Below the pieces are notes generated by a model. It did no database searches and was not told the origin of the DNA. It saw only the letters and a list, made by a program, of their open reading frames with translations. Positions 1-64,000 of a stretch of DNA of 64,000 nucleotides are shown here, in pieces (position 1 is the stretch's first letter; each line of letters starts with the position of its first letter). The DNA is from Nitrospirota bacterium (GTDB taxonomy: Bacteria > Nitrospirota > Thermodesulfovibrionia > Thermodesulfovibrionales > Dissulfurispiraceae), in the NCBI GenBank assembly GCA_963790025.1, contig CAWBMP010000004.1, forward strand, positions 736,001 through 800,000. The letters run 5' to 3'. A program made the position numbers and the translations under genes.

Positions 1-1
1 A

Positions 2-586
2 AAACTTCCCCTTCCCCCTGGAACGCTGCCCACACTCTGGAATGCGGATGACCGGTATCTTGAGTCATATTGTAAAATGTTCGATGGATATTATTTTACC
101 GCTGACGGGGGATACAAGGACGAAGACGGCTACATCTTCGTCATGGGCCGTGTTGATGATGTGATCAATGTGGCCGGTCACAGGCTCTCAACCGGCGAGA
201 TGGAGGGTATCATAGCAACCCATCCCGATGTTGCCGAATGTGCAGTGATCGGCGTCGGCGATAACATGAAAGGGCAGTTGCCGGTTGGCTTTGTGGTCCT
301 TAAGGCAGGCGTAAAGAAAAGCCCTGAGGAGATCAAGAAGGAAGTGACAAAACTCATAAGAGACCAAATCGGTCCCTTCGCGTGCTATAAGGAGACCGCT
401 GTTGTTACTCGGCTGCCGAAGACGCGTTCCGGTAAAATACTTCGTGCCACCATGAGAAAGATTGCCGATGGTGAAAAATACAGTGTCCCATCCACAATCG
501 ATGATCCGGCAGTCCTTGGCGAGATGGCGGAGGCCCTGAAGGGCATCGGCTATGCCGGCAAAGGCGACGAGTGTCTTACACTTTAG
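2..586 (+). CDS. prpE: Propionyl-CoA synthetase (AMP-forming), 3' part, truncated by window edge (copy 1)
   Basis: GRVDDVINVAGHRLSTGEME and LPKTRSGK acyl-CoA synthetase motifs; nt 1-558 match 27240-27797 except 3 synonymous substitutions. Confidence 0.88.
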   Translation, partial: KLPLPPGTLPTLWNADDRYLESYCKMFDGYYFTADGGYKDEDGYIFVMGRVDDVINVAGHRLSTGEMEGIIATHPDVAECAVIGVGDNMKGQLPVGFVVLKAGVKKSPEEIKKEVTKLIRDQIGPFACYKETAVVTRLPKTRSGKILRATMRKIADGEKYSVPSTIDDPAVLGEMAEALKGIGYAGKGDECLTL

Positions 587-592
587 ATATGT

Positions 593-636
593 GGCGCCGG
601 CAATCCAGTGCAGCTGTCGACTGTTTTGCCGGCGCC
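593..636. terminator. GC-rich hairpin downstream of prpE copy 1 (terminator or mRNA-stabilising stem)
   Basis: GGCGCCGGCAA (593-603) / TTGCCGGCGCC (626-636) perfect 11-bp stem; no U-tract. Confidence 0.4.
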
Positions 637-678
637 GATAAATGATAAAAATAACTCAAAAGGACAGAGAGAACAAGG

Positions 679-1716
679 ATGAAAAACCGATCCCTTATCA
701 GTCCGCCGACATTGAGTCGCGTCTTCACATCTGAGGACAGGGCCAGCTGTATTCGCGAGGGCGGACTTCTCGGTATCGCCCTTCGTGTTCCGTGCCGATG
801 CAATCTCAAGTGCCGCTACTGCTATTCGAGTAAAACCGCTGACGGCATCGGCATCGAACAGATTCTGTCGTTCTGTTCCCAGGCAAGGGCTCTGGGCGCC
901 AGAACATGCTCGATAGTGGGTGAGGGGGAACCGCTTCTTTTCCGGCAGTTGAAAGAGCTGATCTCGAGCCTTCGTCTGATGACGATGGATGTCATTCTTT
1001 ACTCGAACCTTATCGGACTGTCCGAGTCAACCATCGACTTTCTTATGGATCATGAAGTTACCCTCGTCTTTAAGCAGAACAGCCTGGACGAAGAGAGACA
1101 GGACTGGCTTTGTGGCGTGAAGGGAACTTATAAAAAGATCCAGGACCAGATCGATGTTTTGCTGAAGAAGGGCTACGCTTCGAGGCTCAAGAACCGCTTG
1201 TCGGTGCACACTGTAGCGTGCAGGCAGAATCTGGATGAAATCCCCGAAATGTGGAGGCGGTGGAGGGTCGGGGGGATTCTTCCGCAGGTGCAGCAGCTCA
1301 GTTTTTTCCGCCCGGAAGAGGAATATCGGACCTTGGCGATTTCTCCTGCAGAGGCGGGTGAACTCTTTGAGAAGCTCAGGCAAGTAGATAACACCTTTGG
1401 CTATGACTGGATTCCGAGACCGCCTATTGCCCCTTACGGTTGTTCAGTGCATTACACTAGCTGCGCATTAAGGCCAAATGGAGATATCTCAATCTGTGGC
1501 TATACGAACAAGATTCTGGGGAATGTGCTGGAACAGCCTCTCGATGAGATCATAAATTCTGCCGAAGTGAAGAAGATGCGGGAGCGCACACCCGCGGCCG
1601 GTTCAAAGTGCTTTTCATGCACACACCGTCTGAGATATGGTTGTTACGGGTGCATAGCAGACACTGTATGCCGCGGCAAGGGCTATTTTGATGAATACGA
1701 CCAGTGCTGGTTATGA
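679..1716 (+). CDS. Radical SAM protein with C-terminal SPASM-type Cys-rich domain
   Basis: CNLKCRYC (CxxxCxxC), GEGEPLL motif, C-terminal GCSVHYTSCALRPNGDISICGY...CFSC...GCYGC. Confidence 0.85.
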   Translation: MKNRSLISPPTLSRVFTSEDRASCIREGGLLGIALRVPCRCNLKCRYCYSSKTADGIGIEQILSFCSQARALGARTCSIVGEGEPLLFRQLKELISSLRLMTMDVILYSNLIGLSESTIDFLMDHEVTLVFKQNSLDEERQDWLCGVKGTYKKIQDQIDVLLKKGYASRLKNRLSVHTVACRQNLDEIPEMWRRWRVGGILPQVQQLSFFRPEEEYRTLAISPAEAGELFEKLRQVDNTFGYDWIPRPPIAPYGCSVHYTSCALRPNGDISICGYTNKILGNVLEQPLDEIINSAEVKKMRERTPAAGSKCFSCTHRLRYGCYGCIADTVCRGKGYFDEYDQCWL

Positions 1717-1759
1717 AGGTGTTCGATAATAAAATGCGGAAATGCGAGGTTCTGTGGAC

Positions 1760-2365
1760 ATGCTGACAAAGGAAGCGATAGAGAAACGAAGGAGCATTCG
1801 CAGGTATAAGCCTGATCCGATACCCGAGGAGCATATAAGAGAATTGCTCGATTCGGCCCGACTGGCGCCCTCAGGCTGTAATGCACAGCCGTGGCGATTC
1901 AAAATTGTAAAAGAAGCGGCTATGAAGGCAAGGTTGGCTGAGGCGGCATACAATCAAGGTTTTATCGCCGATGCCCCTGTTGTAATTGTTTGTTGTGCTG
2001 ATATTCAGGGTTACATTGACGGCACTGTTTCCGGCTTACAGGACCTTGGAAAAGTCGGAGCTCTTAAGGACGGGATGGTCACGGTTCTTCAGGGTAGAGC
2101 CGACAATTTAAAAACAATGGGTCGCAGTGAGCTGGTTCCAATAGTTGCCGTAAATGTGGCGATTGCAATTGAACACATTGTATTGAGGGCCCTGGATTTT
2201 GGACTCGGCAGTTGTTGGATTCGTTTGTTTTATGAACAGAAGGTAAAAGATTTATTTGAATGGCCTGACAATATCTATGTAGTTGCACTTCTTCCCATTG
2301 GTTATCCGGCAGAAGTACCTAAAGCCCGAAAGAGATTGGCACTTAAGGAAATATTGATCGATTGA
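1760..2365 (+). CDS. Nitroreductase family protein
   Basis: RRSIRRY, ARLAPSGCNAQPWRF, GLGSCWI and LLPIGYP motifs; ATG at 1760 preferred. Confidence 0.9.
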   Translation: MLTKEAIEKRRSIRRYKPDPIPEEHIRELLDSARLAPSGCNAQPWRFKIVKEAAMKARLAEAAYNQGFIADAPVVIVCCADIQGYIDGTVSGLQDLGKVGALKDGMVTVLQGRADNLKTMGRSELVPIVAVNVAIAIEHIVLRALDFGLGSCWIRLFYEQKVKDLFEWPDNIYVVALLPIGYPAEVPKARKRLALKEILID

Positions 2366-2404
2366 GCTGTTGATAATCTTTTACATAAAAGGGGTGAACT
2401 AAAA

Positions 2405-3061
2405 GTGTATTCATTCGAAACACTTGATCTCATCGACAATCGAAACCAACCGATACCGAACACTTTCTTTCGTCAAAAGGCTGAGACGCGGCACCTTGCC
2501 GTCCTTCTGCCCGGATTGGGTTATACATCGCATATGCCGGTAATGTATTACCCCTCGATGTTACTTCTTTCGAGGGGGGCTGATGTCCTGCGGGCAGAGT
2601 GCAATTATGTAAAAAACTCCGACTTCATGGCCCTGCATGTGGCTGAGCGCCTGCGTCTTGCAGCTGAGGACGCGCTGGTGATATATTCCGGCGCTATCAG
2701 GCAAAGAGACTACGAAACGATAACGCTCGTCGGCAAATCGATCGGCACCTATGCAATGGGGCATCTTATAAGCTCGACTGAAATATCGCAGAAGCTGCAG
2801 TGCCTCTGGCTCACGCCTATTCTAAAAGATGATCGGTTCATTTCACAAATAAAAAATGTCGGGCATAAGGCCCTTTTTGTTACCGGCACGTCTGATCCGT
2901 ATTACAATAAAGCAAATCTGGACGACCTTCTGACGGCTACCGGCGGACATGGCATAGTCATCGAAGGCGCAAACCACAGCCTTGAAATAGACGATGATGC
3001 CATAAAATCACTTCAAGCCCTTAAGAGAATGATGACCGGGATTGAAGAGTTTCTGGGTTAA
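2405..3061 (+). CDS. Alpha/beta hydrolase fold protein
   Basis: LPGLGY oxyanion region, GKSIGT nucleophile elbow, GTSDP and GANHSL (Asp/His). Confidence 0.75.
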   Translation: MYSFETLDLIDNRNQPIPNTFFRQKAETRHLAVLLPGLGYTSHMPVMYYPSMLLLSRGADVLRAECNYVKNSDFMALHVAERLRLAAEDALVIYSGAIRQRDYETITLVGKSIGTYAMGHLISSTEISQKLQCLWLTPILKDDRFISQIKNVGHKALFVTGTSDPYYNKANLDDLLTATGGHGIVIEGANHSLEIDDDAIKSLQALKRMMTGIEEFLG

Positions 3062-3074
3062 GGCAGGATCACGA

Positions 3075-4601
3075 ATGGCTCTCACCACTGGAATACCAAA
3101 GAAATGGCACAAAGAGGTCGACGTTGTTTGTGTAGGATATGGTGGCGCCGGAGCTTCAGCCGCCATAAGCGCTTATGATGCCGGCGCGAATGTGCTCATA
3201 ATTGAAAAAATGCGTGAGAGCGGCGGGAACACGCACGTTTCCACAGGTGGGTTTATCTGCCCCACAGATGTGAACGAGGCTATTACATATATTAAAGGAC
3301 TCTTTCAACTTTCAATGTCCGAAATGGACGAGGATCTGGTCAGGGTGTATGCGGAAGAAGCGATAAAGAACGTCGACTGGGTTAAGGGCCTTAAGGAAGG
3401 CACTGATGTAATGGTTTATGGATATGCCGGATACCCGAGCGTGCCTGGCGCAAAATCCATGGTCAAATACGGTGCGAAGGGTCCTGGCAAGGGTCCTAGC
3501 GGCAGCGCCAAGAACCTCTGGGACATCTTCACATATGCAGTGGAGCAAAAAAGGAAAATTCCAGTTATGCTAAATACACCTGCAAAAAGACTGGTTCGGA
3601 ACTGTGCCGGGGAGATTATTGGTGTAGTGGCAGAGTCCAATGGAAAAGAATTTAATATCCTCGCCAGAAAAGCTGTTATTCTGACAACCGGCGGGTACGA
3701 ATATGACAAGAAAGCGCTCCAGAGCTTTATTAAGGGCTACCCGATTTATGCGTTAGGTAACCCGGGCAACACAGGCGATGGCGTCCGTATGGCTTCGGCT
3801 GTTGGCGCCGGATTGTGGCACATGAACGGGACTTCATGCCCGCTGGGCATAAAAGTTCCCGACTATGAAGGTGGCTTCCCTCTCTTAATGGCCATTCCCG
3901 GCTTTATATTTGTCGACAAGCACGGCAAACGCTTCGTCAATGAAAGATCAATGGAATTGCACACAGGGCTCCTTGCAGTGGACTATTTTGACGCTCATTC
4001 CCTCGAATATCCGAGAATTCCATGCTACCTGATCTTTGACGAGACCAATCGCCTGAAAGGTCCCATTACTGCATGGGCCGGCGTCGGTTATACAGCGCAG
4101 AAGTTCTATAAGTGGAGCAAAGACAACAGTGGAGAAATTAACAAGGGTTGGATTATCAAAGCGGAGACGCCGACTGAACTCGCAAAAAAGATCGGAATCG
4201 ATGCGATGAACCTTGAGACAACGCTGTCAAAATGGAATGAGGACATCAAGGCCGGCAAAGGTGACACCACGTTCGGACGGCCGATACATGCGGCGCCTGA
4301 ATCAAATCCGTCAATCAAGGATTTCCAGGTGCCCGTCTTGTCAGCGCCTATAGAAAAAGCGCCTTTCTATGCAGTCCCTATTTACCCCTGCTTACTCAAT
4401 ACACAGGGTGGACCGAGGCGAAATACGAATGCGCAGATTGTCGACCCCTTCGGGCAGGCTATCCCACGGCTATACAGTTCGGGAGAGCTTGGCTCGATGT
4501 GGGGATTGATCTATCAGGGAGCAGGCAACATAGCTGAGTGCATGATATTTGGCAGGATTGCCGGAAGGCATGCAGCGGCCTTAAAACCTTGGAAAAAATA
4601 A
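3075..4601 (+). CDS. FAD-dependent oxidoreductase, FAD_binding_2 (flavocytochrome c / 3-ketosteroid dehydrogenase / TcuA-like) family
   Basis: DVVCVGYGGAGASAA dinucleotide fold, AVILTTGGY, GNTGDG, GKRFVNE, NTQGGP, IPRLYSSGE, GGNIAEC-like FGRIAG C-terminus. Confidence 0.85.
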   Translation: MALTTGIPKKWHKEVDVVCVGYGGAGASAAISAYDAGANVLIIEKMRESGGNTHVSTGGFICPTDVNEAITYIKGLFQLSMSEMDEDLVRVYAEEAIKNVDWVKGLKEGTDVMVYGYAGYPSVPGAKSMVKYGAKGPGKGPSGSAKNLWDIFTYAVEQKRKIPVMLNTPAKRLVRNCAGEIIGVVAESNGKEFNILARKAVILTTGGYEYDKKALQSFIKGYPIYALGNPGNTGDGVRMASAVGAGLWHMNGTSCPLGIKVPDYEGGFPLLMAIPGFIFVDKHGKRFVNERSMELHTGLLAVDYFDAHSLEYPRIPCYLIFDETNRLKGPITAWAGVGYTAQKFYKWSKDNSGEINKGWIIKAETPTELAKKIGIDAMNLETTLSKWNEDIKAGKGDTTFGRPIHAAPESNPSIKDFQVPVLSAPIEKAPFYAVPIYPCLLNTQGGPRRNTNAQIVDPFGQAIPRLYSSGELGSMWGLIYQGAGNIAECMIFGRIAGRHAAALKPWKK

Positions 4602-4721
4602 ACTTGCGAGGCCACGCGGATAAACATCGCGTCATGCGCCGGGCGTTGTGCGTCGACCGCAAAGGGAAAAAACAGAAAAATAATAAATTGCGGCCAACAA
4701 CTCAGGCATATCGGCAATCGA

Positions 4722-6728
4722 TCATGTTGTGAAAGTGATGAGGACATCATCACTTTCTACGGCTTTGCCGACAGTTGCACTTACTTCTTCTACGACCCCG
4801 TCGCAGGGGGATGAAACACCACATTCCATCTTCATGGATTCGATAACCACCAGGTCCTGTCCGCGGTAGACACGATCACCTTTGTTGACCAGAATACTGA
4901 TTACCATCCCCGGAAGGGGCGAGAGAAGCACATTTTCTTTGCCATCTTTTTTCTCAGTCGGCATGTATTGTGCCAGTTCCCACTCCTTGGGAGAATATAT
5001 TTCAAAAATGCGGGAGTTGCCGCTATAAGCGATCCATATGAAATTCTGCAGGTACTGAAGCCTGAAATATTGATACAGGCCGTTTATCGACAGTTTCAAC
5101 CTTCGCCTGTAGAATTCAAAATATGGGGCAATAACAGTATATTCAGTCCCGTTTACCTTGAAACTCCAGTCCGAGGACGTAAACTGTCCCTGTAATTCAA
5201 CTTCAAAGATATCTTTATTGCCTTTAACGATATAACGATGCGGCTGATCCGGCTTGTGAGACAGCCCAACTTTTGAAGCCATGGGTTTAAAGGATTCACG
5301 GACCAGATTCTTGCGGACATGATAAACGAGGGTTGAGGCAATAACCATGGCTTCAAGCTGCTCCACCGGAGGGTCGATTTTGGCCTTTCCGTCCTCAAAG
5401 TTTTCATCGATGAATCCGGTTGAAAGCTCGCCTCTGATAAAGGCAGGGTGGTTGAGAATAGAGCTCGCAAAATTCAAGTTGGTAGTCACACCCTCGACGT
5501 GATACCGATTCAGAGCATTGACCAGGGTGGTTCGGGCTATTTCCCGCGTCTCTCCCCAACTGATCACCTTGGAGATAAGCGAATCATAATGCACGCTTAT
5601 GAAACTGCCTGCCTCAACACCGCTGTCAAGTCTGATATTTCTGCCCCTGAGATTTGAGTATCGGGTGACCAATCCGGTAGACGGCAGAAAATTGCGGGCA
5701 GAATCCTCAGCGCAGATCCTGGCTTCTATGGACCAGCCCTTGATCGAGACATCTTTTTGAGAAAGCGGCAGACGTTCGCCTGCCGCAACTCTGAGCTGCA
5801 GTTCTACTAGGTCAAGTGAAGTAACCATCTCCGTGACCGGGTGTTCCACCTGAAGCCGTGTATTCATTTCCATGAAGAAAAAATTATGGCTATCCATTAT
5901 GAATTCAACGGTCCCTGCATTGGAATACCCTGCCTCACGGGCCAAGGCACAGGCCATTTCGCCCATACGGGACCTAAGTTCAGCATCAACCGCCATGGAG
6001 GGGGCCTCTTCGATTACCTTCTGGTAGCGTCGCTGGATCGAGCATTCCCGCTCTCCAAGAGAGACGATGTTTCCATGCCGGTCAGCGATGATCTGGATCT
6101 CAATATGGCGGGGATTGCCGATAAACCTCTCCAGAAAGATCCTGTTGTCGCCAAATGCCTTACGGGTTTCTTCCTGTGCTGAATGAAGGGCGGATTCAAG
6201 TTCATGAGGCGAGGCAACCATGCGCATACCCCGGCCCCCGCCTCCGGCAGCGGGTTTGAGCAGAATGGGATAACCGATTTCTGCAGCAAGCGACTTTATT
6301 TCTTCAAGGTCGGCAACAGGCTTGTTGTGACCCGGCACCACAGGCACCCCAGCTTTAATCGCAATATTTTTGGCCGAAATTTTGTCTCCGAGAGCAGCGA
6401 TCACCTCCGGTGAAGGCCCGATAAATGTCAACCCCGCCTTGACCACGGCAGCAGCAAATTTTGCATTCTCCGAAAGAAACCCATAACCCGGATGAATAGC
6501 CCGGCAATCCTGCGCAACCGCAGCCTCGATAATTTTTTCATGCACAAGATATGAGGAAGCAGAGGGCGATGGCCCGATATGAACAGCCTCGTCAGCCTCA
6601 CGGACATGGAGTGAACGGGCATCAATATCCGAAAATACTGCAACTGACTTTACATTAAGCTTCCTGCAGGTACGTATAATTCGGGTTGCAATCTCGCCCC
6701 GGTTAGCTATAAGAATTTTTTCAAACAT
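4722..6728 (-). CDS. pccA: Propionyl-CoA (acyl-CoA) carboxylase alpha subunit: biotin carboxylase + biotin carrier
   Basis: KILIANRGEIA, GGGGRGM, ERECSIQRR, EMNTRLQVEHPVTE, C-terminal ESMKM biotinylation motif; follows pccB. Confidence 0.9.
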   Translation of the reverse strand: MFEKILIANRGEIATRIIRTCRKLNVKSVAVFSDIDARSLHVREADEAVHIGPSPSASSYLVHEKIIEAAVAQDCRAIHPGYGFLSENAKFAAAVVKAGLTFIGPSPEVIAALGDKISAKNIAIKAGVPVVPGHNKPVADLEEIKSLAAEIGYPILLKPAAGGGGRGMRMVASPHELESALHSAQEETRKAFGDNRIFLERFIGNPRHIEIQIIADRHGNIVSLGERECSIQRRYQKVIEEAPSMAVDAELRSRMGEMACALAREAGYSNAGTVEFIMDSHNFFFMEMNTRLQVEHPVTEMVTSLDLVELQLRVAAGERLPLSQKDVSIKGWSIEARICAEDSARNFLPSTGLVTRYSNLRGRNIRLDSGVEAGSFISVHYDSLISKVISWGETREIARTTLVNALNRYHVEGVTTNLNFASSILNHPAFIRGELSTGFIDENFEDGKAKIDPPVEQLEAMVIASTLVYHVRKNLVRESFKPMASKVGLSHKPDQPHRYIVKGNKDIFEVELQGQFTSSDWSFKVNGTEYTVIAPYFEFYRRRLKLSINGLYQYFRLQYLQNFIWIAYSGNSRIFEIYSPKEWELAQYMPTEKKDGKENVLLSPLPGMVISILVNKGDRVYRGQDLVVIESMKMECGVSSPCDGVVEEVSATVGKAVESDDVLITFTT

Positions 6729-6784
6729 ATTGATTCCTTAAATGTAACATCAGCATTGTCTTGAAAAGTATAGCAACTCTCAGT

Positions 6785-8338
6785 TCACAATGGAATATTC
6801 CCGTGTTTCCGCTGCGGCAGGCTTGTCCGCTTGTTTTCCAGAAACTGCAGGCTTCGGATCAGCCGGTGCCTTGTATCACGCGGATTGATGACGTCGTCGA
6901 TAAATCCTCTCTTGGCTGCCATGAAGGGATTGGCGTACGTTATCCGGTATTCTTCCGCTTTCCGGGCAAGCATCTCCGAAGGGTCTTCCGCCTCTTCAAT
7001 CTCCTTGCGGTAAATAATCTGTGCTGCGCCTTTGGGGCCGAGCACGGCGATTTCCGCTGCAGGCCAGGCAAAATTCAGATCACAGCCAATGTGTTTGGAA
7101 TTCATGACCACGTATGCGCCGCCGTATGCCTTGCGAATAATGACCGTTATCCGGGGCACCGTAGCTTCTGAAAAGGCATAAAGCAGCTTTGCCCCGCGCC
7201 GGATAATGCCTCCGTGCTCCTGCTCCGGCCCGGGCATGAAACCCGGTACATCCTCAAGGCAAACGAGCGGGATATTGAAAGCATCGCAGAAACGGACAAA
7301 TCGGGCGGCCTTTTCAGAAGCCTGGACGTCAAGGACACCGGCAAGCACTGCAGGCTGGTTGGCAATGAGGCCTACGGTCTCACCTCCGAGACGGCCGAAA
7401 CCCACAATTATATTCCTGGCAAAATGGGGATGAATCTCCAGAAATTCCGCTCCGTCCAGAATACTGCTGATAAGAATCTTCATGTCATACGTCTGGTTCG
7501 CATTGGCCGGAACCAAATAATCCAGGGCAGGGTCCGAGCGTTCAGCCGGATCCCTCAGATCAAGAATCGGCGCCTGTTGACGATTGTTTGAAGGCAGATA
7601 ACTGACGAGCCGCCTCAGCTCCCTTAGGCAGAGAATATCATTGGGGAAAACGAAATGGGCCACACCGCTTTTTTTGCTGTGCACCATGGCCCCGCCCAAT
7701 TCTTCCGCGGTAATGTCCTGATGGATGACGGTCTTGACCACATTGGGTCCAGTGACAAACATATATGAGGTGTTTTCGACCATGAAGGTGAAATCCGTTA
7801 TGGCAGGGCTGTAGACGGCGCCGCCTGCGCAGGGCCCCATAATGCATGAGATCTGCGGCACCACCCCGCTTGCCTGAACATTTCGATGGAAAATTTCTCC
7901 ATATGCTGCCAGCGATTCAACCCCCTCCTGGATCCGGGCTCCGCCGGAATCGTTAAGCCCGATAATGGGCGCGCCGACCCGCACAGCATGGTCCATTAAC
8001 TTGCAGATCTTCTGAGCATGGGCCTCGCCGAGTGATCCGCCAATGATGGTGAAATCCTGGCTGAATACGAAGACCTCGCGACCATCGATGGTGCCGTGCC
8101 CGGTAATCACCCCGTCTCCGGGAAACTCACCGGCGCCGGTATTCTGGCCCGGCCTTCCGGCCATCAGAAGATTAAATTCTTCAAATGAACCATCATCAAG
8201 GAGCAGTTCGATACGCTCCCGCGCGGTGAGCTTACCCTTGCGGTGCTGGGCCTCGATTCTCTTAATTCCTCCGCCGAGAAAGGCCTCCTCTTTCATGGCT
8301 TCAAGTTTTGTCAGATTATTCTGTTCATACCGCTGCAC
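6785..8338 (-). CDS. pccB: Propionyl-CoA carboxylase beta subunit (carboxyltransferase)
   Basis: [48 protein letters not shown]-terminus. Confidence 0.92.
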
Positions 8339-8439
8339 TATTACACCTCCCCAGAAAGGGTTCTATTTACAAAATTCGGTGAGAATATTATGACTTATGA
8401 TGCGGATTACTTATAGATTACAGGATGACAAACCCGATA

Positions 8440-9426
8440 TCAAGCTATTTTCAGCCCGCTCTGCCTGATCAACTCCAGATCATCACCAAAAGTCCTGCCT
8501 GTCGTCGTCAGGTAATTACCTGTAAGGACGGCATCGGCGCCTGCCAAAAATACCATACAGCTGAACTCACCAAGTGTCTGCACCCTGCCTCCGCACACGC
8601 GTATCTGTTTACCAGGCAGGATGAAACGGTAAAGGCTGATAATTTTAAGCGCCTCGAACGGGGGAAGGACCGCATGCTCACCCAGCGGAGTACCTTTGAC
8701 AGGTATAAGAAAATTGATCGGCACAGAGTCGACATCAAGCGCTCTAAGAGCAAAAGCAATGTCCACTCTGTCCTGCCACGTCTCTCCAATACCGAAAATA
8801 CCTCCCGAACACACGGAAAGCCCTGCTGACAGCGCCGCCTCGATGGTTTTCAGTTTTTCATGGTATGTATGGGTGCTGCAAATTTCGGGGAAAAAATTTT
8901 CTGATGTTTCAAGATTATGATGATAACGCACAAGGCCGCATTCCCCGAGATAAGATAGTTCCTCTTTGTTGAGAAGCCCCAGAGTTGCACACGGCAAAAG
9001 GCCCGTGCGTCTTACTTCCAGTACCATACTGCCCATTTTTCTCAGTTCGTTACTGCTGATCTTTCTGCCACTCGTGACAATGCAGAACCTCCTTACCCCG
9101 GCGTTCTTTGCCTCCAGCGCTTTTTCGATAATCCTGCTTTTCTCAAGGAGCGGATATACCTCGACACCTGTGCTGACCTTCGAGGATTGGGCGCAATACG
9201 AACAGTCCTCGGAACAAGCTCCTGATTTTGCATTGACGATAGCACACAGATCGATGATGTCGCCTCTGAAGCACTGCCTTATGCCGCTCGCAGCAGCAAA
9301 AAGACCGAGCAAGTCGGCATCACTAAGCCCGCTTATCCAGAGGGCCTCTTGAGGCGTAATGGTACCCCCGGCGATGACCTTATCTCTCAGGGCCTCAATC
9401 GTGGGCATTATTATCAGTGTCTTCAT
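8440..9426 (-). CDS. bioB: Biotin synthase
   Basis: NAKSGACSEDCSYCAQS, YHHNLETS, CSGGIFGIGE, VPINFL, GNYLTT; exact start uncertain. Confidence 0.95.
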   Translation of the reverse strand: MKTLIIMPTIEALRDKVIAGGTITPQEALWISGLSDADLLGLFAAASGIRQCFRGDIIDLCAIVNAKSGACSEDCSYCAQSSKVSTGVEVYPLLEKSRIIEKALEAKNAGVRRFCIVTSGRKISSNELRKMGSMVLEVRRTGLLPCATLGLLNKEELSYLGECGLVRYHHNLETSENFFPEICSTHTYHEKLKTIEAALSAGLSVCSGGIFGIGETWQDRVDIAFALRALDVDSVPINFLIPVKGTPLGEHAVLPPFEALKIISLYRFILPGKQIRVCGGRVQTLGEFSCMVFLAGADAVLTGNYLTTTGRTFGDDLELIRQSGLKIA

Positions 9427-9450
9427 CCGATATTACCAGCCAACCCGTAT

Positions 9451-9587
9451 TTAAAAGAATGGTAGCAAATACTTTGCCACATCGTCGGGATCAGCTTTAA
9501 GCACTGCTTTTACCAAGTATGTTCTTCCATCCCATTTTTTATCTATAATCTCTACCTTCACAACACCAGCGGTCAGAGCGGTTATTT
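9451..9587 (-). pseudogene. Internal remnant of an unrelated protein gene (KITALTAGVVKVEIIDKKWDGRTYLVKAVLKADPDDV...)
   Basis: Open frame without a start, cut at the boundary of the duplicated promoter module (9588); recalled as resembling an N-terminal domain of TPR-containing proteins of anaerobes. Confidence 0.5.
9464..9479 (-). promoter_or_regulatory. sigma54 promoter motif for bioB-pccB-pccA
   Basis: TGGCAAAGTATTTGCT on minus strand: GG-N10-GC, near consensus TGGCAC-N5-TTGC. Confidence 0.7.
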
Positions 9588-9772
9588 TATTATAATGCAA
9601 TTAATTGCATGCAAAAATGTGATTAATATGCAGTATATTGCATACACAAACAGTTCAAATATTGAAGACCCTGATTTGGGAATTCATTATGCCGATCAAT
9701 GAAGACGTTCTGTTACTGATTTTCAAGGTCTATTATTGCTAAACAATATTGGAAGATGGTACAATTATTGCT
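9588..9772 (+). promoter_or_regulatory. Regulatory module copy 1: two palindromic putative enhancer sites + sigma54 promoter motif
   Basis: ATGCAATTAATTGCAT (9595-9610), ATGCAGTATATTGCAT (9628-9643), TGGTACAATTATTGCT (9757-9772); block repeated at 25314-25497. Confidence 0.8.
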
Positions 9773-9890
9773 CCGTCAGGCCCGAGGATGCCGACTTTCT
9801 TAATTAAGGACTTCGGGACAACAGTGGGTGCCTTAAGCGAATGACATCCCATAAAGAGACCCTTAGTGATATTACTTTCAAGGAGAGACT

Positions 9891-11441
9891 ATGAAGACCG
9901 ATGACCAACTGGAACATCTGAGAAAACTCAGGGAAAAAGCTTCTTTGGGCGGTGGTCAGAAAAGAATCGATAAACAGCATGAAAAAGGCGTTTTGACCGC
10001 CAGGGAGCGTATTGATTTGCTTTTAGACAAGGGCTCTTTCGAGGAATTCGATATGTTCAAGACCCATAGATGCAGGGATTTCGGCATGGATAAGCAGGTC
10101 TTCCTGGGAGACGGTGTAGTAACCGGGCATGGCACTGTGGATGGCCGTATTGTCTATGTTTTTGCCCAGGATTTTACCGTATTCGGTGGCTCCCTGTCAG
10201 AAACCTTTGCGGAAAAAATCTGTAAGATAATGGATCTTGCCATGAAAAACGGCGCTCCTGTGGTCGGATTGAATGATTCCGGCGGGGCGCGTATTCAGGA
10301 AGGAATTGAGAGTCTCGCGGGCTATTCGGCTATATTTCAACGCAATGTCATGGCCTCGGGGGTAGTTCCCCAGATCTCGGCGATTTTTGGTCCCTGTGCC
10401 GGTGGAGCGGTATATTCGCCGGCCCTCACCGATTTTGTAATCATGGTCCAGAATAAATCGTATATGTTTCTCACCGGCCCGAAAGTCGTCAAATCACTGA
10501 CCCATGAAGATGTCAGCGAAGAAACTTTAGGCGGGGCAGCGATGCATGCCAGTCGCAGCGGAGTTATTGATCATGCTGCTGGGTCAGATGCCGATGCTAT
10601 CGCCTATGTTCGCCGACTGCTTTCGTTTCTGCCCCAGAATAATATGGAAAATCCTCCCCTTGTGCCGTGCACCGATCCGCCTGATCGGGAGAGTGTCGCA
10701 CTCAACCAGATTGTTCCTGAAAATCGCAATGTTAGTTACAATATGAAAGATGTTATCATTCAAACAGTAGATAACAATGATTTTTTTGAGATTAAGGAGA
10801 ACTTCGCACCGAATCTCTTAGTCGGGTTCGCCAGGTATAACGGGATGAGTGTCGGGATAGTTGCCAACCAGCCGGGCTATCTCTCCGGTGTCCTCGATAT
10901 CGACTCCTCAATAAAGGGTGCTCGTTTTGTCAGGTTCTGCGATTGTTTCAATATTCCGGTTGTTACCTTTGTCGACGTTCCTGGCTTCTTGCCGGGAACC
11001 GCTCAGGAGTTTGGCGGAGTAATACGTAACGGTGCTAAAATTCTCTATGCCTTTGCCGAGGCTACTATTCCCAAGGTAACTGTCATTACAAGGAAAGCGT
11101 ATGGCGGAGCCTATTGCGTCATGTCCTCCAAACATTTACGCGGCGATATTAACTATGCCTGGCCCACCGCTGAAATTGCAGTCATGGGGGCAAGAGGTGC
11201 TGTTGGAGTTTTGTATGCCAAGGATGCCAAAAAAGCCCCGGATCCAAGCGCATTTTTGGCAGAAAAGGTTCAGGAGTACAAGGATGCTGTTGCCAATCCT
11301 TACGTAGCAGCCCAACGCGGTTACATCGATGATATTATCGAACCGTCGAAAACCAGGTCAAGAATAATCAAGTCACTGGGGCAGCTCCGGAATAAGCGCG
11401 ATACAAATCCTATGAAAAAGCACGGTAATATACCACTATAA
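9891..11441 (+). CDS. Methylmalonyl-CoA carboxyltransferase (transcarboxylase 12S / PccB / MmdA-like)
   Basis: Carboxyltransferase motifs [33 protein letters not shown]; in operon with 5S-like subunit. Confidence 0.9.
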
Positions 11442-11479
11442 CAGTCGCAAATACGTCTGAGTATTATAAGGAGATCCAC

Positions 11480-11764
11480 ATGACAGTGAAGATTTTTATT
11501 AAACGAAAGGTGCAGGATAATAATGTCGTTGAACTGACGCTCCTCCTTAATAAGTTGCGGGCTCTCGCTCTCATTCAACCCGGCTATCTCTCAGGAGAAA
11601 CCTTGAATAGAATAGACAAAAAAGATGAGTGCATGGTGATTGGTACCTGGCGTTCCTTGGAAGACTGGAATAGTTGGGTAAACAATCCGCAACGCGTCGA
11701 AGTTCAGGCGGAGATAGATAAACTGCTTGGCGAGGAAACAGAATACGCCGTGTACAGCTACTAA
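11480..11764 (+). CDS. Antibiotic biosynthesis monooxygenase (ABM)-fold small protein
   Basis: QPGYLSGETL...VIGTWRSLEDWNSW...R pattern typical of ABM dimeric barrel; SD AAGGAG. Confidence 0.75.
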   Translation: MTVKIFIKRKVQDNNVVELTLLLNKLRALALIQPGYLSGETLNRIDKKDECMVIGTWRSLEDWNSWVNNPQRVEVQAEIDKLLGEETEYAVYSY

Positions 11765-11829
11765 TGGTGGTCTTAAAGACAATGACTCGGGATTTTCATG
11801 CTGCCCACGGTGCTGTTTTTGGAGGTGAT

Positions 11830-12039
11830 ATGATGACAGGTCAAAAAAAGAAAATGGCCGCCGCCCTAGCTGCCGTGAGTCTCTATTTGCAAGAGGAGGA
11901 AGCTATGGTGGCGAAAGAGCAGCAAGCACCTCTCAAGAAACCTCAGAGTTTCGAGTTCAGCCAGTGGGGACAGAGTGGACGGCAGGAGATGATGGCCATG
12001 CGGAAATTAATCCAGCTGAGGGCGTTTACGCGCTTTTAA
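11830..12039 (+). CDS. Small protein, possible acyl-CoA carboxylase epsilon-like accessory subunit
   Basis: SD GGAGGT; AAALAAVSLYL helix, linker, then SQWGQSGRQEMM; lies between CT and 5S genes. Confidence 0.6.
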   Translation: MMTGQKKKMAAALAAVSLYLQEEEAMVAKEQQAPLKKPQSFEFSQWGQSGRQEMMAMRKLIQLRAFTRF

Positions 12040-12081
12040 TAGCATCAATTGTTAATGATGAAGAAGGAGGATACACATACA

Positions 12082-14073
12082 ATGAGCGATCAAGCAATGA
12101 GCAATGAAGTGAAGATGACCCCGTTGAACTATTCCGCAGACCGGCCAAAGGCAAAGAATCCTCTTAAGATTATGGATCTGTCCCTGCGTGATGGCCATCA
12201 GTCCCTTTTCGCTACTCGTGGGCGTACAGAGGATATGATTCCGGTAGCTGAACTGATGGATGAGGTCGGGTTCTGGGCGATTGAAACTTGGGGTGGAGCC
12301 ACCTTCGATACAATGCACCGGTTTCTCAACGAAGATCCGTGGGAACGTTTACGCACCTTGAAACGCTATATTAAAAAGACCCCTTTCTCTATGCTGCTTC
12401 GGGCGCAAAACCTGGTCGGTTATCGAAATTACGCCGACGACCTGGCCTTTGCTTTTGTTGAACGCGCGGCGGAAAACGGTATGGATATTTTCAGGACTTT
12501 CGATGCCTTAAACGATTATCGCAACTTCGAGACAGTAGTCAAACAGATAAAAAAGAGTGGCAAACATTTTCAAGGCTGTATATGTTACACCCTCACCGAG
12601 CCACGGCTTGGCGGCGAAGTCTACAATCTTGAATATTATACTGATAGAGCAAAATCCCTTGAGTCGATGGGAGCGGATTCCATCTGTATCAAGGATATGG
12701 CTGGGCTATTGGCTCCCTATGATGCCTATCCACTCATTAAGGCCCTGAAAAAAGGGGTCAAAGTACCCATTCATCTGCACAGCCATTTTACCTCAGGCAT
12801 GTCGCCAATGTCGCACCTTAAGGCCATTGAAGCAGGAGTGGACATTATCGATACTTGCATGACGCCATATGCTTACCGGACTTCGCATGCTGCTGTTGAG
12901 CCTTTGGTTATGGCCCTTTTGGGGACAAATCGCGATACCGGCTTTGATATTAAAAAGTTAGCTAAGATCAATGAAATACTTGAAAAAGAGGTGATGCCGA
13001 AATATAAGCATCTCCTCGATGACTCGAAGGTTTCGATTATCGATATCAATGTCTTGCTGCATCAGACTCCGGGCGGGATGTTGTCGAACCTGGTCAATCA
13101 ATTACGGGAAATGGATGCCCTGGATAAAATTGATGAGGTGTACAAGGAACTGCCGCGTGTGCGCAAAGACCTCGGCCAAGTCCCCCTTGTTACCCCGACC
13201 AGCCAGATAGTTGGTGTGCAGACCGTCAACAATGTCCTGCATGACACTCCCGGCGAACGTTATAAGATGATCACCGGGCAGGTAAAGGACCTCTGCTTCG
13301 GCTTGTACGGCAAGACCGCTGTGCCTATTAATCCTGAAGTGCAAGAAAAGGCCCTGAAAGGCTACCCTCGCGGAGAAAAGCCGATCACCTGTCGTCCGGC
13401 AGAAGTTCTCGAGCCGGAACTGGCCAAGGCGAAAGCCGAGATTGGCGATTTGGCAGCAGATATCGATGACGTCATCACCTATGCTCTGTTTCCAGTCACC
13501 GGTAAGAAATTTCTTGAGTGGAAGTATGGCAAAGCAGAGGTTCCAGCCAGTGTGAAGCCGATCACCCTCGAGGATGTCAAGAAAAGAGATGAACTTGTGA
13601 AAAAGGCCGTGGCCGGTAAACTCGCTGAGGTGAAGCAGGTTGAAAAACCTCCGAAGTCACAGGCAGTCAGGACCTTCAACGTTTTTATTGATGAGGAATT
13701 TTTTGCAGTCGAGGTTGATCCTGTTGGCAACACTCATCTTGTGTCGGTTCCCCAACCAGTGGCCGCTGCTCCTGTGAAGGTCCCTGTACCCTTACCTGCT
13801 CCTGCACCTGCGCCGGCCCCGGCTCCTGCACGTGCCGCTCAACCTGCACACCATGGAGAGGGAACAGTCCTTCTTGCGCCTATGCCCGGGATGATCATCA
13901 AGTATATGGTAATAGCCGGAGATGCTGTAAAGAAAGGCGATACCATTGTTGTCCTTGAAGCAATGAAGATGGAAAACAACCTTACGGCACCCTGTGATGG
14001 GAAGGTCCAAGGTATCAAGTTTGCCAGTGGCGACACGGTCGAAAAAGGTGCCGTTCTCTGTGTAATCGTGTAA
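12082..14073 (+). CDS. Pyruvate/oxaloacetate carboxyltransferase (transcarboxylase 5S / PycB / OadA-like) fused to biotin carrier
   Basis: LRDGHQS, WGGATFD, KDMAG, HSH, PGGMLSN, LVTPTSQIVG; Pro/Ala linker; EAMKM biotin motif; SD AAGGAGG before ATG 12082. Confidence 0.9.
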   Translation: MSDQAMSNEVKMTPLNYSADRPKAKNPLKIMDLSLRDGHQSLFATRGRTEDMIPVAELMDEVGFWAIETWGGATFDTMHRFLNEDPWERLRTLKRYIKKTPFSMLLRAQNLVGYRNYADDLAFAFVERAAENGMDIFRTFDALNDYRNFETVVKQIKKSGKHFQGCICYTLTEPRLGGEVYNLEYYTDRAKSLESMGADSICIKDMAGLLAPYDAYPLIKALKKGVKVPIHLHSHFTSGMSPMSHLKAIEAGVDIIDTCMTPYAYRTSHAAVEPLVMALLGTNRDTGFDIKKLAKINEILEKEVMPKYKHLLDDSKVSIIDINVLLHQTPGGMLSNLVNQLREMDALDKIDEVYKELPRVRKDLGQVPLVTPTSQIVGVQTVNNVLHDTPGERYKMITGQVKDLCFGLYGKTAVPINPEVQEKALKGYPRGEKPITCRPAEVLEPELAKAKAEIGDLAADIDDVITYALFPVTGKKFLEWKYGKAEVPASVKPITLEDVKKRDELVKKAVAGKLAEVKQVEKPPKSQAVRTFNVFIDEEFFAVEVDPVGNTHLVSVPQPVAAAPVKVPVPLPAPAPAPAPAPARAAQPAHHGEGTVLLAPMPGMIIKYMVIAGDAVKKGDTIVVLEAMKMENNLTAPCDGKVQGIKFASGDTVEKGAVLCVIV

Positions 14074-14087
14074 ATCTGTGAGGTTCA

Positions 14088-14597
14088 ATGCTGATAAAAG
14101 AGTTGAATGGACATACCCCGAAGTTCGGTAAAGATTGTTTTCTGGCCGAGAATGCCGTCATTGTTGGCGACGTGGTGATGGGAGATCAGTGCAGTATCTG
14201 GTACAATGCTGTGGTTCGGGGTGATGTTAATTTTATTCGGATGGGTAACAAAGTGAACATTCAGGATGGCGCTTCAGTGCATGGTACCTATCAGAAATGG
14301 CCGGCCACTATCGGTAATAACGTCTCCGTTGGACACAATGCCATCGTTCATGGATGCACTATTCACGATAATGTTCTTGTGGGAATGGGGGCGATTGTTA
14401 TGGATGGTTGCGTGGTTGAAAGCAATTCAATCATAGCTGCCGGCGCCGTAGTTACCGAAGGTACACGGGTAGAGGCGGGAACGATTTATGCCGGCGTGCC
14501 CGCGAGAAAGATAAAAGACATCAGTCAAGAACTGATTTCTGGTGAAATTGAAAGAATAGCGAACAACTATATTAAATACGCCGGCTGGTACAAATAG
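14088..14597 (+). CDS. Gamma-class carbonic anhydrase family protein
   Basis: Hexapeptide repeats, RGDVN, NIQDG, VH / GHNAIVHGC Zn-binding histidines. Confidence 0.9.
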   Translation: MLIKELNGHTPKFGKDCFLAENAVIVGDVVMGDQCSIWYNAVVRGDVNFIRMGNKVNIQDGASVHGTYQKWPATIGNNVSVGHNAIVHGCTIHDNVLVGMGAIVMDGCVVESNSIIAAGAVVTEGTRVEAGTIYAGVPARKIKDISQELISGEIERIANNYIKYAGWYK

Positions 14598-14785
14598 CAT
14601 TTTCTACCCTGCACCCTTCTTTTATTTGGAGATTCTTGACGAAAGCGGACACAGAGTCTCCTGATGCAAATCGGAGAAATAACGCCAGGTTATCACTTCT
14701 GTCGAAAAGTGGACTTCACCAAGCTTATCGGCACTTTCAGAAAATTGCAATTATTGAGGATTTCCAAAAGAACATATTACTGGGT

Positions 14786-14819
14786 GTAACTTGCAACGTT
14801 ACGCGTAACATGTTATCTC
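14786..14819 (+). promoter_or_regulatory. Putative higBA promoter/operator
   Basis: Overlapping palindromes GTAAC-N7-GTTAC, GTTACGCGTAAC and TAACATGTTA over TTGCAA-17-TATCTC. Confidence 0.55.
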
Positions 14820-14827
14820 AATAACGG

Positions 14828-15106
14828 GTGATACGGTCATTTAGACATAAGGGACTTGAGGTTTTTTTTCGCGATGGGGAAAAGAATGGGATTGACCCGA
14901 GCCACTCTGCAAGACTTGCGAGGATACTCGACCGTCTGGATGCTTCAATGTCTGCTCAGGACATGAACTTGCCAGGCTTGAAATTGCATGAGTTGAAAGG
15001 CCGGGAGAAAGGAGCTTGGTCAGTCACTGTGAGCGGCAACTGGATGGTGGTTTTTAGATTTGAAGGCAATGATGCGGTCCAAGTTGATTACCTGGATTAT
15101 CATTAG
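14828..15106 (+). CDS. higB: HigB-type toxin (RelE/ParE superfamily)
   Basis: MIRSFRHKGL...LHELKG...WSVTVSGNW...DYLDYH; toxin upstream of antitoxin. Confidence 0.92.
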   Translation: MIRSFRHKGLEVFFRDGEKNGIDPSHSARLARILDRLDASMSAQDMNLPGLKLHELKGREKGAWSVTVSGNWMVVFRFEGNDAVQVDYLDYH

Positions 15107-15121
15107 GGAAAAGAGTTTGAC

Positions 15122-15412
15122 ATGATTGGAAAAAGAAAACCGGTTCATCCCGGAGAAGTATTATTGGAAGATGTTATGAAACCGCTTGGTCTAACGGTTA
15201 CAGAGGCTGCCGCACGATTGGGTGTGACCAGAAAAACACTTTCGACCTTACTGAACGGGAAGGCATCGTTAAGCCCTGAAATGGCGATGAGAATAGCGAG
15301 TGCGACAAACACGTCACCTGAGAGCTGGCTATATATGCAGGCAAAATTGGATCTCTGGAACGTGGCAAGAAAGCCCCCGAGAGTGCGAGAGCTAAAGTCA
15401 GTAGCTGTATAA
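15122..15412 (+). CDS. higA: HigA antitoxin (HTH_3)
   Basis: HPGEVLLED...LGVTRKTLS.LLNGKASLSPEMA.R...W..MQ..DLW. Confidence 0.92.
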   Translation: MIGKRKPVHPGEVLLEDVMKPLGLTVTEAAARLGVTRKTLSTLLNGKASLSPEMAMRIASATNTSPESWLYMQAKLDLWNVARKPPRVRELKSVAV

Positions 15413-15436
15413 ACGCCCAGGGAAGAACGCTTTGGA

Positions 15437-16379
15437 GAAACGGGGTCAGGTCTAGAATGTTTACCTTTTTGCATGCCCTCGAACAACCCGGCTTATATAT
15501 GTAAAATGCAAATTGAGATGATTTGCGATTGCCCGCTGAGTATATCCAAATTCGTAGACAGCAGTAATTATTTTGCTGTCCCTCTGACTTTTATCCATTA
15601 ATATGTTTTTGCTGAATATGCTATCCAACCCGGGTCTGTTGACATACCGTTGCGTTTTGGATATTTCGGCAATATTCTTATGTTTATTGAGATGATGATT
15701 CAGGCTATCAACGAATTCTTCTTTTCCGAGAACTACCTGGCCCTTAACAGCATTCCAAATACTTTCTTGTTCGATGCCTGATTTCACAAACTCACGGTAT
15801 TTTCTTTCTGCCTCACTCCTTTCCTCGCTGAATTGCCCTAGTATCCAGTCAGTGGTAAGACACGGATGAGGCGTTTTCTTTCCTGCGGTTTCCCCGTAGC
15901 TGGACCATTTCCAATCTTCAGGCTGTTCAACTATGTGCGCACGTACCGGATTCAGCACAACATATCGGCACACTTCAAGAAGATGACTGTCTTTCTGGAT
16001 CACAATAGCCTTATATCTACCTTGCAACAGATGACCTGATCGGTTGCGCTTTTTGTTGTAAGCCTGGCTGTAGACACTGTTTAATTGCCTCATCCCTATG
16101 GACAGATTTCCATCCGGCGTTTCAATCATCAAATGATAATGGTTATCCATCAGACAGTAGGCATGGCATAGCCAATTGTACCGTCTATTGATATCGACAA
16201 GAATCCCAAGGAATGTTTCACGGTCAGCGTCATCCCTGAAAATTGACTTCTTCTCGTTTCCACGAGAAGTAACATGATATACAGCGCCAGGATATTGTAT
16301 CCGCAACGGTCGAGCCATAACAGCCAATTTATCAGATTTATCATGAACATGTAAAACATTATAGACCTGACCCCATTTC
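15437..16379 (-). mobile_element. RAYT-type (Y1/HUH) transposase gene bracketed by 26-bp inverted repeats
   Basis: GAAACGGGGTCAGGTCTAGAATGTTT (15437-15462) vs reverse complement of 16354-16379, 24/26 identical. Confidence 0.75.
15461..16318 (-). CDS. REP-associated tyrosine transposase (Y1_Tnp) with C-terminal HTH
   Basis: MARPLRIQYPGAVYHVTSRGN start, YCLMDNHYHL HUH motif, YVVLNPVRA, WKWSSY; C-terminal helix-turn-helix. Confidence 0.88.
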   Translation of the reverse strand: MARPLRIQYPGAVYHVTSRGNEKKSIFRDDADRETFLGILVDINRRYNWLCHAYCLMDNHYHLMIETPDGNLSIGMRQLNSVYSQAYNKKRNRSGHLLQGRYKAIVIQKDSHLLEVCRYVVLNPVRAHIVEQPEDWKWSSYGETAGKKTPHPCLTTDWILGQFSEERSEAERKYREFVKSGIEQESIWNAVKGQVVLGKEEFVDSLNHHLNKHKNIAEISKTQRYVNRPGLDSIFSKNILMDKSQRDSKIITAVYEFGYTQRAIANHLNLHFTYISRVVRGHAKR

Positions 16380-16438
16380 CTTTCGGGCAAGTTGCGATTT
16401 CCCTCGTTTGTAGTGTATTGTAATACAGGAGGTGCATT

Positions 16439-16657
16439 ATGAGAACAGTATTATCGATTAGCCTTCCGGAAAACATGTCAGAGGAACTTGAAATGGTTGC
16501 AAAGAGTACCGGCCGTAACAAGAGCGACATTGTTAAAGAATCGCTTGGTCTATTCCTGTGGGAAATGAAACTCAAGGCGGTACAGAAGAAACTTGGCCCA
16601 AAGGCAAAAAAGCTTGGCATGGTCAGCGAAGATGATGTATTTAAGAAAATATCATGA
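16439..16657 (+). CDS. Ribbon-helix-helix (CopG family) antitoxin
   Basis: LSISLPE...NKSDIVKESL RHH pattern; overlaps PIN gene (ATGA). Confidence 0.8.
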   Translation: MRTVLSISLPENMSEELEMVAKSTGRNKSDIVKESLGLFLWEMKLKAVQKKLGPKAKKLGMVSEDDVFKKIS

Positions 16658-17055
16658 TTGTCGTCTTTGATACCAACGTTCTGATTGCGGCAATTATCAC
16701 TGAAGGGCTTTGCTCGAAACTATTGCACAGGGCACGCGGCGGAGAGTTCTCCCTCATCCTATGCCCATTCATTCTGAAAGAACTTCGGAGTATTCTCTCA
16801 ACGAAATTTCGCCTCTCGCGGGAAGACGTGGCTTTAGCTATGGAACCTATAAACGAGGCGATCTATGAAGTTATTGAGCACGGCATCAATATCTCCGGAA
16901 TCTGTCGGGATGCTGATGATGACAACATTATTGCGTGTGCGGTGGCAGCAAAGGCTGATTATCTTGTGACCGGCGACTCTGATCTGCTGGAGATAAAAAG
17001 CTATCACGATATTAAGATTGTAACTCCAAGAGATTTCGAAGTCTTATTTGTGTGA
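16654..17055 (+). CDS. PIN-domain toxin (VapC-like)
   Basis: VVFDTNVLIAA, CRDADDDNIIACA, YLVTGDSDLL, IVTPRDF. Confidence 0.9.
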   Translation: MIVVFDTNVLIAAIITEGLCSKLLHRARGGEFSLILCPFILKELRSILSTKFRLSREDVALAMEPINEAIYEVIEHGINISGICRDADDDNIIACAVAAKADYLVTGDSDLLEIKSYHDIKIVTPRDFEVLFV

Positions 17056-17058
17056 AGG

Positions 17059-17829
17059 ATGATGAATAGTATTCAAAGGCAGGTTAACGTCTTCAGGCAA
17101 ACTCTGAAAGAACATGCTGACGCTGAAAGGGCAATACAAGAAAAGAAATACCTGAAAAGTCCTTTCAAGTTTTTCGGTACATCTCTGCTGCTTGCGGATA
17201 ATATTGCCAAAGGGTTCAGAAGATCAAATATGGATGCCGGACGGGACTACGTTTTTGCTCTGGCAGCGAAGCTCTGGAGTTCGGATTACCACGATGAAAA
17301 GAGACTCGGCCTCAGGATGCTGCAGTATTATCCGGAATATATCGAATTTGCTATAATGCCGATGCTCGAAAAAATGCTCATGCAGTCTTCGGGATGGGAC
17401 TTTGTAGATGATATATCGATCCACCTCGTCGGCACGGTGCTCGGGAAAGCCAAAAAAGCATATGTCTACCTGGAAAAGTGGAGCGAACTGGACAATTTCC
17501 GGATGAGGCGGGCATCTCTCGTTTCACAGATTCTCCTTTTCAGGAACGGCAATGGAGATAAAAAACTTTTCTTCAGTTTCGCAGAAAAAATGATTCAAGA
17601 AAAGGAATTCTTTATTAGGAAGGCTATAGGATGGTGTATCAGGGAAATCTCTAAGGCCGATCCCGATGAGGCCTTTGATTTCCTCGTGACAATAAAAGGC
17701 AGGGCATCAGGCCTCACACTCAGAGAAGGAGCGAAGAGACTCTCTGATAGCCAAAAAGGAGCAGTACTGGCTGATCGCAAATGTCAACATCTTCTCACAG
17801 CCAACAGTTTCAAAGTCCTGCAACTATAG
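17059..17829 (+). CDS. DNA alkylation repair protein (AlkD-like HEAT-repeat family)
   Basis: LWSSDYHDEK, GWDFVDD, EFFIRKAIGWCIRE, LTLREG. Confidence 0.8.
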   Translation: MMNSIQRQVNVFRQTLKEHADAERAIQEKKYLKSPFKFFGTSLLLADNIAKGFRRSNMDAGRDYVFALAAKLWSSDYHDEKRLGLRMLQYYPEYIEFAIMPMLEKMLMQSSGWDFVDDISIHLVGTVLGKAKKAYVYLEKWSELDNFRMRRASLVSQILLFRNGNGDKKLFFSFAEKMIQEKEFFIRKAIGWCIREISKADPDEAFDFLVTIKGRASGLTLREGAKRLSDSQKGAVLADRKCQHLLTANSFKVLQL

Positions 17830-17861
17830 CAAGGTTACAAATGGAAATCGTATTCATACTC

Positions 17862-18137
17862 CCTGTCAAACTCGAAGAACAGGGTAAGATCACCCATTAA
17901 AAGATGCAAGCGCTTATCTCCGGCATCGCTGCCGTTGTAGCCCACGCAAAGATAGTTAATCCCATAAGAAAGTTCTCGCTTTGCCGGGATCCGGAAGATA
18001 ACATGATTCTGGACTGCTGTTACGCTGCGAAGGCTAAGATATTGATTACGGGCGATAGGGACCTTATCGAGATTACCGGCTTGCCTTTTAGCATCAAGTT
18101 CATGACACCGCAAGCATTTGTGGAAGTTGAGGATTGA
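17862..18137 (+). pseudogene. Truncated second PIN toxin (no N-terminal DTN motif, in-frame TAA at 17898-17900)
   Basis: CRDPEDNMILDCC...LITGDRDL...MTPQAF C-terminal half only. Confidence 0.7.
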
Positions 18138-18353
18138 AAAGCGTGTACGGGTAATCAAGGACGGCCAAGTATCAGGACGCTTCGTTTGATAACTCATCGA
18201 TTTTTCTGTGTGAAGTGCTTCCTGAAGAACTCACTGGCTGACCCTACTACAGTCTTGATTAGTACAAATAGAAATCGAGTGGCTTGCCTACGTCAGCTTG
18301 TTAGCACTGGGTTGATTGGTGCATTTTGATGCAGATTGGTGTATAATAATTTT

Positions 18354-18611
18354 ATGGCTACAGTGAAAAAAGCAATTCGTCAAAGCGTTACCCTACCTTC
18401 TCAGGTTGCCAAGCAGGTGAAGGCATTGGCGAAGAATCGAAAAGTAAGCTCGAATAGGATACTGGTGGAACTTGTTGAAACCGGTCTGCGATCAAAAGAA
18501 GAGGAGAAACGCAGATTCTTCGAATTGGCGAATCGGTTAAGCACTGCAACAGACGCGAAAGAACAACAAGAATTGAAGGAACAACTCGCCAGAATGACTT
18601 TTGGAGACTGA
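18354..18611 (+). CDS. RHH-like protein, putative antitoxin
   Basis: RQSVTLPSQVAKQVKALAK...SNRILVELVETGL; GATTGGTG direct repeats upstream (18314, 18334). Confidence 0.65.
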   Translation: MATVKKAIRQSVTLPSQVAKQVKALAKNRKVSSNRILVELVETGLRSKEEEKRRFFELANRLSTATDAKEQQELKEQLARMTFGD

Positions 18612-18854
18612 GTGCCTAAAATCCGATGGACCGACCTTCCTCCTGCTCTCCGTGATCATCTCTTTGAACGGCTTCGGGAACGTCAAATTACGGCTGAGGA
18701 TATTTATCAACTGAAACTATGGCGAGAATCTGACCCCGAAGCCCCGGATGGCGACTGGTATAAGGATTTTGGTTCATTCAAGATATGCGGCAGGGGTCAG
18801 CACCCAAAAACTTTTCTTCTTCGAGGTCAACCTGCCAAAGGCGAAAAATTATAA
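18612..18854 (+). CDS. Small conserved-looking hypothetical protein, putative toxin
   Basis: 80 aa, starts immediately after the RHH gene stop; WYKDFGSFKICG motif. Confidence 0.6.
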   Translation: MPKIRWTDLPPALRDHLFERLRERQITAEDIYQLKLWRESDPEAPDGDWYKDFGSFKICGRGQHPKTFLLRGQPAKGEKL

Positions 18855-19153
18855 ACGACAGCATCTGATCTGACAACGATCTGCACGCTAACTTCGGACT
18901 CTTATAAAGTTCTATTTTCCAGATGCACATTTAAACCCGTATTCCGCAGAATTTCCGCTCTCCTGATTTTGCGGATAAGTCGGGTGAAACCCTCACTATA
19001 AATCTCACCGTTTCCATCGATAATCTGCATCTCGTTGTCCGCAAGACGTGTGAGGGTTATTCAGGTCTAAAGAAAAATCCCCATGAAGGCCACTGCAGGT
19101 GTTCACTTTTTAAAAAAAGGTGAATTCTACTTTGTCGCAGCGGCAAGTACATT

Positions 19154-20143
19154 TTATTTGCCTTTTTTGTTATACAAAAAGGCGAGAAGGCTATCGGCGG
19201 CTGCAGTCGGCGAAGTCTTTTTTTCTTCCACGTTTCTTCTTAACGTTGGTAAGGCCTCGCGGACATGCGGGCTGGTGTAGAACCAGTGTCGTAATCCTTC
19301 GTCAATAAGAAAGGCCATCCAGTCGAGGGCTTGGGTTTTTCTTTTTTTCGCCATTTCGCCGCTGACGGTCAATTTGTCGCGATGGTCCAGGATAGTCTCC
19401 CAGATTTTGTCAATTCCTTTGCCTTCCATGGCGCTGCAGGTAAGAACCGGGGGACTCCAATTCGGACTGTTGGGCAAGAGCATGTGCAAAGCCGTCTGAT
19501 ACTCCTTCTGAGCTATCTCAGCCCGCAACAGATTGTCTCCGTCGGCTTTATTGATGACAATGGCGTCAGCCACTTCAAGCACGCCCTTTTTTATTCCTGT
19601 AAGTTCGTCTCCCGCTCCTGCAATCATCAGCACCAGGAAAAAATCGACCATGGAGGCTACGGAGGTCTCCGCTTGACCGATGCCAACCGTTTCGATTATC
19701 ACAACATCATAGCCGGCGGCTTCGCAGACGAGCATGGTTTCCCGGGTTTTTCTGCCGACACCGCCGAGAGTTCCACCTGACGGGGACGGGCGAATAAAGG
19801 CGTTTGGGTCAACCGCCAGTCGTTCCATGCGAGTTTTGTCACCCAGAATACTGCCGCCGCTGCGGCTGCTGCTTGGGTCGATGGCAAGGACGGCAACCCG
19901 GTGTCCAAGATCTGTGAGCATCGTCCCAAACCTTTCGATAAATGTACTCTTTCCAGCACCAGGAACGCCGGTGATGCCGACACGAATGCCGCGGCCGGTA
20001 TAAAGAAGGAGTCTGTCAACTATGGTTCGGGCAAGCTCTTGATGGGTCGGAAGAGTGCTTTCGACGAGGGTGATGGTTCTGGCGAGTGTCAGAGGATCAC
20101 GATTAAGAACTCCTGTCACATAGTGCTGGGGATCATTTAACAT
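19154..20143 (-). CDS. meaB: Methylmalonyl-CoA mutase-associated GTPase
   Basis: GITGVPGAGKST, DPSS, GGSILGDKTRM, FIRPSPS, ETVGIGQ, NKAD. Confidence 0.95.
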   Translation of the reverse strand: MLNDPQHYVTGVLNRDPLTLARTITLVESTLPTHQELARTIVDRLLLYTGRGIRVGITGVPGAGKSTFIERFGTMLTDLGHRVAVLAIDPSSSRSGGSILGDKTRMERLAVDPNAFIRPSPSGGTLGGVGRKTRETMLVCEAAGYDVVIIETVGIGQAETSVASMVDFFLVLMIAGAGDELTGIKKGVLEVADAIVINKADGDNLLRAEIAQKEYQTALHMLLPNSPNWSPPVLTCSAMEGKGIDKIWETILDHRDKLTVSGEMAKKRKTQALDWMAFLIDEGLRHWFYTSPHVREALPTLRRNVEEKKTSPTAAADSLLAFLYNKKGK

Positions 20144-20227
20144 TTAATATTTTAACATTGATCCCGGTTGGTAAGCCATTGTCTTCTAAATGGACTTCTC
20201 GCAAAAAAGCCATGAGAAGTACACATC

Positions 20228-22369
20228 TTATTTAAGATATTTTTCTTCCAACAAGGCAAGAGTTTTATCGGCAGATTCGGTGATCGGCGTACCCGGCCCA
20301 AAAATAGCCTTTACTCCGGCTTTATAGAGGAAATCATAATCCCCGGGAGGTATAACACCCCCGGCAACAACGAAAATTTCGCCACCGCCGATTTTTTTCA
20401 GTTCTTTGACCAGTGCAGGAATGAGCGACTTGTGCCCGGCCGCAAGACTTGAGGCGCCAACGACATGAACGTCGTTTTCAATGGCCATTTTCGCCGCCTC
20501 CTCAGGGGTCTGGAACATCGGGCTGATGTCAACATCGAAGCCGAGGTCGGCATAGGCGCAGGCAACAACCTTGAAGCCGCGATCATGACCGTCCTGGCCC
20601 ATCTTGGTAACCAGGAGTCGTGGGCGTCGGCCCTGTTTTTCAAGGAACACATTTGTTCGTTGTTTTATCGCCGTGATAGCATTGTTGTCACCCTTGTATT
20701 CCGCCGAGTAGGCGCCGGAGATACAATGGGTCGTGGCAACGAAGCGGCCAAACACCGATTCCATGGCAGTAGAAATTTCACCCAATGTGGCTCTTGCCCG
20801 GACCGCAGGCAGTGCTGCCTCCAACAAGTTGCCGCCGTTTTTTGCGGCGTTGGTCAGATCTGACAGGGCTTTTTCGACTGCCGCCTTGTCGCGGCCGGCC
20901 TTGATTTTTTTGATGCTGGCAATCTGTTCATCGCGAACGGTAGCCGGTACTTCCCGGACTTCGAAATCTATTTTCTCGTCGGCAAGCTTGTATTTGTTGA
21001 CACCGACTATCACATCAAGGCCCTGATCGATCCGAGCCTGTTTTCTTGTCGCTGATTCCTCGATACGCATTTTGGGCATACCGCTTTCGATGGCCTTGGC
21101 CATTCCACCAAGTTCTTCGATTTCATCGATTATTTTTTGAGATTCATTGATGATGCTGTTGGTCAGTGATTCGAGATAGTATGAACCGCCCAAGGGATCA
21201 ATGACATGACAGATCTGCGATTCTTCCTGGATGATGATCTGGGTGTTGCGGGCAATGCGGGCTGAGAAATCAGTCGGCAGACCGATAGCTTCATCAAAGG
21301 AATTGGTATGCAGTGACTGGGTCCCGCCAAGTGCAGCGGTCATGGCTTCGAGAGTGGTACGAATGACGTTGTTGTATGGGTCCTGCTGGGTGAGACTCCA
21401 CCCCGACGTCTGGCAGTGGGTACGGAGCATGGAGGACTTGGGATTTTTCGGGTTAAACCGGCTCATTAACCGATACCAGAGGAATCTGGCTGCCCGCAGC
21501 ATGGCAATATCCATGAAGAAATTCATGCCGATGCCGAAAAAGAAAGAAAGCCTTGGGGCAAAAGTGTCAACATCCATACCGCTCTTCAATGCCGCTTTCA
21601 CATATTCCACACCATCTGCTAAAGTAAAGGCCGTCTGCAGAACGCTATTGGCGCCTGCTTCCATCATATGGTAGCCGCTGATGCTGATGGTATTGTATTT
21701 GGGCATCTCCCTGGAACAATAGGCCATGATATCGGAGACAATACGCATCGATGGCGCGGGAGGGTAGATATAGGTGTTTCGGGTAAGATACTCTTTGAGG
21801 ATGTCGTTCTGTATAGTGCCTTCCAGTTTGTCGTGGGCAACGCCCTGTTCTTCGGCGGCAACAATGTACCCGGCGAGTATCGGAATAACCGCACCATTCA
21901 TGGTCATCGATACAGACATCTGGTCAAGAGGAATACCGTTGAAAAGAATTTTCATATCTTCAACGGAATCTATAGCAACACCCGCCTTGCCGACATCGCC
22001 GGCAACCCGCGGATGGTCGGAATCATAACCCCTGTGTGTAGCCAAATCGAAGGCGACCGACAGACCTTTTTGCCCGGCGGCCAAGGCCTTATGGTAAAAG
22101 GCATTCGATTCTTTGGCGGTTGAGAAACCGGCATACTGACGAATAGTCCATGGTCGCCCGGTATACATGGTGGCCATGGGGCCCCGGACATAAGGAGCCA
22201 TCCCGGGGATGGTGTTAGCTGATTCCATGCCCTCCAGATCTTCGGCGGTATAAAGAGGTTTGACTTTAATACCTTCCGGGGTCATCCAGGAAAGTGTCTC
22301 TACGGACTTGCCCTTCATCTGCTTTTCAGCAATTCCTGTCCATTTTGGCAGTTGTGGATGTTGTGCCAT
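20228..22369 (-). CDS. scpA: Methylmalonyl-CoA mutase (AdoCbl-dependent)
   Basis: [25 protein letters not shown]12-binding motif. Confidence 0.96.
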
Positions 22370-22400
22370 TTATTACTCCTTGTCTAACGGTATTTCATCG

Positions 22401-22434
22401 CACCCCAGAAAGTCTACGACTTTCCGGGGACCCC
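22401..22434. repeat. REP-like hairpin CACCCC-stem-GGGGACCCC (copy 1 of 3)
   Basis: CACCCCAGAAAGTCTACGACTTTCCGGGGACCCC; related copies at 22915-22948 and 22979-23010. Confidence 0.75.
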
Positions 22435-22470
22435 GTCATGCCCGTGAAGCGGATAAGTGCAGAGGGCGTG

Positions 22471-22872
22471 TCAACGCTCACAGAGTTCAACCAGGACACC
22501 TCCGGTGGCCTTGGGGTGCAGGAAGGCAATCTTGGCACCACCCGCACCAATTCGCGGTTGCTCGTCGATGAGTTGGATACCTTTTTCCTTAAGTTCTTTT
22601 AAGGCCTCTTCGATATTAGCTACCCGAAAAGCGACATGCTGAAACCCAGCGCCTTTCTTTTCAATAAATTTTGCCACCGGCCCATCGGGTGAGGTTGACT
22701 CAAGAAGTTCCACTTCACTTTCACCGACCGGAAAAAACGCTGTGGTCACTTTTTGGGTTTCTACCGTTTCAGAGCCTTCGAACCTCAGTCCGAGAACGTC
22801 GGACCAAAAAAGTTTTCCGTCATCAATACTGTTGACAGCTATTCCCATATGGTCAATCTTGAGTATTTCCAT
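22471..22872 (-). CDS. mce: Methylmalonyl-CoA epimerase
   Basis: IDHMGIAV, ELLES, GFQHVAF, AFLHPKATGGVLVEL; SD GGAGG before ATG 22872. Confidence 0.95.
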   Translation of the reverse strand: MEILKIDHMGIAVNSIDDGKLFWSDVLGLRFEGSETVETQKVTTAFFPVGESEVELLESTSPDGPVAKFIEKKGAGFQHVAFRVANIEEALKELKEKGIQLIDEQPRIGAGGAKIAFLHPKATGGVLVELCER

Positions 22873-22882
22873 TGTATGCCTC

Positions 22883-23055
22883 CACAGTTTCGTATAAAGT
22901 CCATATGCTAGTGCCACCCCAGTAAGTCTGCGACTTACTGGGGACCCCGGTGCGTTGCCCTTCGCCCTTAGTCACTCGCACCCCGAAAGACTTCGGCTTT
23001 CGGGGACCCCGTGCGGACTCGTGCGCCTTGCCTATGAACTTTTTACGAAACCGTC
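22883..23055. mobile_element. MITE-like element with imperfect terminal inverted repeats, carrying two nested REP-like hairpins
   Basis: CACAGTTTCGTATAAAGT ... ACTTTTTACGAAACCGTC (15/18 complementary); non-coding. Confidence 0.65.
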
Positions 23056-23068
23056 ATATTTGTTAACA

Positions 23069-23938
23069 TTAAAAAATGCCGGCACAGAAATCGCCGAACC
23101 TGCCAAGATTATCACATATATGAATTCCCGCTTCCTTCATGACCGCAATCTTTGACTGGGCAGTACCGCTCTTGCCGCTCACTATCGCCCCTGCGTGTCC
23201 CATGCGTCTGCCCGGGGGAGCGCTTAATCCCGCAACAAACCCGACTATGGGCTTACTGACTTTTTCTGCAATATACTCAGCAGCCTCTTCCTCTGCAGTG
23301 CCGCCGATTTCACCCACAAGGACGATCCCCTTTGTCTCGGGATCTTCTTCAAAGGCCTTGAGGCAATCAATAAAGTTTGTTCCGTTTACCGGGTCACCTC
23401 CGATGCCGAGGCAGGTTGTCTGGCCGATTCCTTTCGTAGTCAATTGATGCACAACCTCATAGGTCAACGTGCCGGAGCGCGACACGACGCCGATGGGGCC
23501 GCCGGGCTTGTGGATGAAGCCGGGCATGATACCTATCTTGCACTGACCTGGCGTTATGATTCCGGGACAGTTCGGCCCGATAAGCCTGACTTGTTTCCCA
23601 TTCAGATAATTCTTGATCCGCATCATGTCGAGCACCGGAATGCCTTCGGTGATGGCGACAATAATATCCACATCACCGTCGATCGCCTCCATGATGGCCT
23701 TTGCGGCAAAGGCCGGAGGGACAAAAATCATGCTGCAGTTCGCACCGGTTGCACGCACAGCCTCCTTGACAGAATTAAATACCGGCACATCGTCCATGTT
23801 CTGTCCGCCTTTCCCGGGGGTCACGCCGGCCACGACCCGCGTACCGTATTCAATACACTGCCGGGTATGGAACTGGCCTTCTCTGCCGGTAATCCCCTGG
23901 ACAAGCAGTCTTGTTTCCTTATCTACAAATATTGCCAT
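23069..23938 (-). CDS. sucD: Succinyl-CoA synthetase alpha subunit
   Basis: [37 protein letters not shown] phospho-His. Confidence 0.97.
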
Positions 23939-23971
23939 GATCTTCTATCCTTCTTTCCAAAACAATATCAT

Positions 23972-25135
23972 TCAATTCCTGGTGATCTCTGCAATTTTTC
24001 CGGCTGCATCGTTCAGGTTGTCTGCAGTAATGAGATTCAGGCCTGAGACCGCAAGAATTTCCCTGCCCTTTTCCACATTGGTCCCCTGCAGCCGGATCAC
24101 AACCGGTACCTTTATTCCCGTTTTCCTGGCTGCCTGGACAACCCCTTCGGCCAGGACGTCGCACCGCAGAATCCCGCCGAAAATATTGATCAGAACCGCC
24201 TTAACATTGCCATCGCTCAAAATGATGCGGAAACCGTTTTCAACCATTCCCGCATCGGCCCCGCCCCCCACGTCAAGGAAATTCGCAGGCTCCGCGCCGA
24301 CGCTCTTGATCAGGTCCATGGTTGCCATGGCGAGTCCAGCGCCGTTAACCATATTGCCGACGTTGCCATTTAGGTTGATGTAATTAAGGTTGTATTTCGA
24401 GGCCTCCACTTCCAGGGGGTCCTCTTCATCAATGTCCCTGAACTTCAGAATATCCTTTTGCCGGAACAGGGCGTTATCATCGATCTCCACTTTTGCATCC
24501 AAAGCAACAAGTGTCTCCTGAGCAGTAATCACGAGAGGATTGATCTCGAGCAGTGAACAGTCGGCTTCGATAAAAAGTCTGTACAGGTTTTCAACCAGCG
24601 CGGAAAACTTTTCGGCAAGCGAATCGGGCAGATTGAGACCGGCTCCGATTTCTCTACAATGACCGGGCTCGATTCCAGTGAGAGGATTAATCAACACCTT
24701 GATTATCTTTTCAGGGGACTTCGCGGCAACCTCTTCGATATCCATTCCCCCTGCCCGGCTTGCAATTATCATGATCTTTGCTGTGGACCGGTCCGGGATG
24801 ATCGAAAAATAAAGCTCCTGAGTAATATCAAGCCCTTGCTCCACCAGGACTTTTCGGACCTTCCTTCCCTGCGGTCCTGTCTGGGGAGTCACTAGTGGCC
24901 TGTCGAATATGGCCGCTGCCGCGCTTTGCACCTCCTGAATATTCCGGGTAAGTTTAACGCCTCCTCCCTTGCCTCGGCCACCCGCATGAACTTGTGCCTT
25001 GACTACAACTGGAAACCCGCCAAGCCTTCCAGCAATAGCACAGGCATCATCAGGGCTTGTGGCAACATACCCCTCAGGCACAGCAATATGATGATTCCGA
25101 AATAATTCCTTGGCCTGATATTCATGTATTTTCAT
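23972..25135 (-). CDS. sucC: Succinyl-CoA synthetase beta subunit
   Basis: MKIHEYQAK, KAQVHAGGRGKGGGV, VNGAGLAMATMD, NIFGGILRCD. Confidence 0.97.
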   Translation of the reverse strand: MKIHEYQAKELFRNHHIAVPEGYVATSPDDACAIAGRLGGFPVVVKAQVHAGGRGKGGGVKLTRNIQEVQSAAAAIFDRPLVTPQTGPQGRKVRKVLVEQGLDITQELYFSIIPDRSTAKIMIIASRAGGMDIEEVAAKSPEKIIKVLINPLTGIEPGHCREIGAGLNLPDSLAEKFSALVENLYRLFIEADCSLLEINPLVITAQETLVALDAKVEIDDNALFRQKDILKFRDIDEEDPLEVEASKYNLNYINLNGNVGNMVNGAGLAMATMDLIKSVGAEPANFLDVGGGADAGMVENGFRIILSDGNVKAVLINIFGGILRCDVLAEGVVQAARKTGIKVPVVIRLQGTNVEKGREILAVSGLNLITADNLNDAAGKIAEITRN

Positions 25136-25232
25136 TAACCCGCCTTCTCATCTAAAATTTCTGTTGGCCTGTTTGCCTCATTAGAAGACGTTCGGCCTTC
25201 TATCGGGACAAACAATTTTTAAAAGTAATCCT

Positions 25233-25248
25233 TGCAAAAAAGGGGCCA
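25233..25248 (-). promoter_or_regulatory. sigma54 promoter motif for sucC-sucD-mce-scpA-meaB
   Basis: TGGCCCCTTTTTTGCA on minus strand: GG-N10-GC. Confidence 0.7.
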
Positions 25249-25313
25249 ATTGAATATTAACAGAAATACCATGAAAAGGGAATAACTTTATCCACCCACT
25301 CCTGCGTAAAGCA

Positions 25314-25497
25314 TATTATAATGCATTTAATTGCATGCAAAAATATGCTTAATATGCAGTATATTGCATAAACAAACAGTTCAAACATTGAAGACTCTGA
25401 TAAGGGAATTCATTGTGCCGATCAATGAAGACGTTCTGTTTTACTGATTTTCAAGGTCTATTGTTGCTAAATATTGAAAGATGGTACAATTCCTGCT
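25314..25497 (+). promoter_or_regulatory. Regulatory module copy 2: two palindromic putative enhancer sites + sigma54 promoter motif
   Basis: ATGCATTTAATTGCAT (25321-25336), ATGCAGTATATTGCAT (25354-25369), TGGTACAATTCCTGCT (25482-25497); homologous to 9588-9772. Confidence 0.8.
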
Positions 25498-25535
25498 AAC
25501 CAGTACCCGAGACTGTTGTGTTATTCTAAGAACAC

Positions 25536-25687
25536 GGCCAGAGACCGCCAGGCTTTAGCCTGGGGATTAATGGCCTCCCGGAGCAGAGCGGAGGCGCCTT
25601 TTGGCATATTCTGGTATGGCCAAAGGTCAGCACCAGGGATGCCGGAGGCCTGAAACCCCGGTCTTAAGACCGGGTGAGAGGGTTCAA
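25536..25687 (+). mobile_element. Non-autonomous IS200/IS605-like element (PATE) made of two subterminal hairpins
   Basis: CCAGGC-TTTA-GCCTGG (25548-25563) and CCCGGTCTTAAGACCGGG (25657-25674) followed by GAGAGGGTTCAA; no tnpA/tnpB. Confidence 0.55.
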
Positions 25688-25712
25688 TATATATGTCCAC
25701 CGGAAACGTGCC

Positions 25713-25850
25713 ATGAGTTGCCTTGATGAAATAAAACATCTCATAGAAACCGACAAAAAATTTGTCTGGCATCCCTTTACCCAGATGAAGGGCTGGCTTG
25801 AAGAGGACCCGATTATCATTGTCAAGGGGAAGGATTTTGGAAAGATATAG
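25713..25850 (+). pseudogene. bioA: N-terminal remnant of DAPA aminotransferase BioA (45 codons)
   Basis: MSCLDEIKHLIETDKKFVWHPFTQMKGWLEEDPIIIVKGK then stop; WHPFTQM is the BioA N-terminal signature. Confidence 0.8.
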
Positions 25851-25908
25851 AGCGTAACAAGAGACTTCGAGGTTATCGAAGAAAAAATCCTTAAAGGAGA
25901 AATGAGCG

Positions 25909-27822
25909 ATGGGAAAGTATGATGATATCTTTCAAAAAAGCATCAAGGACCCTTCAGGCTTTTGGGGAGAGGCCGCAGAACAAATCGACTGGTACAAGAG
26001 ATGGGACAAGGTCCTGGATGATTCAAGGAAACCTTTCTACAAATGGTTTGTGGGCGGCGAACTCAACACATGCTACAATGCGCTGGACAGGCATGTGAAA
26101 GGCGGGAGGGGGAACCAGATCGCCCTCATTTATGACAGTCCCGTAACCGACACTATCGAGAAATTCACCTATTCCCAACTGCTTGACACAGTTGCCAAGT
26201 TTGCAGGGGCGTTGAAAGGACTTGGTGTTGTCAAGGGCGATACAGTCATTATTTACATGCCTATGATTCCACAGGCAGCGATCGCCATGCTGGCCTGCGC
26301 CCGTCTTGGGGCCATCCATTCAGTAGTCTTCGGAGGTTTCGCTCCGCATGAGCTGGCAATACGCATTGACGATGCAAAACCGAAGGTGTTGATCTCCGCA
26401 TCGGGCGCCAAGGAGGGGGCCCGCGTCCTGGAGTACAAGCCGATGATAGACAAAGCACTGGAACTCTCCAAGCATAGACCCCAGAAATGCATAATCTTCC
26501 AGAGGCAATTTGTAACGGCGTCTATTATCGAAGGCCGCGATCTCGACTTTGAACAGATAACTGCAAAGGCCGCTCCCGCAGACTGCGTGCCGGTTAAGGC
26601 TACCGACCCTCTCTATATTCTCTACACCTCAGGAACTACCGGTGTCCCCAAAGGGATTGTCCGTGATAACGGCGGTCATGCGGTGGCATTGAGATGGAGC
26701 ATTCCAAACATCTATGATACCTATCCCGGGGAAGTTTACTGGGCGGCCTCCGACGTGGGCTGGGTAGTGGGTCATTCATATATAATATATGCTCCGCTAA
26801 TAAGCGGCTGCACAACTGTATTATATGAAGGAAAACCTGTAGGCACGCCGAATCCCGGGGCCTTCTGGAGGGTCATCTCCGAGCATGGAGTCAAGACCCT
26901 GTTCACTGCGCCTACCGCTTTCCGGGCAATAAAGAGGGACGATCCGAACGGTGACTATATAAAACAGTATGACCTCTCAAAATTTAAATACCTCTTCCTC
27001 GCCGGTGAGCGGCTCGATCCCGACACTTACCACTGGGCACATGACCTTCTTAACAAGCACGTAGTGGACCACTGGTGGCAGACCGAGACAGGATGGCCTA
27101 TTACTGCAAACTGCATGGGGATCGAACAGTTTGCTATTAAACCGGGCTCTTCTACGAAACCGGTTCCGGGGTATAATATTCACATTCTCGACAGCGACGG
27201 TAAAGTGCTTGGGCCGAATCAGACTGGGATCATAACCGCAAAACTTCCCCTTCCCCCTGGAACGCTGCCCACACTCTGGAATGCGGATGACCGGTATCTT
27301 GAGTCATATTGTAAAATGTTCGATGGATATTATTTTACCGCTGACGGGGGATACAAGGACGAAGACGGCTACATCTTCGTCATGGGCCGTGTTGATGATG
27401 TGATCAATGTGGCCGGTCACAGGCTCTCAACCGGCGAGATGGAGGGTATCATAGCAACCCATCCCGATGTTGCCGAATGTGCAGTGATCGGCGTCGGCGA
27501 TAACATGAAAGGGCAGTTGCCGGTTGGCTTTGTGGTCCTTAAGGCAGGCGTAAAGAAAAGCCCTGAGGAGATCAAGAAGGAAGTGACAAAACTCATAAGA
27601 GACCAAATCGGTCCCTTCGCGTGCTATAAGGAGACCGCTGTTGTTACTAGACTGCCGAAGACGCGTTCTGGTAAAATACTTCGTGCCACCATGAGAAAGA
27701 TTGCCGATGGTGAAAAATACAGTGTCCCATCCACAATCGATGATCCGGCAGTCCTTGGCGAGATGGCGGAGGCCCTGAAGGGCATCGGCTATGCCGGGGA
27801 CAATGAATGTTTAACGCTTTAA
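25909..27822 (+). CDS. prpE: Propionyl-CoA synthetase (AMP-forming), copy 2, full length
   Basis: YTSGTTGVPKG, RDNGGHAVAL, SDVGWVVGHSY, DHWWQTETG, LPKTRSGK. Confidence 0.9.
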   Translation: MGKYDDIFQKSIKDPSGFWGEAAEQIDWYKRWDKVLDDSRKPFYKWFVGGELNTCYNALDRHVKGGRGNQIALIYDSPVTDTIEKFTYSQLLDTVAKFAGALKGLGVVKGDTVIIYMPMIPQAAIAMLACARLGAIHSVVFGGFAPHELAIRIDDAKPKVLISASGAKEGARVLEYKPMIDKALELSKHRPQKCIIFQRQFVTASIIEGRDLDFEQITAKAAPADCVPVKATDPLYILYTSGTTGVPKGIVRDNGGHAVALRWSIPNIYDTYPGEVYWAASDVGWVVGHSYIIYAPLISGCTTVLYEGKPVGTPNPGAFWRVISEHGVKTLFTAPTAFRAIKRDDPNGDYIKQYDLSKFKYLFLAGERLDPDTYHWAHDLLNKHVVDHWWQTETGWPITANCMGIEQFAIKPGSSTKPVPGYNIHILDSDGKVLGPNQTGIITAKLPLPPGTLPTLWNADDRYLESYCKMFDGYYFTADGGYKDEDGYIFVMGRVDDVINVAGHRLSTGEMEGIIATHPDVAECAVIGVGDNMKGQLPVGFVVLKAGVKKSPEEIKKEVTKLIRDQIGPFACYKETAVVTRLPKTRSGKILRATMRKIADGEKYSVPSTIDDPAVLGEMAEALKGIGYAGDNECLTL

Positions 27823-27856
27823 CTGCCATTAAAAAGGAGACTGAAGGGACCACGGC

Positions 27857-28543
27857 ATGTACTTACACATATTATATTTTTTGAAAAACATGGTGGGGAA
27901 AAAATTAATCATGTCGGTTTCCGGTTTTTCGATGCTCCTCTTTGTCGTAGTGCATCTGATCGGGAATGCCTCTATTTATGACGGCCCCAGCGGCATCAAT
28001 GTCTATGCTCAGGCGCTACATCATAACAGCACTTTCCTTTTCTCAGTACGGATGGGGCTGCTCGCTGTATTTTCCCTGCATGTCTTTTACGGGATCCAAC
28101 TGACCCTCGAGAACAATGCCGCAAAACCGCAGGGCTATGCAGTAAACAAAAGCCTCAGCGCCACCTTTGCTTCCAGGAATATGATCTGGACAGGTCTTCT
28201 CGTTGCAGTATTCGTTATCTACCACCTGCTCCACTTCACATTCCATGTTACAAACCCGGAGATCTCGGCAGACAGACATCTGGATGCAATGGGCCGTCAT
28301 GATGTATACATGATGATAGTGCTCAGCTTCAGGAACCTTTTTATTTCCCTTGCTTATGTCTGTTCCATGGGTTTTCTAGGCCTGCATCTTTCACACGGCA
28401 TCCAGAGTTCCTTCCAGACCGTTGGACTGAACACCAGGAGGTCTTTCCCCTTTATCATGAAAGGGGCAACGCTTCTCTGGATAATCATTTTTCTCGGTTT
28501 TGCTTCATTTCCGATAGTCTTTCTGACAGGGCTTATAAAATAA
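27857..28543 (+). CDS. sdhC: Succinate dehydrogenase/fumarate reductase cytochrome b subunit
   Basis: Multiple TM segments with conserved His (VHLIGN, LHV, YHLLHFT, LHLSHG). Confidence 0.9.
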   Translation: MYLHILYFLKNMVGKKLIMSVSGFSMLLFVVVHLIGNASIYDGPSGINVYAQALHHNSTFLFSVRMGLLAVFSLHVFYGIQLTLENNAAKPQGYAVNKSLSATFASRNMIWTGLLVAVFVIYHLLHFTFHVTNPEISADRHLDAMGRHDVYMMIVLSFRNLFISLAYVCSMGFLGLHLSHGIQSSFQTVGLNTRRSFPFIMKGATLLWIIIFLGFASFPIVFLTGLIK

Positions 28544-28655
28544 AGGCAGGCTAAAGGCTATAGGCAAAAGGCAATAGGTGAAAGACAAAAACCAAAACAC
28601 TATAAGTAAGGGAATATCTTCTATTTTTTTTCTTATAGCCTTTTGCCATTTGCCT
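28544..28655. repeat. Inverted array of short ~7-bp tandem units (AGGCxAW ... WTxGCCT)
   Basis: AGGCTAAAGGCTATAGGCAAAAGGCAATAGG facing TATAGCCTTTTGCCATTTGCCT between sdhC and sdhA. Confidence 0.65.
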
Positions 28656-28678
28656 GATTTTTTTGAGGAGATACAATC

Positions 28679-30592
28679 ATGATACTTGACGGAAAATGTC
28701 CATCCGGTCCTCTTGCCGAAAAGTGGGACAGACATTGCAGGGAAATAAAGCTTGTTAATCCGGCAAACAAGAGGAAATTCAGGATCATCGTCGTCGGCAC
28801 CGGTCTGGCCGGCGCATCTGCGGCAGCGACCCTCGGGGAACTCGGCTATAATGTGGATGCCTTCTGTTATCAGGACAGTGCCCGCCGTGCCCACAGCATT
28901 GCAGCACAAGGCGGCATTAATGCTGCAAAAAATTATCCCAATGACGGCGACAGTATCTTCAGGCTCTTCCATGACACAATCAAGGGAGGAGATTTCAGGT
29001 CCCGCGAAGCTAACGTATACAGGCTGGCGGCTGTGAGCAACAACATCATCGACCAGTGCGTGGCTCAGGGGGTCCCCTTTGCACGCGACTATGCCGGATA
29101 TCTCGATAATCGTTCCTTCGGAGGCGCTCAGGTCTCGCGCACCTTCTTCGCAAGAGGGCAGACAGGACAGCAATTGCTGCTAGGCGCTTATTCGGCCCTT
29201 TCCCGCGCGGTGAAAAATGGGTCCGTAAAACTACACTGCCGTACGGAAATGCTGGACCTTGTTATCGTGGACGGTGAGGCCAAAGGGATCACAGTCCGTG
29301 ATATGGTTACAGGTGAGATAAAAAGTTATGCGGCGGATGCGGTTTGCCTCTGTACAGGCGGATACGCGAATGTTTTCTACCTTTCGACAAATGCAATGGG
29401 AAGCAATGTGACCGCAACATACAGGGCTTACAAGAAAGGGGCCTTCTTTGCCAACCCTTGCTACACTCAGATCCATCCGACGTGCATACCGGTGAGCGGC
29501 GACCACCAGTCCAAACTCACACTTATGTCCGAATCCTTAAGGAACGACGGCAGGGTTTGGGTGCCGAAGGCCAGTGGAGACAAACGCCTTCCCCATGAGA
29601 TCCCGGAAGATGAAAGGGACTACTATCTGGAGCGCAAGTATCCGAGTTTCGGGAACCTTGCACCGCGCGATATATCATCCCGGTCAGCCAAGGAGGTCTG
29701 TGATGAAGGCCGTGGAGTAGGCACTAGCGGCCGTGGCGTTTATCTCGACTTTGCCGAGGCCATAGGGCGCGTCGGCGAAGACAAGATACGCGAGCGTTAC
29801 GGCAACCTTTTTGAGATGTATGAAAAAATAACCGGCGAAAATGCTTATAAACAACCTATGCGCATCTATCCAGCACCTCATTACGTCATGGGCGGCCTCT
29901 GGGTTGACTATAACCTGCAGAGCAATATCCCGGGACTTTTTGTGCTCGGGGAAGCGAACTTCTCCGACCACGGCGCCAACAGGCTCGGGGCAAGCGCTCT
30001 TATGCAGGGGCTTGCCGATGGGTATTTCGTCATTCCTTATACAATATCAAACTATCTGGCGCAGACGAAGCCAGGCAATGCGGAAAGCTGCCATCCCGAG
30101 TTCGTGAAATCGGCTGTAGAGTGCTCGTCATCAATAAAAAGGCTTCTCTGCATGGAAGGAAAAAAGACGGTGAATGAGTTCCACCGCGAACTCGGCCATA
30201 TCATGTGGGAGAATGTTGGCATGGCGCGCAGCCGTGAGAGCCTGACAAAGGCCCTGCAACTGATTCCGGAACTTCGCACTGAATTCTGGAACAAAGTTAA
30301 AGTCACAGGGAGCGAAGCCGACCTTAACCAGGAGCTCGAAAAAGCCGGCCGCGTAGCGGACTTCCTCGAGTTCGGTGAACTCATGGCACGTGACGCCCTT
30401 CACCGTGAGGAATCCTGCGGAGGCCACTTCCGGGTGGAGTATCAGACGCAGGAGGGCGAAGCTATGCGCGACGATGATAAATTCTGTTATGTGGCTGCAT
30501 GGGAGTTCAAAGGACCGGACAAAGAGCCGGAACTGCATAAGGAGCCTCTCGTATTCGAAAACGTTCATCTTGCCGTAAGGAGTTATAAATAA
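28679..30592 (+). CDS. sdhA: Succinate dehydrogenase/fumarate reductase flavoprotein subunit
   Basis: [20 protein letters not shown] (covalent FAD His), [20 protein letters not shown]. Confidence 0.96.
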
Positions 30593-31344
30593 TGGATTTA
30601 ACACTCTATGTCTGGAGGCAGAAAGGCCCGGACCAACCGGGAGGACTTGAGGAATATCAAGCCAGGGACGTAAGTCCGGACATGTCCTTTCTCGAGATGC
30701 TCGACGTCGTTAATGAGGGCTTGATAAAGAGTGGCAAAGAGCCTATAGCTTTTGACCACGACTGTCGTGAGGGGATCTGCGGCACATGCTCCCAGGTCAT
30801 CAACGGTGTTCCCCATGGACCGCAGGAGAAGACCACAGTTTGCCAGCTCCACATGAGACACTTCAGGGATGGGGATGCGCTCTACATTGAACCCTTTCAC
30901 GCAAAGGCCTTCCCAGTGATCAAGGATTTGATCGTAGACCGAAGCGCCCTCGATCGCATCATGCAGGCCGGCGGTTTCATATCCGTGCATACTGGTGGCA
31001 GTCCTGATGCTAATGCTGTCCTGGTTCCGAAGTCTTATGCCAATGTTGCCATGGATGCCGCAGAGTGTATCGGTTGCGGTGCGTGTGTCGCCGCCTGTCC
31101 GAACGGTTCAGCTATGCTTTTTACGGCAGCGAAAGTGGCGCACCTTGCGAACCTGCCTCAGGGAAAGATCGGGGCGGCCCGGCGTGTCTGCATGATGACT
31201 GATGCGATGCTGAAGGAAGGCTTTGGCAATTGCAGCAACCACTACGAATGCCAGGCGGTATGTCCCAAAGGTATAAGAGTTCAGTTCATTGCGAAACTTA
31301 ACAGGGAATTCATTAAATCACAGACTATGACGAGGAGAGACTAA
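30592..31344 (+). CDS. sdhB: Succinate dehydrogenase/fumarate reductase iron-sulfur subunit
   Basis: [35 protein letters not shown]. Confidence 0.96.
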
Positions 31345-32270
31345 TGAAAAAAAAGATAACAGTTGTCGGCGCAGGCAATGTAGGGGCTTCTCTTGCACAG
31401 ATGATCGCTCAGGACGGCGCCGCCAACGTGGTGCTGTGCGATATAGTTGAGGGGGTTCCCCAGGGCAAGGCACTCGATATGTCCGAGGCATGTCCTTTAT
31501 GGGGATCGGCGTCATCCATCACCGGTGCGAATGACTATTCTTACACGACGGATTCAGACATAATTGTGATTACTGCCGGGTTGGCCAGAAAACCTGGAAT
31601 GAGCAGAGATGATCTTTTATTTGCCAATGCAAAGGTGATATCCGGTGTTGTAGAAAGCACCTCGAAGCTGTCCCCAAAAGCAGTTATCATTATCGTTACA
31701 AATCCCATGGACGTTATGACCCAGGTTGCACTCAAGGTGTCCGGTTTCGATTGGGCCAGGGTGATAGGGATGGGCGGCATCCTGGATTCCGCACGGTTCA
31801 GGACATTCGTAGCATGGGAATTGGGAGTATCCCCTCAGGATGTCGAGGCTCTCGTGCTCGGAGGACATGGAGACCTTATGGTTCCAATGCCACGATTTAC
31901 TACAATCAAAGGAGTAGCACTCCCGGCGTTACTGAGCCAGGAGCGGATCGACGAACTCGTCAAAAGGACCAGGAGCGGCGGAGCAGAGATAGTAGCACTG
32001 CTGAAGACCGGGAGCGCTTATTATGCGCCTGCAGCAGCAGCTTACCAGATGGTGAAATCGATCATGTTCGATGAAAACAGGATGCTCCCATGTGCGGCCT
32101 ATCTTAAAGGCGAATACGGAGAACGCGATGTCTACGCCGGAGTCCCTGTGGTGCTGGGCAGCAACGGAGTCAAGAAAATTGTCGAACTGGCACTGAACGA
32201 ACAGGAGAAGAAAGAGTTTGATAAGTCGATAGAGGCCGTCAGGTCGCTTGTCGAAAAATTGAAGCTATAG
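31344..32270 (+). CDS. mdh: Malate dehydrogenase (LDH-like)
   Basis: VVGAGNVG, AGLARKPGMSRDDL, LDSAR, LGGHGD, GSAYYAP. Confidence 0.96.
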   Translation: MKKKITVVGAGNVGASLAQMIAQDGAANVVLCDIVEGVPQGKALDMSEACPLWGSASSITGANDYSYTTDSDIIVITAGLARKPGMSRDDLLFANAKVISGVVESTSKLSPKAVIIIVTNPMDVMTQVALKVSGFDWARVIGMGGILDSARFRTFVAWELGVSPQDVEALVLGGHGDLMVPMPRFTTIKGVALPALLSQERIDELVKRTRSGGAEIVALLKTGSAYYAPAAAAYQMVKSIMFDENRMLPCAAYLKGEYGERDVYAGVPVVLGSNGVKKIVELALNEQEKKEFDKSIEAVRSLVEKLKL

Positions 32271-32310
32271 CAGATTTTTCCTGGCCTTTAGGTGTCATAC
32301 CGGTCCTTTG

Positions 32311-32338
32311 CTGGATTCCCGTTTTAATGGGAATCCAG
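32311..32338. repeat. REP-like hairpin / possible terminator after mdh
   Basis: CTGGATTCCC-N8-GGGAATCCAG perfect 10-bp stem. Confidence 0.55.
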
Positions 32339-32463
32339 TCTTCTAAAAAAGCATGCCAGTCTTCCCGTGTAAATAATATTGAAGCATTAAATGATAAGGA
32401 GTTAGAATAGATCAGGAACTTGGACTGATACCCTTTTAAGTATCGGAAAGGAGACTAAACGTT

Positions 32464-33000
32464 ATGAAAACACTAATTGGAATACTGTTTGCTCTCACAA
32501 TCCTTTTAACAGTAGGGCTGGGCCATCCGGCTTTGACGTCGGCCAGAGTAGAGGTCAACATCGGGATTGGTATCCCCGTCTTTCAAGCGCCCCCAGAGGT
32601 GGTCGTATACCCTGACACATATGTTTACACCGTCCCTAACTACGATATCTTTTTTTTTCACGGCTATTGGTACCGTCCCTATGAGGGACGCTGGTACCGG
32701 TCGGGAAGCTATAACGGACCATGGAACATTATAGTCCGTGGACGGGTGCCAGTTTCTGTCATCAATCTCCCTCCGGATTACAGAACGAGATTGTGGCATG
32801 AGCGCGTGCCATTCGGACAGGTCAGGCAAAACTGGCGCAGCTGGGAGAAAACCCGTTATTGGAATGCACGCGTTGAGAATGAGCGACACGGAAAAGGCCC
32901 GGAGCGTAAAGCAGGCGTGGAACGAAGAGAAGGCCCTGGGCACAGAGAGGAAGGCGAGCATGGAGAAAGACATGGAGAGGAACACAGAGGGCATGAATGA
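32464..33000 (+). CDS. Secreted hypothetical protein with aromatic-rich core and His/Glu/Arg-rich tail
   Basis: Signal peptide-like N-terminus; FFFHGYWYRPYEGRWYRSGSYNGPW; SD AAGGAG. Confidence 0.75.
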   Translation: MKTLIGILFALTILLTVGLGHPALTSARVEVNIGIGIPVFQAPPEVVVYPDTYVYTVPNYDIFFFHGYWYRPYEGRWYRSGSYNGPWNIIVRGRVPVSVINLPPDYRTRLWHERVPFGQVRQNWRSWEKTRYWNARVENERHGKGPERKAGVERREGPGHREEGEHGERHGEEHRGHE

Positions 33001-34324
33001 TATGATCAGGACGACCCGGCTGCTGCAGCTTCTTGTATGTTGCCTGCTTCTATTGTCTGCAATTTCAATTCGCGCTGAAGACGTTCCGGCGGCTTCGCAA
33101 AATCAACAACTACCCGTGCTGCACCGGGACAGCCCCGACTATCACACCCCCCGTGCCGGCGAAGGGTTCCGTACCGAACTCTTCGGACAGGAGATTAGGG
33201 TACAACCTAGTGACCTGCGCTCTGTCACAGCCCTGGATGTGGGCTCAGCAGTGAATATACCGGGAGCGGACAATAAGGTACTTATGCCCTTTGGCGACCT
33301 TTATGTATGGCGACATCCAGATGACCAAAGCCTGTTCCGCGCCGATATTTTGGGCCTCTACAATGATATCTTTTGGTCCGGCTCCTCGCCGCACCTGGGC
33401 CCTTTAGAATGGGTGCTTACGTTTAACAGCTATACCGTCCCATTTGCCCAATATGAAGTGGTGGACGGCAGGTCCGTGAAATCCGAAGAGTTAACATGGG
33501 GATATGTGCGGACGGGGTTCGGCGTGGGATACCGCACGAAGGTTTTTCCCGGCCACCAGGACAATATGCTGGCCATTGACCTGATCGTAGAACCGGGCTT
33601 TTTTTACTTCGCTAAGGGTTCAGACACAGCCCATAACTTCGTCGTCCCCAATAATTCCTTCGAGCTACGTGAACATTTGCAGTTACGCTGGGACGCCTTA
33701 GAGCGCAACTTGTTGAGCTTGCCGCACCAGGGGTTCGCAGGTGGCGCCGACCTTGTCCATGGCAATCGCAGCAACTGGGAGAACTGGGGGGCGAATGATT
33801 CACAATCTGCAGCTGGTGGCCGTGATTATGTTTTATCCTCGGCTTATTTTCTGGCTGCTGGTGGAGTTCCAGGGGTGGACAGCGACCGTAACCGGCTGCT
33901 TTGTTCACTGCACGCCGGAGTCGGCAGTGATCTCGATCGTTTTTCAGCGCCGCGCATCGGCGGCGGGATCCAGACGATGGGAGAGGAATATGGCTCCACG
34001 TGGCGACCGATCCTTCCCGGGTCGATCATCCAGGAATTCTTTCCCAAACACTATGTGGTGGCAGCCGGCGAGTACCGCTGGGAACCGATTTTTTTTACCT
34101 ATCTGAGTCTCAACGGATCGGTCGGCTGGCTTGACCATCTGACGCAGGCCGGCACAGGGACGATCCCGAAGGATAGCGTCTTCACCTCACTGGGGGCGCG
34201 GGTGACCACAGGTTTTTTCTTTGACTCGCGCATGCAGCTCGGATACAATCGTAACTTTGGTGTGATACGCGACGGCCGGCACGGCGGCAACGAAATCTTA
34301 CTGGACTTTACCAAAGATTTGTAG
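32993..34324 (+). CDS. Exported hypothetical protein, probable outer-membrane beta-barrel
   Basis: Signal peptide after ATG 32993/33002 overlapping the upstream stop; alternating aromatic beta-strand pattern. Confidence 0.6.
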   Translation: MNDMIRTTRLLQLLVCCLLLLSAISIRAEDVPAASQNQQLPVLHRDSPDYHTPRAGEGFRTELFGQEIRVQPSDLRSVTALDVGSAVNIPGADNKVLMPFGDLYVWRHPDDQSLFRADILGLYNDIFWSGSSPHLGPLEWVLTFNSYTVPFAQYEVVDGRSVKSEELTWGYVRTGFGVGYRTKVFPGHQDNMLAIDLIVEPGFFYFAKGSDTAHNFVVPNNSFELREHLQLRWDALERNLLSLPHQGFAGGADLVHGNRSNWENWGANDSQSAAGGRDYVLSSAYFLAAGGVPGVDSDRNRLLCSLHAGVGSDLDRFSAPRIGGGIQTMGEEYGSTWRPILPGSIIQEFFPKHYVVAAGEYRWEPIFFTYLSLNGSVGWLDHLTQAGTGTIPKDSVFTSLGARVTTGFFFDSRMQLGYNRNFGVIRDGRHGGNEILLDFTKDL

Positions 34325-34415
34325 GTCTCCGTGCCTTCTATATTGTTGGACAGTATGAAACGACAGAAAAGACGTATATTCCAGGGTTTTTAACAGGACT
34401 TGACGTGGAAGTCAT

Positions 34416-35369
34416 TCATCTGGCACGTCTGCTACCCTTTTTGTGGTACATGTCCATGTCCGCCTTCTTTAAAAGGCTTTCGGCATCGCCGGCATCGTTA
34501 GGGAAAACCCCTATTCCTATGCTCGCTGTAACATGGCAGTCCCGTTCAAATATCTCAAAGGGCTTTGCAATTTCTTCGGCAATTTTTTTGGCAGCCAATA
34601 AAGCATCCTTCTCTTCATTAATCCGCGTCAAAATCACGGTAAATTCATCGCCTCCCAGGCGCGCCGTGGTATCAGACTCCCGAACACAATAATTGAGCCT
34701 TATGGCTGTTTCGATCAAAAGCATATCTCCGGCCTTATGTCCATATAGGTCGTTAACGGCTTTGAATCCGTCCAGGTCTATATAAAGCAGCGCAAACATT
34801 GTCTTATAACGCGCAGCAATAGAAATTGCATGTTCAACCCTGTTCATAAAGAGACTACGATTTGCGAGGCCTGTAAGAGCGTCGTAGTGAGCCATTTTAA
34901 AAAGCTGCCCTTCCAACTCCTTTCGTTCGTTAATTCCCACGCAGGAACCGACAAAGCAATGCGTACCATCATCGGGATTAACAAAAGGGACACCTGTTTC
35001 CAGCACCCAGCGGTAAGCACCGTCATTTCTTCTGAGGCGGTATTCGACTCTATAAGGCTTCCCTTGCCGGCAGGCTGCAGAACATTCAGTGCGGAAGGAT
35101 TCGTAGTCGTACGGATGGATACCTTCCATCCACCCTTCCCCTGCTTCTTCGGCAAGAGACCTGCCTCTGTAGTCAAGCCAGACTTTATTAAAATAAAAAC
35201 GCTCGCTGCAGCTGCCCTCAGCTGCCCAGAGGAAAACAGGCGCCAGGTCCGCCATTATTCTCAACAACTGCTCACCTTGGCTGACTGGCTGCATCAAACC
35301 TATCATGTCGAATAATTCTCTCTCGGCAGACCCTGTATCTTCACCCAGAAACATTCTATTTCCTGCCAT
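34416..35369 (-). CDS. PAS-domain diguanylate cyclase
   Basis: PAS (WMEGIHPYD, EYRLRRNDGAYRW), DALTGLANR, DLDGFKAVND, RESD I-site, intact GGDEF. Confidence 0.92.
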   Translation of the reverse strand: MAGNRMFLGEDTGSAERELFDMIGLMQPVSQGEQLLRIMADLAPVFLWAAEGSCSERFYFNKVWLDYRGRSLAEEAGEGWMEGIHPYDYESFRTECSAACRQGKPYRVEYRLRRNDGAYRWVLETGVPFVNPDDGTHCFVGSCVGINERKELEGQLFKMAHYDALTGLANRSLFMNRVEHAISIAARYKTMFALLYIDLDGFKAVNDLYGHKAGDMLLIETAIRLNYCVRESDTTARLGGDEFTVILTRINEEKDALLAAKKIAEEIAKPFEIFERDCHVTASIGIGVFPNDAGDAESLLKKADMDMYHKKGSRRAR

Positions 35370-35504
35370 TTTCTCTCGACTCCTTATTGATATTAGCCTA
35401 TATAAATATTATCGGACAATACAGCGAGAAGTTTAGTCAAGAGAAATTGCACAATTGGAACAATTCTGATACTATTAGAAACAAAAACCTTATAGGAGGC
35501 AAAA

Positions 35505-35939
35505 ATGTACAAGAAATTAACGATAGTATTGGTTGCCGCGGCCCTTGCGATTTTGGTAGTCGGTCCTGTCGGGGCCGCAGATAAAACTCCGGAGCAGCTT
35601 GTAAAAGAGGCAAAGGCGTCAATCAAGGAAGTGTCAGTAGAGGATGTCAAGAAAATGATTGACGCAAAGGAAAACATTATACTCCTTGATGTAACTGACA
35701 AGCAAGAATTTGAACAGAAACATATTGCCGGGGCCATTAACATTTCACGCGGCACGTTGGAATTCAAGGTGGCTGCGATTATCCCCGATAAAAGCGCCAA
35801 AATTATCGTATATTGCTGGACAGACCGCAGATGTCCTTTGGCGACAAAGACACTGAATGAGCTTGGGTATAAAAATGCTATAAATATGATTGGCGGCCTC
35901 AAGGCCTGGGAAGCAGCAGGGTATCCGCTAACAAAATAG
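35505..35939 (+). CDS. Exported rhodanese-like (sulfurtransferase) protein
   Basis: Signal peptide; LLDV, HIAGAIN, IIVYC, GGLKAW. Confidence 0.85.
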   Translation: MYKKLTIVLVAAALAILVVGPVGAADKTPEQLVKEAKASIKEVSVEDVKKMIDAKENIILLDVTDKQEFEQKHIAGAINISRGTLEFKVAAIIPDKSAKIIVYCWTDRRCPLATKTLNELGYKNAINMIGGLKAWEAAGYPLTK

Positions 35940-35983
35940 CACGTCCAGTGTGATTACCTGCATACTGAGTCCCGATCAAAAAT

Positions 35984-36022
35984 AAGGGCGCTATGGCGAA
36001 TACCATTCGCCATAGCGCCCTT
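35984..36022. terminator. Perfect hairpin between convergent rhodanese and cooS genes
   Basis: AAGGGCGCTATGGCGAAT-ACC-ATTCGCCATAGCGCCCTT, 18-bp stem. Confidence 0.75.
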
Positions 36023-36042
36023 GAACGTTGTATTACTTTACT

Positions 36043-38043
36043 CTAAAACCCCATGTGGGCCTTTCCGCCTTGTATCTCGCGACGTGCAGCCATATCCATG
36101 AGCACACGCTCGGTGCCGAACTTGCCCGGATCGTACTTCTTCAGCTTAAGTTCCGCCCTTGCATTATCAATGAAGTTGAGTGTCATTTCGAGGATCTTCT
36201 CGATAGACGGTTCAAAGACAAAGCAACCTTTGAATCTCTCCATCCATTGATTCGTCATCATGTCTGTAACACCCTTGCCGGCAGCGAAGATATTATCGCC
36301 TCCGAAAATGACAGGGCATCCGGACGCGGCACAGTAGGTCGCAATCGCAACGGCCTTCTCCGACATCCACTCAGGGGCAATGCCGACTGCCGGCATGCCG
36401 CCGATTTCATCAGAAAGACCGCCCTCTGCCGCCATCGCTGTTGCGATAGTAAGTATCCTCGAATTGTCTACGCAGGAACCGAGGGTCAGAATTGGAGGCA
36501 TACCGGTTGTTTCGCAGATCTGTTGCAGACCTGGGCCGGCGTGCTCCTTGGCAAATTCAGGCGTAAGATATCCTCCCAGACCGCAGGCGTGAGAACCGCA
36601 GCCAGTGGTAACAACAAGGACGTCTCTTTTGATCAGCTCGGTTATAAGCCATTTATGGTTGCCGGTCGCAGGGAACCTTGTGTTGTCGCAACCGACAACA
36701 GCTGCGATACCGCGAATTCTTCCCGACATAATGGCGTCATTAAGAGGCCTGAAGGAATGCCTCCACTTTCCGCCGAGCATATACTCGATATATTCGTGCG
36801 AGAAACCGCTGACCATATCGAACTCTTCCATTTTCCCGCGGAAGCCTTTCGTTGTCCTGTTCGGGAAATTGTCTATCGCAACCTTGATGATGTCGCGGGC
36901 GAGTTGCTTTGCTTTGCTTTCATCAACCATCGGCATTGCGATAGCCCCTGGAATATATGCCTTTGGAGAGGTTGTAATGACTTTCGTATGGAATTTCTTG
37001 GCTACATCAGTAATAGCCGGCATTATACACTGTACGTCGACTGTCATGGCATCAACCATTCCGGTCAAAATCGCCAGTTCCTGGTTGGTATATCCGCCCA
37101 TGGTCGGCATACCGTGCCTCGCAAGGATTTCATTTGCCGTGCAGCACATACCCGTCATGTTAATCCCTTTTGCGCCCTTAGATTTTGCGTATGCTATCAA
37201 TTCGGGCTCAGCGGCGACCTCAACAAATTTTTCCGCAAGATTTGGCTCATGGCCGTGGACTACCATGTTGACCATGTCTTTTTCAAAAACGCCGAAGCTT
37301 GCCTTTACCCTGAGCGGCTGCGGGGTCCCATAAAGGATGTCCGTGCAATCCGTTGCGATCATGGAGCCGATCCAGCCGTCGGCAAGAGCTGTCCTTATGC
37401 CGTGCTTTAAAAGATCGTCAGGATCGATGTCAACACCGGTATTTGTTCTGTGCATCGCCTCGATGACCTCTCTCTGGAAGCCCCTCGGAACAACACCCCA
37501 TTTCCTCCATCTCTCGACGGTCTTCTTGGGCGCTCTTACCACATAATTCATTTCACCGGTCTGACGTGTAAAGTCCTCGATCATCTTATGCGCCACGTCT
37601 TTTGCCACATCATTCGCCGGACGTCCTTCGAACTCGATGCCGAGGATGCCGGCAATCTTATAGAGTTTCCTCGTGTCCTTGATTGCGAAATCCTTGGTAT
37701 GCCCCTCGGCAACTGCAAGCAACAACATAGCCATGTCCAGGCCGTGATCGGAGTGCGCAGATGCGCCGGCAGCAATCATCCTGACAAGGTTCCTCGCAGC
37801 GACAGTATCATTGTTCGCGCCGCAGATGCCCTTGGCGTCTTCCTTCGCGGTGAGCCTGCAGGGACCCATGCTGCAATTTTTGCAGCAGGCGCCTGAATGA
37901 CCGATCGGGCACGGCTTCATCTTTTCCGATCTGTCAAAACAGGTCTCTATGCCTTCTTCTTCAGCAAATTTCAGTATTCTATCGGCATCTGGATTCGCAG
38001 GTCTTATTTTTGCGACTACTTTTTTTTCTTCCTTCTTCTCCAT
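36043..38043 (-). CDS. cooS: Anaerobic Ni-Fe carbon monoxide dehydrogenase catalytic subunit (AcsA)
   Basis: CPIG...CCKNCSMGPC D/B-cluster; HGHEP, CCT, DVQC, GCDN, TGCG, GSCVDNSR C-cluster ligands; SEKA. Confidence 0.96.
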   Translation of the reverse strand: MEKKEEKKVVAKIRPANPDADRILKFAEEEGIETCFDRSEKMKPCPIGHSGACCKNCSMGPCRLTAKEDAKGICGANNDTVAARNLVRMIAAGASAHSDHGLDMAMLLLAVAEGHTKDFAIKDTRKLYKIAGILGIEFEGRPANDVAKDVAHKMIEDFTRQTGEMNYVVRAPKKTVERWRKWGVVPRGFQREVIEAMHRTNTGVDIDPDDLLKHGIRTALADGWIGSMIATDCTDILYGTPQPLRVKASFGVFEKDMVNMVVHGHEPNLAEKFVEVAAEPELIAYAKSKGAKGINMTGMCCTANEILARHGMPTMGGYTNQELAILTGMVDAMTVDVQCIMPAITDVAKKFHTKVITTSPKAYIPGAIAMPMVDESKAKQLARDIIKVAIDNFPNRTTKGFRGKMEEFDMVSGFSHEYIEYMLGGKWRHSFRPLNDAIMSGRIRGIAAVVGCDNTRFPATGNHKWLITELIKRDVLVVTTGCGSHACGLGGYLTPEFAKEHAGPGLQQICETTGMPPILTLGSCVDNSRILTIATAMAAEGGLSDEIGGMPAVGIAPEWMSEKAVAIATYCAASGCPVIFGGDNIFAAGKGVTDMMTNQWMERFKGCFVFEPSIEKILEMTLNFIDNARAELKLKKYDPGKFGTERVLMDMAARREIQGGKAHMGF

Positions 38044-38102
38044 TTTTTACCTCCGTAGTTTTAAACTATTCTCAACAAACATTAGTAACTGTTTGCGTCT
38101 AA

Positions 38103-40301
38103 TTATAACATAGGCGGCATTTCTAATGCCGGATGCGAAACCTTTGTGAGATGCTCCAAAAGTTTTTCCGAATCCTCTGCGATTGACTCATCAGCTATCT
38201 TGTCAAGCAGGTCCGGAACTCCTTCTTCAGCTGCCCTCGCTTTAAAGGCTTCTGCAATCCTTTCCTTAAGAGATGCCGGCATCCAGACAATCCTCTTTAT
38301 TCCGCCGTCGCCATAAAGGAATTTTCTGCTTGTGATGAAGTTCACGCCTACTCCCATAAAGCCTGGAGTCTGGGCCCCGCCGCCCACTGAACCTGCAAAA
38401 GTGGAAAATTTCATGCCGACCGGGGTCATGCCCTGATGTCCTCTGTGGACAAGCATAACTCCATTTGCTTCAGGGATGATTCCGACTATACACTCAAAAC
38501 ATCCGCAGGATGTCATCGGATTTTCCATTATGGTGTACATATTCACAGTTTCCACTGCGCCGGCGGTCGCCTTACTGACGTAATCATCTATACCGGTGAA
38601 ACGTCCCATTTTAGGGTCAAGAACTTCTCCCTTTCTGATCGGCTGGTTGCCGCCTGTCGGGTCTATCTCTTTTGCCGCCTTGCAGTCAAGCCAGTTGAAT
38701 GCGCCGCAAAGGCCAAGCCGTTCCGGTGATACCACGCAAAGATGGCTCGGCGCAAAAGACTGGCAGAGAAGACATGAATAAAAATCTTCTACTGATTCGT
38801 CATTGAGGCCTGACAACCTTGCATCGCGCTCTGCATATGCCGCCCTTGCCTCTTTCAGCTTTTCAGTAACATCTTTTGCATCCAGATATAGAGTGACCTG
38901 GACTTTGTCTACAATAGATTTAAACCTGTGATGCGCCATGGTGGTATGAATGATACCGAGATGCTCGAGTGTGAAACCGGCTTGCTGGGCAGCGTTGCTT
39001 ATCCTTACCCAGTTAACATCTCTCTGCCCCATGTGGAATATTCCCTGGGCCTCGTTGAGGTCTGCATGAATCTTCCTTTCGAGAACAGACTCGAAGTCCT
39101 TCTGCATCTTGCGGCCCGCAACTTCTATAACAATACCAAGCGGCATCCTGCCGCCCTTTGCATATATCTCTTTCCAGTTATCGGGCTTGATGATGACCTT
39201 GTTGTCCTCTATCTCTTCCATTTCCCTCATTACGACCCATTCGAATGCGGGTGTTTTCTGACCGCCCATTTCTGCAAAGGTATCTTCCTTCCTTATCCTC
39301 TCGCCTTCGAATGCAGGGCCGTATGCAACGGGAACAGGGGGTTTTTCAACTGTAATCTTAAGTCCTCTTACCTCGATTGCCTTCTGCACGATCTTGGCAT
39401 GGTCAAATTCCTTATCGACGTGCTCATATGTGCAGACGCCTGTCGGGAGAATAACAGGGACATCCGTGTCGCAGACAGCCGGGAAGCCCATGTTTATTGC
39501 GCCCGCCCCGGTGGCCCACTTTATGTCATCCATTGGGCCAAGGGCTATTGCAAATGCAAAGACCCTGTCTTTCTGGTATAAAAGATGTCCTTTATAATCT
39601 CCGGGTTTCTTGCCGCCGAATATAAGGGAGGCCCTTATCGCCCAGTCGGCAGCGTAAAGAATATGCTCCGTATCAGGACCCAATGGTACAATTCTGGCGT
39701 CCCATCCAAGCTCTATGTTCTTTCTAAGCAGCTGTTTCGTCATGCTGTCGCCATTTGACTGGCCTGCAAGGAACGTGAGTATGTTCTTCTCCTGGAGCTC
39801 TCTCGCTATATTCACAGCAATATCGTCGGTTGGAGCAGCCCCAAGGATACAAGCAAATCCCGGCATCGTGCCATCAACAAGTTGGATGCCCAGATTTCTC
39901 TGAATGGTATCACCTATAAAACCGTTATATACATAACCTGTTTCAGCGTCTTTGCACGGCTCAAGGCCGTTAACATATCTGAGCGCAAGGATTATCTCTT
40001 CTGCAAAAAGTGTGGCCATACCGCAATCAAGCGTCTCCCCAAGGTAGGGAAGCCAGAGCTTATCTGTCGGCTCTTCGTGGAGAAGTTCCCTGGCGTAACG
40101 AAGTCCAACCTCCATATCTCCGAGTGTTTTTACCTTGAAAGTCGTCATTGCGAGTATCATGGGAAGTTGAAAAGCGGTGTCCGGAAACTCAAAGGCATAG
40201 TCCTTTCCCTTTTCAGCTATCGTCTTCTTAAGCATCTCATCTGCGCGGTCAACAAGTGAACGTGCGCCCCTCATAACCGCCGTTGCAATAATCTTAGACA
40301 T
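38103..40301 (-). CDS. acsB: Acetyl-CoA synthase
   Basis: FPDTAF, CLLCQSFAP, GLCGA, PMTSCGCFEC A-cluster motifs. Confidence 0.96.
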   Translation of the reverse strand: MSKIIATAVMRGARSLVDRADEMLKKTIAEKGKDYAFEFPDTAFQLPMILAMTTFKVKTLGDMEVGLRYARELLHEEPTDKLWLPYLGETLDCGMATLFAEEIILALRYVNGLEPCKDAETGYVYNGFIGDTIQRNLGIQLVDGTMPGFACILGAAPTDDIAVNIARELQEKNILTFLAGQSNGDSMTKQLLRKNIELGWDARIVPLGPDTEHILYAADWAIRASLIFGGKKPGDYKGHLLYQKDRVFAFAIALGPMDDIKWATGAGAINMGFPAVCDTDVPVILPTGVCTYEHVDKEFDHAKIVQKAIEVRGLKITVEKPPVPVAYGPAFEGERIRKEDTFAEMGGQKTPAFEWVVMREMEEIEDNKVIIKPDNWKEIYAKGGRMPLGIVIEVAGRKMQKDFESVLERKIHADLNEAQGIFHMGQRDVNWVRISNAAQQAGFTLEHLGIIHTTMAHHRFKSIVDKVQVTLYLDAKDVTEKLKEARAAYAERDARLSGLNDESVEDFYSCLLCQSFAPSHLCVVSPERLGLCGAFNWLDCKAAKEIDPTGGNQPIRKGEVLDPKMGRFTGIDDYVSKATAGAVETVNMYTIMENPMTSCGCFECIVGIIPEANGVMLVHRGHQGMTPVGMKFSTFAGSVGGGAQTPGFMGVGVNFITSRKFLYGDGGIKRIVWMPASLKERIAEAFKARAAEEGVPDLLDKIADESIAEDSEKLLEHLTKVSHPALEMPPML

Positions 40302-40361
40302 AACTCAAACCTCCTGACATTAGTTTTTAAAAGTCAAACTGCGACTGTACTTTACCGCACT

Positions 40362-41699
40362 TTACCGCGCCTTTAAAAAGACGGGCAATCCGTTAGCCTC
40401 TCTCGGGCCCACTGTAATTTTCCAGCCCGGGAGTTTTTCTTCAAGCGAACCGCTCAATATCGACGTATATCCGGGGATAATAAGCTCTTTATGGCTTATC
40501 TCCTTCTCCACACCGCATTCCTGGATAAACGCAGCTATCTTGGATGCGTTAAATTTACCGGCGGCCCATCCTGTAAGCACTGACAATCCCTCGGTATCCA
40601 GCACGGCAAGCCTCACCGGGACCTTGCTGCCCTCGATCTCTCCGGAAACTATAAAATAGGTGAGAGAGAAGTTTGAGGTGATGAGCAAAGGAGCATCTGC
40701 AGACGGAGTGCCGATTTTATAAACGGCCTGCGGGACCTGCAACGGGACCTGTGGATTTGTATATATATTTTGCCTGAGTGCAAACAGGGCGAGACTTTTC
40801 CACTTGTCGATGCCGCTCAAAACTACGATAGAAGCATATTTCGTTATCCCGAGAGAAGCGATGAGGGTTTCCAGCATAGCATCATCCCTTTGAGCAAATG
40901 TGATTACAGGGTACCCTACCGACTTGTTGCCTTTCTTGAGTGCGGCCCTTCTGATATATGTATTGTCCCGGATAATTTCTTTGGCGGTACGCGCGCCCGG
41001 GTCCAGCACCATGTCGTCAACTCCGAGAGCTTTAATCTTATCGGTAAGCGCTGTCAAACCGTCCATATCTTTGGCGGCTACGCCGAGAGATACCTTATGG
41101 GTCTTGGCAATTTTTGCCATTGCATCAGCATTGGAATCATTTGCACCGTAAAGAAGCGGCTTTTTGCCTTCCACAGCCTTAACCGCCGCCTCTGCAGCTG
41201 CCGGATCGGTCGTGGAAAGTATCAGGGGTACTGCCGGCGCTTTTGCCGCGATGGCCTTTACAACACCCTCAAATTTCCCCGCATCGCCTGAAACATTACT
41301 TACAAATATCGCGTCGATCCTGAGCTTCTGTCCGACCCTGTCAATCTCCGAATCGAGTACCTGATCAACAATCTTGTTTATTTCATCGCCGGACATGGAA
41401 TCTTTTACTTCCACGGCAAAGGCACACGGGTTAACAAACGTCTTGTCATGCCTGAACAGAACGGTTTCTTCACCCATTTTTACAGCTTTGTCTCCGGTCC
41501 CAAGTGTAACAGGTCTTATCGGAGGGGCTGAGGCCTCACCGAGTATCTTTTTTGCCTCTTCGGAGACATCGGGGCAGGAATCGAGAGAAACCTGCCTCTG
41601 GGCAAGTTTCATCGCAAAAGCAAGACATGTCGGATGACCGCACTTCTTGCAATTGGTTTTTGGAAGCATTTTAAATATCTCAACGCCGGATAATGCCAT
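40362..41699 (-). CDS. acsC: Corrinoid iron-sulfur protein large subunit
   Basis: LPKTNCKKCGHPTCLAFAM...CP, NFSLTYF, GLSVLT, VGPREA. Confidence 0.95.
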   Translation of the reverse strand: MALSGVEIFKMLPKTNCKKCGHPTCLAFAMKLAQRQVSLDSCPDVSEEAKKILGEASAPPIRPVTLGTGDKAVKMGEETVLFRHDKTFVNPCAFAVEVKDSMSGDEINKIVDQVLDSEIDRVGQKLRIDAIFVSNVSGDAGKFEGVVKAIAAKAPAVPLILSTTDPAAAEAAVKAVEGKKPLLYGANDSNADAMAKIAKTHKVSLGVAAKDMDGLTALTDKIKALGVDDMVLDPGARTAKEIIRDNTYIRRAALKKGNKSVGYPVITFAQRDDAMLETLIASLGITKYASIVVLSGIDKWKSLALFALRQNIYTNPQVPLQVPQAVYKIGTPSADAPLLITSNFSLTYFIVSGEIEGSKVPVRLAVLDTEGLSVLTGWAAGKFNASKIAAFIQECGVEKEISHKELIIPGYTSILSGSLEEKLPGWKITVGPREANGLPVFLKAR

Positions 41700-41711
41700 T
41701 TTATACCTCCC

Positions 41712-42650
41712 TTACATTAATTCATCAATGAATTTTTCTACAGCCTTAATTGCCTCTGGATGCCTCATGATCAAAAGCTCCGCGCCGGCGATCATAAGTG
41801 CACTCGCTGTCACGGCTTCCCACGCTATTGCCCGCGGCTCAAGTGCGCCGCCAATAGGAAGTTCTTCTTCGGTAGCGGCAGTCTCTTTGGCCTTCCATAC
41901 ATTCATTCCGACATCGCCGAGCATAGGTGTCTGCATAGTGACATCATTCTGGGTCAAGGCGGCAAGCCTAATCCTCTCCATAACCGAATACGTATAATCC
42001 AGTCCATATCCGAGTGCCGAACACATAGGATCAGTAACCAGTCTCTCTTTGTCAAAACCCATTTGTGTTACCAGGATATTGAGCTGTTTGGAAAGATTGA
42101 TATCGAGCTGCGACATTGCTACAAGTTTAAGATTGTTAGCCAAACATGCTGCAGAGATCGTTTTATAGTTTTCTTCCTGGGCCTTTCCTATAAAACAATT
42201 CTTGTCCTTGGCTGCCTCGGCTGCTGCGACCAATATGGCGGTATCTTTTTCAATATGGTTGCTGCCGAGAATTATTAAAGGAATCTTAATTGCGGCAAGT
42301 ACCTCTTTTACTGTCTTGGCAGCATCTTCCGGGGAGCGGTTCGCCCCGTCGGGATGGGTGCCTATCAGCCTGAGTGCTATTGCCTTTGCATTCAGTTTGT
42401 CCTGGCAATGTTTTGCCCATGTGACAGGATCACCTGAAACCCCTTCATATGCCTTTTTAACGGTTTCCGGCCAGTCATCCGGCGGGACGTCCTGGATCTC
42501 ATAAGCCACAACGGGTTTGTTGGGAATGATCCCGTCAAATGCACAAAAAGGAAGTACATTCTCTCCACCAAAAACAATGGTCTTGTCCATCCCTGCATCA
42601 ATTTGATAAACCTTGCCAGCATAAGTCTCATTAGGTGCTGTAAATGCCAT
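41712..42650 (-). CDS. acsD: Corrinoid iron-sulfur protein small subunit
   Basis: GGENVLPF, DINLSKQLN, ALGYGLDYTYSVMERIRLAAL, MRHP. Confidence 0.95.
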   Translation of the reverse strand: MAFTAPNETYAGKVYQIDAGMDKTIVFGGENVLPFCAFDGIIPNKPVVAYEIQDVPPDDWPETVKKAYEGVSGDPVTWAKHCQDKLNAKAIALRLIGTHPDGANRSPEDAAKTVKEVLAAIKIPLIILGSNHIEKDTAILVAAAEAAKDKNCFIGKAQEENYKTISAACLANNLKLVAMSQLDINLSKQLNILVTQMGFDKERLVTDPMCSALGYGLDYTYSVMERIRLAALTQNDVTMQTPMLGDVGMNVWKAKETAATEEELPIGGALEPRAIAWEAVTASALMIAGAELLIMRHPEAIKAVEKFIDELM

Positions 42651-42712
42651 ATATACCTCCGTTTTTTAAGGTTAGAGGATAGAGGATAGACCTCGGACCT
42701 CAAACGCATTTT

Positions 42713-43495
42713 TTACATTTCCAAATACGAATGAGCATAAAGCGTCCTGTTCATGAGTATATCTACAGTCTTTGCAGTTTCGTTGACCTCTGCAGCATCG
42801 GCAATTGCGGCAGTCAGGCCTTCATACAATAACAACGTAAGTAAATGTTTGTTCATTATATGCCGGAGCGGTTTCGGCATGCCGTTCGATATATTGCTCA
42901 ATCCAACCACTGTCTTCATCGGAGGATCGTTCAACTCCTGAAACATCTTGACAGATTGTATTACTTTTAATGCCTGGTCCTGGGTAGTCGCTATCTGGAG
43001 AACGAGCGGATCGAGATACAGGTCTTCAACCGGCATGCCATATTCCATTGCCCTTCCCATTATCTCTGATGCTATCCCGGCCCTTTCTTCGGCATCGGCC
43101 GGGAGACCGCCTTTGCCAACAGTAAGTCCGATTAATTGTGAATTGTATTTTACGGCAACCTCCATGATTGGGAACCTTTCGGGATCATTGGAGGTGGAAT
43201 TAATCAGAGGCCTGCCCCATTCATTATTATGGACTTTTAGTCCGGCCTCGATGGCCTTGACATTTGTGGTGTCAAGACAAACTGGCAACTTAACTACTTC
43301 CTGGATGGTCGTCACCATCCACTCCATCATTTTCTCTCCACCGTCCTCCGCAGGGCCAATATTGGCATCAATCATACCGGAACCTTCTTTCCATTGCCGG
43401 ATTGCAATTTCCTGAATAGGCCCTTTGTCGAACTTCATCATTGCTTCACGTACTCTTTTGGCTATGATACTCAGCTTCTCCCCGATAATCAGCAT
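42713..43495 (-). CDS. acsE: Methyltetrahydrofolate:corrinoid Fe-S protein methyltransferase
   Basis: MLIIGE, CLDTTN, LINST, LDPLVL, GLSNISN pterin-binding motifs; SD AAGGAG. Confidence 0.9.
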   Translation of the reverse strand: MLIIGEKLSIIAKRVREAMMKFDKGPIQEIAIRQWKEGSGMIDANIGPAEDGGEKMMEWMVTTIQEVVKLPVCLDTTNVKAIEAGLKVHNNEWGRPLINSTSNDPERFPIMEVAVKYNSQLIGLTVGKGGLPADAEERAGIASEIMGRAMEYGMPVEDLYLDPLVLQIATTQDQALKVIQSVKMFQELNDPPMKTVVGLSNISNGMPKPLRHIMNKHLLTLLLYEGLTAAIADAAEVNETAKTVDILMNRTLYAHSYLEM

Positions 43496-43685
43496 ACATA
43501 TCTCTCCTTTCGATAAGAAATTCAATATAAAGACACAATATGTACATTAGTCTAAATAGCCAGACCAAGTAAAGATGCTGAGCCATTTATTCTTTTAATA
43601 TTATTATTGTATTTTATTTATGTATCTCCTTAATAATAAATATAAAAAATAATAAATTGTCCTTTTTTACAACGAGTTGCTGTTT

Positions 43686-44453
43686 TTAAGGTATATTTAA
43701 TGACATCAAAATTCCGAACAGTGCCTGAACAGATTTTGCTTCTTCGGGAAGCTTAAATACGGGCTTCCCCTCAAGGTCAGATTTAAAGATTGCCTCATCT
43801 TGCGGGACCAGGCCCGCCACGTTGATGCCGGCCTTTTCCGCCATGGCCTTCAGTTCCTCCCCCTCGTATCCGATTACTCTATTGATAATCAGTACCCTGC
43901 GCTCCACTTCAAGCTGCAGTTCATCGACGAGTTTATTAATCCTATCTGCAGTCAACACCCCTTTTACCGTAGGGTCGCTTACAATGATCAGCAAATCCAC
44001 CTTGTGGGTGGTCCGCCGGCTCAAGTGCTCCATCCCGGCCTCGTTATCGATGACTACGTAGGGATATTTGTCGGACAACAGATCGGTATATTTTCTTATT
44101 ATATTATTCGCGCCGCAGTAGCAACCGGGACCTTCGGGCCTCCCCATCACCATCAGATCAAACCCGTCAGCCTCGATCAGAGACTGCTGCACCTGATAAT
44201 CGAAAAGCTGTTCCATTGACATTCCGCCGGGCCTTTCGCCGCCCCCTCTCACCGCCTCAAGAGACACTTCCCGGAGACCACCGATCGTCGCATGCACTGC
44301 AACGCCGAGCGCCTCGTTCAGACAGGCGTTGCTGTCCGCGTCAACCGCAAGGACGGGCCCGCTCCTTTTTTCAAGCAGGTATTTCACCACCAGTCCTGCA
44401 AGACTCGTTTTACCTGTACCACCTTTTCCAGCAAACGCAATTGTAAAAGCCAT
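43686..44453 (-). CDS. cooC: CooC/AcsF nickel-insertion ATPase
   Basis: AGKGGTGKT, DAD, GPGCYC, DNEAGMEH.SR; SD AAGGAGG before ATG 44453. Confidence 0.92.
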   Translation of the reverse strand: MAFTIAFAGKGGTGKTSLAGLVVKYLLEKRSGPVLAVDADSNACLNEALGVAVHATIGGLREVSLEAVRGGGERPGGMSMEQLFDYQVQQSLIEADGFDLMVMGRPEGPGCYCGANNIIRKYTDLLSDKYPYVVIDNEAGMEHLSRRTTHKVDLLIIVSDPTVKGVLTADRINKLVDELQLEVERRVLIINRVIGYEGEELKAMAEKAGINVAGLVPQDEAIFKSDLEGKPVFKLPEEAKSVQALFGILMSLNIP

Positions 44454-44484
44454 TTGAAACCTCCTTGCATGGCTAACTAAAGCT

Positions 44485-44670
44485 AAGTGTAATGAAGGAT
44501 GTGTCTCTGGAGCGAATCGCGGAGTCTTGGTAACATTTCTCGGTGAAGTGAGGGTTAAACAGTCGCAATGTCTGAGCCCCGAGGGCGAGTTTTGCGACTG
44601 TAGCGAATGAGCCATTAGAACTGTCAAGACGCAGCGTCTGAGCGCAAGAGACATATCCTTCATTACACTT
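44485..44670. mobile_element. 186-bp MITE-like element with 24-bp terminal inverted repeats
   Basis: AAGTGTAATGAAGGATGTGTCTCT vs reverse complement of AGAGACATATCCTTCATTACACTT (23/24); internal CAGTCGCAA/TTGCGACTG stem. Confidence 0.75.
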
Positions 44671-44684
44671 CCGAATTTCAGCCA

Positions 44685-45329
44685 TTATATTTTTTTTAAA
44701 ATTCCTGCTAATTCTTCCATTTTGTTAATAATAAAATCCGCCCCGCGCAACACGTCCAGCGGTCTGTACCCGTATGTTACTGCTACGGTTTTTATTCCGG
44801 CCGCCTTTCCTGCTTCAATGTCATAATTGCTGTCGCCCACAATTACAGCCTCCTCTGGAGATATGCCTAGTTTCGATAAAACATATCGAATGGGCATTGG
44901 GGATGGCTTCCTTTCTATTGTAGTGTCGCTCCCTACGATCACATCGAGATATGCCGAAAGCCCCAATTTTTCCAAAATCCTTGTTGAAAGAGACTCCCGT
45001 TTATTGGAAATAACAGCCTTACGGCAGGTGGACATTTGTGCCAGCACCTCCCGAACGCCGGGGTAAACCGTAGTATTATCAGTAAGATGTGCAGAATAAT
45101 AGTCAAGGAACCGCTCTATCAGCAAGTCCTTGTCAGCATTGATTCTTTCCTTTTCAATAATCCTCTTCATAAGGCTTGAAATGCCTTCTCCGAGGAGGCC
45201 TATTGTTTCCTGCACTGTAATGGGCTTAACCCCGTATGGCCCGACCGCGTAATTGATTGCATTGGCAATATCGGCGCTTGAGTCTATCAGAGTACCGTCA
45301 AGATCGAATATGACTAGTTTGAGGGACAT
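44685..45329 (-). CDS. gph: HAD family hydrolase, phosphoglycolate phosphatase-like
   Basis: FDLDGTLIDS, SNK, KPSP, VGDS..D motifs. Confidence 0.8.
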   Translation of the reverse strand: MSLKLVIFDLDGTLIDSSADIANAINYAVGPYGVKPITVQETIGLLGEGISSLMKRIIEKERINADKDLLIERFLDYYSAHLTDNTTVYPGVREVLAQMSTCRKAVISNKRESLSTRILEKLGLSAYLDVIVGSDTTIERKPSPMPIRYVLSKLGISPEEAVIVGDSNYDIEAGKAAGIKTVAVTYGYRPLDVLRGADFIINKMEELAGILKKI

Positions 45330-45421
45330 TTATATATGTTAATAAAAAACGCCGAAAAAGCTCAAATGAATTTTATTAACCTTTTGATTAACATTACAGA
45401 TGCGGTAGAATATATGTTGTT

Positions 45422-46744
45422 ATGGATAAACTTATTATCGTAGGCGGCGGTCTGGCAGGTTGCGAGGCTGCATGGCAGGCAGCTCAACAGGGCGTTCAGG
45501 TGCTGCTCTTCGAAATGCGGCCTGAAAAGACGACCGGGGCGCACAGAACACCGTTCCTTGGAGAGCTTGTTTGTTCCAATTCTCTCAGGTCACGGGAGAT
45601 CGTTACAGGTCCCGGACTTCTGAAAAAGGAACTGGAGATCGCCGGTTCGCTCATAATGAATGCAGCACACGCCTCTGAGGTGCCGGCAGGGTCTGCCCTG
45701 GCAGTGGACAGGACAATTTTTTCACAACATATTACCGAAGCACTGGAAAAGCATGGCAACATTTCCGTAATCAGGGAGGAGATTACAAGTATCCCCGATT
45801 CGCCTGCCATTATAGCGACAGGGCCTCTCACTTCAGATGGCATGGCTGATGCTCTCAAGGCCCTCATAGGGGGAGAACACCTTTATTTTTACGATGCTAT
45901 TGCACCTATGATCGATGCAGGCAGTATAGACCATTCAATAGCCTATCTTGCCTCCCGATACGGAAAAGGCGGAGATGATTACGTGAACTGCCCCATGTCG
46001 GAAGATGAATATCTAAGTTTTTACCGTGCACTCAGAGATGCCGACTCGGTGCACAAGAAGGATTTTGAAGATGCAAAGGTTTTCGAGGGGTGCATGCCGG
46101 TTGAGGTCATGGCTGAAAGGGGAGTGGACACGCTCAGGTTCGGTCCCCTCAAACCAGTAGGCCTGCCGGACCCGAAAAAGGGCGAAATACCATACGCCGT
46201 TGTACAATTGAGGACCGAAAACAGGCAGAGATCGGCATATAACATGGTCGGCTTTCAAACAAGGCTAAAGTGGCCGGCACAGAAAAAAGTATTCACTATG
46301 ATTCCGGGGCTGCAACACGCTGAATTTTTGCGGTTCGGGAGCATGCACCGGAACACCTATATTAATGCTCCGCTGTACCTTAATCCCGACCTCTCCCTGA
46401 AAGTGAAAGACAGACTGTATCTTGCCGGACAAATCACCGGGGTTGAGGGCTATATAGAATCGACTGCAATGGGCCTTCTCGCAGGCCTCAATGCTGCAAG
46501 AAAAATACTGGGCAAAGATACGCTCTATCCGCCGCAAGTTTCCGCGCACGGCTCACTGATAGAGCATATCACTGCTTCCGCTGCTGCCGGTTTTCAGCCC
46601 AGCAACATCAATTTCGGTCTTATTCCGGCTGTTAAACAGCCTGCAATAAAAGATAAAAAACTTCGGCGGAAAATGACTGCCGAGATTGCATTAAAAAAAT
46701 GGTCAGAGTATATTAATTTAATAAAAGACACAGGTATAGATTAG
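45422..46744 (+). CDS. trmFO: Folate-dependent tRNA (uracil-5-)-methyltransferase
   Basis: GGGLAGCEAA, ELVCSNSL, FYDAIAP, FEGCMP, MHRNTY, AGQITGVEGY. Confidence 0.96.
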   Translation: MDKLIIVGGGLAGCEAAWQAAQQGVQVLLFEMRPEKTTGAHRTPFLGELVCSNSLRSREIVTGPGLLKKELEIAGSLIMNAAHASEVPAGSALAVDRTIFSQHITEALEKHGNISVIREEITSIPDSPAIIATGPLTSDGMADALKALIGGEHLYFYDAIAPMIDAGSIDHSIAYLASRYGKGGDDYVNCPMSEDEYLSFYRALRDADSVHKKDFEDAKVFEGCMPVEVMAERGVDTLRFGPLKPVGLPDPKKGEIPYAVVQLRTENRQRSAYNMVGFQTRLKWPAQKKVFTMIPGLQHAEFLRFGSMHRNTYINAPLYLNPDLSLKVKDRLYLAGQITGVEGYIESTAMGLLAGLNAARKILGKDTLYPPQVSAHGSLIEHITASAAAGFQPSNINFGLIPAVKQPAIKDKKLRRKMTAEIALKKWSEYINLIKDTGID

Positions 46745-46830
46745 GAAAGGAAAAGGTAGAGGTAAAGAAAAGAAACAGATAGAAAACACTTTGTCTTACT
46801 AACCTATACCTTTACCTATTCCTCTGCCTT
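46745..46830. repeat. Short-period inverted repeat (AGGTAGAGGTA ... TACCTTTACCT)
   Basis: Purine-rich left arm and pyrimidine-rich right arm between trmFO and xerC. Confidence 0.5.
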
Positions 46831-46846
46831 ATCTTTAAGGAGTGCA

Positions 46847-47764
46847 ATGACTGACGAAGGATTGGGACTTTATATAAAAAATTTTCTCAAATACCTCGAT
46901 TTGGAGCGGGGAGCTTCCGTACATACAATCAGGGCATATGAACAGGATTTGAAGGAGTTCAATCAATACTGCGCTGCTGACCCGGCGCAGGTAGATATGA
47001 TCGACATAAGGGGATTTGTTTCAGATCGCATTATGGCCGGGAAGGAAAGATCCACTGTTGCACGGAAGCTCGCAACGCTCAGATCTTTTTTCAACTACCT
47101 GTACAGAGAAGGATATATCACGATCAATCAGGCCAAACTCGTGCCTACTCCAAAGGCTGCCAGACACTTGCCTAATTTCCTGTCTGTCGACGACGCATTC
47201 AATCTCGTCCAAACCCCGGAGGGCTTCGGACTCCTGCCTGTCAGGGACCGGGCCATCCTTGAATTGCTCTATTCGAGCGGCCTGCGCGTAAGCGAAGTGG
47301 CAGGCCTTACTACCGACGATATAAATCTGAAAGAGTGTCTTGTCAAAGCACGCGGGAAAGGGAAAAAGGAACGGATCGTTCCGATCGGAAATAAAGCTGT
47401 CGATGCCCTGAAATCGTATCTCTTGGAAAGAATGCTCTTTAAGAAAAGAAAACACGCTGATTGGAGCAATGCGGCCTTTTTTCTTAACCGAAACGGTGGA
47501 CGGCTCACCGACCGCCAGATACGGCGCATCGTGGTAAAATATGCCCGCGCTATTGGCATCGAGGGCCAGATAGGTCCTCACACCCTGCGTCATACCTTTG
47601 CTACGCACTTATTAATAGGGGGGGCGGACCTGCGCTCTATCCAAGAATTGCTCGGCCATTCTTCACTTTCGACAACACAAAAGTACACGCATCTCGACAT
47701 CGGTCATTTAATAGATGTCTATGATAAAGCTCACCCCTTCGGGGATAATTCAAGTAAAAAGTGA
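46847..47764 (+). CDS. xerC: Tyrosine recombinase XerC
   Basis: [35 protein letters not shown]; trmFO-xerC-hslVU context. Confidence 0.92.
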
Positions 47765-47819
47765 AGGGAGAAAATATTATCTTTGTTCATTGACTTTTTA
47801 CTTTTTTAAGGGGGTTTAT

Positions 47820-48353
47820 ATGTTTCACGGGACAACGATTTTATGCCTGAGGAAAAATAACAGCGTTGCCATCGCAAGTGACGGACAAGTAACTATGGGC
47901 AATACTGTGTTGAAACATAATGCCAGAAAAATAAGAAAGATGTATAATGATAAAATTCTGGCCGGTTTTGCAGGCGCGACCGCAGATGCATTTACACTTT
48001 TTGAGAAGTTTGAGGAAAAGCTCGAGACCTACCGCGGGAATATTACAAGGGCTGCGGTTGAACTGGCAAAGGATTGGAGGACCGACAAAATGCTGCGAAG
48101 GCTTGAAGCGCTGCTCCTTGTAGCGGACGAGGAACATACCTTCATCATCTCCGGCACGGGTGATGTAATAGAACCCGAGGGAGGAGTGGCTGCAATAGGA
48201 TCGGGCGGTCCTTTTGCACAGTCTGCTGCACTGGCCCTTTACGAAAATACTGAACTCCCTGTTTCGGAAATAGTGAGAAAAGCAATGGAAATAGCGGCTG
48301 ATATATGTATTTATACCAACAAGAACATTTCAATCGAGGAACTCAATGGATAA
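47820..48353 (+). CDS. hslV: ATP-dependent protease subunit HslV
   Basis: MFHGTTI (N-terminal Thr), [21 protein letters not shown]. Confidence 0.97.
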
Positions 48354-49689
48354 TTTCGTACCGAGGGCAATAGTTGCCGAACTGGACAAATACATCATCG
48401 GGCAGGATAAAGCAAAGAGGGCAGTCGCCATCGCCCTGCGGAACAGGTGGCGGAGGCAGCGTCTTTCCCCCGAGCTAAGGGACGAAGTGCTGCCCAAGAA
48501 TATAATTATGATAGGACCTACAGGTGTCGGCAAAACAGAAATAGCCCGGAGACTGGCGCGGCTTGCCAATGCGCCGTTCCTCAAAATAGAGGCTTCCAAG
48601 TTCACCGAGGTCGGATATGTGGGCCGTGATGTGGAATCGATCATAAGGGACCTTCTGGAAATCGCGCTCAATATGGTAAAAACAGAACACATGGGAAAAG
48701 TTCAGGAAAAGGCCAGGACGCTGGCTGAGGAGAGGCTCCTCGATCTCCTGCTTCCACAGCAGAAAGCAACACGGGGGGCCGCACCCGACGAGCAGGAGAA
48801 GGAGAGTTCCAATGAAACGCGCGAGCGTTTAAGGGCCCAGCTTAAAGAGGGCAAACTGGATTCCCGCTATGTGGACGTTGAAGTAAAAGAAAAAATGATG
48901 CCCTTCGGGGTTGTATCCAATGTGGGGATGGAGGAACTGGAGATCAATCTGAAAGAGATGCTCGGCAACTTTCTTCCTGAGAAATCAAAACGGAAGAAAG
49001 TGAGGGTCTCTGAGGCATTGATCATGCTTACCCAGGAGGAAGCGAACAAGCTTGTTGACATGGAAAAAGTTACCAGGGAAGCACGGGAGAGGACCGAACA
49101 GACGGGGATAGTTTTTCTTGACGAGATAGATAAAATAGCAAGCAGGGCCCAGGGACACGGTGGTCCCGATGTATCGAGGGAGGGTGTCCAGAGGGACCTT
49201 CTGCCCGTTGTCGAGGGCTCGTCAGTCAATACAAAACATGGCCAGGTGAAGACAGACCATATTCTTTTCATAGCCGCAGGCGCCTTTCACATCGCCAAGC
49301 CTTCGGACCTCATCCCCGAACTCCAGGGAAGATTTCCCATAAGGGTGGAACTGGATTCCCTCGGCAAGGAGGAATTTATCAGGATCCTTACCGAACCGCA
49401 TAACGCACTGACCAAGCAATACACAGCGCTTCTCGAAACGGAAGAGGTAACGCTTGAATTCAAGGATTCCGCAATCGACGAACTGGCGACACTGGCTGTC
49501 GTAGTGAACGAAAAGACGGAAAACATCGGCGCCAGAAGGCTCCATACCGTGCTCGAAAAGTTGCTTGAGGAGGTGTCGTTCAGCGCTCCCGAAATTAAAG
49601 GTCAGACTATCGTAATCGACAAACAATATGTAAGGGACAAGCTCGCGGATGTGGTCAAAGACGAAGACCTCAGCAGGTACATCCTATAA
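48346..49689 (+). CDS. hslU: ATP-dependent protease ATPase subunit HslU
   Basis: [31 protein letters not shown]. Confidence 0.97.
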
Positions 49690-49696
49690 ATAAGAA

Positions 49697-49813
49697 GACA
49701 GGGAGAAGCGGTGACACGGAGACACGGGGACGAGGATAAAACGGCAAAACGTCATGTAAAGCGTATCTTTTTTTCAGTTTCTCCGCTTCCCCGCGTCCCT
49801 GTGTCCCCGCATC
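49697..49813. repeat. 8-bp-period inverted repeat (GACACGGA/G ... CCGCGTC/CCTGTGTC) overlapping the rlpA 5' end
   Basis: GACACGGAGACACGGGGACG facing CCCCGCGTCCCTGTGTCCCCGCATC. Confidence 0.65.
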
Positions 49814-50526
49814 GCTTTTTTCTTTTTTCCGCGTGTCTTTTTTTATTCTTCCTGCTGGCTTCATGCGCTGCCAGACAGGCGGTATCCCCGGAGCCGCCTC
49901 CAGTAGTACTCAGCCAGCCCCAGCTGCAGCCAATGCAGGAGATGAAGGGAGAGCAGAGGACGGTCCTGGCCTCCTGGTACGGCCCCGACTTTCACGGTAA
50001 GCCGACATCTTCAGGGGAGATGTTCAACATGTATGCGCTTACCTGCGCGCACAGGGACTATCCTTTCGGGACCAGATTGCGTGTTATCAATACCCGAAAC
50101 AGTAAAGAGGTGGAATGCACGGTCAATGACCGTGGGCCCTTTGTTGCCGGCCGTGACCTCGATCTTTCCTATGCTGCTGCAAAAAAGATAGACCTCATCG
50201 GCCCTGGTACCGCCGCAGTGCTGATTGAGCCTGTAGGCAGAGATATGCGCTATGTTAAATACGTCAGATACAGTGGAAGGCTCGGCCAGGTGGTCACCAT
50301 CCAGGTGGGTTCATTCAGGGACGAGACCTTTGCAAAACGGTTGAAGACAGCACTGGAACTGCGGTATTCAAATGTGTATATAATGCAGGCTGATGTGGGA
50401 GGTGTAAAGCATTACCGGGTGCGAATAGGCAAATTCAGGACCAGAGACGAAGCTGCTGCCAGCGGCAAAGCTCTCGCAGATGAAGGGTACAATGTACTTA
50501 TAACCAAATTTGAGCAGCAGATATAA
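49711..50526 (+). CDS. rlpA: Septal ring lytic transglycosylase RlpA family lipoprotein with SPOR domain (start uncertain)
   Basis: Lipobox LASC; ASWYG..FHGK.TSSGE, VNDRGPF, DLS; C-terminal SPOR (IQVGSF...YRVRIG). Confidence 0.9.
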   Translation: MTRRHGDEDKTAKRHVKRIFFSVSPLPRVPVSPHRFFLFSACLFLFFLLASCAARQAVSPEPPPVVLSQPQLQPMQEMKGEQRTVLASWYGPDFHGKPTSSGEMFNMYALTCAHRDYPFGTRLRVINTRNSKEVECTVNDRGPFVAGRDLDLSYAAAKKIDLIGPGTAAVLIEPVGRDMRYVKYVRYSGRLGQVVTIQVGSFRDETFAKRLKTALELRYSNVYIMQADVGGVKHYRVRIGKFRTRDEAAASGKALADEGYNVLITKFEQQI

Positions 50527-50540
50527 AATAAACAGGACGA

Positions 50541-50672
50541 TTCACCACGGAGACACAGAGAAAGAACAGAAGCCACAGAGAAAAAAACAATAAAAGAAGG
50601 GGAAAGACCTCTGTCTTTGATTCTAATAATATTTAAGCTTTTCTTTGTGGCTCAGTGTCTCTGTGGTTAAAT
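50541..50672. repeat. ACCACAGAG/CTCTGTGGT-family inverted repeat
   Basis: ACCACGGAGACACAGAG ... CTCAGTGTCTCTGTGGT; second family member at 63053-63233. Confidence 0.7.
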
Positions 50673-50708
50673 CTTTTCTCTGTAGTTAAGGTTTGAAAAG
50701 GGGTGTTT

Positions 50709-51587
50709 ATGGAAAAGCTGATTGAGAAAGCGAACATTCTGATTGAGGCATTGCCTTTTATCCGCAATTTCTATGGAAAGACCTTTGTCATCAAGTACGG
50801 CGGGGCCGCGCAGACCGAAGAAAAACTCAAAAACAGTTTTGCTCAGGACATCGTCCTTCTGAATTTCATCGGCATCAAACCGGTAATCGTCCATGGCGGC
50901 GGTCCCAGGATAAGCCAGATAATGAAAAAAATGGGCAAAGAACCGAAATTTATCCAGGGGCAGCGGGTCACGGACAAAGAGACCATGGACATAGTCGAAA
51001 TGGTGCTTGGAGGCCTCATCAACAAAGAAATAGTCGCGCTGATAAACAGTCACGGCGGCAAGGCTATCGGGCTGAGCGGCAAGGACGGCGCACTCATCAA
51101 AGCTAAAAAGAAACTCCTGAAAAAATCGGCTGATAACGGCGGGGAAGAGATTATAGACATGGGACTTGTCGGAGAGGTCGCTTCAGTCGATCCGGGCATA
51201 CTGGATTCTATAGAAAAGGGCGGTTTTGTGCCGGTCATCTCACCTATAGGTGTCGGCAGCAAAGGGGAAGCGTTCAATATTAATGCGGATTATGTGGCAT
51301 CAGCGATTGCATCTTCTTTAAAAGCGGAGAAATTCATACTCCTCACCGATGTACCGGGCATATGCGATAGAAAAGGCAGTGTAATACCGACGATCGGTAA
51401 AAAAGAGATAAAAAAGCTTGTTGACAACGGAACTATTTCAGGGGGCATGCTCCCGAAGGTGCAGGCAGGCGCACGCGCCATTGATGCGGGTGTGAAAAAG
51501 ACGCACATCGTTGACGGCAGAATCCCCCATTGCCTGCTTCTTGAGATATTCACAAAAGAGGGAATCGGCACGGAAATCGTCGGGTAG
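50709..51587 (+). CDS. argB: Acetylglutamate kinase
   Basis: VIKYGG, VHGGGP, NINAD, LTDV, GGMLPK. Confidence 0.97.
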
Positions 51588-51601
51588 CGGCGAGCCGGCG
51601 A

Positions 51602-52045
51602 CTATTTTAGAACAATTTGCGTTTCTAAAATAGCCACCGTATCTTCGACTAATTTGAAACAAATACTTTTAAAAAGGTTCTTTTCCCTAGCTTCCGCAAA
51701 TCCTTTTTCAGAGCTTATATCCATCCCCACTAATTGCCTGCACTCAATCGATCCATGCCTTTTTTCAAATTCTTCTATAAATTCCCTGACTTTCCTGTAC
51801 GTTAAGGGTTTAGAGTCTTTGTCTTCCGACTTGTATTTGCCGTACTTTAAACCTATGACCAAAAAGGCCCCTGTCACAGCTCCGCAGGTCCTTGCCGTGC
51901 ACCCCATCCCGGCGCCTAACCCACAAGCCAATTTCAATGCCTTTGTTTCCTCAAGTTCATAGTCTTTCGCAAATGCAGCAAGCACCGACTGAGCACAATT
52001 GAAATCGTTACTGAATAAATCCAACGCCTTCTCGGCATATGTCAT
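51602..52045 (-). CDS. C_GCAxxG_C_C family putative redox protein
   Basis: FNCAQSV, GLGAGMG, TCGAVTG, GSIECRQL, C-terminal Cys; SD AGGAGG. Confidence 0.88.
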   Translation of the reverse strand: MTYAEKALDLFSNDFNCAQSVLAAFAKDYELEETKALKLACGLGAGMGCTARTCGAVTGAFLVIGLKYGKYKSEDKDSKPLTYRKVREFIEEFEKRHGSIECRQLVGMDISSEKGFAEAREKNLFKSICFKLVEDTVAILETQIVLK

Positions 52046-52890
52046 AGCCACCTCCTGACCAATTTTAGATTCCTGATGTCGTCATCTTCACTTTTCTTGG
52101 GCGTTTCGAGGATAAGAGGGATTGATTTCAACGCAGGATGATTTACAAATCTTTTTAGTCCTTCCTTGCCGATCCGGCCCTGTCCAATGTGTTCGTGCCT
52201 GTCAACTTTGGAATTGCAATCTTTTTTTGAATCATTCAGATGTATAAGTTTTACTGCGTCGATGCCGACATGAGTTTCTATTTCCCGCACGAATTCCGAC
52301 AAGCCGTCCCGGTCAGTCAAATTGTATCCTGAGGCAAAAGCGTGACACGTATCGATGCATAGTCCTCCAATCAGATCCCTGTCCATACCATACATAATAT
52401 CGGCAAGGTCCCTGATATGGGACGAGATATCGCCTTTTTCTCCGGCAGTATTCTCAAGAAGGAGCCGGGCCCGCCACTTTTTTTCTCCTGATGCTGTTTT
52501 AAGTGCCTGAACAGCTCTTCTCCGTGCATTGTCTTCCTTATCTTGTGAAGAGCTGCCTGTATGAAGCACTAAATAATCTGCGCCTAATGAGTCCGCCAGA
52601 TTCATCTCTTTTACCAGAAGGCCGATCGATTTATCCATAATTCCGGTGTTTGAAGCAGCAAGGTTTATCAGGTAAGAAGTATGTATGAAAACAGGATTTA
52701 TATCGTAAGCGTTTCTCAGTTCCCTGAATTTTGAAATTGAATCCTCCGGTATTATCCTCACACACCATTGCCTGGGATTATGAGAAAAAATCTGCATCGT
52801 CGAGCAACCAAGGTCCCCTGCCCTTTCAATTGCCAGATGAATGCCGCCCGCTATGGAGGTGTGGACACCGAGTCTTCTTTGTGGGTTCAC
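52042..52890 (-). CDS. nfo: Endonuclease IV (AP endonuclease)
   Basis: GVHTSIAGG, HTSYLINLA, LLENTAG, IDTCH, HLNDSK, DRHEHIG, LETP. Confidence 0.95.
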   Translation of the reverse strand: MNPQRRLGVHTSIAGGIHLAIERAGDLGCSTMQIFSHNPRQWCVRIIPEDSISKFRELRNAYDINPVFIHTSYLINLAASNTGIMDKSIGLLVKEMNLADSLGADYLVLHTGSSSQDKEDNARRRAVQALKTASGEKKWRARLLLENTAGEKGDISSHIRDLADIMYGMDRDLIGGLCIDTCHAFASGYNLTDRDGLSEFVREIETHVGIDAVKLIHLNDSKKDCNSKVDRHEHIGQGRIGKEGLKRFVNHPALKSIPLILETPKKSEDDDIRNLKLVRRWL

Positions 52891-52961
52891 AGTACATAAT
52901 TATACCTAAGGCAGGAAAGTCCCGTCACTCCTGTCATGCTGACGGGATGAAAACATCAGGA

Positions 52962-54035
52962 TTACTCTGACTCCCGGAGCAATTCCTCCAGGTACGGCTT
53001 CCATATCGATGCCCTGGTCAGGGTTTGATGCCCTAAAGTCTGGCTGCTGGCAGGCACCAAAACAAAACGGCCTCTTGGAATTTTGGCGACAAGTTTTTCC
53101 ATAACGTTCAGTTCAGCTGGATTAAGCATATCATCAGCAAAGTTTACCGCCACCAGGCGCGCCCTAATCTTGCTGAGATTGGGTTCCGGATTATAGTCCC
53201 ATGACGACTCGAACCAGTAGAGATAGTCATTGGCGTCGATCTTACTGAGCCCGCCGACCAACTTATCGTAAAATGCATTGGCCTCCTGCCGCGTTGGCCC
53301 CTGCAACTGGAGATGCAGGGCGCTGTCGACCATAAGAGTAAACAGCGGTGCAGTGTATAGCCACTGTTTGGGAGAGGCTTTGTAATTTCCGCCATCCCAC
53401 CCGGCATCGTTTCTGATAGCCTCGGTAATAATGCGCCGCCAGAGCAGGTTTCGTCCGGAGATCTGTGTAGGCTGACTGGCGATCGGCATCAGCGCGTCCA
53501 TCATGTCAGGATACTGCTCGCCCCACATCCATGTCTGCATGCCCCCCATAGAGGTGCCCAGCACAAGCCGCAGGTGGTCAACGCCCAGCCCTTTGGTAAC
53601 CAGCAGATACTGCGCTGAGACGACATCATTATACCCGTACCTCGGGAATTTAGCGCGCATGCCGTCGCTAGGCTTGCTGGATCCGCCCCGTCCGAGACCG
53701 TCCGGCAATATCAGGTAGTACCGTGAGGCATCAAGAGGCTGCCCAGGCCCGAACAGTTCGCCGGCAATCCCGGGGGCCAGGAAGTTTTTCCCTGTTCCTA
53801 TGGTGCCATGAAGCATAAGCACAGCATTCGTGATTCGGCCTGCTTTATCGCGGCGCGGGGTGCCGAGCGTTGTGCAATGCAAGCGCAACTCCGGCAATAT
53901 CTCTCCACTCTGGAATTTAAAATCTTTGACGCTATAATCGCCCTCTCGCTGGTTCGGATATATCGGCGACGCTGTCCATGCCGTAGCAGGCAACAGGAGC
54001 AGCACTAGACCTATGATCATTACCACTCTTTCCAT
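52962..54035 (-). CDS. Exported alpha/beta hydrolase of the homoserine O-acetyltransferase-like family
   Basis: Signal peptide; LHGT, SSKPSDG, GTSMGGM, FADD, GH. Confidence 0.8.
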   Translation of the reverse strand: MERVVMIIGLVLLLLPATAWTASPIYPNQREGDYSVKDFKFQSGEILPELRLHCTTLGTPRRDKAGRITNAVLMLHGTIGTGKNFLAPGIAGELFGPGQPLDASRYYLILPDGLGRGGSSKPSDGMRAKFPRYGYNDVVSAQYLLVTKGLGVDHLRLVLGTSMGGMQTWMWGEQYPDMMDALMPIASQPTQISGRNLLWRRIITEAIRNDAGWDGGNYKASPKQWLYTAPLFTLMVDSALHLQLQGPTRQEANAFYDKLVGGLSKIDANDYLYWFESSWDYNPEPNLSKIRARLVAVNFADDMLNPAELNVMEKLVAKIPRGRFVLVPASSQTLGHQTLTRASIWKPYLEELLRESE

Positions 54036-54345
54036 GGGGTTACTCCTCTCTTCTCACTATAACTTTCATAAATTTGGCCCTCCTAAGTAAAAAGGTCTAC
54101 CTGGCTAACCTGTATTAAGTATAGCTTCGTCCGGGCGCTTTGAAAAGAACAAAAAAGGGGCGTCCTTTCGCATCACATTTCAAGAAGGCTAGCGTGGTGT
54201 TGTTTACTGTCAGGAGCTGAGAAAACAATCCTTACTAAATGGTCCAGATTTCTTATAATATATGCGATGCTAAAATCTTAAATTCACTGTGCGACGAGTT
54301 GCCTCTTTCGGATTATGAGGCATAGCCGTTGAGAGGAGGAAAATC

Positions 54346-54846
54346 ATGCAGGTTCTGGTGCTTTATTATTCAAAGGGCGGGTCAACCAAAAAACTTGCAG
54401 AAGCAGTAGCAGAGGGAGTGGGGTCGGCAGGAGCGCAAGCGGTCCTGAAATCTACACAGGAGGTGACCAAGGACGACTTTCTCAATTCTTCAGGGATTAT
54501 TGCCGGATCACCGGTGTATTTCGGCATTATGGCTGCCGACCTGAAACGAGTGTTCGATGAATTCATCAGTACCAGACGTAGAATGGAGAACAAAGTTGGT
54601 GCCGCTTTTGCCAGCGGCGGCCATCATACCGGAGGTAAAGAGACTACAATCTTCTCTATTATCCAGTGCATGATGATCTACGGCATGATTATAGTAGGCG
54701 ATCCGATGAATGCCAGTGGCCACTATGGGGCAGCTTGCGTCGGCTCACCTAACGAAGAGGCAAAAGACGATGCCCGCAAGCTCGGCCACAGGGTAGCGGA
54801 ACTGTGCAAGGTGATTAATGGCAAACTGAAGCCTTCAAAACCGTAA
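54346..54846 (+). CDS. WrbA-like flavodoxin / NAD(P)H-dependent oxidoreductase
   Basis: YYSKGGSTKKLA, GSPVYFG, VGAAF, GGKETT, GHYG. Confidence 0.88.
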   Translation: MQVLVLYYSKGGSTKKLAEAVAEGVGSAGAQAVLKSTQEVTKDDFLNSSGIIAGSPVYFGIMAADLKRVFDEFISTRRRMENKVGAAFASGGHHTGGKETTIFSIIQCMMIYGMIIVGDPMNASGHYGAACVGSPNEEAKDDARKLGHRVAELCKVINGKLKPSKP

Positions 54847-54894
54847 GCAAATAAGAAAGGCATTTTTTGATTTTTGAGTGTAGTAAAATATACG

Positions 54895-54964
54895 ATGCGA
54901 GTAGTGTTACAACGAGTAACGAGCGCTCGTGTGATTTATAGACAACCAGGAAGTGGGCCGCGTC
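54895..54964 (+). pseudogene. dtd: Frameshifted N-terminal remnant of D-aminoacyl-tRNA deacylase
   Basis: MRVVLQRVTSARVI then +1 shift IDNQEVGRV; matches Dtd N-terminus pattern MR.V.QRV..A.V...vG.I. Confidence 0.6.
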
Positions 54965-55126
54965 CGTATCGTACAACAACCGTCCGAAATATCCTGGCAC
55001 TATGTTTCTATTCATAGAGATGCGAAGTAAGTACCAATTTGGAGTTAATGTTACTGTTGAAGGTGTCTGTTATGACATGTCCTGGCCGTTCTACTGTCTT
55101 TCTGAATAAAAAGGTGAGGTGACGAA

Positions 55127-55573
55127 ATGAGTAAAATAAGCTTTGTACTTGCGTTTATTTCAATATCGATAGGAATTAATGCCGTGGCAGAGGGGGCCGA
55201 GTGGATGCCTTACTATGACAATCAAAGTGTTGTGCGTTACTATGATACGCAGAGCATTAAAGACATATCAAAGGATATCTGGAGAGTGTGGACTAAAGAT
55301 GTTCTTAAAACACAAGAACAGAAAGACTTGGTCATAGAGAATCGCTTTTACTACAAACAGTCTATTAAAGGATATGAGGATTATAGCTATCAACAGCATT
55401 TCTTGGAAATTAATTGCTCTACAGACGAAATACGTATGGTAAGCTCTGTTGACTATAACAAAGATGACAATATTCTGGCCACAAGCGATTCCGCAACCGA
55501 ATGGAGGCGTGTTGTTCCTGAATCAATTATAGAGAAACTTTTTAATATTGTCTGCAAGTCAGGAAAGAAATGA
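55127..55573 (+). CDS. Exported hypothetical protein (surface-adhesin E-like)
   Basis: Signal peptide; YYDTQSI, RVWTK, EINC, W..VVPESI.E.L...VC. Confidence 0.7.
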   Translation: MSKISFVLAFISISIGINAVAEGAEWMPYYDNQSVVRYYDTQSIKDISKDIWRVWTKDVLKTQEQKDLVIENRFYYKQSIKGYEDYSYQQHFLEINCSTDEIRMVSSVDYNKDDNILATSDSATEWRRVVPESIIEKLFNIVCKSGKK

Positions 55574-55799
55574 GCTGTAATTGAAACAAAGGTCGTCCGA
55601 GAGGTAAATTATATTTAATGAAAGTACTAGTTGCCAGATTGCTTTACCCAATGGATGTCAGGTCCGAATCCCAGGTTTTGATAGGAACACTATTGACCCC
55701 TGAAATCATTTGGCTCTTGATTGCGCCCTCCAGATGATAACTGATACTGCTGACGGCTCTCCGTTGATGTTGATTTCAGCCGGTCTTCAGAGCTTTTAA

Positions 55800-55925
55800 C
55801 ATCGGGAGGATAGAACTCCCGGTACCCTTTTTACTCTCTGACCTTCGGCACATTGGCTTTAAAGATTTCGAGAAACTCCGAAAGGCTTCCAGGTCTCACA
55901 AGAACCGAGCAATTACATTGATCAT
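55800..55925 (-). pseudogene. Remnant of ABM-family (putative quinol monooxygenase) gene
   Basis: SD GGAGG; MINVIA/frameshift/VLVRPGSLSEFLEIFKANVPKVRE*KG..EFYP. Confidence 0.6.
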
Positions 55926-56050
55926 CTTCACCCTCCTTTTTTGTTTCTCTTTCACGTGCCATCATATTTTCTACCTGTCCCAATTTACTCAAAGGCATCG
56001 ATTCTTGTGACTTATCACGTGGGCACTCACGGGGAAAAAATATTTATGAT

Positions 56051-57187
56051 TTATTCAGGCTCCCGTGTAGATCTCTGCCGCTTTTGGGCTTCCTTTTTTT
56101 GAACGATACAATAAATACCACCTTCCCTTAGTCCCGGCTTGAAACAGCCATTGCACGAGATGCAGCGTGCAGGAGAGCGATCACCTTCCTGCCAGCGTTT
56201 GATCAACTGCGGCTCTCGTATGAAGGGGCGGGACATGGAAATGTAATCCATTTCGCCTTCGATAACGGCTTTATTGATAACTTCGAGCGACCTGAACCCT
56301 CCTACCGCCATTATAGGGCATCGAACCGCTTTTTTTATCTCTCTTGCTAGTGCGAGGTTGTAAGCTTCCAGTTCAGGTTTATCGATTCCAATCCTCACCG
56401 GAACTTTTTCGCCCGAGGCCGAGGTTCCGCCACTCACTTCTATGGCATCTATATGTTCCTTGTCCAGCATGCGGGCTGCACTAACAGCGTCGCTTAAATC
56501 GAGACCGCCCTCAAGATTGTCAGAGCCGTTTAATTTGGCAAGAACCGGAAAATCAGCACCCACCTCCGACCGGACACGGCGGTAAACCTCCATAAGAAAA
56601 CGACATCGGTTCTCCAAAGAGCCGCCGTAGCCGTCATTCCTTCTGTTGGTAAGCGGTGAGAGAAACTGATTAATGAGATAACCATGTGCTGAATGCAGCT
56701 GGATCGCATCAAAGCCGTACTCCTTTGCCCGTCTGGCAGAATGGCCGAAAGCCTCAACAATTTCATCTATGTCCTTTTTGCTCATGGACTCAGGTTCTTC
56801 AGGAAATTGGTCAACCTTCACAACTGAAGGGGCAAGAGGGCGTCTTCCTGCCGTTTTAGCCGTAGTCTGACCACCTGCATGAACAAGCTGCATACATATT
56901 TTGCCACTCTGATTGTGGACAGCTTGGGTAAGGGATCGCATTTCTGTAGCAAAATCGTCCGTATGGATTCCCATTTTCCCGGGTAACTGTTTACCATCCG
57001 GCCTCACAAATGCATAGCCGGTAATAATCAATCCGACACCGCCGGCGGCGAGACTACGGTAGCAGGCGGCGAGCTTTGTTGTAGGACGCCCGTCCTGTTC
57101 GCACATGCCTTCCCATGTCGCAGACCGGACGAACCTGTTGGCGAGTGACATACCATTGATTGTCGATAATTCGAATAATGTTTTCAT
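56051..57187 (-). CDS. NADH:flavin oxidoreductase (Old Yellow Enzyme family)
   Basis: NRFVRSATWEG, QLVHAG, HSAHGYLINQFLSP.TN.R.D.YGGSLENR, CISCNGC. Confidence 0.93.
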   Translation of the reverse strand: MKTLFELSTINGMSLANRFVRSATWEGMCEQDGRPTTKLAACYRSLAAGGVGLIITGYAFVRPDGKQLPGKMGIHTDDFATEMRSLTQAVHNQSGKICMQLVHAGGQTTAKTAGRRPLAPSVVKVDQFPEEPESMSKKDIDEIVEAFGHSARRAKEYGFDAIQLHSAHGYLINQFLSPLTNRRNDGYGGSLENRCRFLMEVYRRVRSEVGADFPVLAKLNGSDNLEGGLDLSDAVSAARMLDKEHIDAIEVSGGTSASGEKVPVRIGIDKPELEAYNLALAREIKKAVRCPIMAVGGFRSLEVINKAVIEGEMDYISMSRPFIREPQLIKRWQEGDRSPARCISCNGCFKPGLREGGIYCIVQKKEAQKRQRSTREPE

Positions 57188-57389
57188 GCAGTATCCTCTC
57201 TGTTATCATATTGTTTCTGCTTATTTGATATTGTAACAGTATCTTACATGGATTTTAAGGGAATTAACATGAATTGCGTCTATTGGGGAATTTAGGGCTG
57301 CAATAGTTCATTTGCCTGAACTGCAACAATTATCGTTTGTAACCTTCATAGGAGCATGGTTTGCGTCGAGCGTTTGTTTCCGCGAGTAT

Positions 57390-58190
57390 TTAAGGTTTTT
57401 TGAACAAGAAGTCCAGGACAGATTGCACGAATACTCCGGGGTTCTCCAAGTAAAGTGAATGAGCTGCACCATTAATAACTTTAAAAGCTGCACCTGGTAT
57501 ACTTTTGGCCAATCTTCCGCACATTTGAACAGGAAACAGCAGATCTTCACTCCCAGCGATTACAAGCGTTTTTGCGACAATCGTGGTCAGTTGGTCCGTA
57601 CAATTGAACTCCCTGATCGTGTTGACCTGCTTCCTGAAGGAGGCTGGATTAGGTGGATATGGATAAGCTATCTCAAATTGTAAAGCATCCTCGACAGCTT
57701 TTTCATTTTCAAAAAAACGGTCGGAGAATATCCAGTAGAAGACGGACCGAAACCAAGTCTTCAGGTCGAGTCCCGCTTGCAGAGAACAAGCCCAATTTGA
57801 GAATAGGTCATTGTTCCGCTTGGAATTGCAAGACGAGGTAGCTGCCAGTATGAGCTTGTCGACAAATCCAGGAAAATTAATAGCACATTCCTGTGCCACA
57901 AAGCCGCCCATAGAGTGCCCAAGCACATTAACTGATTTCAGTCCCAAATGCCTGATGAGAGCAATGCAGTCGACTGCCATCGCTTGGATGCTTGTCTCTG
58001 CATCAAGCGGACTTGTTCGTCCCACACCTCTGTTATCGAAAGTGATCACCTGGCATCGTGAAATAAGCTCGCCGATTATAGGTTGCCAACTCTGGGAATC
58101 AGATGCCAGACCTGCGATGAGAAGCACCGGAACGCCGTCGCCTTGCACCTCATAATAAAGTTCGATATCATTGATTGCCAGCTTAGGCAT
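57390..58190 (-). CDS. Alpha/beta hydrolase
   Basis: FDNRGVG, GHSMGG, GSED, AH. Confidence 0.9.
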   Translation of the reverse strand: MPKLAINDIELYYEVQGDGVPVLLIAGLASDSQSWQPIIGELISRCQVITFDNRGVGRTSPLDAETSIQAMAVDCIALIRHLGLKSVNVLGHSMGGFVAQECAINFPGFVDKLILAATSSCNSKRNNDLFSNWACSLQAGLDLKTWFRSVFYWIFSDRFFENEKAVEDALQFEIAYPYPPNPASFRKQVNTIREFNCTDQLTTIVAKTLVIAGSEDLLFPVQMCGRLAKSIPGAAFKVINGAAHSLYLENPGVFVQSVLDFLFKKP

Positions 58191-58392
58191 TCTTGACCTC
58201 AGTGCTTATTTTCAGACAGTATATCATGAAGAAGTGGCCCAATCCGAAGGTTGCACATGATCTTTTTGGTACATTTTAAAAATAACTCCCTAAGCAAATC
58301 AATTTCACGGTCAAAGGCAATATCTGTTTATTACATGCTTTACATAGTGAGGTGAATACGCGGGGTTGATTTTTGAGAGATGTTGCTGCGTC

Positions 58393-59559
58393 TTAGTGTG
58401 TAATTATTTTAGAATTTAATCTCATTAGCAGAAACCCGCAGACTAAAACAAATGCACTCAGAACAAACGGCAATGATGCGCCGACCTGGAAAAGAAGCCC
58501 TGCAAAAAGCGGCCCGCCTATAGTTGCGACTGACATTATAGAGGACATCACGCCCAGGACTTCGCCTCTTCTGTGACCGCCCGCCAATCCCGCAGTCCTG
58601 CTTGTCAGGACGACACGCAAAAGGGAATGGCTGAATGTATTCAGCAAGATTCCCGCGGCAAAAAAACAAATGGATGGAACCACAAGCAAAGAAAAACCGG
58701 CTGCATAAGAAAGAAATGTCCAAACTTCCAGTGTTGACTCTTTAAAATATCTGAGCCAGAATCCGCGCAACAAAAAAGTCTGGTTCAAGAATATAGCAAT
58801 CCCCATGCCGGTGTAAATTATTCCTACCAGAACGGAGTCAAATCCGAAAACTTTGCTCATGTATAGCGCAAATATTGATTGCATCGCGGAAAAAGCCGTA
58901 CCAAAGAAGGACCATGCGATATATCGGTTCCGCAGCAAATTATCACTCACCGCTGAAAACAGGGGACTTACCGGATTAAATTCGATCTTCCTCCCTTTAT
59001 CTATCTGCTTGTGCGATTCCGGCAGGAAAAGAAGCGCGCCGATCATGTTAAGTGCGGCCATTACACCCACAAAATAGAACGGCAGTGCACGAGAAACGGA
59101 GCTAAGCGCGGCCCCGATAGCGGGCCCTGTTATGAAGGCTATGCCAAAAACCGAGCCGATAATGCCAAGGTTGGTGGTGCGTTCTTTTTCATCTCTGGCA
59201 ATGTCCACCAAGTAGCTTTGTGCTATAGGCAGATTACCGGCAGCCATGCCGTCTATGATGCGCCCCAGGAACAAAACCCACATGACACGCGCTGAGGCGA
59301 AAACAAACCAACCGATAGCCGTACTCAATATGCTGACGATCAAAACCGGGCGTCTTCCGGCTTTGTCAGACAGTGCCCCAAGAAAAGGCGCACTGACAAA
59401 AGAGAAGAAGGAAAAAACGGAAAAAAGCATTGTAAGCGTAAGGGCCGATGCGCCAAAGCTTTCAACATAAAAAGGAAGCAGCGGGATTATAATTGCCATG
59501 CCAAGGACGTCGATAAACACCGTTAGGATTATAATGATTTTTTCTTTTGGTATTTTCAT
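58393..59559 (-). CDS. MFS transporter, TetA/DHA1-like
   Basis: GALSDKAGRRP motif A, GRIIDG, GPAIG, LPES; many TM segments; start uncertain. Confidence 0.88.
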   Translation of the reverse strand: MKIPKEKIIIILTVFIDVLGMAIIIPLLPFYVESFGASALTLTMLFSVFSFFSFVSAPFLGALSDKAGRRPVLIVSILSTAIGWFVFASARVMWVLFLGRIIDGMAAGNLPIAQSYLVDIARDEKERTTNLGIIGSVFGIAFITGPAIGAALSSVSRALPFYFVGVMAALNMIGALLFLPESHKQIDKGRKIEFNPVSPLFSAVSDNLLRNRYIAWSFFGTAFSAMQSIFALYMSKVFGFDSVLVGIIYTGMGIAIFLNQTFLLRGFWLRYFKESTLEVWTFLSYAAGFSLLVVPSICFFAAGILLNTFSHSLLRVVLTSRTAGLAGGHRRGEVLGVMSSIMSVATIGGPLFAGLLFQVGASLPFVLSAFVLVCGFLLMRLNSKIITH

Positions 59560-59690
59560 GGTTTCTAATACCATAACAAAGTTCCACGCGTTTAGCACCT
59601 GGTGAATGCCGCCGGGCTTATATCTGCAATAGTAGGCAGGAACAAAGTCTTGTGACAACTTTTGTCAAATGTAAACATTCCTTCCTTTTC

Positions 59691-59720
59691 TTGACACAAA
59701 ACGTCTTTTAGTGGTAGTTT
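59691..59720 (+). promoter_or_regulatory. sigma70-type promoter of ileS, probably leaderless
   Basis: TTGACA-18-TAGTTT with TGn extension, 7 nt before ATG 59728, no SD. Confidence 0.55.
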
Positions 59721-59727
59721 TTAGTCT

Positions 59728-62577
59728 ATGCCTATTGACTATAAAGATACTCTCAATTTACCACTGACAGGCTTCCCAATGAAGGCGAATCTCGGCCAGA
59801 AAGAGCCCGAGATGCTGAAATTCTGGGAAGAGAAATCCATCTACCTGAAGCTCCAGAAAAAGAATGCCCGAAACAAAAAATTTTTACTTCACGACGGTCC
59901 TCCATACGCCAACGGTAATATACACATAGGCCATGCACTGAACAAAATTCTCAAAGATATCATTGTCAAATACAAATCAATGCGGGGCTTTTATTCTCCC
60001 TATGTGCCGGGTTGGGACTGTCACGGCCTTCCCATCGAGCTTCAGGTGGACAAGACCCTCGGCGATAAGAAAAAGGACGCTGTTCAGGACGCGGGCACGC
60101 CGGGAGAAGTTATTGATGAACTGCTCAAGAAAAGACAGCTCTGCAGTGAATACGCAGCGAAGTTCGTCGCCATACAGAAAGAAGAGTTCAAAAGACTGGG
60201 CGTTTTCGGCGACTGGGATACGCCGTATCTTACAATGGCCTACGACTACGAGGCGTCTATAGTAAGAGAATTCTTCAAATTCGTCGAAAAGGGGCTGGTA
60301 TACAAAGGGAAAAAGCCCGTTCATTGGTGCCCCTCCTGTGTAACGGCCCTGGCAGAAGCTGAAGTGGAATACGCCGAAAAAGAATCACCTTCGGTCTTTG
60401 TGCGTTTTCGTGTCGTCGATGGAGATATCAGGAACACGTTACCGCAGTTATCGGGCACTAATGCATACATAGTGATCTGGACTACAACCCCCTGGACCCT
60501 TCCGGCTAACCTCGCTCTTGCTGTTCACCCCGATCTCACCTATGTTGCCGTCCGGGAAGGAGATGACGTCAGTATAGTAGCTGAGGAAAACCTTACGAAA
60601 CTTAAGGAAAAGGGCATTCTTAAAGGCGATGTTATTTTAAAAGTTCCAGGTAGCGCATTAGAGAGGATACGTGCTAAACACCCCTTTATCGACAGGGAAT
60701 CAAAAGTAATTCTCGGTGATTTCGTTACTGCGGAAGAAGGCAGCGGAATCGTCCATATCGCTCCAGGACATGGAGAGGATGACTACACTGCGGGCTTGAG
60801 ATACGGCCTCGATATTTACGCGCCTGTTGACGACAGGGGCAAGTTCACCAAACAGGTCCCGGAATTCGAGGGGCAATTCGTATTTAAGGCGAATGATGGG
60901 ATCATAGAGACTCTCAGGAAAAAAGGTGCACTTCTCGGAGTCGAGAAGATACGGCATTCCTACCCCCATTGCTGGAGATGTAAAAAACCTGTCATTTTCA
61001 GGGCAACGGCACAATGGTTCATATCAATGGAGAAGGGAGACTTAAGAAAGAAAAGCCTTGAAGAGATAGAGAAGACCGAATGGGTGCCTTCGTGGGGAAA
61101 AGACAGAATCTACGGTATGGTCTCCAACAGGCCGGACTGGTGCATTTCCAGGCAGCGGGCATGGGGAGTTCCCATAACTCTCATCACCTGCAATGAGTGT
61201 GGTGCGTTCGTTGAGGACAAAGGACTATTCGACAAAGTAACTGACCTTGTGGAAAAGAACGGCGCCGATATATGGTTTAAGGCGCCGGTTGAGGAGCTCC
61301 TTGGGGCGGGTTTCACCTGCACAAAATGCGGCAGCGCTTCCTTCAATAAAGAAAGGGACATTCTCGATGTCTGGTTCGACTCCGGGGTAAGCCATGCGGC
61401 AGTCCTCGAACGCGACAGCAGGCTCGCATGGCCGGCCCAGATGTACCTGGAGGGCAGCGACCAGCATCGCGGATGGTTCCAGAGCTCTCTGCTGGCATCA
61501 GTTGGAACAAGGGGCTCGGCCCCGTATCAAATTGTTTTGACCCATGGATTCACTGTTGACGGCCAGGGGAAAAAAATGTCGAAATCTCTGGGAAATGTCA
61601 TCGCGCCGCAGGAAATCATTAAAGCCAACGGCGCCGAGATTGTCCGCCTGTGGGTTTCTGCGGAAGACTACCATGATGACATACGGCTCTCAAAAGAAAT
61701 CATCAGCAGACTGACCGAGGCATACAGAAAGATCAGAAACACCGGCCGTTTCCTCCTCGGCACACTCCATGATTTTGACGGAAAGGATTACAGGGATAAT
61801 CTGCTCGAGATCGACAGGTGGGCACTGTCAAGATTGCAGGGACTCATAAAGAAAGTGACCTCGGCATACGAAACATTTGATTTCCACGAGGCGTTCCGCT
61901 CTCTATACCAGTTCTGTATAGTTGACATGAGTGCATTTTATCTGGACATATTGAAGGACCGTCTATATACATTCAAACCCGATTCTCCTGAGCGGCGGGC
62001 GGCACAATGGGTGCTTTACAATATCCTTGTCGACATGACACGCCTCATGGCCCCTGTGTTGTCATTTACCGCTGAAGAGATCTGGAGTTACATTCCTGCA
62101 AGACCGCCCAGCACTCAAATCACTCATGAGCAGCGTGTTGAGTGCTCGGTTTTTTTGTCCGGATTTCCCCTTGTCAATGATGAGTTCATTGATTTGGAAC
62201 TCGAAAAGAGATGGGACAAACTTATAGTAATAAGAAACGAAGCGAACAAGGCACTCGAGATAAAAAGGAAGGAAAAGTTCATCGGCAATGCGCTTGAAGC
62301 AAAGCTTGTACTTTATCCGCCTGAGGAATTTTACCGGCTCTTGCAGGATTACCGCGATTTTCTGCCCGCGCTCTTTATTGTTTCGGACGTAGAACTCCAG
62401 CCTTCAAAACTGCGCACACCCGACACCTCTGAAAGTACCGAAGTAAAAGACCTCTTCATCAAAGTCGAAAAGGCCCAGGGCGAGAAATGCGAGCGGTGCT
62501 GGAACCGGAGACTTACGGTAGGCAATTTCAAAGAGCATCCCCATATATGTGAACAGTGCTTTAATGCCATAACATGA
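59728..62577 (+). CDS. ileS: Isoleucyl-tRNA synthetase (type 1)
   Basis: PPYANGNIHIGH, GWDCHGLP, WCISRQR, KMSKS, C-terminal CERCW...CEQC Zn finger. Confidence 0.98.
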   Translation: MPIDYKDTLNLPLTGFPMKANLGQKEPEMLKFWEEKSIYLKLQKKNARNKKFLLHDGPPYANGNIHIGHALNKILKDIIVKYKSMRGFYSPYVPGWDCHGLPIELQVDKTLGDKKKDAVQDAGTPGEVIDELLKKRQLCSEYAAKFVAIQKEEFKRLGVFGDWDTPYLTMAYDYEASIVREFFKFVEKGLVYKGKKPVHWCPSCVTALAEAEVEYAEKESPSVFVRFRVVDGDIRNTLPQLSGTNAYIVIWTTTPWTLPANLALAVHPDLTYVAVREGDDVSIVAEENLTKLKEKGILKGDVILKVPGSALERIRAKHPFIDRESKVILGDFVTAEEGSGIVHIAPGHGEDDYTAGLRYGLDIYAPVDDRGKFTKQVPEFEGQFVFKANDGIIETLRKKGALLGVEKIRHSYPHCWRCKKPVIFRATAQWFISMEKGDLRKKSLEEIEKTEWVPSWGKDRIYGMVSNRPDWCISRQRAWGVPITLITCNECGAFVEDKGLFDKVTDLVEKNGADIWFKAPVEELLGAGFTCTKCGSASFNKERDILDVWFDSGVSHAAVLERDSRLAWPAQMYLEGSDQHRGWFQSSLLASVGTRGSAPYQIVLTHGFTVDGQGKKMSKSLGNVIAPQEIIKANGAEIVRLWVSAEDYHDDIRLSKEIISRLTEAYRKIRNTGRFLLGTLHDFDGKDYRDNLLEIDRWALSRLQGLIKKVTSAYETFDFHEAFRSLYQFCIVDMSAFYLDILKDRLYTFKPDSPERRAAQWVLYNILVDMTRLMAPVLSFTAEEIWSYIPARPPSTQITHEQRVECSVFLSGFPLVNDEFIDLELEKRWDKLIVIRNEANKALEIKRKEKFIGNALEAKLVLYPPEEFYRLLQDYRDFLPALFIVSDVELQPSKLRTPDTSESTEVKDLFIKVEKAQGEKCERCWNRRLTVGNFKEHPHICEQCFNAIT

Positions 62578-63035
62578 AGAAAAATATTGTTATCTATCTT
62601 CTTATTTCCCTCTTCATATTTGTCCTGGACCAGATCACAAAGTATTTTATAAAAGCTAATGTGGGTCTTTTTGACAGCATACCGGTAACATCTTTTTTCA
62701 ATATTGTTCACATCCGGAACACCGGCTCCGCCTTCGGGATGTTCAAGGGTCTCGGCAACTCTTTTTTTATTATTATCGCCCTATTGGCGATGGCATTAGT
62801 GACCTACCTCATTATCAAAGATAGCCGCAACAGGCTTCCATTCGCTCTCATTCTGGGCGGCGCCCTCGGAAATCTGGCTGATAGAATTATCTTCAGGCAT
62901 GTAACCGACTTCCTGGATTTTTATATCGGCAGCCACCACTGGCCGTCCTTTAATGTTGCCGATTCGGCGCTCACCATAGGCATTTCGCTGCTGTTCATTA
63001 CAATGATATTTGAAAAAAAAGCGGATAAAACATAA
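62574..63035 (+). CDS. lspA: Lipoprotein signal peptidase II
   Basis: DQITK, NTGSAFG, GGALGNLADR, VTDF, FNVADS. Confidence 0.97.
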   Translation: MKKNIVIYLLISLFIFVLDQITKYFIKANVGLFDSIPVTSFFNIVHIRNTGSAFGMFKGLGNSFFIIIALLAMALVTYLIIKDSRNRLPFALILGGALGNLADRIIFRHVTDFLDFYIGSHHWPSFNVADSALTIGISLLFITMIFEKKADKT

Positions 63036-63052
63036 AACCGAAGAAAGACCAA

Positions 63053-63233
63053 TAACCACAGCCAGCAGTAGGGGCCTTAAGCCGGACACAGAGAACACAG
63101 AGAAAGAAAAAAATAATAAAATAAAGGGACAGTTTGTTGCTCTGCATGTTTTGTGTGGTTTTGACTTTAATAATATTCAATTTTTCCTCTGTGTCTCTGT
63201 GATCAAACTTTTCTCTGTGTACTCAGTGGTTAA
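63053..63233. repeat. ACCACAGAG/CTCTGTGGT-family inverted repeat
   Basis: CACAGAGAACACAGAG ... CTCTGTGTCTCTGTG ... CTCTGTGTACTCAGTGGTTAA. Confidence 0.7.
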
Positions 63234-64000
63234 TTTTTGACAATGCCGGGCTTCGGGTCACGACGCTGGAATGTGTAGTTTCCATTGAAAAACTCATCCA
63301 CGTACCAGTTGATCTGTCCTTCATCGGAAAGAACCATGTCGAGCAGCCGCACCGCGCCAAGAAGCCTGCCGATCATATCCAGCTTCTCTTGTATCAATTC
63401 GCACTCATATTTCTTGATCTCTCCCCGTATCATGTCGCCCCTGATTTCGGTCTTCAGCCCGAGCCGCTTAAGTATGTTGGCGATGAGCTGCGCCCTTCTT
63501 GATCTACGCCCGATATCAGCAGCGCCACCCTTGAAAGAGAAGGTGATGTAGTTGTCATTGACCTTGGACCCGCAGTATGCGTCCACAACCGCGAAGTGGT
63601 AGCCGAGGCGCGAGTTGAAGTTCAGGTATTCGCCGGATATGATTACATAGGTGGGGCCGCCGAAGCTGCTGTCCACTGAAGGATCAGGGTTGTAGAGCAT
63701 GGAATTGGCGATAACCGACATCAACCCCCCCAGGTTGGTTTCGACCGGTCCGACCCATCGCACATCAGGGTGGGTCATCCCCCGGAGCAGACCCTGCAAA
63801 GGCGCCGAAACTATGTCATCGATTCCGGCCACGGTCTGTTTCTCCTTCATATTCAGACCACCTCCAAGATCCACAGCGAGCATATGCATCGGCAATGGGA
63901 CCTTAATCCGGACGGAAAACCCCTGGTCTACTTCAAGGACATCACTTATCCTGAACATCTCCCGCATGGCCATCTCGTGGGCAAAACGTATGACATCATG
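63230..64000 (-). CDS. C-terminal part of PEP-utilising enzyme (pyruvate, water dikinase-like family), truncated by window edge
   Basis: HDVIRFAHEMAMREMF, YLNFNSRLGYHF, NYITFSFKGGAAD..RR.RR, RLLDM. Confidence 0.75.
   Translation of the reverse strand, partial: HDVIRFAHEMAMREMFRISDVLEVDQGFSVRIKVPLPMHMLAVDLGGGLNMKEKQTVAGIDDIVSAPLQGLLRGMTHPDVRWVGPVETNLGGLMSVIANSMLYNPDPSVDSSFGGPTYVIISGEYLNFNSRLGYHFAVVDAYCGSKVNDNYITFSFKGGAADIGRRSRRAQLIANILKRLGLKTEIRGDMIRGEIKKYECELIQEKLDMIGRLLGAVRLLDMVLSDEGQINWYVDEFFNGNYTFQRRDPKPGIVKN

Follow-up and report, generated by a model that had tools for sequence, protein, structure and literature searches.

We found that the window, the 64,000-nucleotide stretch of DNA analysed here, contains, as predicted from its sequence, two copies of a sigma-54 promoter preceded by activator sites, in the form of a repeated non-coding block of about 185 bp. 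The triad of sites in this block is the same as that found behind bkdR in Bacillus; therefore, a BkdR-like PAS-PAS protein, whose gene lies elsewhere in the genome, probably binds the block and switches on the methylmalonyl-CoA genes for propionate use. The underlying mechanism is ordinary sigma-54 control. This gives a named candidate regulator and a candidate operator for the use of propionate by uncultured Nitrospirota that reduce sulfate (dsrA is present in the genome, and a 90% identical protein record carries the family label Dissulfurispiraceae); the available part of the Sulfobium paper lists butyrate, acetate, formate and hydrogen, and not propionate (PMC5812927). The range of the BkdR family would also extend beyond branched-chain amino acids to both propionate pathways, which is relevant to the nature of the BkdR signal, and the triad may be usable as a metagenome marker for such regulons.

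The duplicated block and its operator

As originally predicted, the block is present twice in the window, with 90.4% identity over 187 columns between copies A and B, and these are the only two copies in the 3.45-Mb genome. We excluded an assembly artefact, because contigs from an independent assembly of run X1 span 9633-9981 and 25268-25693, covering both copies without a single differing letter. The gene labels previously given to the four flanking operons agree with NCBIfam. The 411-nt leader downstream of copy B separates it from prpE copy 2, which is 99.8% identical to prpE copy 1.

4722..9426, minus strand: bioB, pccB and pccA (NCBIfam)
9588..9772, plus strand: cassette copy A, activator sites and rightward sigma-54 promoter (block alignment, motif scan, conservation)
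9891..14597, plus strand: carboxyltransferase (12S-like), two small ORFs, 5S/biotin-carrier fusion and gamma carbonic anhydrase (gaps of 39, 0, 10 and 15 bp)
19154..25135, minus strand: sucC, sucD, epimerase, methylmalonyl-CoA mutase and meaB (NCBIfam)
25314..25497, plus strand: cassette copy B (block alignment, run X1 contigs)
25498..25908, plus strand: leader containing G+C-rich hairpins and, at about 25714-25840, a remnant of the bioA 5' end, followed by the prpE duplication edge
25909..32270, plus strand: prpE-like acyl-CoA ligase (copy 2), sdhC, sdhA, sdhB and mdh (NCBIfam)

Each copy contains, as had been noticed, a pair of ATGCA-N6-TGCAT palindromes 33 bp apart (at 9595, 9628, 25321 and 25354), a pattern with 11 matches genome-wide, four of which lie inside the two blocks. 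We also identified a third site in the middle, between these palindromes, with a good match in copy B (25336) and a weak one in copy A, and the operator is best described as a directional triad of [TC]GCA-N6-TGC[AG] sites, with offsets of 14 and then 19 bp towards the promoter.

9596..9642, plus strand: copy A triad, strong sites at 9596 and 9629 (24.0 and 19.7 bits) and a weak middle site at 9610 (5.3 bits)
25322..25368, plus strand: copy B triad, sites at 25322, 25336 and 25355 (22.5, 14.5 and 19.7 bits)

With a site matrix built from 27 sites at 10 loci, all in other genomes, the sites of the window rank 1, 2, 4 and 5 in the 3.45 Mb, and the top three site clusters (56.7, 43.7 and 43.3, against a best of 30.8 in five shuffles) are the two block copies and a prp remnant. 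The cores of the outer sites are invariant over seven block copies (0 of 112 cells deviant, compared with 8% elsewhere). A scan of 401 Nitrospirota genomes gave six matches to the strict triad and none in the control, and a loose 33-bp pattern matched in 17 of 61 genomes, with real and chance matches mixed. A search by pattern alone gave 37 triad loci. Eight of these have an activator match of any kind, in all eight cases a BkdR-like gene ending at most 30 bp away, and 25 are without such a context. The RegPrecise BkdR motif is presumably of a like kind. In sequence terms, the palindromes behave like activator sites, as had been proposed; the original prediction could name neither operator nor activator, and both appear to match the BkdR family, by triad and by protein identity.

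Promoters on the two sides of the triads

The genome encodes rpoN, as sigma-54 control requires (one match, E 2.7e-59), and all four GG-N10-GC motifs of the original prediction are present; they were scored with a sigma-54 matrix that rests on 12 seed-selected sites. The distances from triad to promoter, 72-115 bp, fall within the range of about 70-200 bp expected of activator sites.

9757..9772, plus strand: predicted sigma-54 -24/-12 promoter of the transcarboxylase operon (14.4 bits; 113 bp from the triad; kept in seven full block copies)
25482..25497, plus strand: predicted rightward sigma-54 promoter of copy B (11.4 bits; 112 bp from the triad)
25233..25248, minus strand: predicted sigma-54 promoter of sucC (9.0 bits; 72 bp from the triad; GG-N10-GC kept in genomes G004 and G005)
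9464..9479, minus strand: sigma-54-like motif before bioB, a junction chimera of doubtful function (16.0 bits)
9466..9600, minus strand: broken-gene fragment of 45 codons, 64% identical to the ORF at C4:1530231

Three of the four predicted promoters are supported by these comparisons, bioB being the exception. The bioB motif consists of codons of the broken gene, whose Val-Ala pair supplies the TGGCA, joined to an older sigma-70-like promoter, and it is not conserved: in both relatives compared (G005 and G007) the GG is missing and the promoter reads TG-n-TA[CT]AAT. A sigma-70 scan gave matches at chance level only. Of the four sigma-54 operons proposed as one regulon, three have a supported predicted promoter, and the case is weakened for bioB-pccBA, whose membership we regard as evenly balanced.

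The same activator and sites could also be at work with enhancers acting only towards the 19-bp side, leaving both leftward motifs outside the regulon and bioB with a sigma-70-type promoter, an arrangement that we consider possible, if rather doubtful. It agrees with the form of the bioB promoter in the two relatives, with the main promoter of the Bacillus, prpB-type and cassette loci, which is found on the 19-bp side, and with the left flank of the block, which differs among copies. Nevertheless, the sucC motif, weak by score (5% by chance in 200 bp), keeps its GG-N10-GC in all three genomes, with distances to the triad of 72, 118 and 161 bp, in G002 and G007 the triad and promoter of sucC belong to the other type of cassette, prpB is preceded in L199 and L200 by a triad followed by a TGGCC-type promoter, and the score of the bioB motif itself would be reached by chance in 200 bp in only 0.3% of cases.

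In the reading that we prefer, in which both sides are served, the activator would oligomerise on the triad and contact, through a loop, the sigma-54 polymerase located about 110 bp from it towards the 19-bp side, in front of the transcarboxylase operon and of prpE-sdh-mdh, and the copy B triad would also reach the sucC promoter on the opposite side. Induction is predicted with propionate or a related short acid.

A BkdR-like candidate activator

The activator had been expected to be encoded outside the window and, in fact, we identified a gene for a BkdR-like PAS-PAS enhancer-binding protein at C4:1657685-1659392, 55% identical to Bacillus BkdR over 363 aa (43% for the next enhancer-binding protein in the genome). 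Its orthologue in G002 contains, according to Pfam, PAS-PAS, AAA+ with GAFTGA and Fis HTH domains. We call it BkdR-like and not BkdR proper, since its neighbours here are unrelated to ptb-bcd-buk-bkd and buk is found downstream only in G013. PrpR was considered and rejected (TIGR02329, 338.1 bits against a cut-off of 499.2, with no match to the PrpR N-terminus).

No sites flank the candidate gene in this genome, and the gene and the cluster-linked copies of G002, G004 and G007 are on different branches; among its orthologues, sites lie at most 700 bp away at eight of 19 loci and none are nearby at the other 11. In relatives, the methylcitrate operon is preceded by these sites and by the gene of the same activator: prpB has at least two upstream sites in all eight genomes with the activator and in none of the four without it. 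Throughout the genome comparisons, kin are not independent, and completeness ranges from 74 to 100%.

We consider it unlikely that the BkdR-like gene is dead in this strain and that another protein, be it a repressor or a different enhancer-binding protein of this genome, reads the sites. In this assembly the gene does carry a 1-bp frameshift (around C4:1658793), 17 other full-length sigma-54 interaction domains are encoded in the genome, and related TGCA palindromes with a 4-nt spacer are the sites predicted for XanR and CdsR of clostridia. However, the extra base is absent from one otherwise identical contig (depth 4.5), in which alone the intact gene is seen, and the triad with the 6-nt spacer follows BkdR-like genes across phyla. 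With prpC broken in this genome, 2-methylcitrate is an improbable signal for the BkdR-like activator.

Proposed regulon history and known systems

A third enhancer had been predicted before prpE copy 1, as a copy of the block. An enhancer was in fact found, 3.4 kb upstream, and it is not a copy of the 185-bp block, no third copy having been found before prpE copy 1; it is a weaker and different site cluster (offsets 14 and 21, promoter 6.1 bits) that heads a prpB'-'prpC remnant, acnA and prpE. The ancestral target of the activator may have been prpB-prpC-acnA-prpE; a methylmalonyl-CoA cluster akin to the one in Desulfobulbales, the putative donor, would then have been acquired and placed under the same activator via copied promoter-plus-site modules, after which prpB and prpC would have decayed. 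Among 10 genomes of the genus, the mutase is present in five, an intact prpB in two and both in none.

The proposal that the regulon was assembled by cassette copying agrees with these sequences, in which the block appears to have been copied and reshuffled: four of the 10 genus genomes have two to three block copies with varying neighbours, and in one relative a different cassette has been copied three times. Against the original reading, three of the seven copies in relatives precede radical-SAM/nitroreductase genes or nothing obvious. Copies with changing neighbours and the conservation of the spacer among copies (85-93%) would also suit a small mobile repeat or non-coding RNA whose position is incidental, which is very improbable given that there are just two copies here, that the block edges fall on the first activator site and the -12 element, that inspection by eye revealed no terminal repeats or target duplication at these edges, and that no Rfam family matches at the block (a single match, at chance level, lies elsewhere in 1-35000). 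Two more palindromes in the spacer gave 8 and 29 loose matches genome-wide, with no clear regulon, and the IHF consensus matched once, with one mismatch and in copy A only, which is not informative.

More speculatively, this may be a case of regulon capture, in which a methylmalonyl-CoA pathway, once acquired, took the place of the methylcitrate pathway and came under its BkdR-like activator through the copying of entire enhancer-promoter modules, on two independent occasions in one genus (two cassettes), and in which a deletion here fused codons of the broken gene to the old promoter, creating a new sigma-54 promoter that recruited biotin synthesis and propionyl-CoA carboxylase.

The closest known system is BkdR/sigma-L of Bacillus (ptb-bcd-buk-lpd-bkd), whose activator also has two PAS domains, AAA+ and a Fis-type HTH (51-55% identity). 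In Bacillus sp. N5-665, the same 14/19 triad lies between bkdR and ptb, 110 bp before the sigma-54 promoter, and BkdR dependence of the ptb promoter was demonstrated in B. thuringiensis (PMC4428206). In contrast, the activator here is without the N-terminal 120 residues of BkdR, its gene is far from its targets, these are (as predicted) propionate and not branched-chain amino-acid genes, and there are several target promoters, some of them divergent.

PrpR has its own DNA site, and its inducer is 2-methylcitrate. PrpR, which acts with sigma-54 on the methylcitrate operon prpBCDE in Salmonella and E. coli (PMC3162934), resembles the present case in being a sigma-54 activator, the probable ancestral target in these Nitrospirota being prpB-prpC, and differs in the activator, as seen from the score and N-terminus above. 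In Desulfovibrio vulgaris, one activator region (DVUA0100, orange protein complex) serves two opposite promoters, and the bidirectional arrangement, which the original prediction had taken as undescribed, was therefore already reported for divergent sigma-54 operons; a duplicated cassette, as here, is not described in the available part of that account (PMC4641369). The methylmalonyl-CoA cluster of Desulfoprunum benzoelyticum encodes enzymes 64-86% identical to those here, with no triad sites and with a TetR-like gene that has no orthologue in this genome. MmcA of Pelotomaculum thermopropionicum is, we presume, a PAS-type sigma-54 activator. The mmc cluster of that organism is like the present one in combining a clustered methylmalonyl-CoA pathway with a linked regulator, MmcA (PMC8892533).

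The duplicated block and its promoters

The two copies of the 185-bp block (copy A, 9588-9772; copy B, 25314-25497) lie where the original prediction had placed them, with 90.4% identity across 187 columns, and no further copy was found in the 3.45-Mb genome. Its four palindromes and four GG-N10-GC motifs were recovered at the same positions, and the flanking operons were correctly labelled (bioB-pccB-pccA; a transcarboxylase-type operon; sucCD-epimerase-mutase-meaB; a prpE-like ligase with sdhCAB-mdh). Contigs of sequencing run X1 span all of copy B and most of copy A with zero differing letters. Each copy also holds two additional spacer palindromes (9653-9703 and 25379-25429), TTCAA-N3-TTGAA, with arms unchanged across seven block copies, and TTCATTG-N7-CAATGAA, which are possibly sites of a second regulator.

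The required sigma-54 gene, rpoN, was found, and sigma-54 interaction domains gave 25 matches in the genome, including 17 full-length and one split. With a matrix of 12 seed-selected intergenic sites (score range 16.5-20.4), the predicted rightward motifs score 14.4 and 11.4, the sucC motif 9.0 and the sigma-54-like bioB motif 16.0 (chance 0.3% per 200 bp). The prediction of four sigma-54 promoters is supported for the rightward motifs, conserved in seven full block copies (-12 often GA), and for sucC, whose GG-N10-GC is retained in the relatives G004 and G005, and is doubtful for bioB: the homologous stretch in G005 and G007 lacks the GG and resembles an extended -10 sigma-70 promoter. The TGGCA of the bioB motif is supplied by Val-Ala codons in the fragment of a broken gene that lies between bioB and copy A; the motif has arisen either as an accident of the junction or as a new promoter. 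GA or GT replaces GC at -12 in many regulon promoters (regions L116, L118, L119, L123 and L132-L135).

A 411-nt leader separates copy B from prpE copy 2 and contains hairpins as well as a remnant of bioA; its one terminator-like match is on the minus strand. The G+C-rich hairpins (25540-25690), single-copy in the genome, resemble IS200/IS605-type ends. The prpE-like gene is duplicated (1-558 and 25864-27797; C4:734670 and C4:761909), the copies being 99.8% identical over 1889 nt, and acnA-prpE-sdhCAB, a single run in G002 and G004, is split here. A ~4.5-kb insertion (14607-19164) with HigB/HigA, a REP-associated tyrosine transposase, a PIN gene and a DNA alkylation repair gene is skipped by a relative's contig in run X2. 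Directly downstream of the propionate genes is a Wood-Ljungdahl CODH/ACS cluster (36043-44663); an ORF of 528 codons (32738-34324) has no Pfam or NCBIfam matches, and dsrA is present in the genome. A protein with 90% identity to the relative's activator bears the label Dissulfurispiraceae, and the organism is accordingly assigned to this family of Nitrospirota.

A probable BkdR-like activator and its predicted operator

The probable activator, originally considered unidentified, belongs to an identifiable, BkdR-like family:

C4:1657685-1659392, activator gene of the genome under study

Its product shares 55% identity with Bacillus BkdR across 363 residues, versus 43% for the genome's runner-up activator. 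The top annotated matches are Bacillales proteins (51-55%) encoded ahead of bcd-lpdA-bkd or ptb-bcd-buk-lpd-bkd, and are BkdR proteins. PrpR was rejected, the score falling below the PrpR cut-off. The gene has a one-base frameshift in the assembly, missing from an otherwise identical 333-nt contig (depth 4.5). It shares a separate branch with the G005 copy and a second copy in G007, and no activator sites were found beside it. In G002, G004 and G007, a PAS-PAS sigma-54 activator gene adjoins the cluster, with three [TC]GCA-N6-TGC[AG] sites beside it. Activator matches occur in 18 of 61 relatives; sites lie within 700 bp at 8 of 19 orthologue loci (11 are without) and head prpB (G012, G060), butyrate kinase (G013), sucC, acnA or a metallo-beta-lactamase-fold gene (G014, G033).

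Three tests, by matrix ranking, triad-pattern loci and prpB-activator co-occurrence, argue at the sequence level that the sites are tied to this activator. By a matrix of 27 sites from 10 loci, all in other genomes, the window's sites rank 1, 2, 4 and 5. Among site clusters, copy B scores highest (56.7), followed by copy A (43.7) and by one 4.8 kb upstream of the window (43.3), against a maximum of 30.8 in five shuffles. The triad pattern alone (three sites, offsets 14 and 19 bp) retrieved 37 loci, 34 metagenomic and 3 genomic. Eight matched any of 15 activators tried, all eight being BkdR-like genes that end at most 30 bp from the triad (two have one triad in common); another four head prpB, and 25 are simple repeats or lack such context. 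At least two sites precede prpB in 8/8 genomes with the activator (two of them in the matrix training set) versus 0/4 without. Seven G+C-rich metagenomic contigs (L174, L175, L176, L182, L186, L187 and L195) carry a similar triad and no activator match; in two of them a good sigma-54 motif lies on the 14-bp side, at a distance of 61 bp.

Relatives and a proposed rewiring history

The block is present in three of nine other genus genomes, with two copies in G005, two in G007 (one partial) and three in G004 (one partial). One copy always stands upstream of the carboxyltransferase; the remainder head radical-SAM/nitroreductase genes, pccB (a partial copy) or nothing obvious. In seven full copies, the outer-site cores have 0/112 deviant cells, compared with 8% in other columns and 27% in the middle site. 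The window's radical-SAM/SPASM and nitroreductase genes (679-2365) also accompany the cluster in two relatives, G005 and G007. In G005 they stand behind a cassette copy; in G004 nitroreductase alone does.

The third site cluster, 4.8 kb ahead of the window, stands in front of a gene remnant in which the first 39 codons of prpB are joined to the end of prpC; acnA and prpE follow, both intact:

G000:C4:731184-734611 (L001:15184-18611), site cluster and weak promoter, prpB'-'prpC deletion remnant, intact acnA

Among ten genus genomes, five have the mutase, two intact prpB, none both and three neither. The closest outside matches of the pathway are from Desulfobulbales (carboxyltransferase 80%, mutase 86%). 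G002, without the block, carries three copies of a different cassette, upstream of the carboxyltransferase, of sucC and of an acetate-uptake transporter; this cassette is related to the region of the prpB promoter in G003 and G008. In the simplest reading, an incoming pathway would have been wired to the resident propionate activator through module copying, in two ways.

Comparison with known systems

The feature is real and its predicted mechanism ordinary; as read from the sequences, the target set appears new and the rewiring history visible. Keyword searches, outside the primary literature on BkdR, the B. subtilis network and Pelotomaculum, turned up no description of the regulon or of a BkdR site sequence. 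BkdR, a protein with two PAS domains, is an activator of the ptb promoter (PMC4428206), divergent sigma-54 operons are described (PMC4641369), and TGCA sites have a 4-nt spacer, with BkdR absent (PMC6615313). Unlike the present cluster, those of Desulfobulbales have a TetR-like gene, and site clusters were absent in the seven loci scanned. The Bacillus sp. N5-665 bkdR locus has equal geometry: three sites behind bkdR, with offsets of 14 and 19 and a sigma-54 promoter 110 bp further, correspond to 14, 19 and then 112-113 bp in the cassette.
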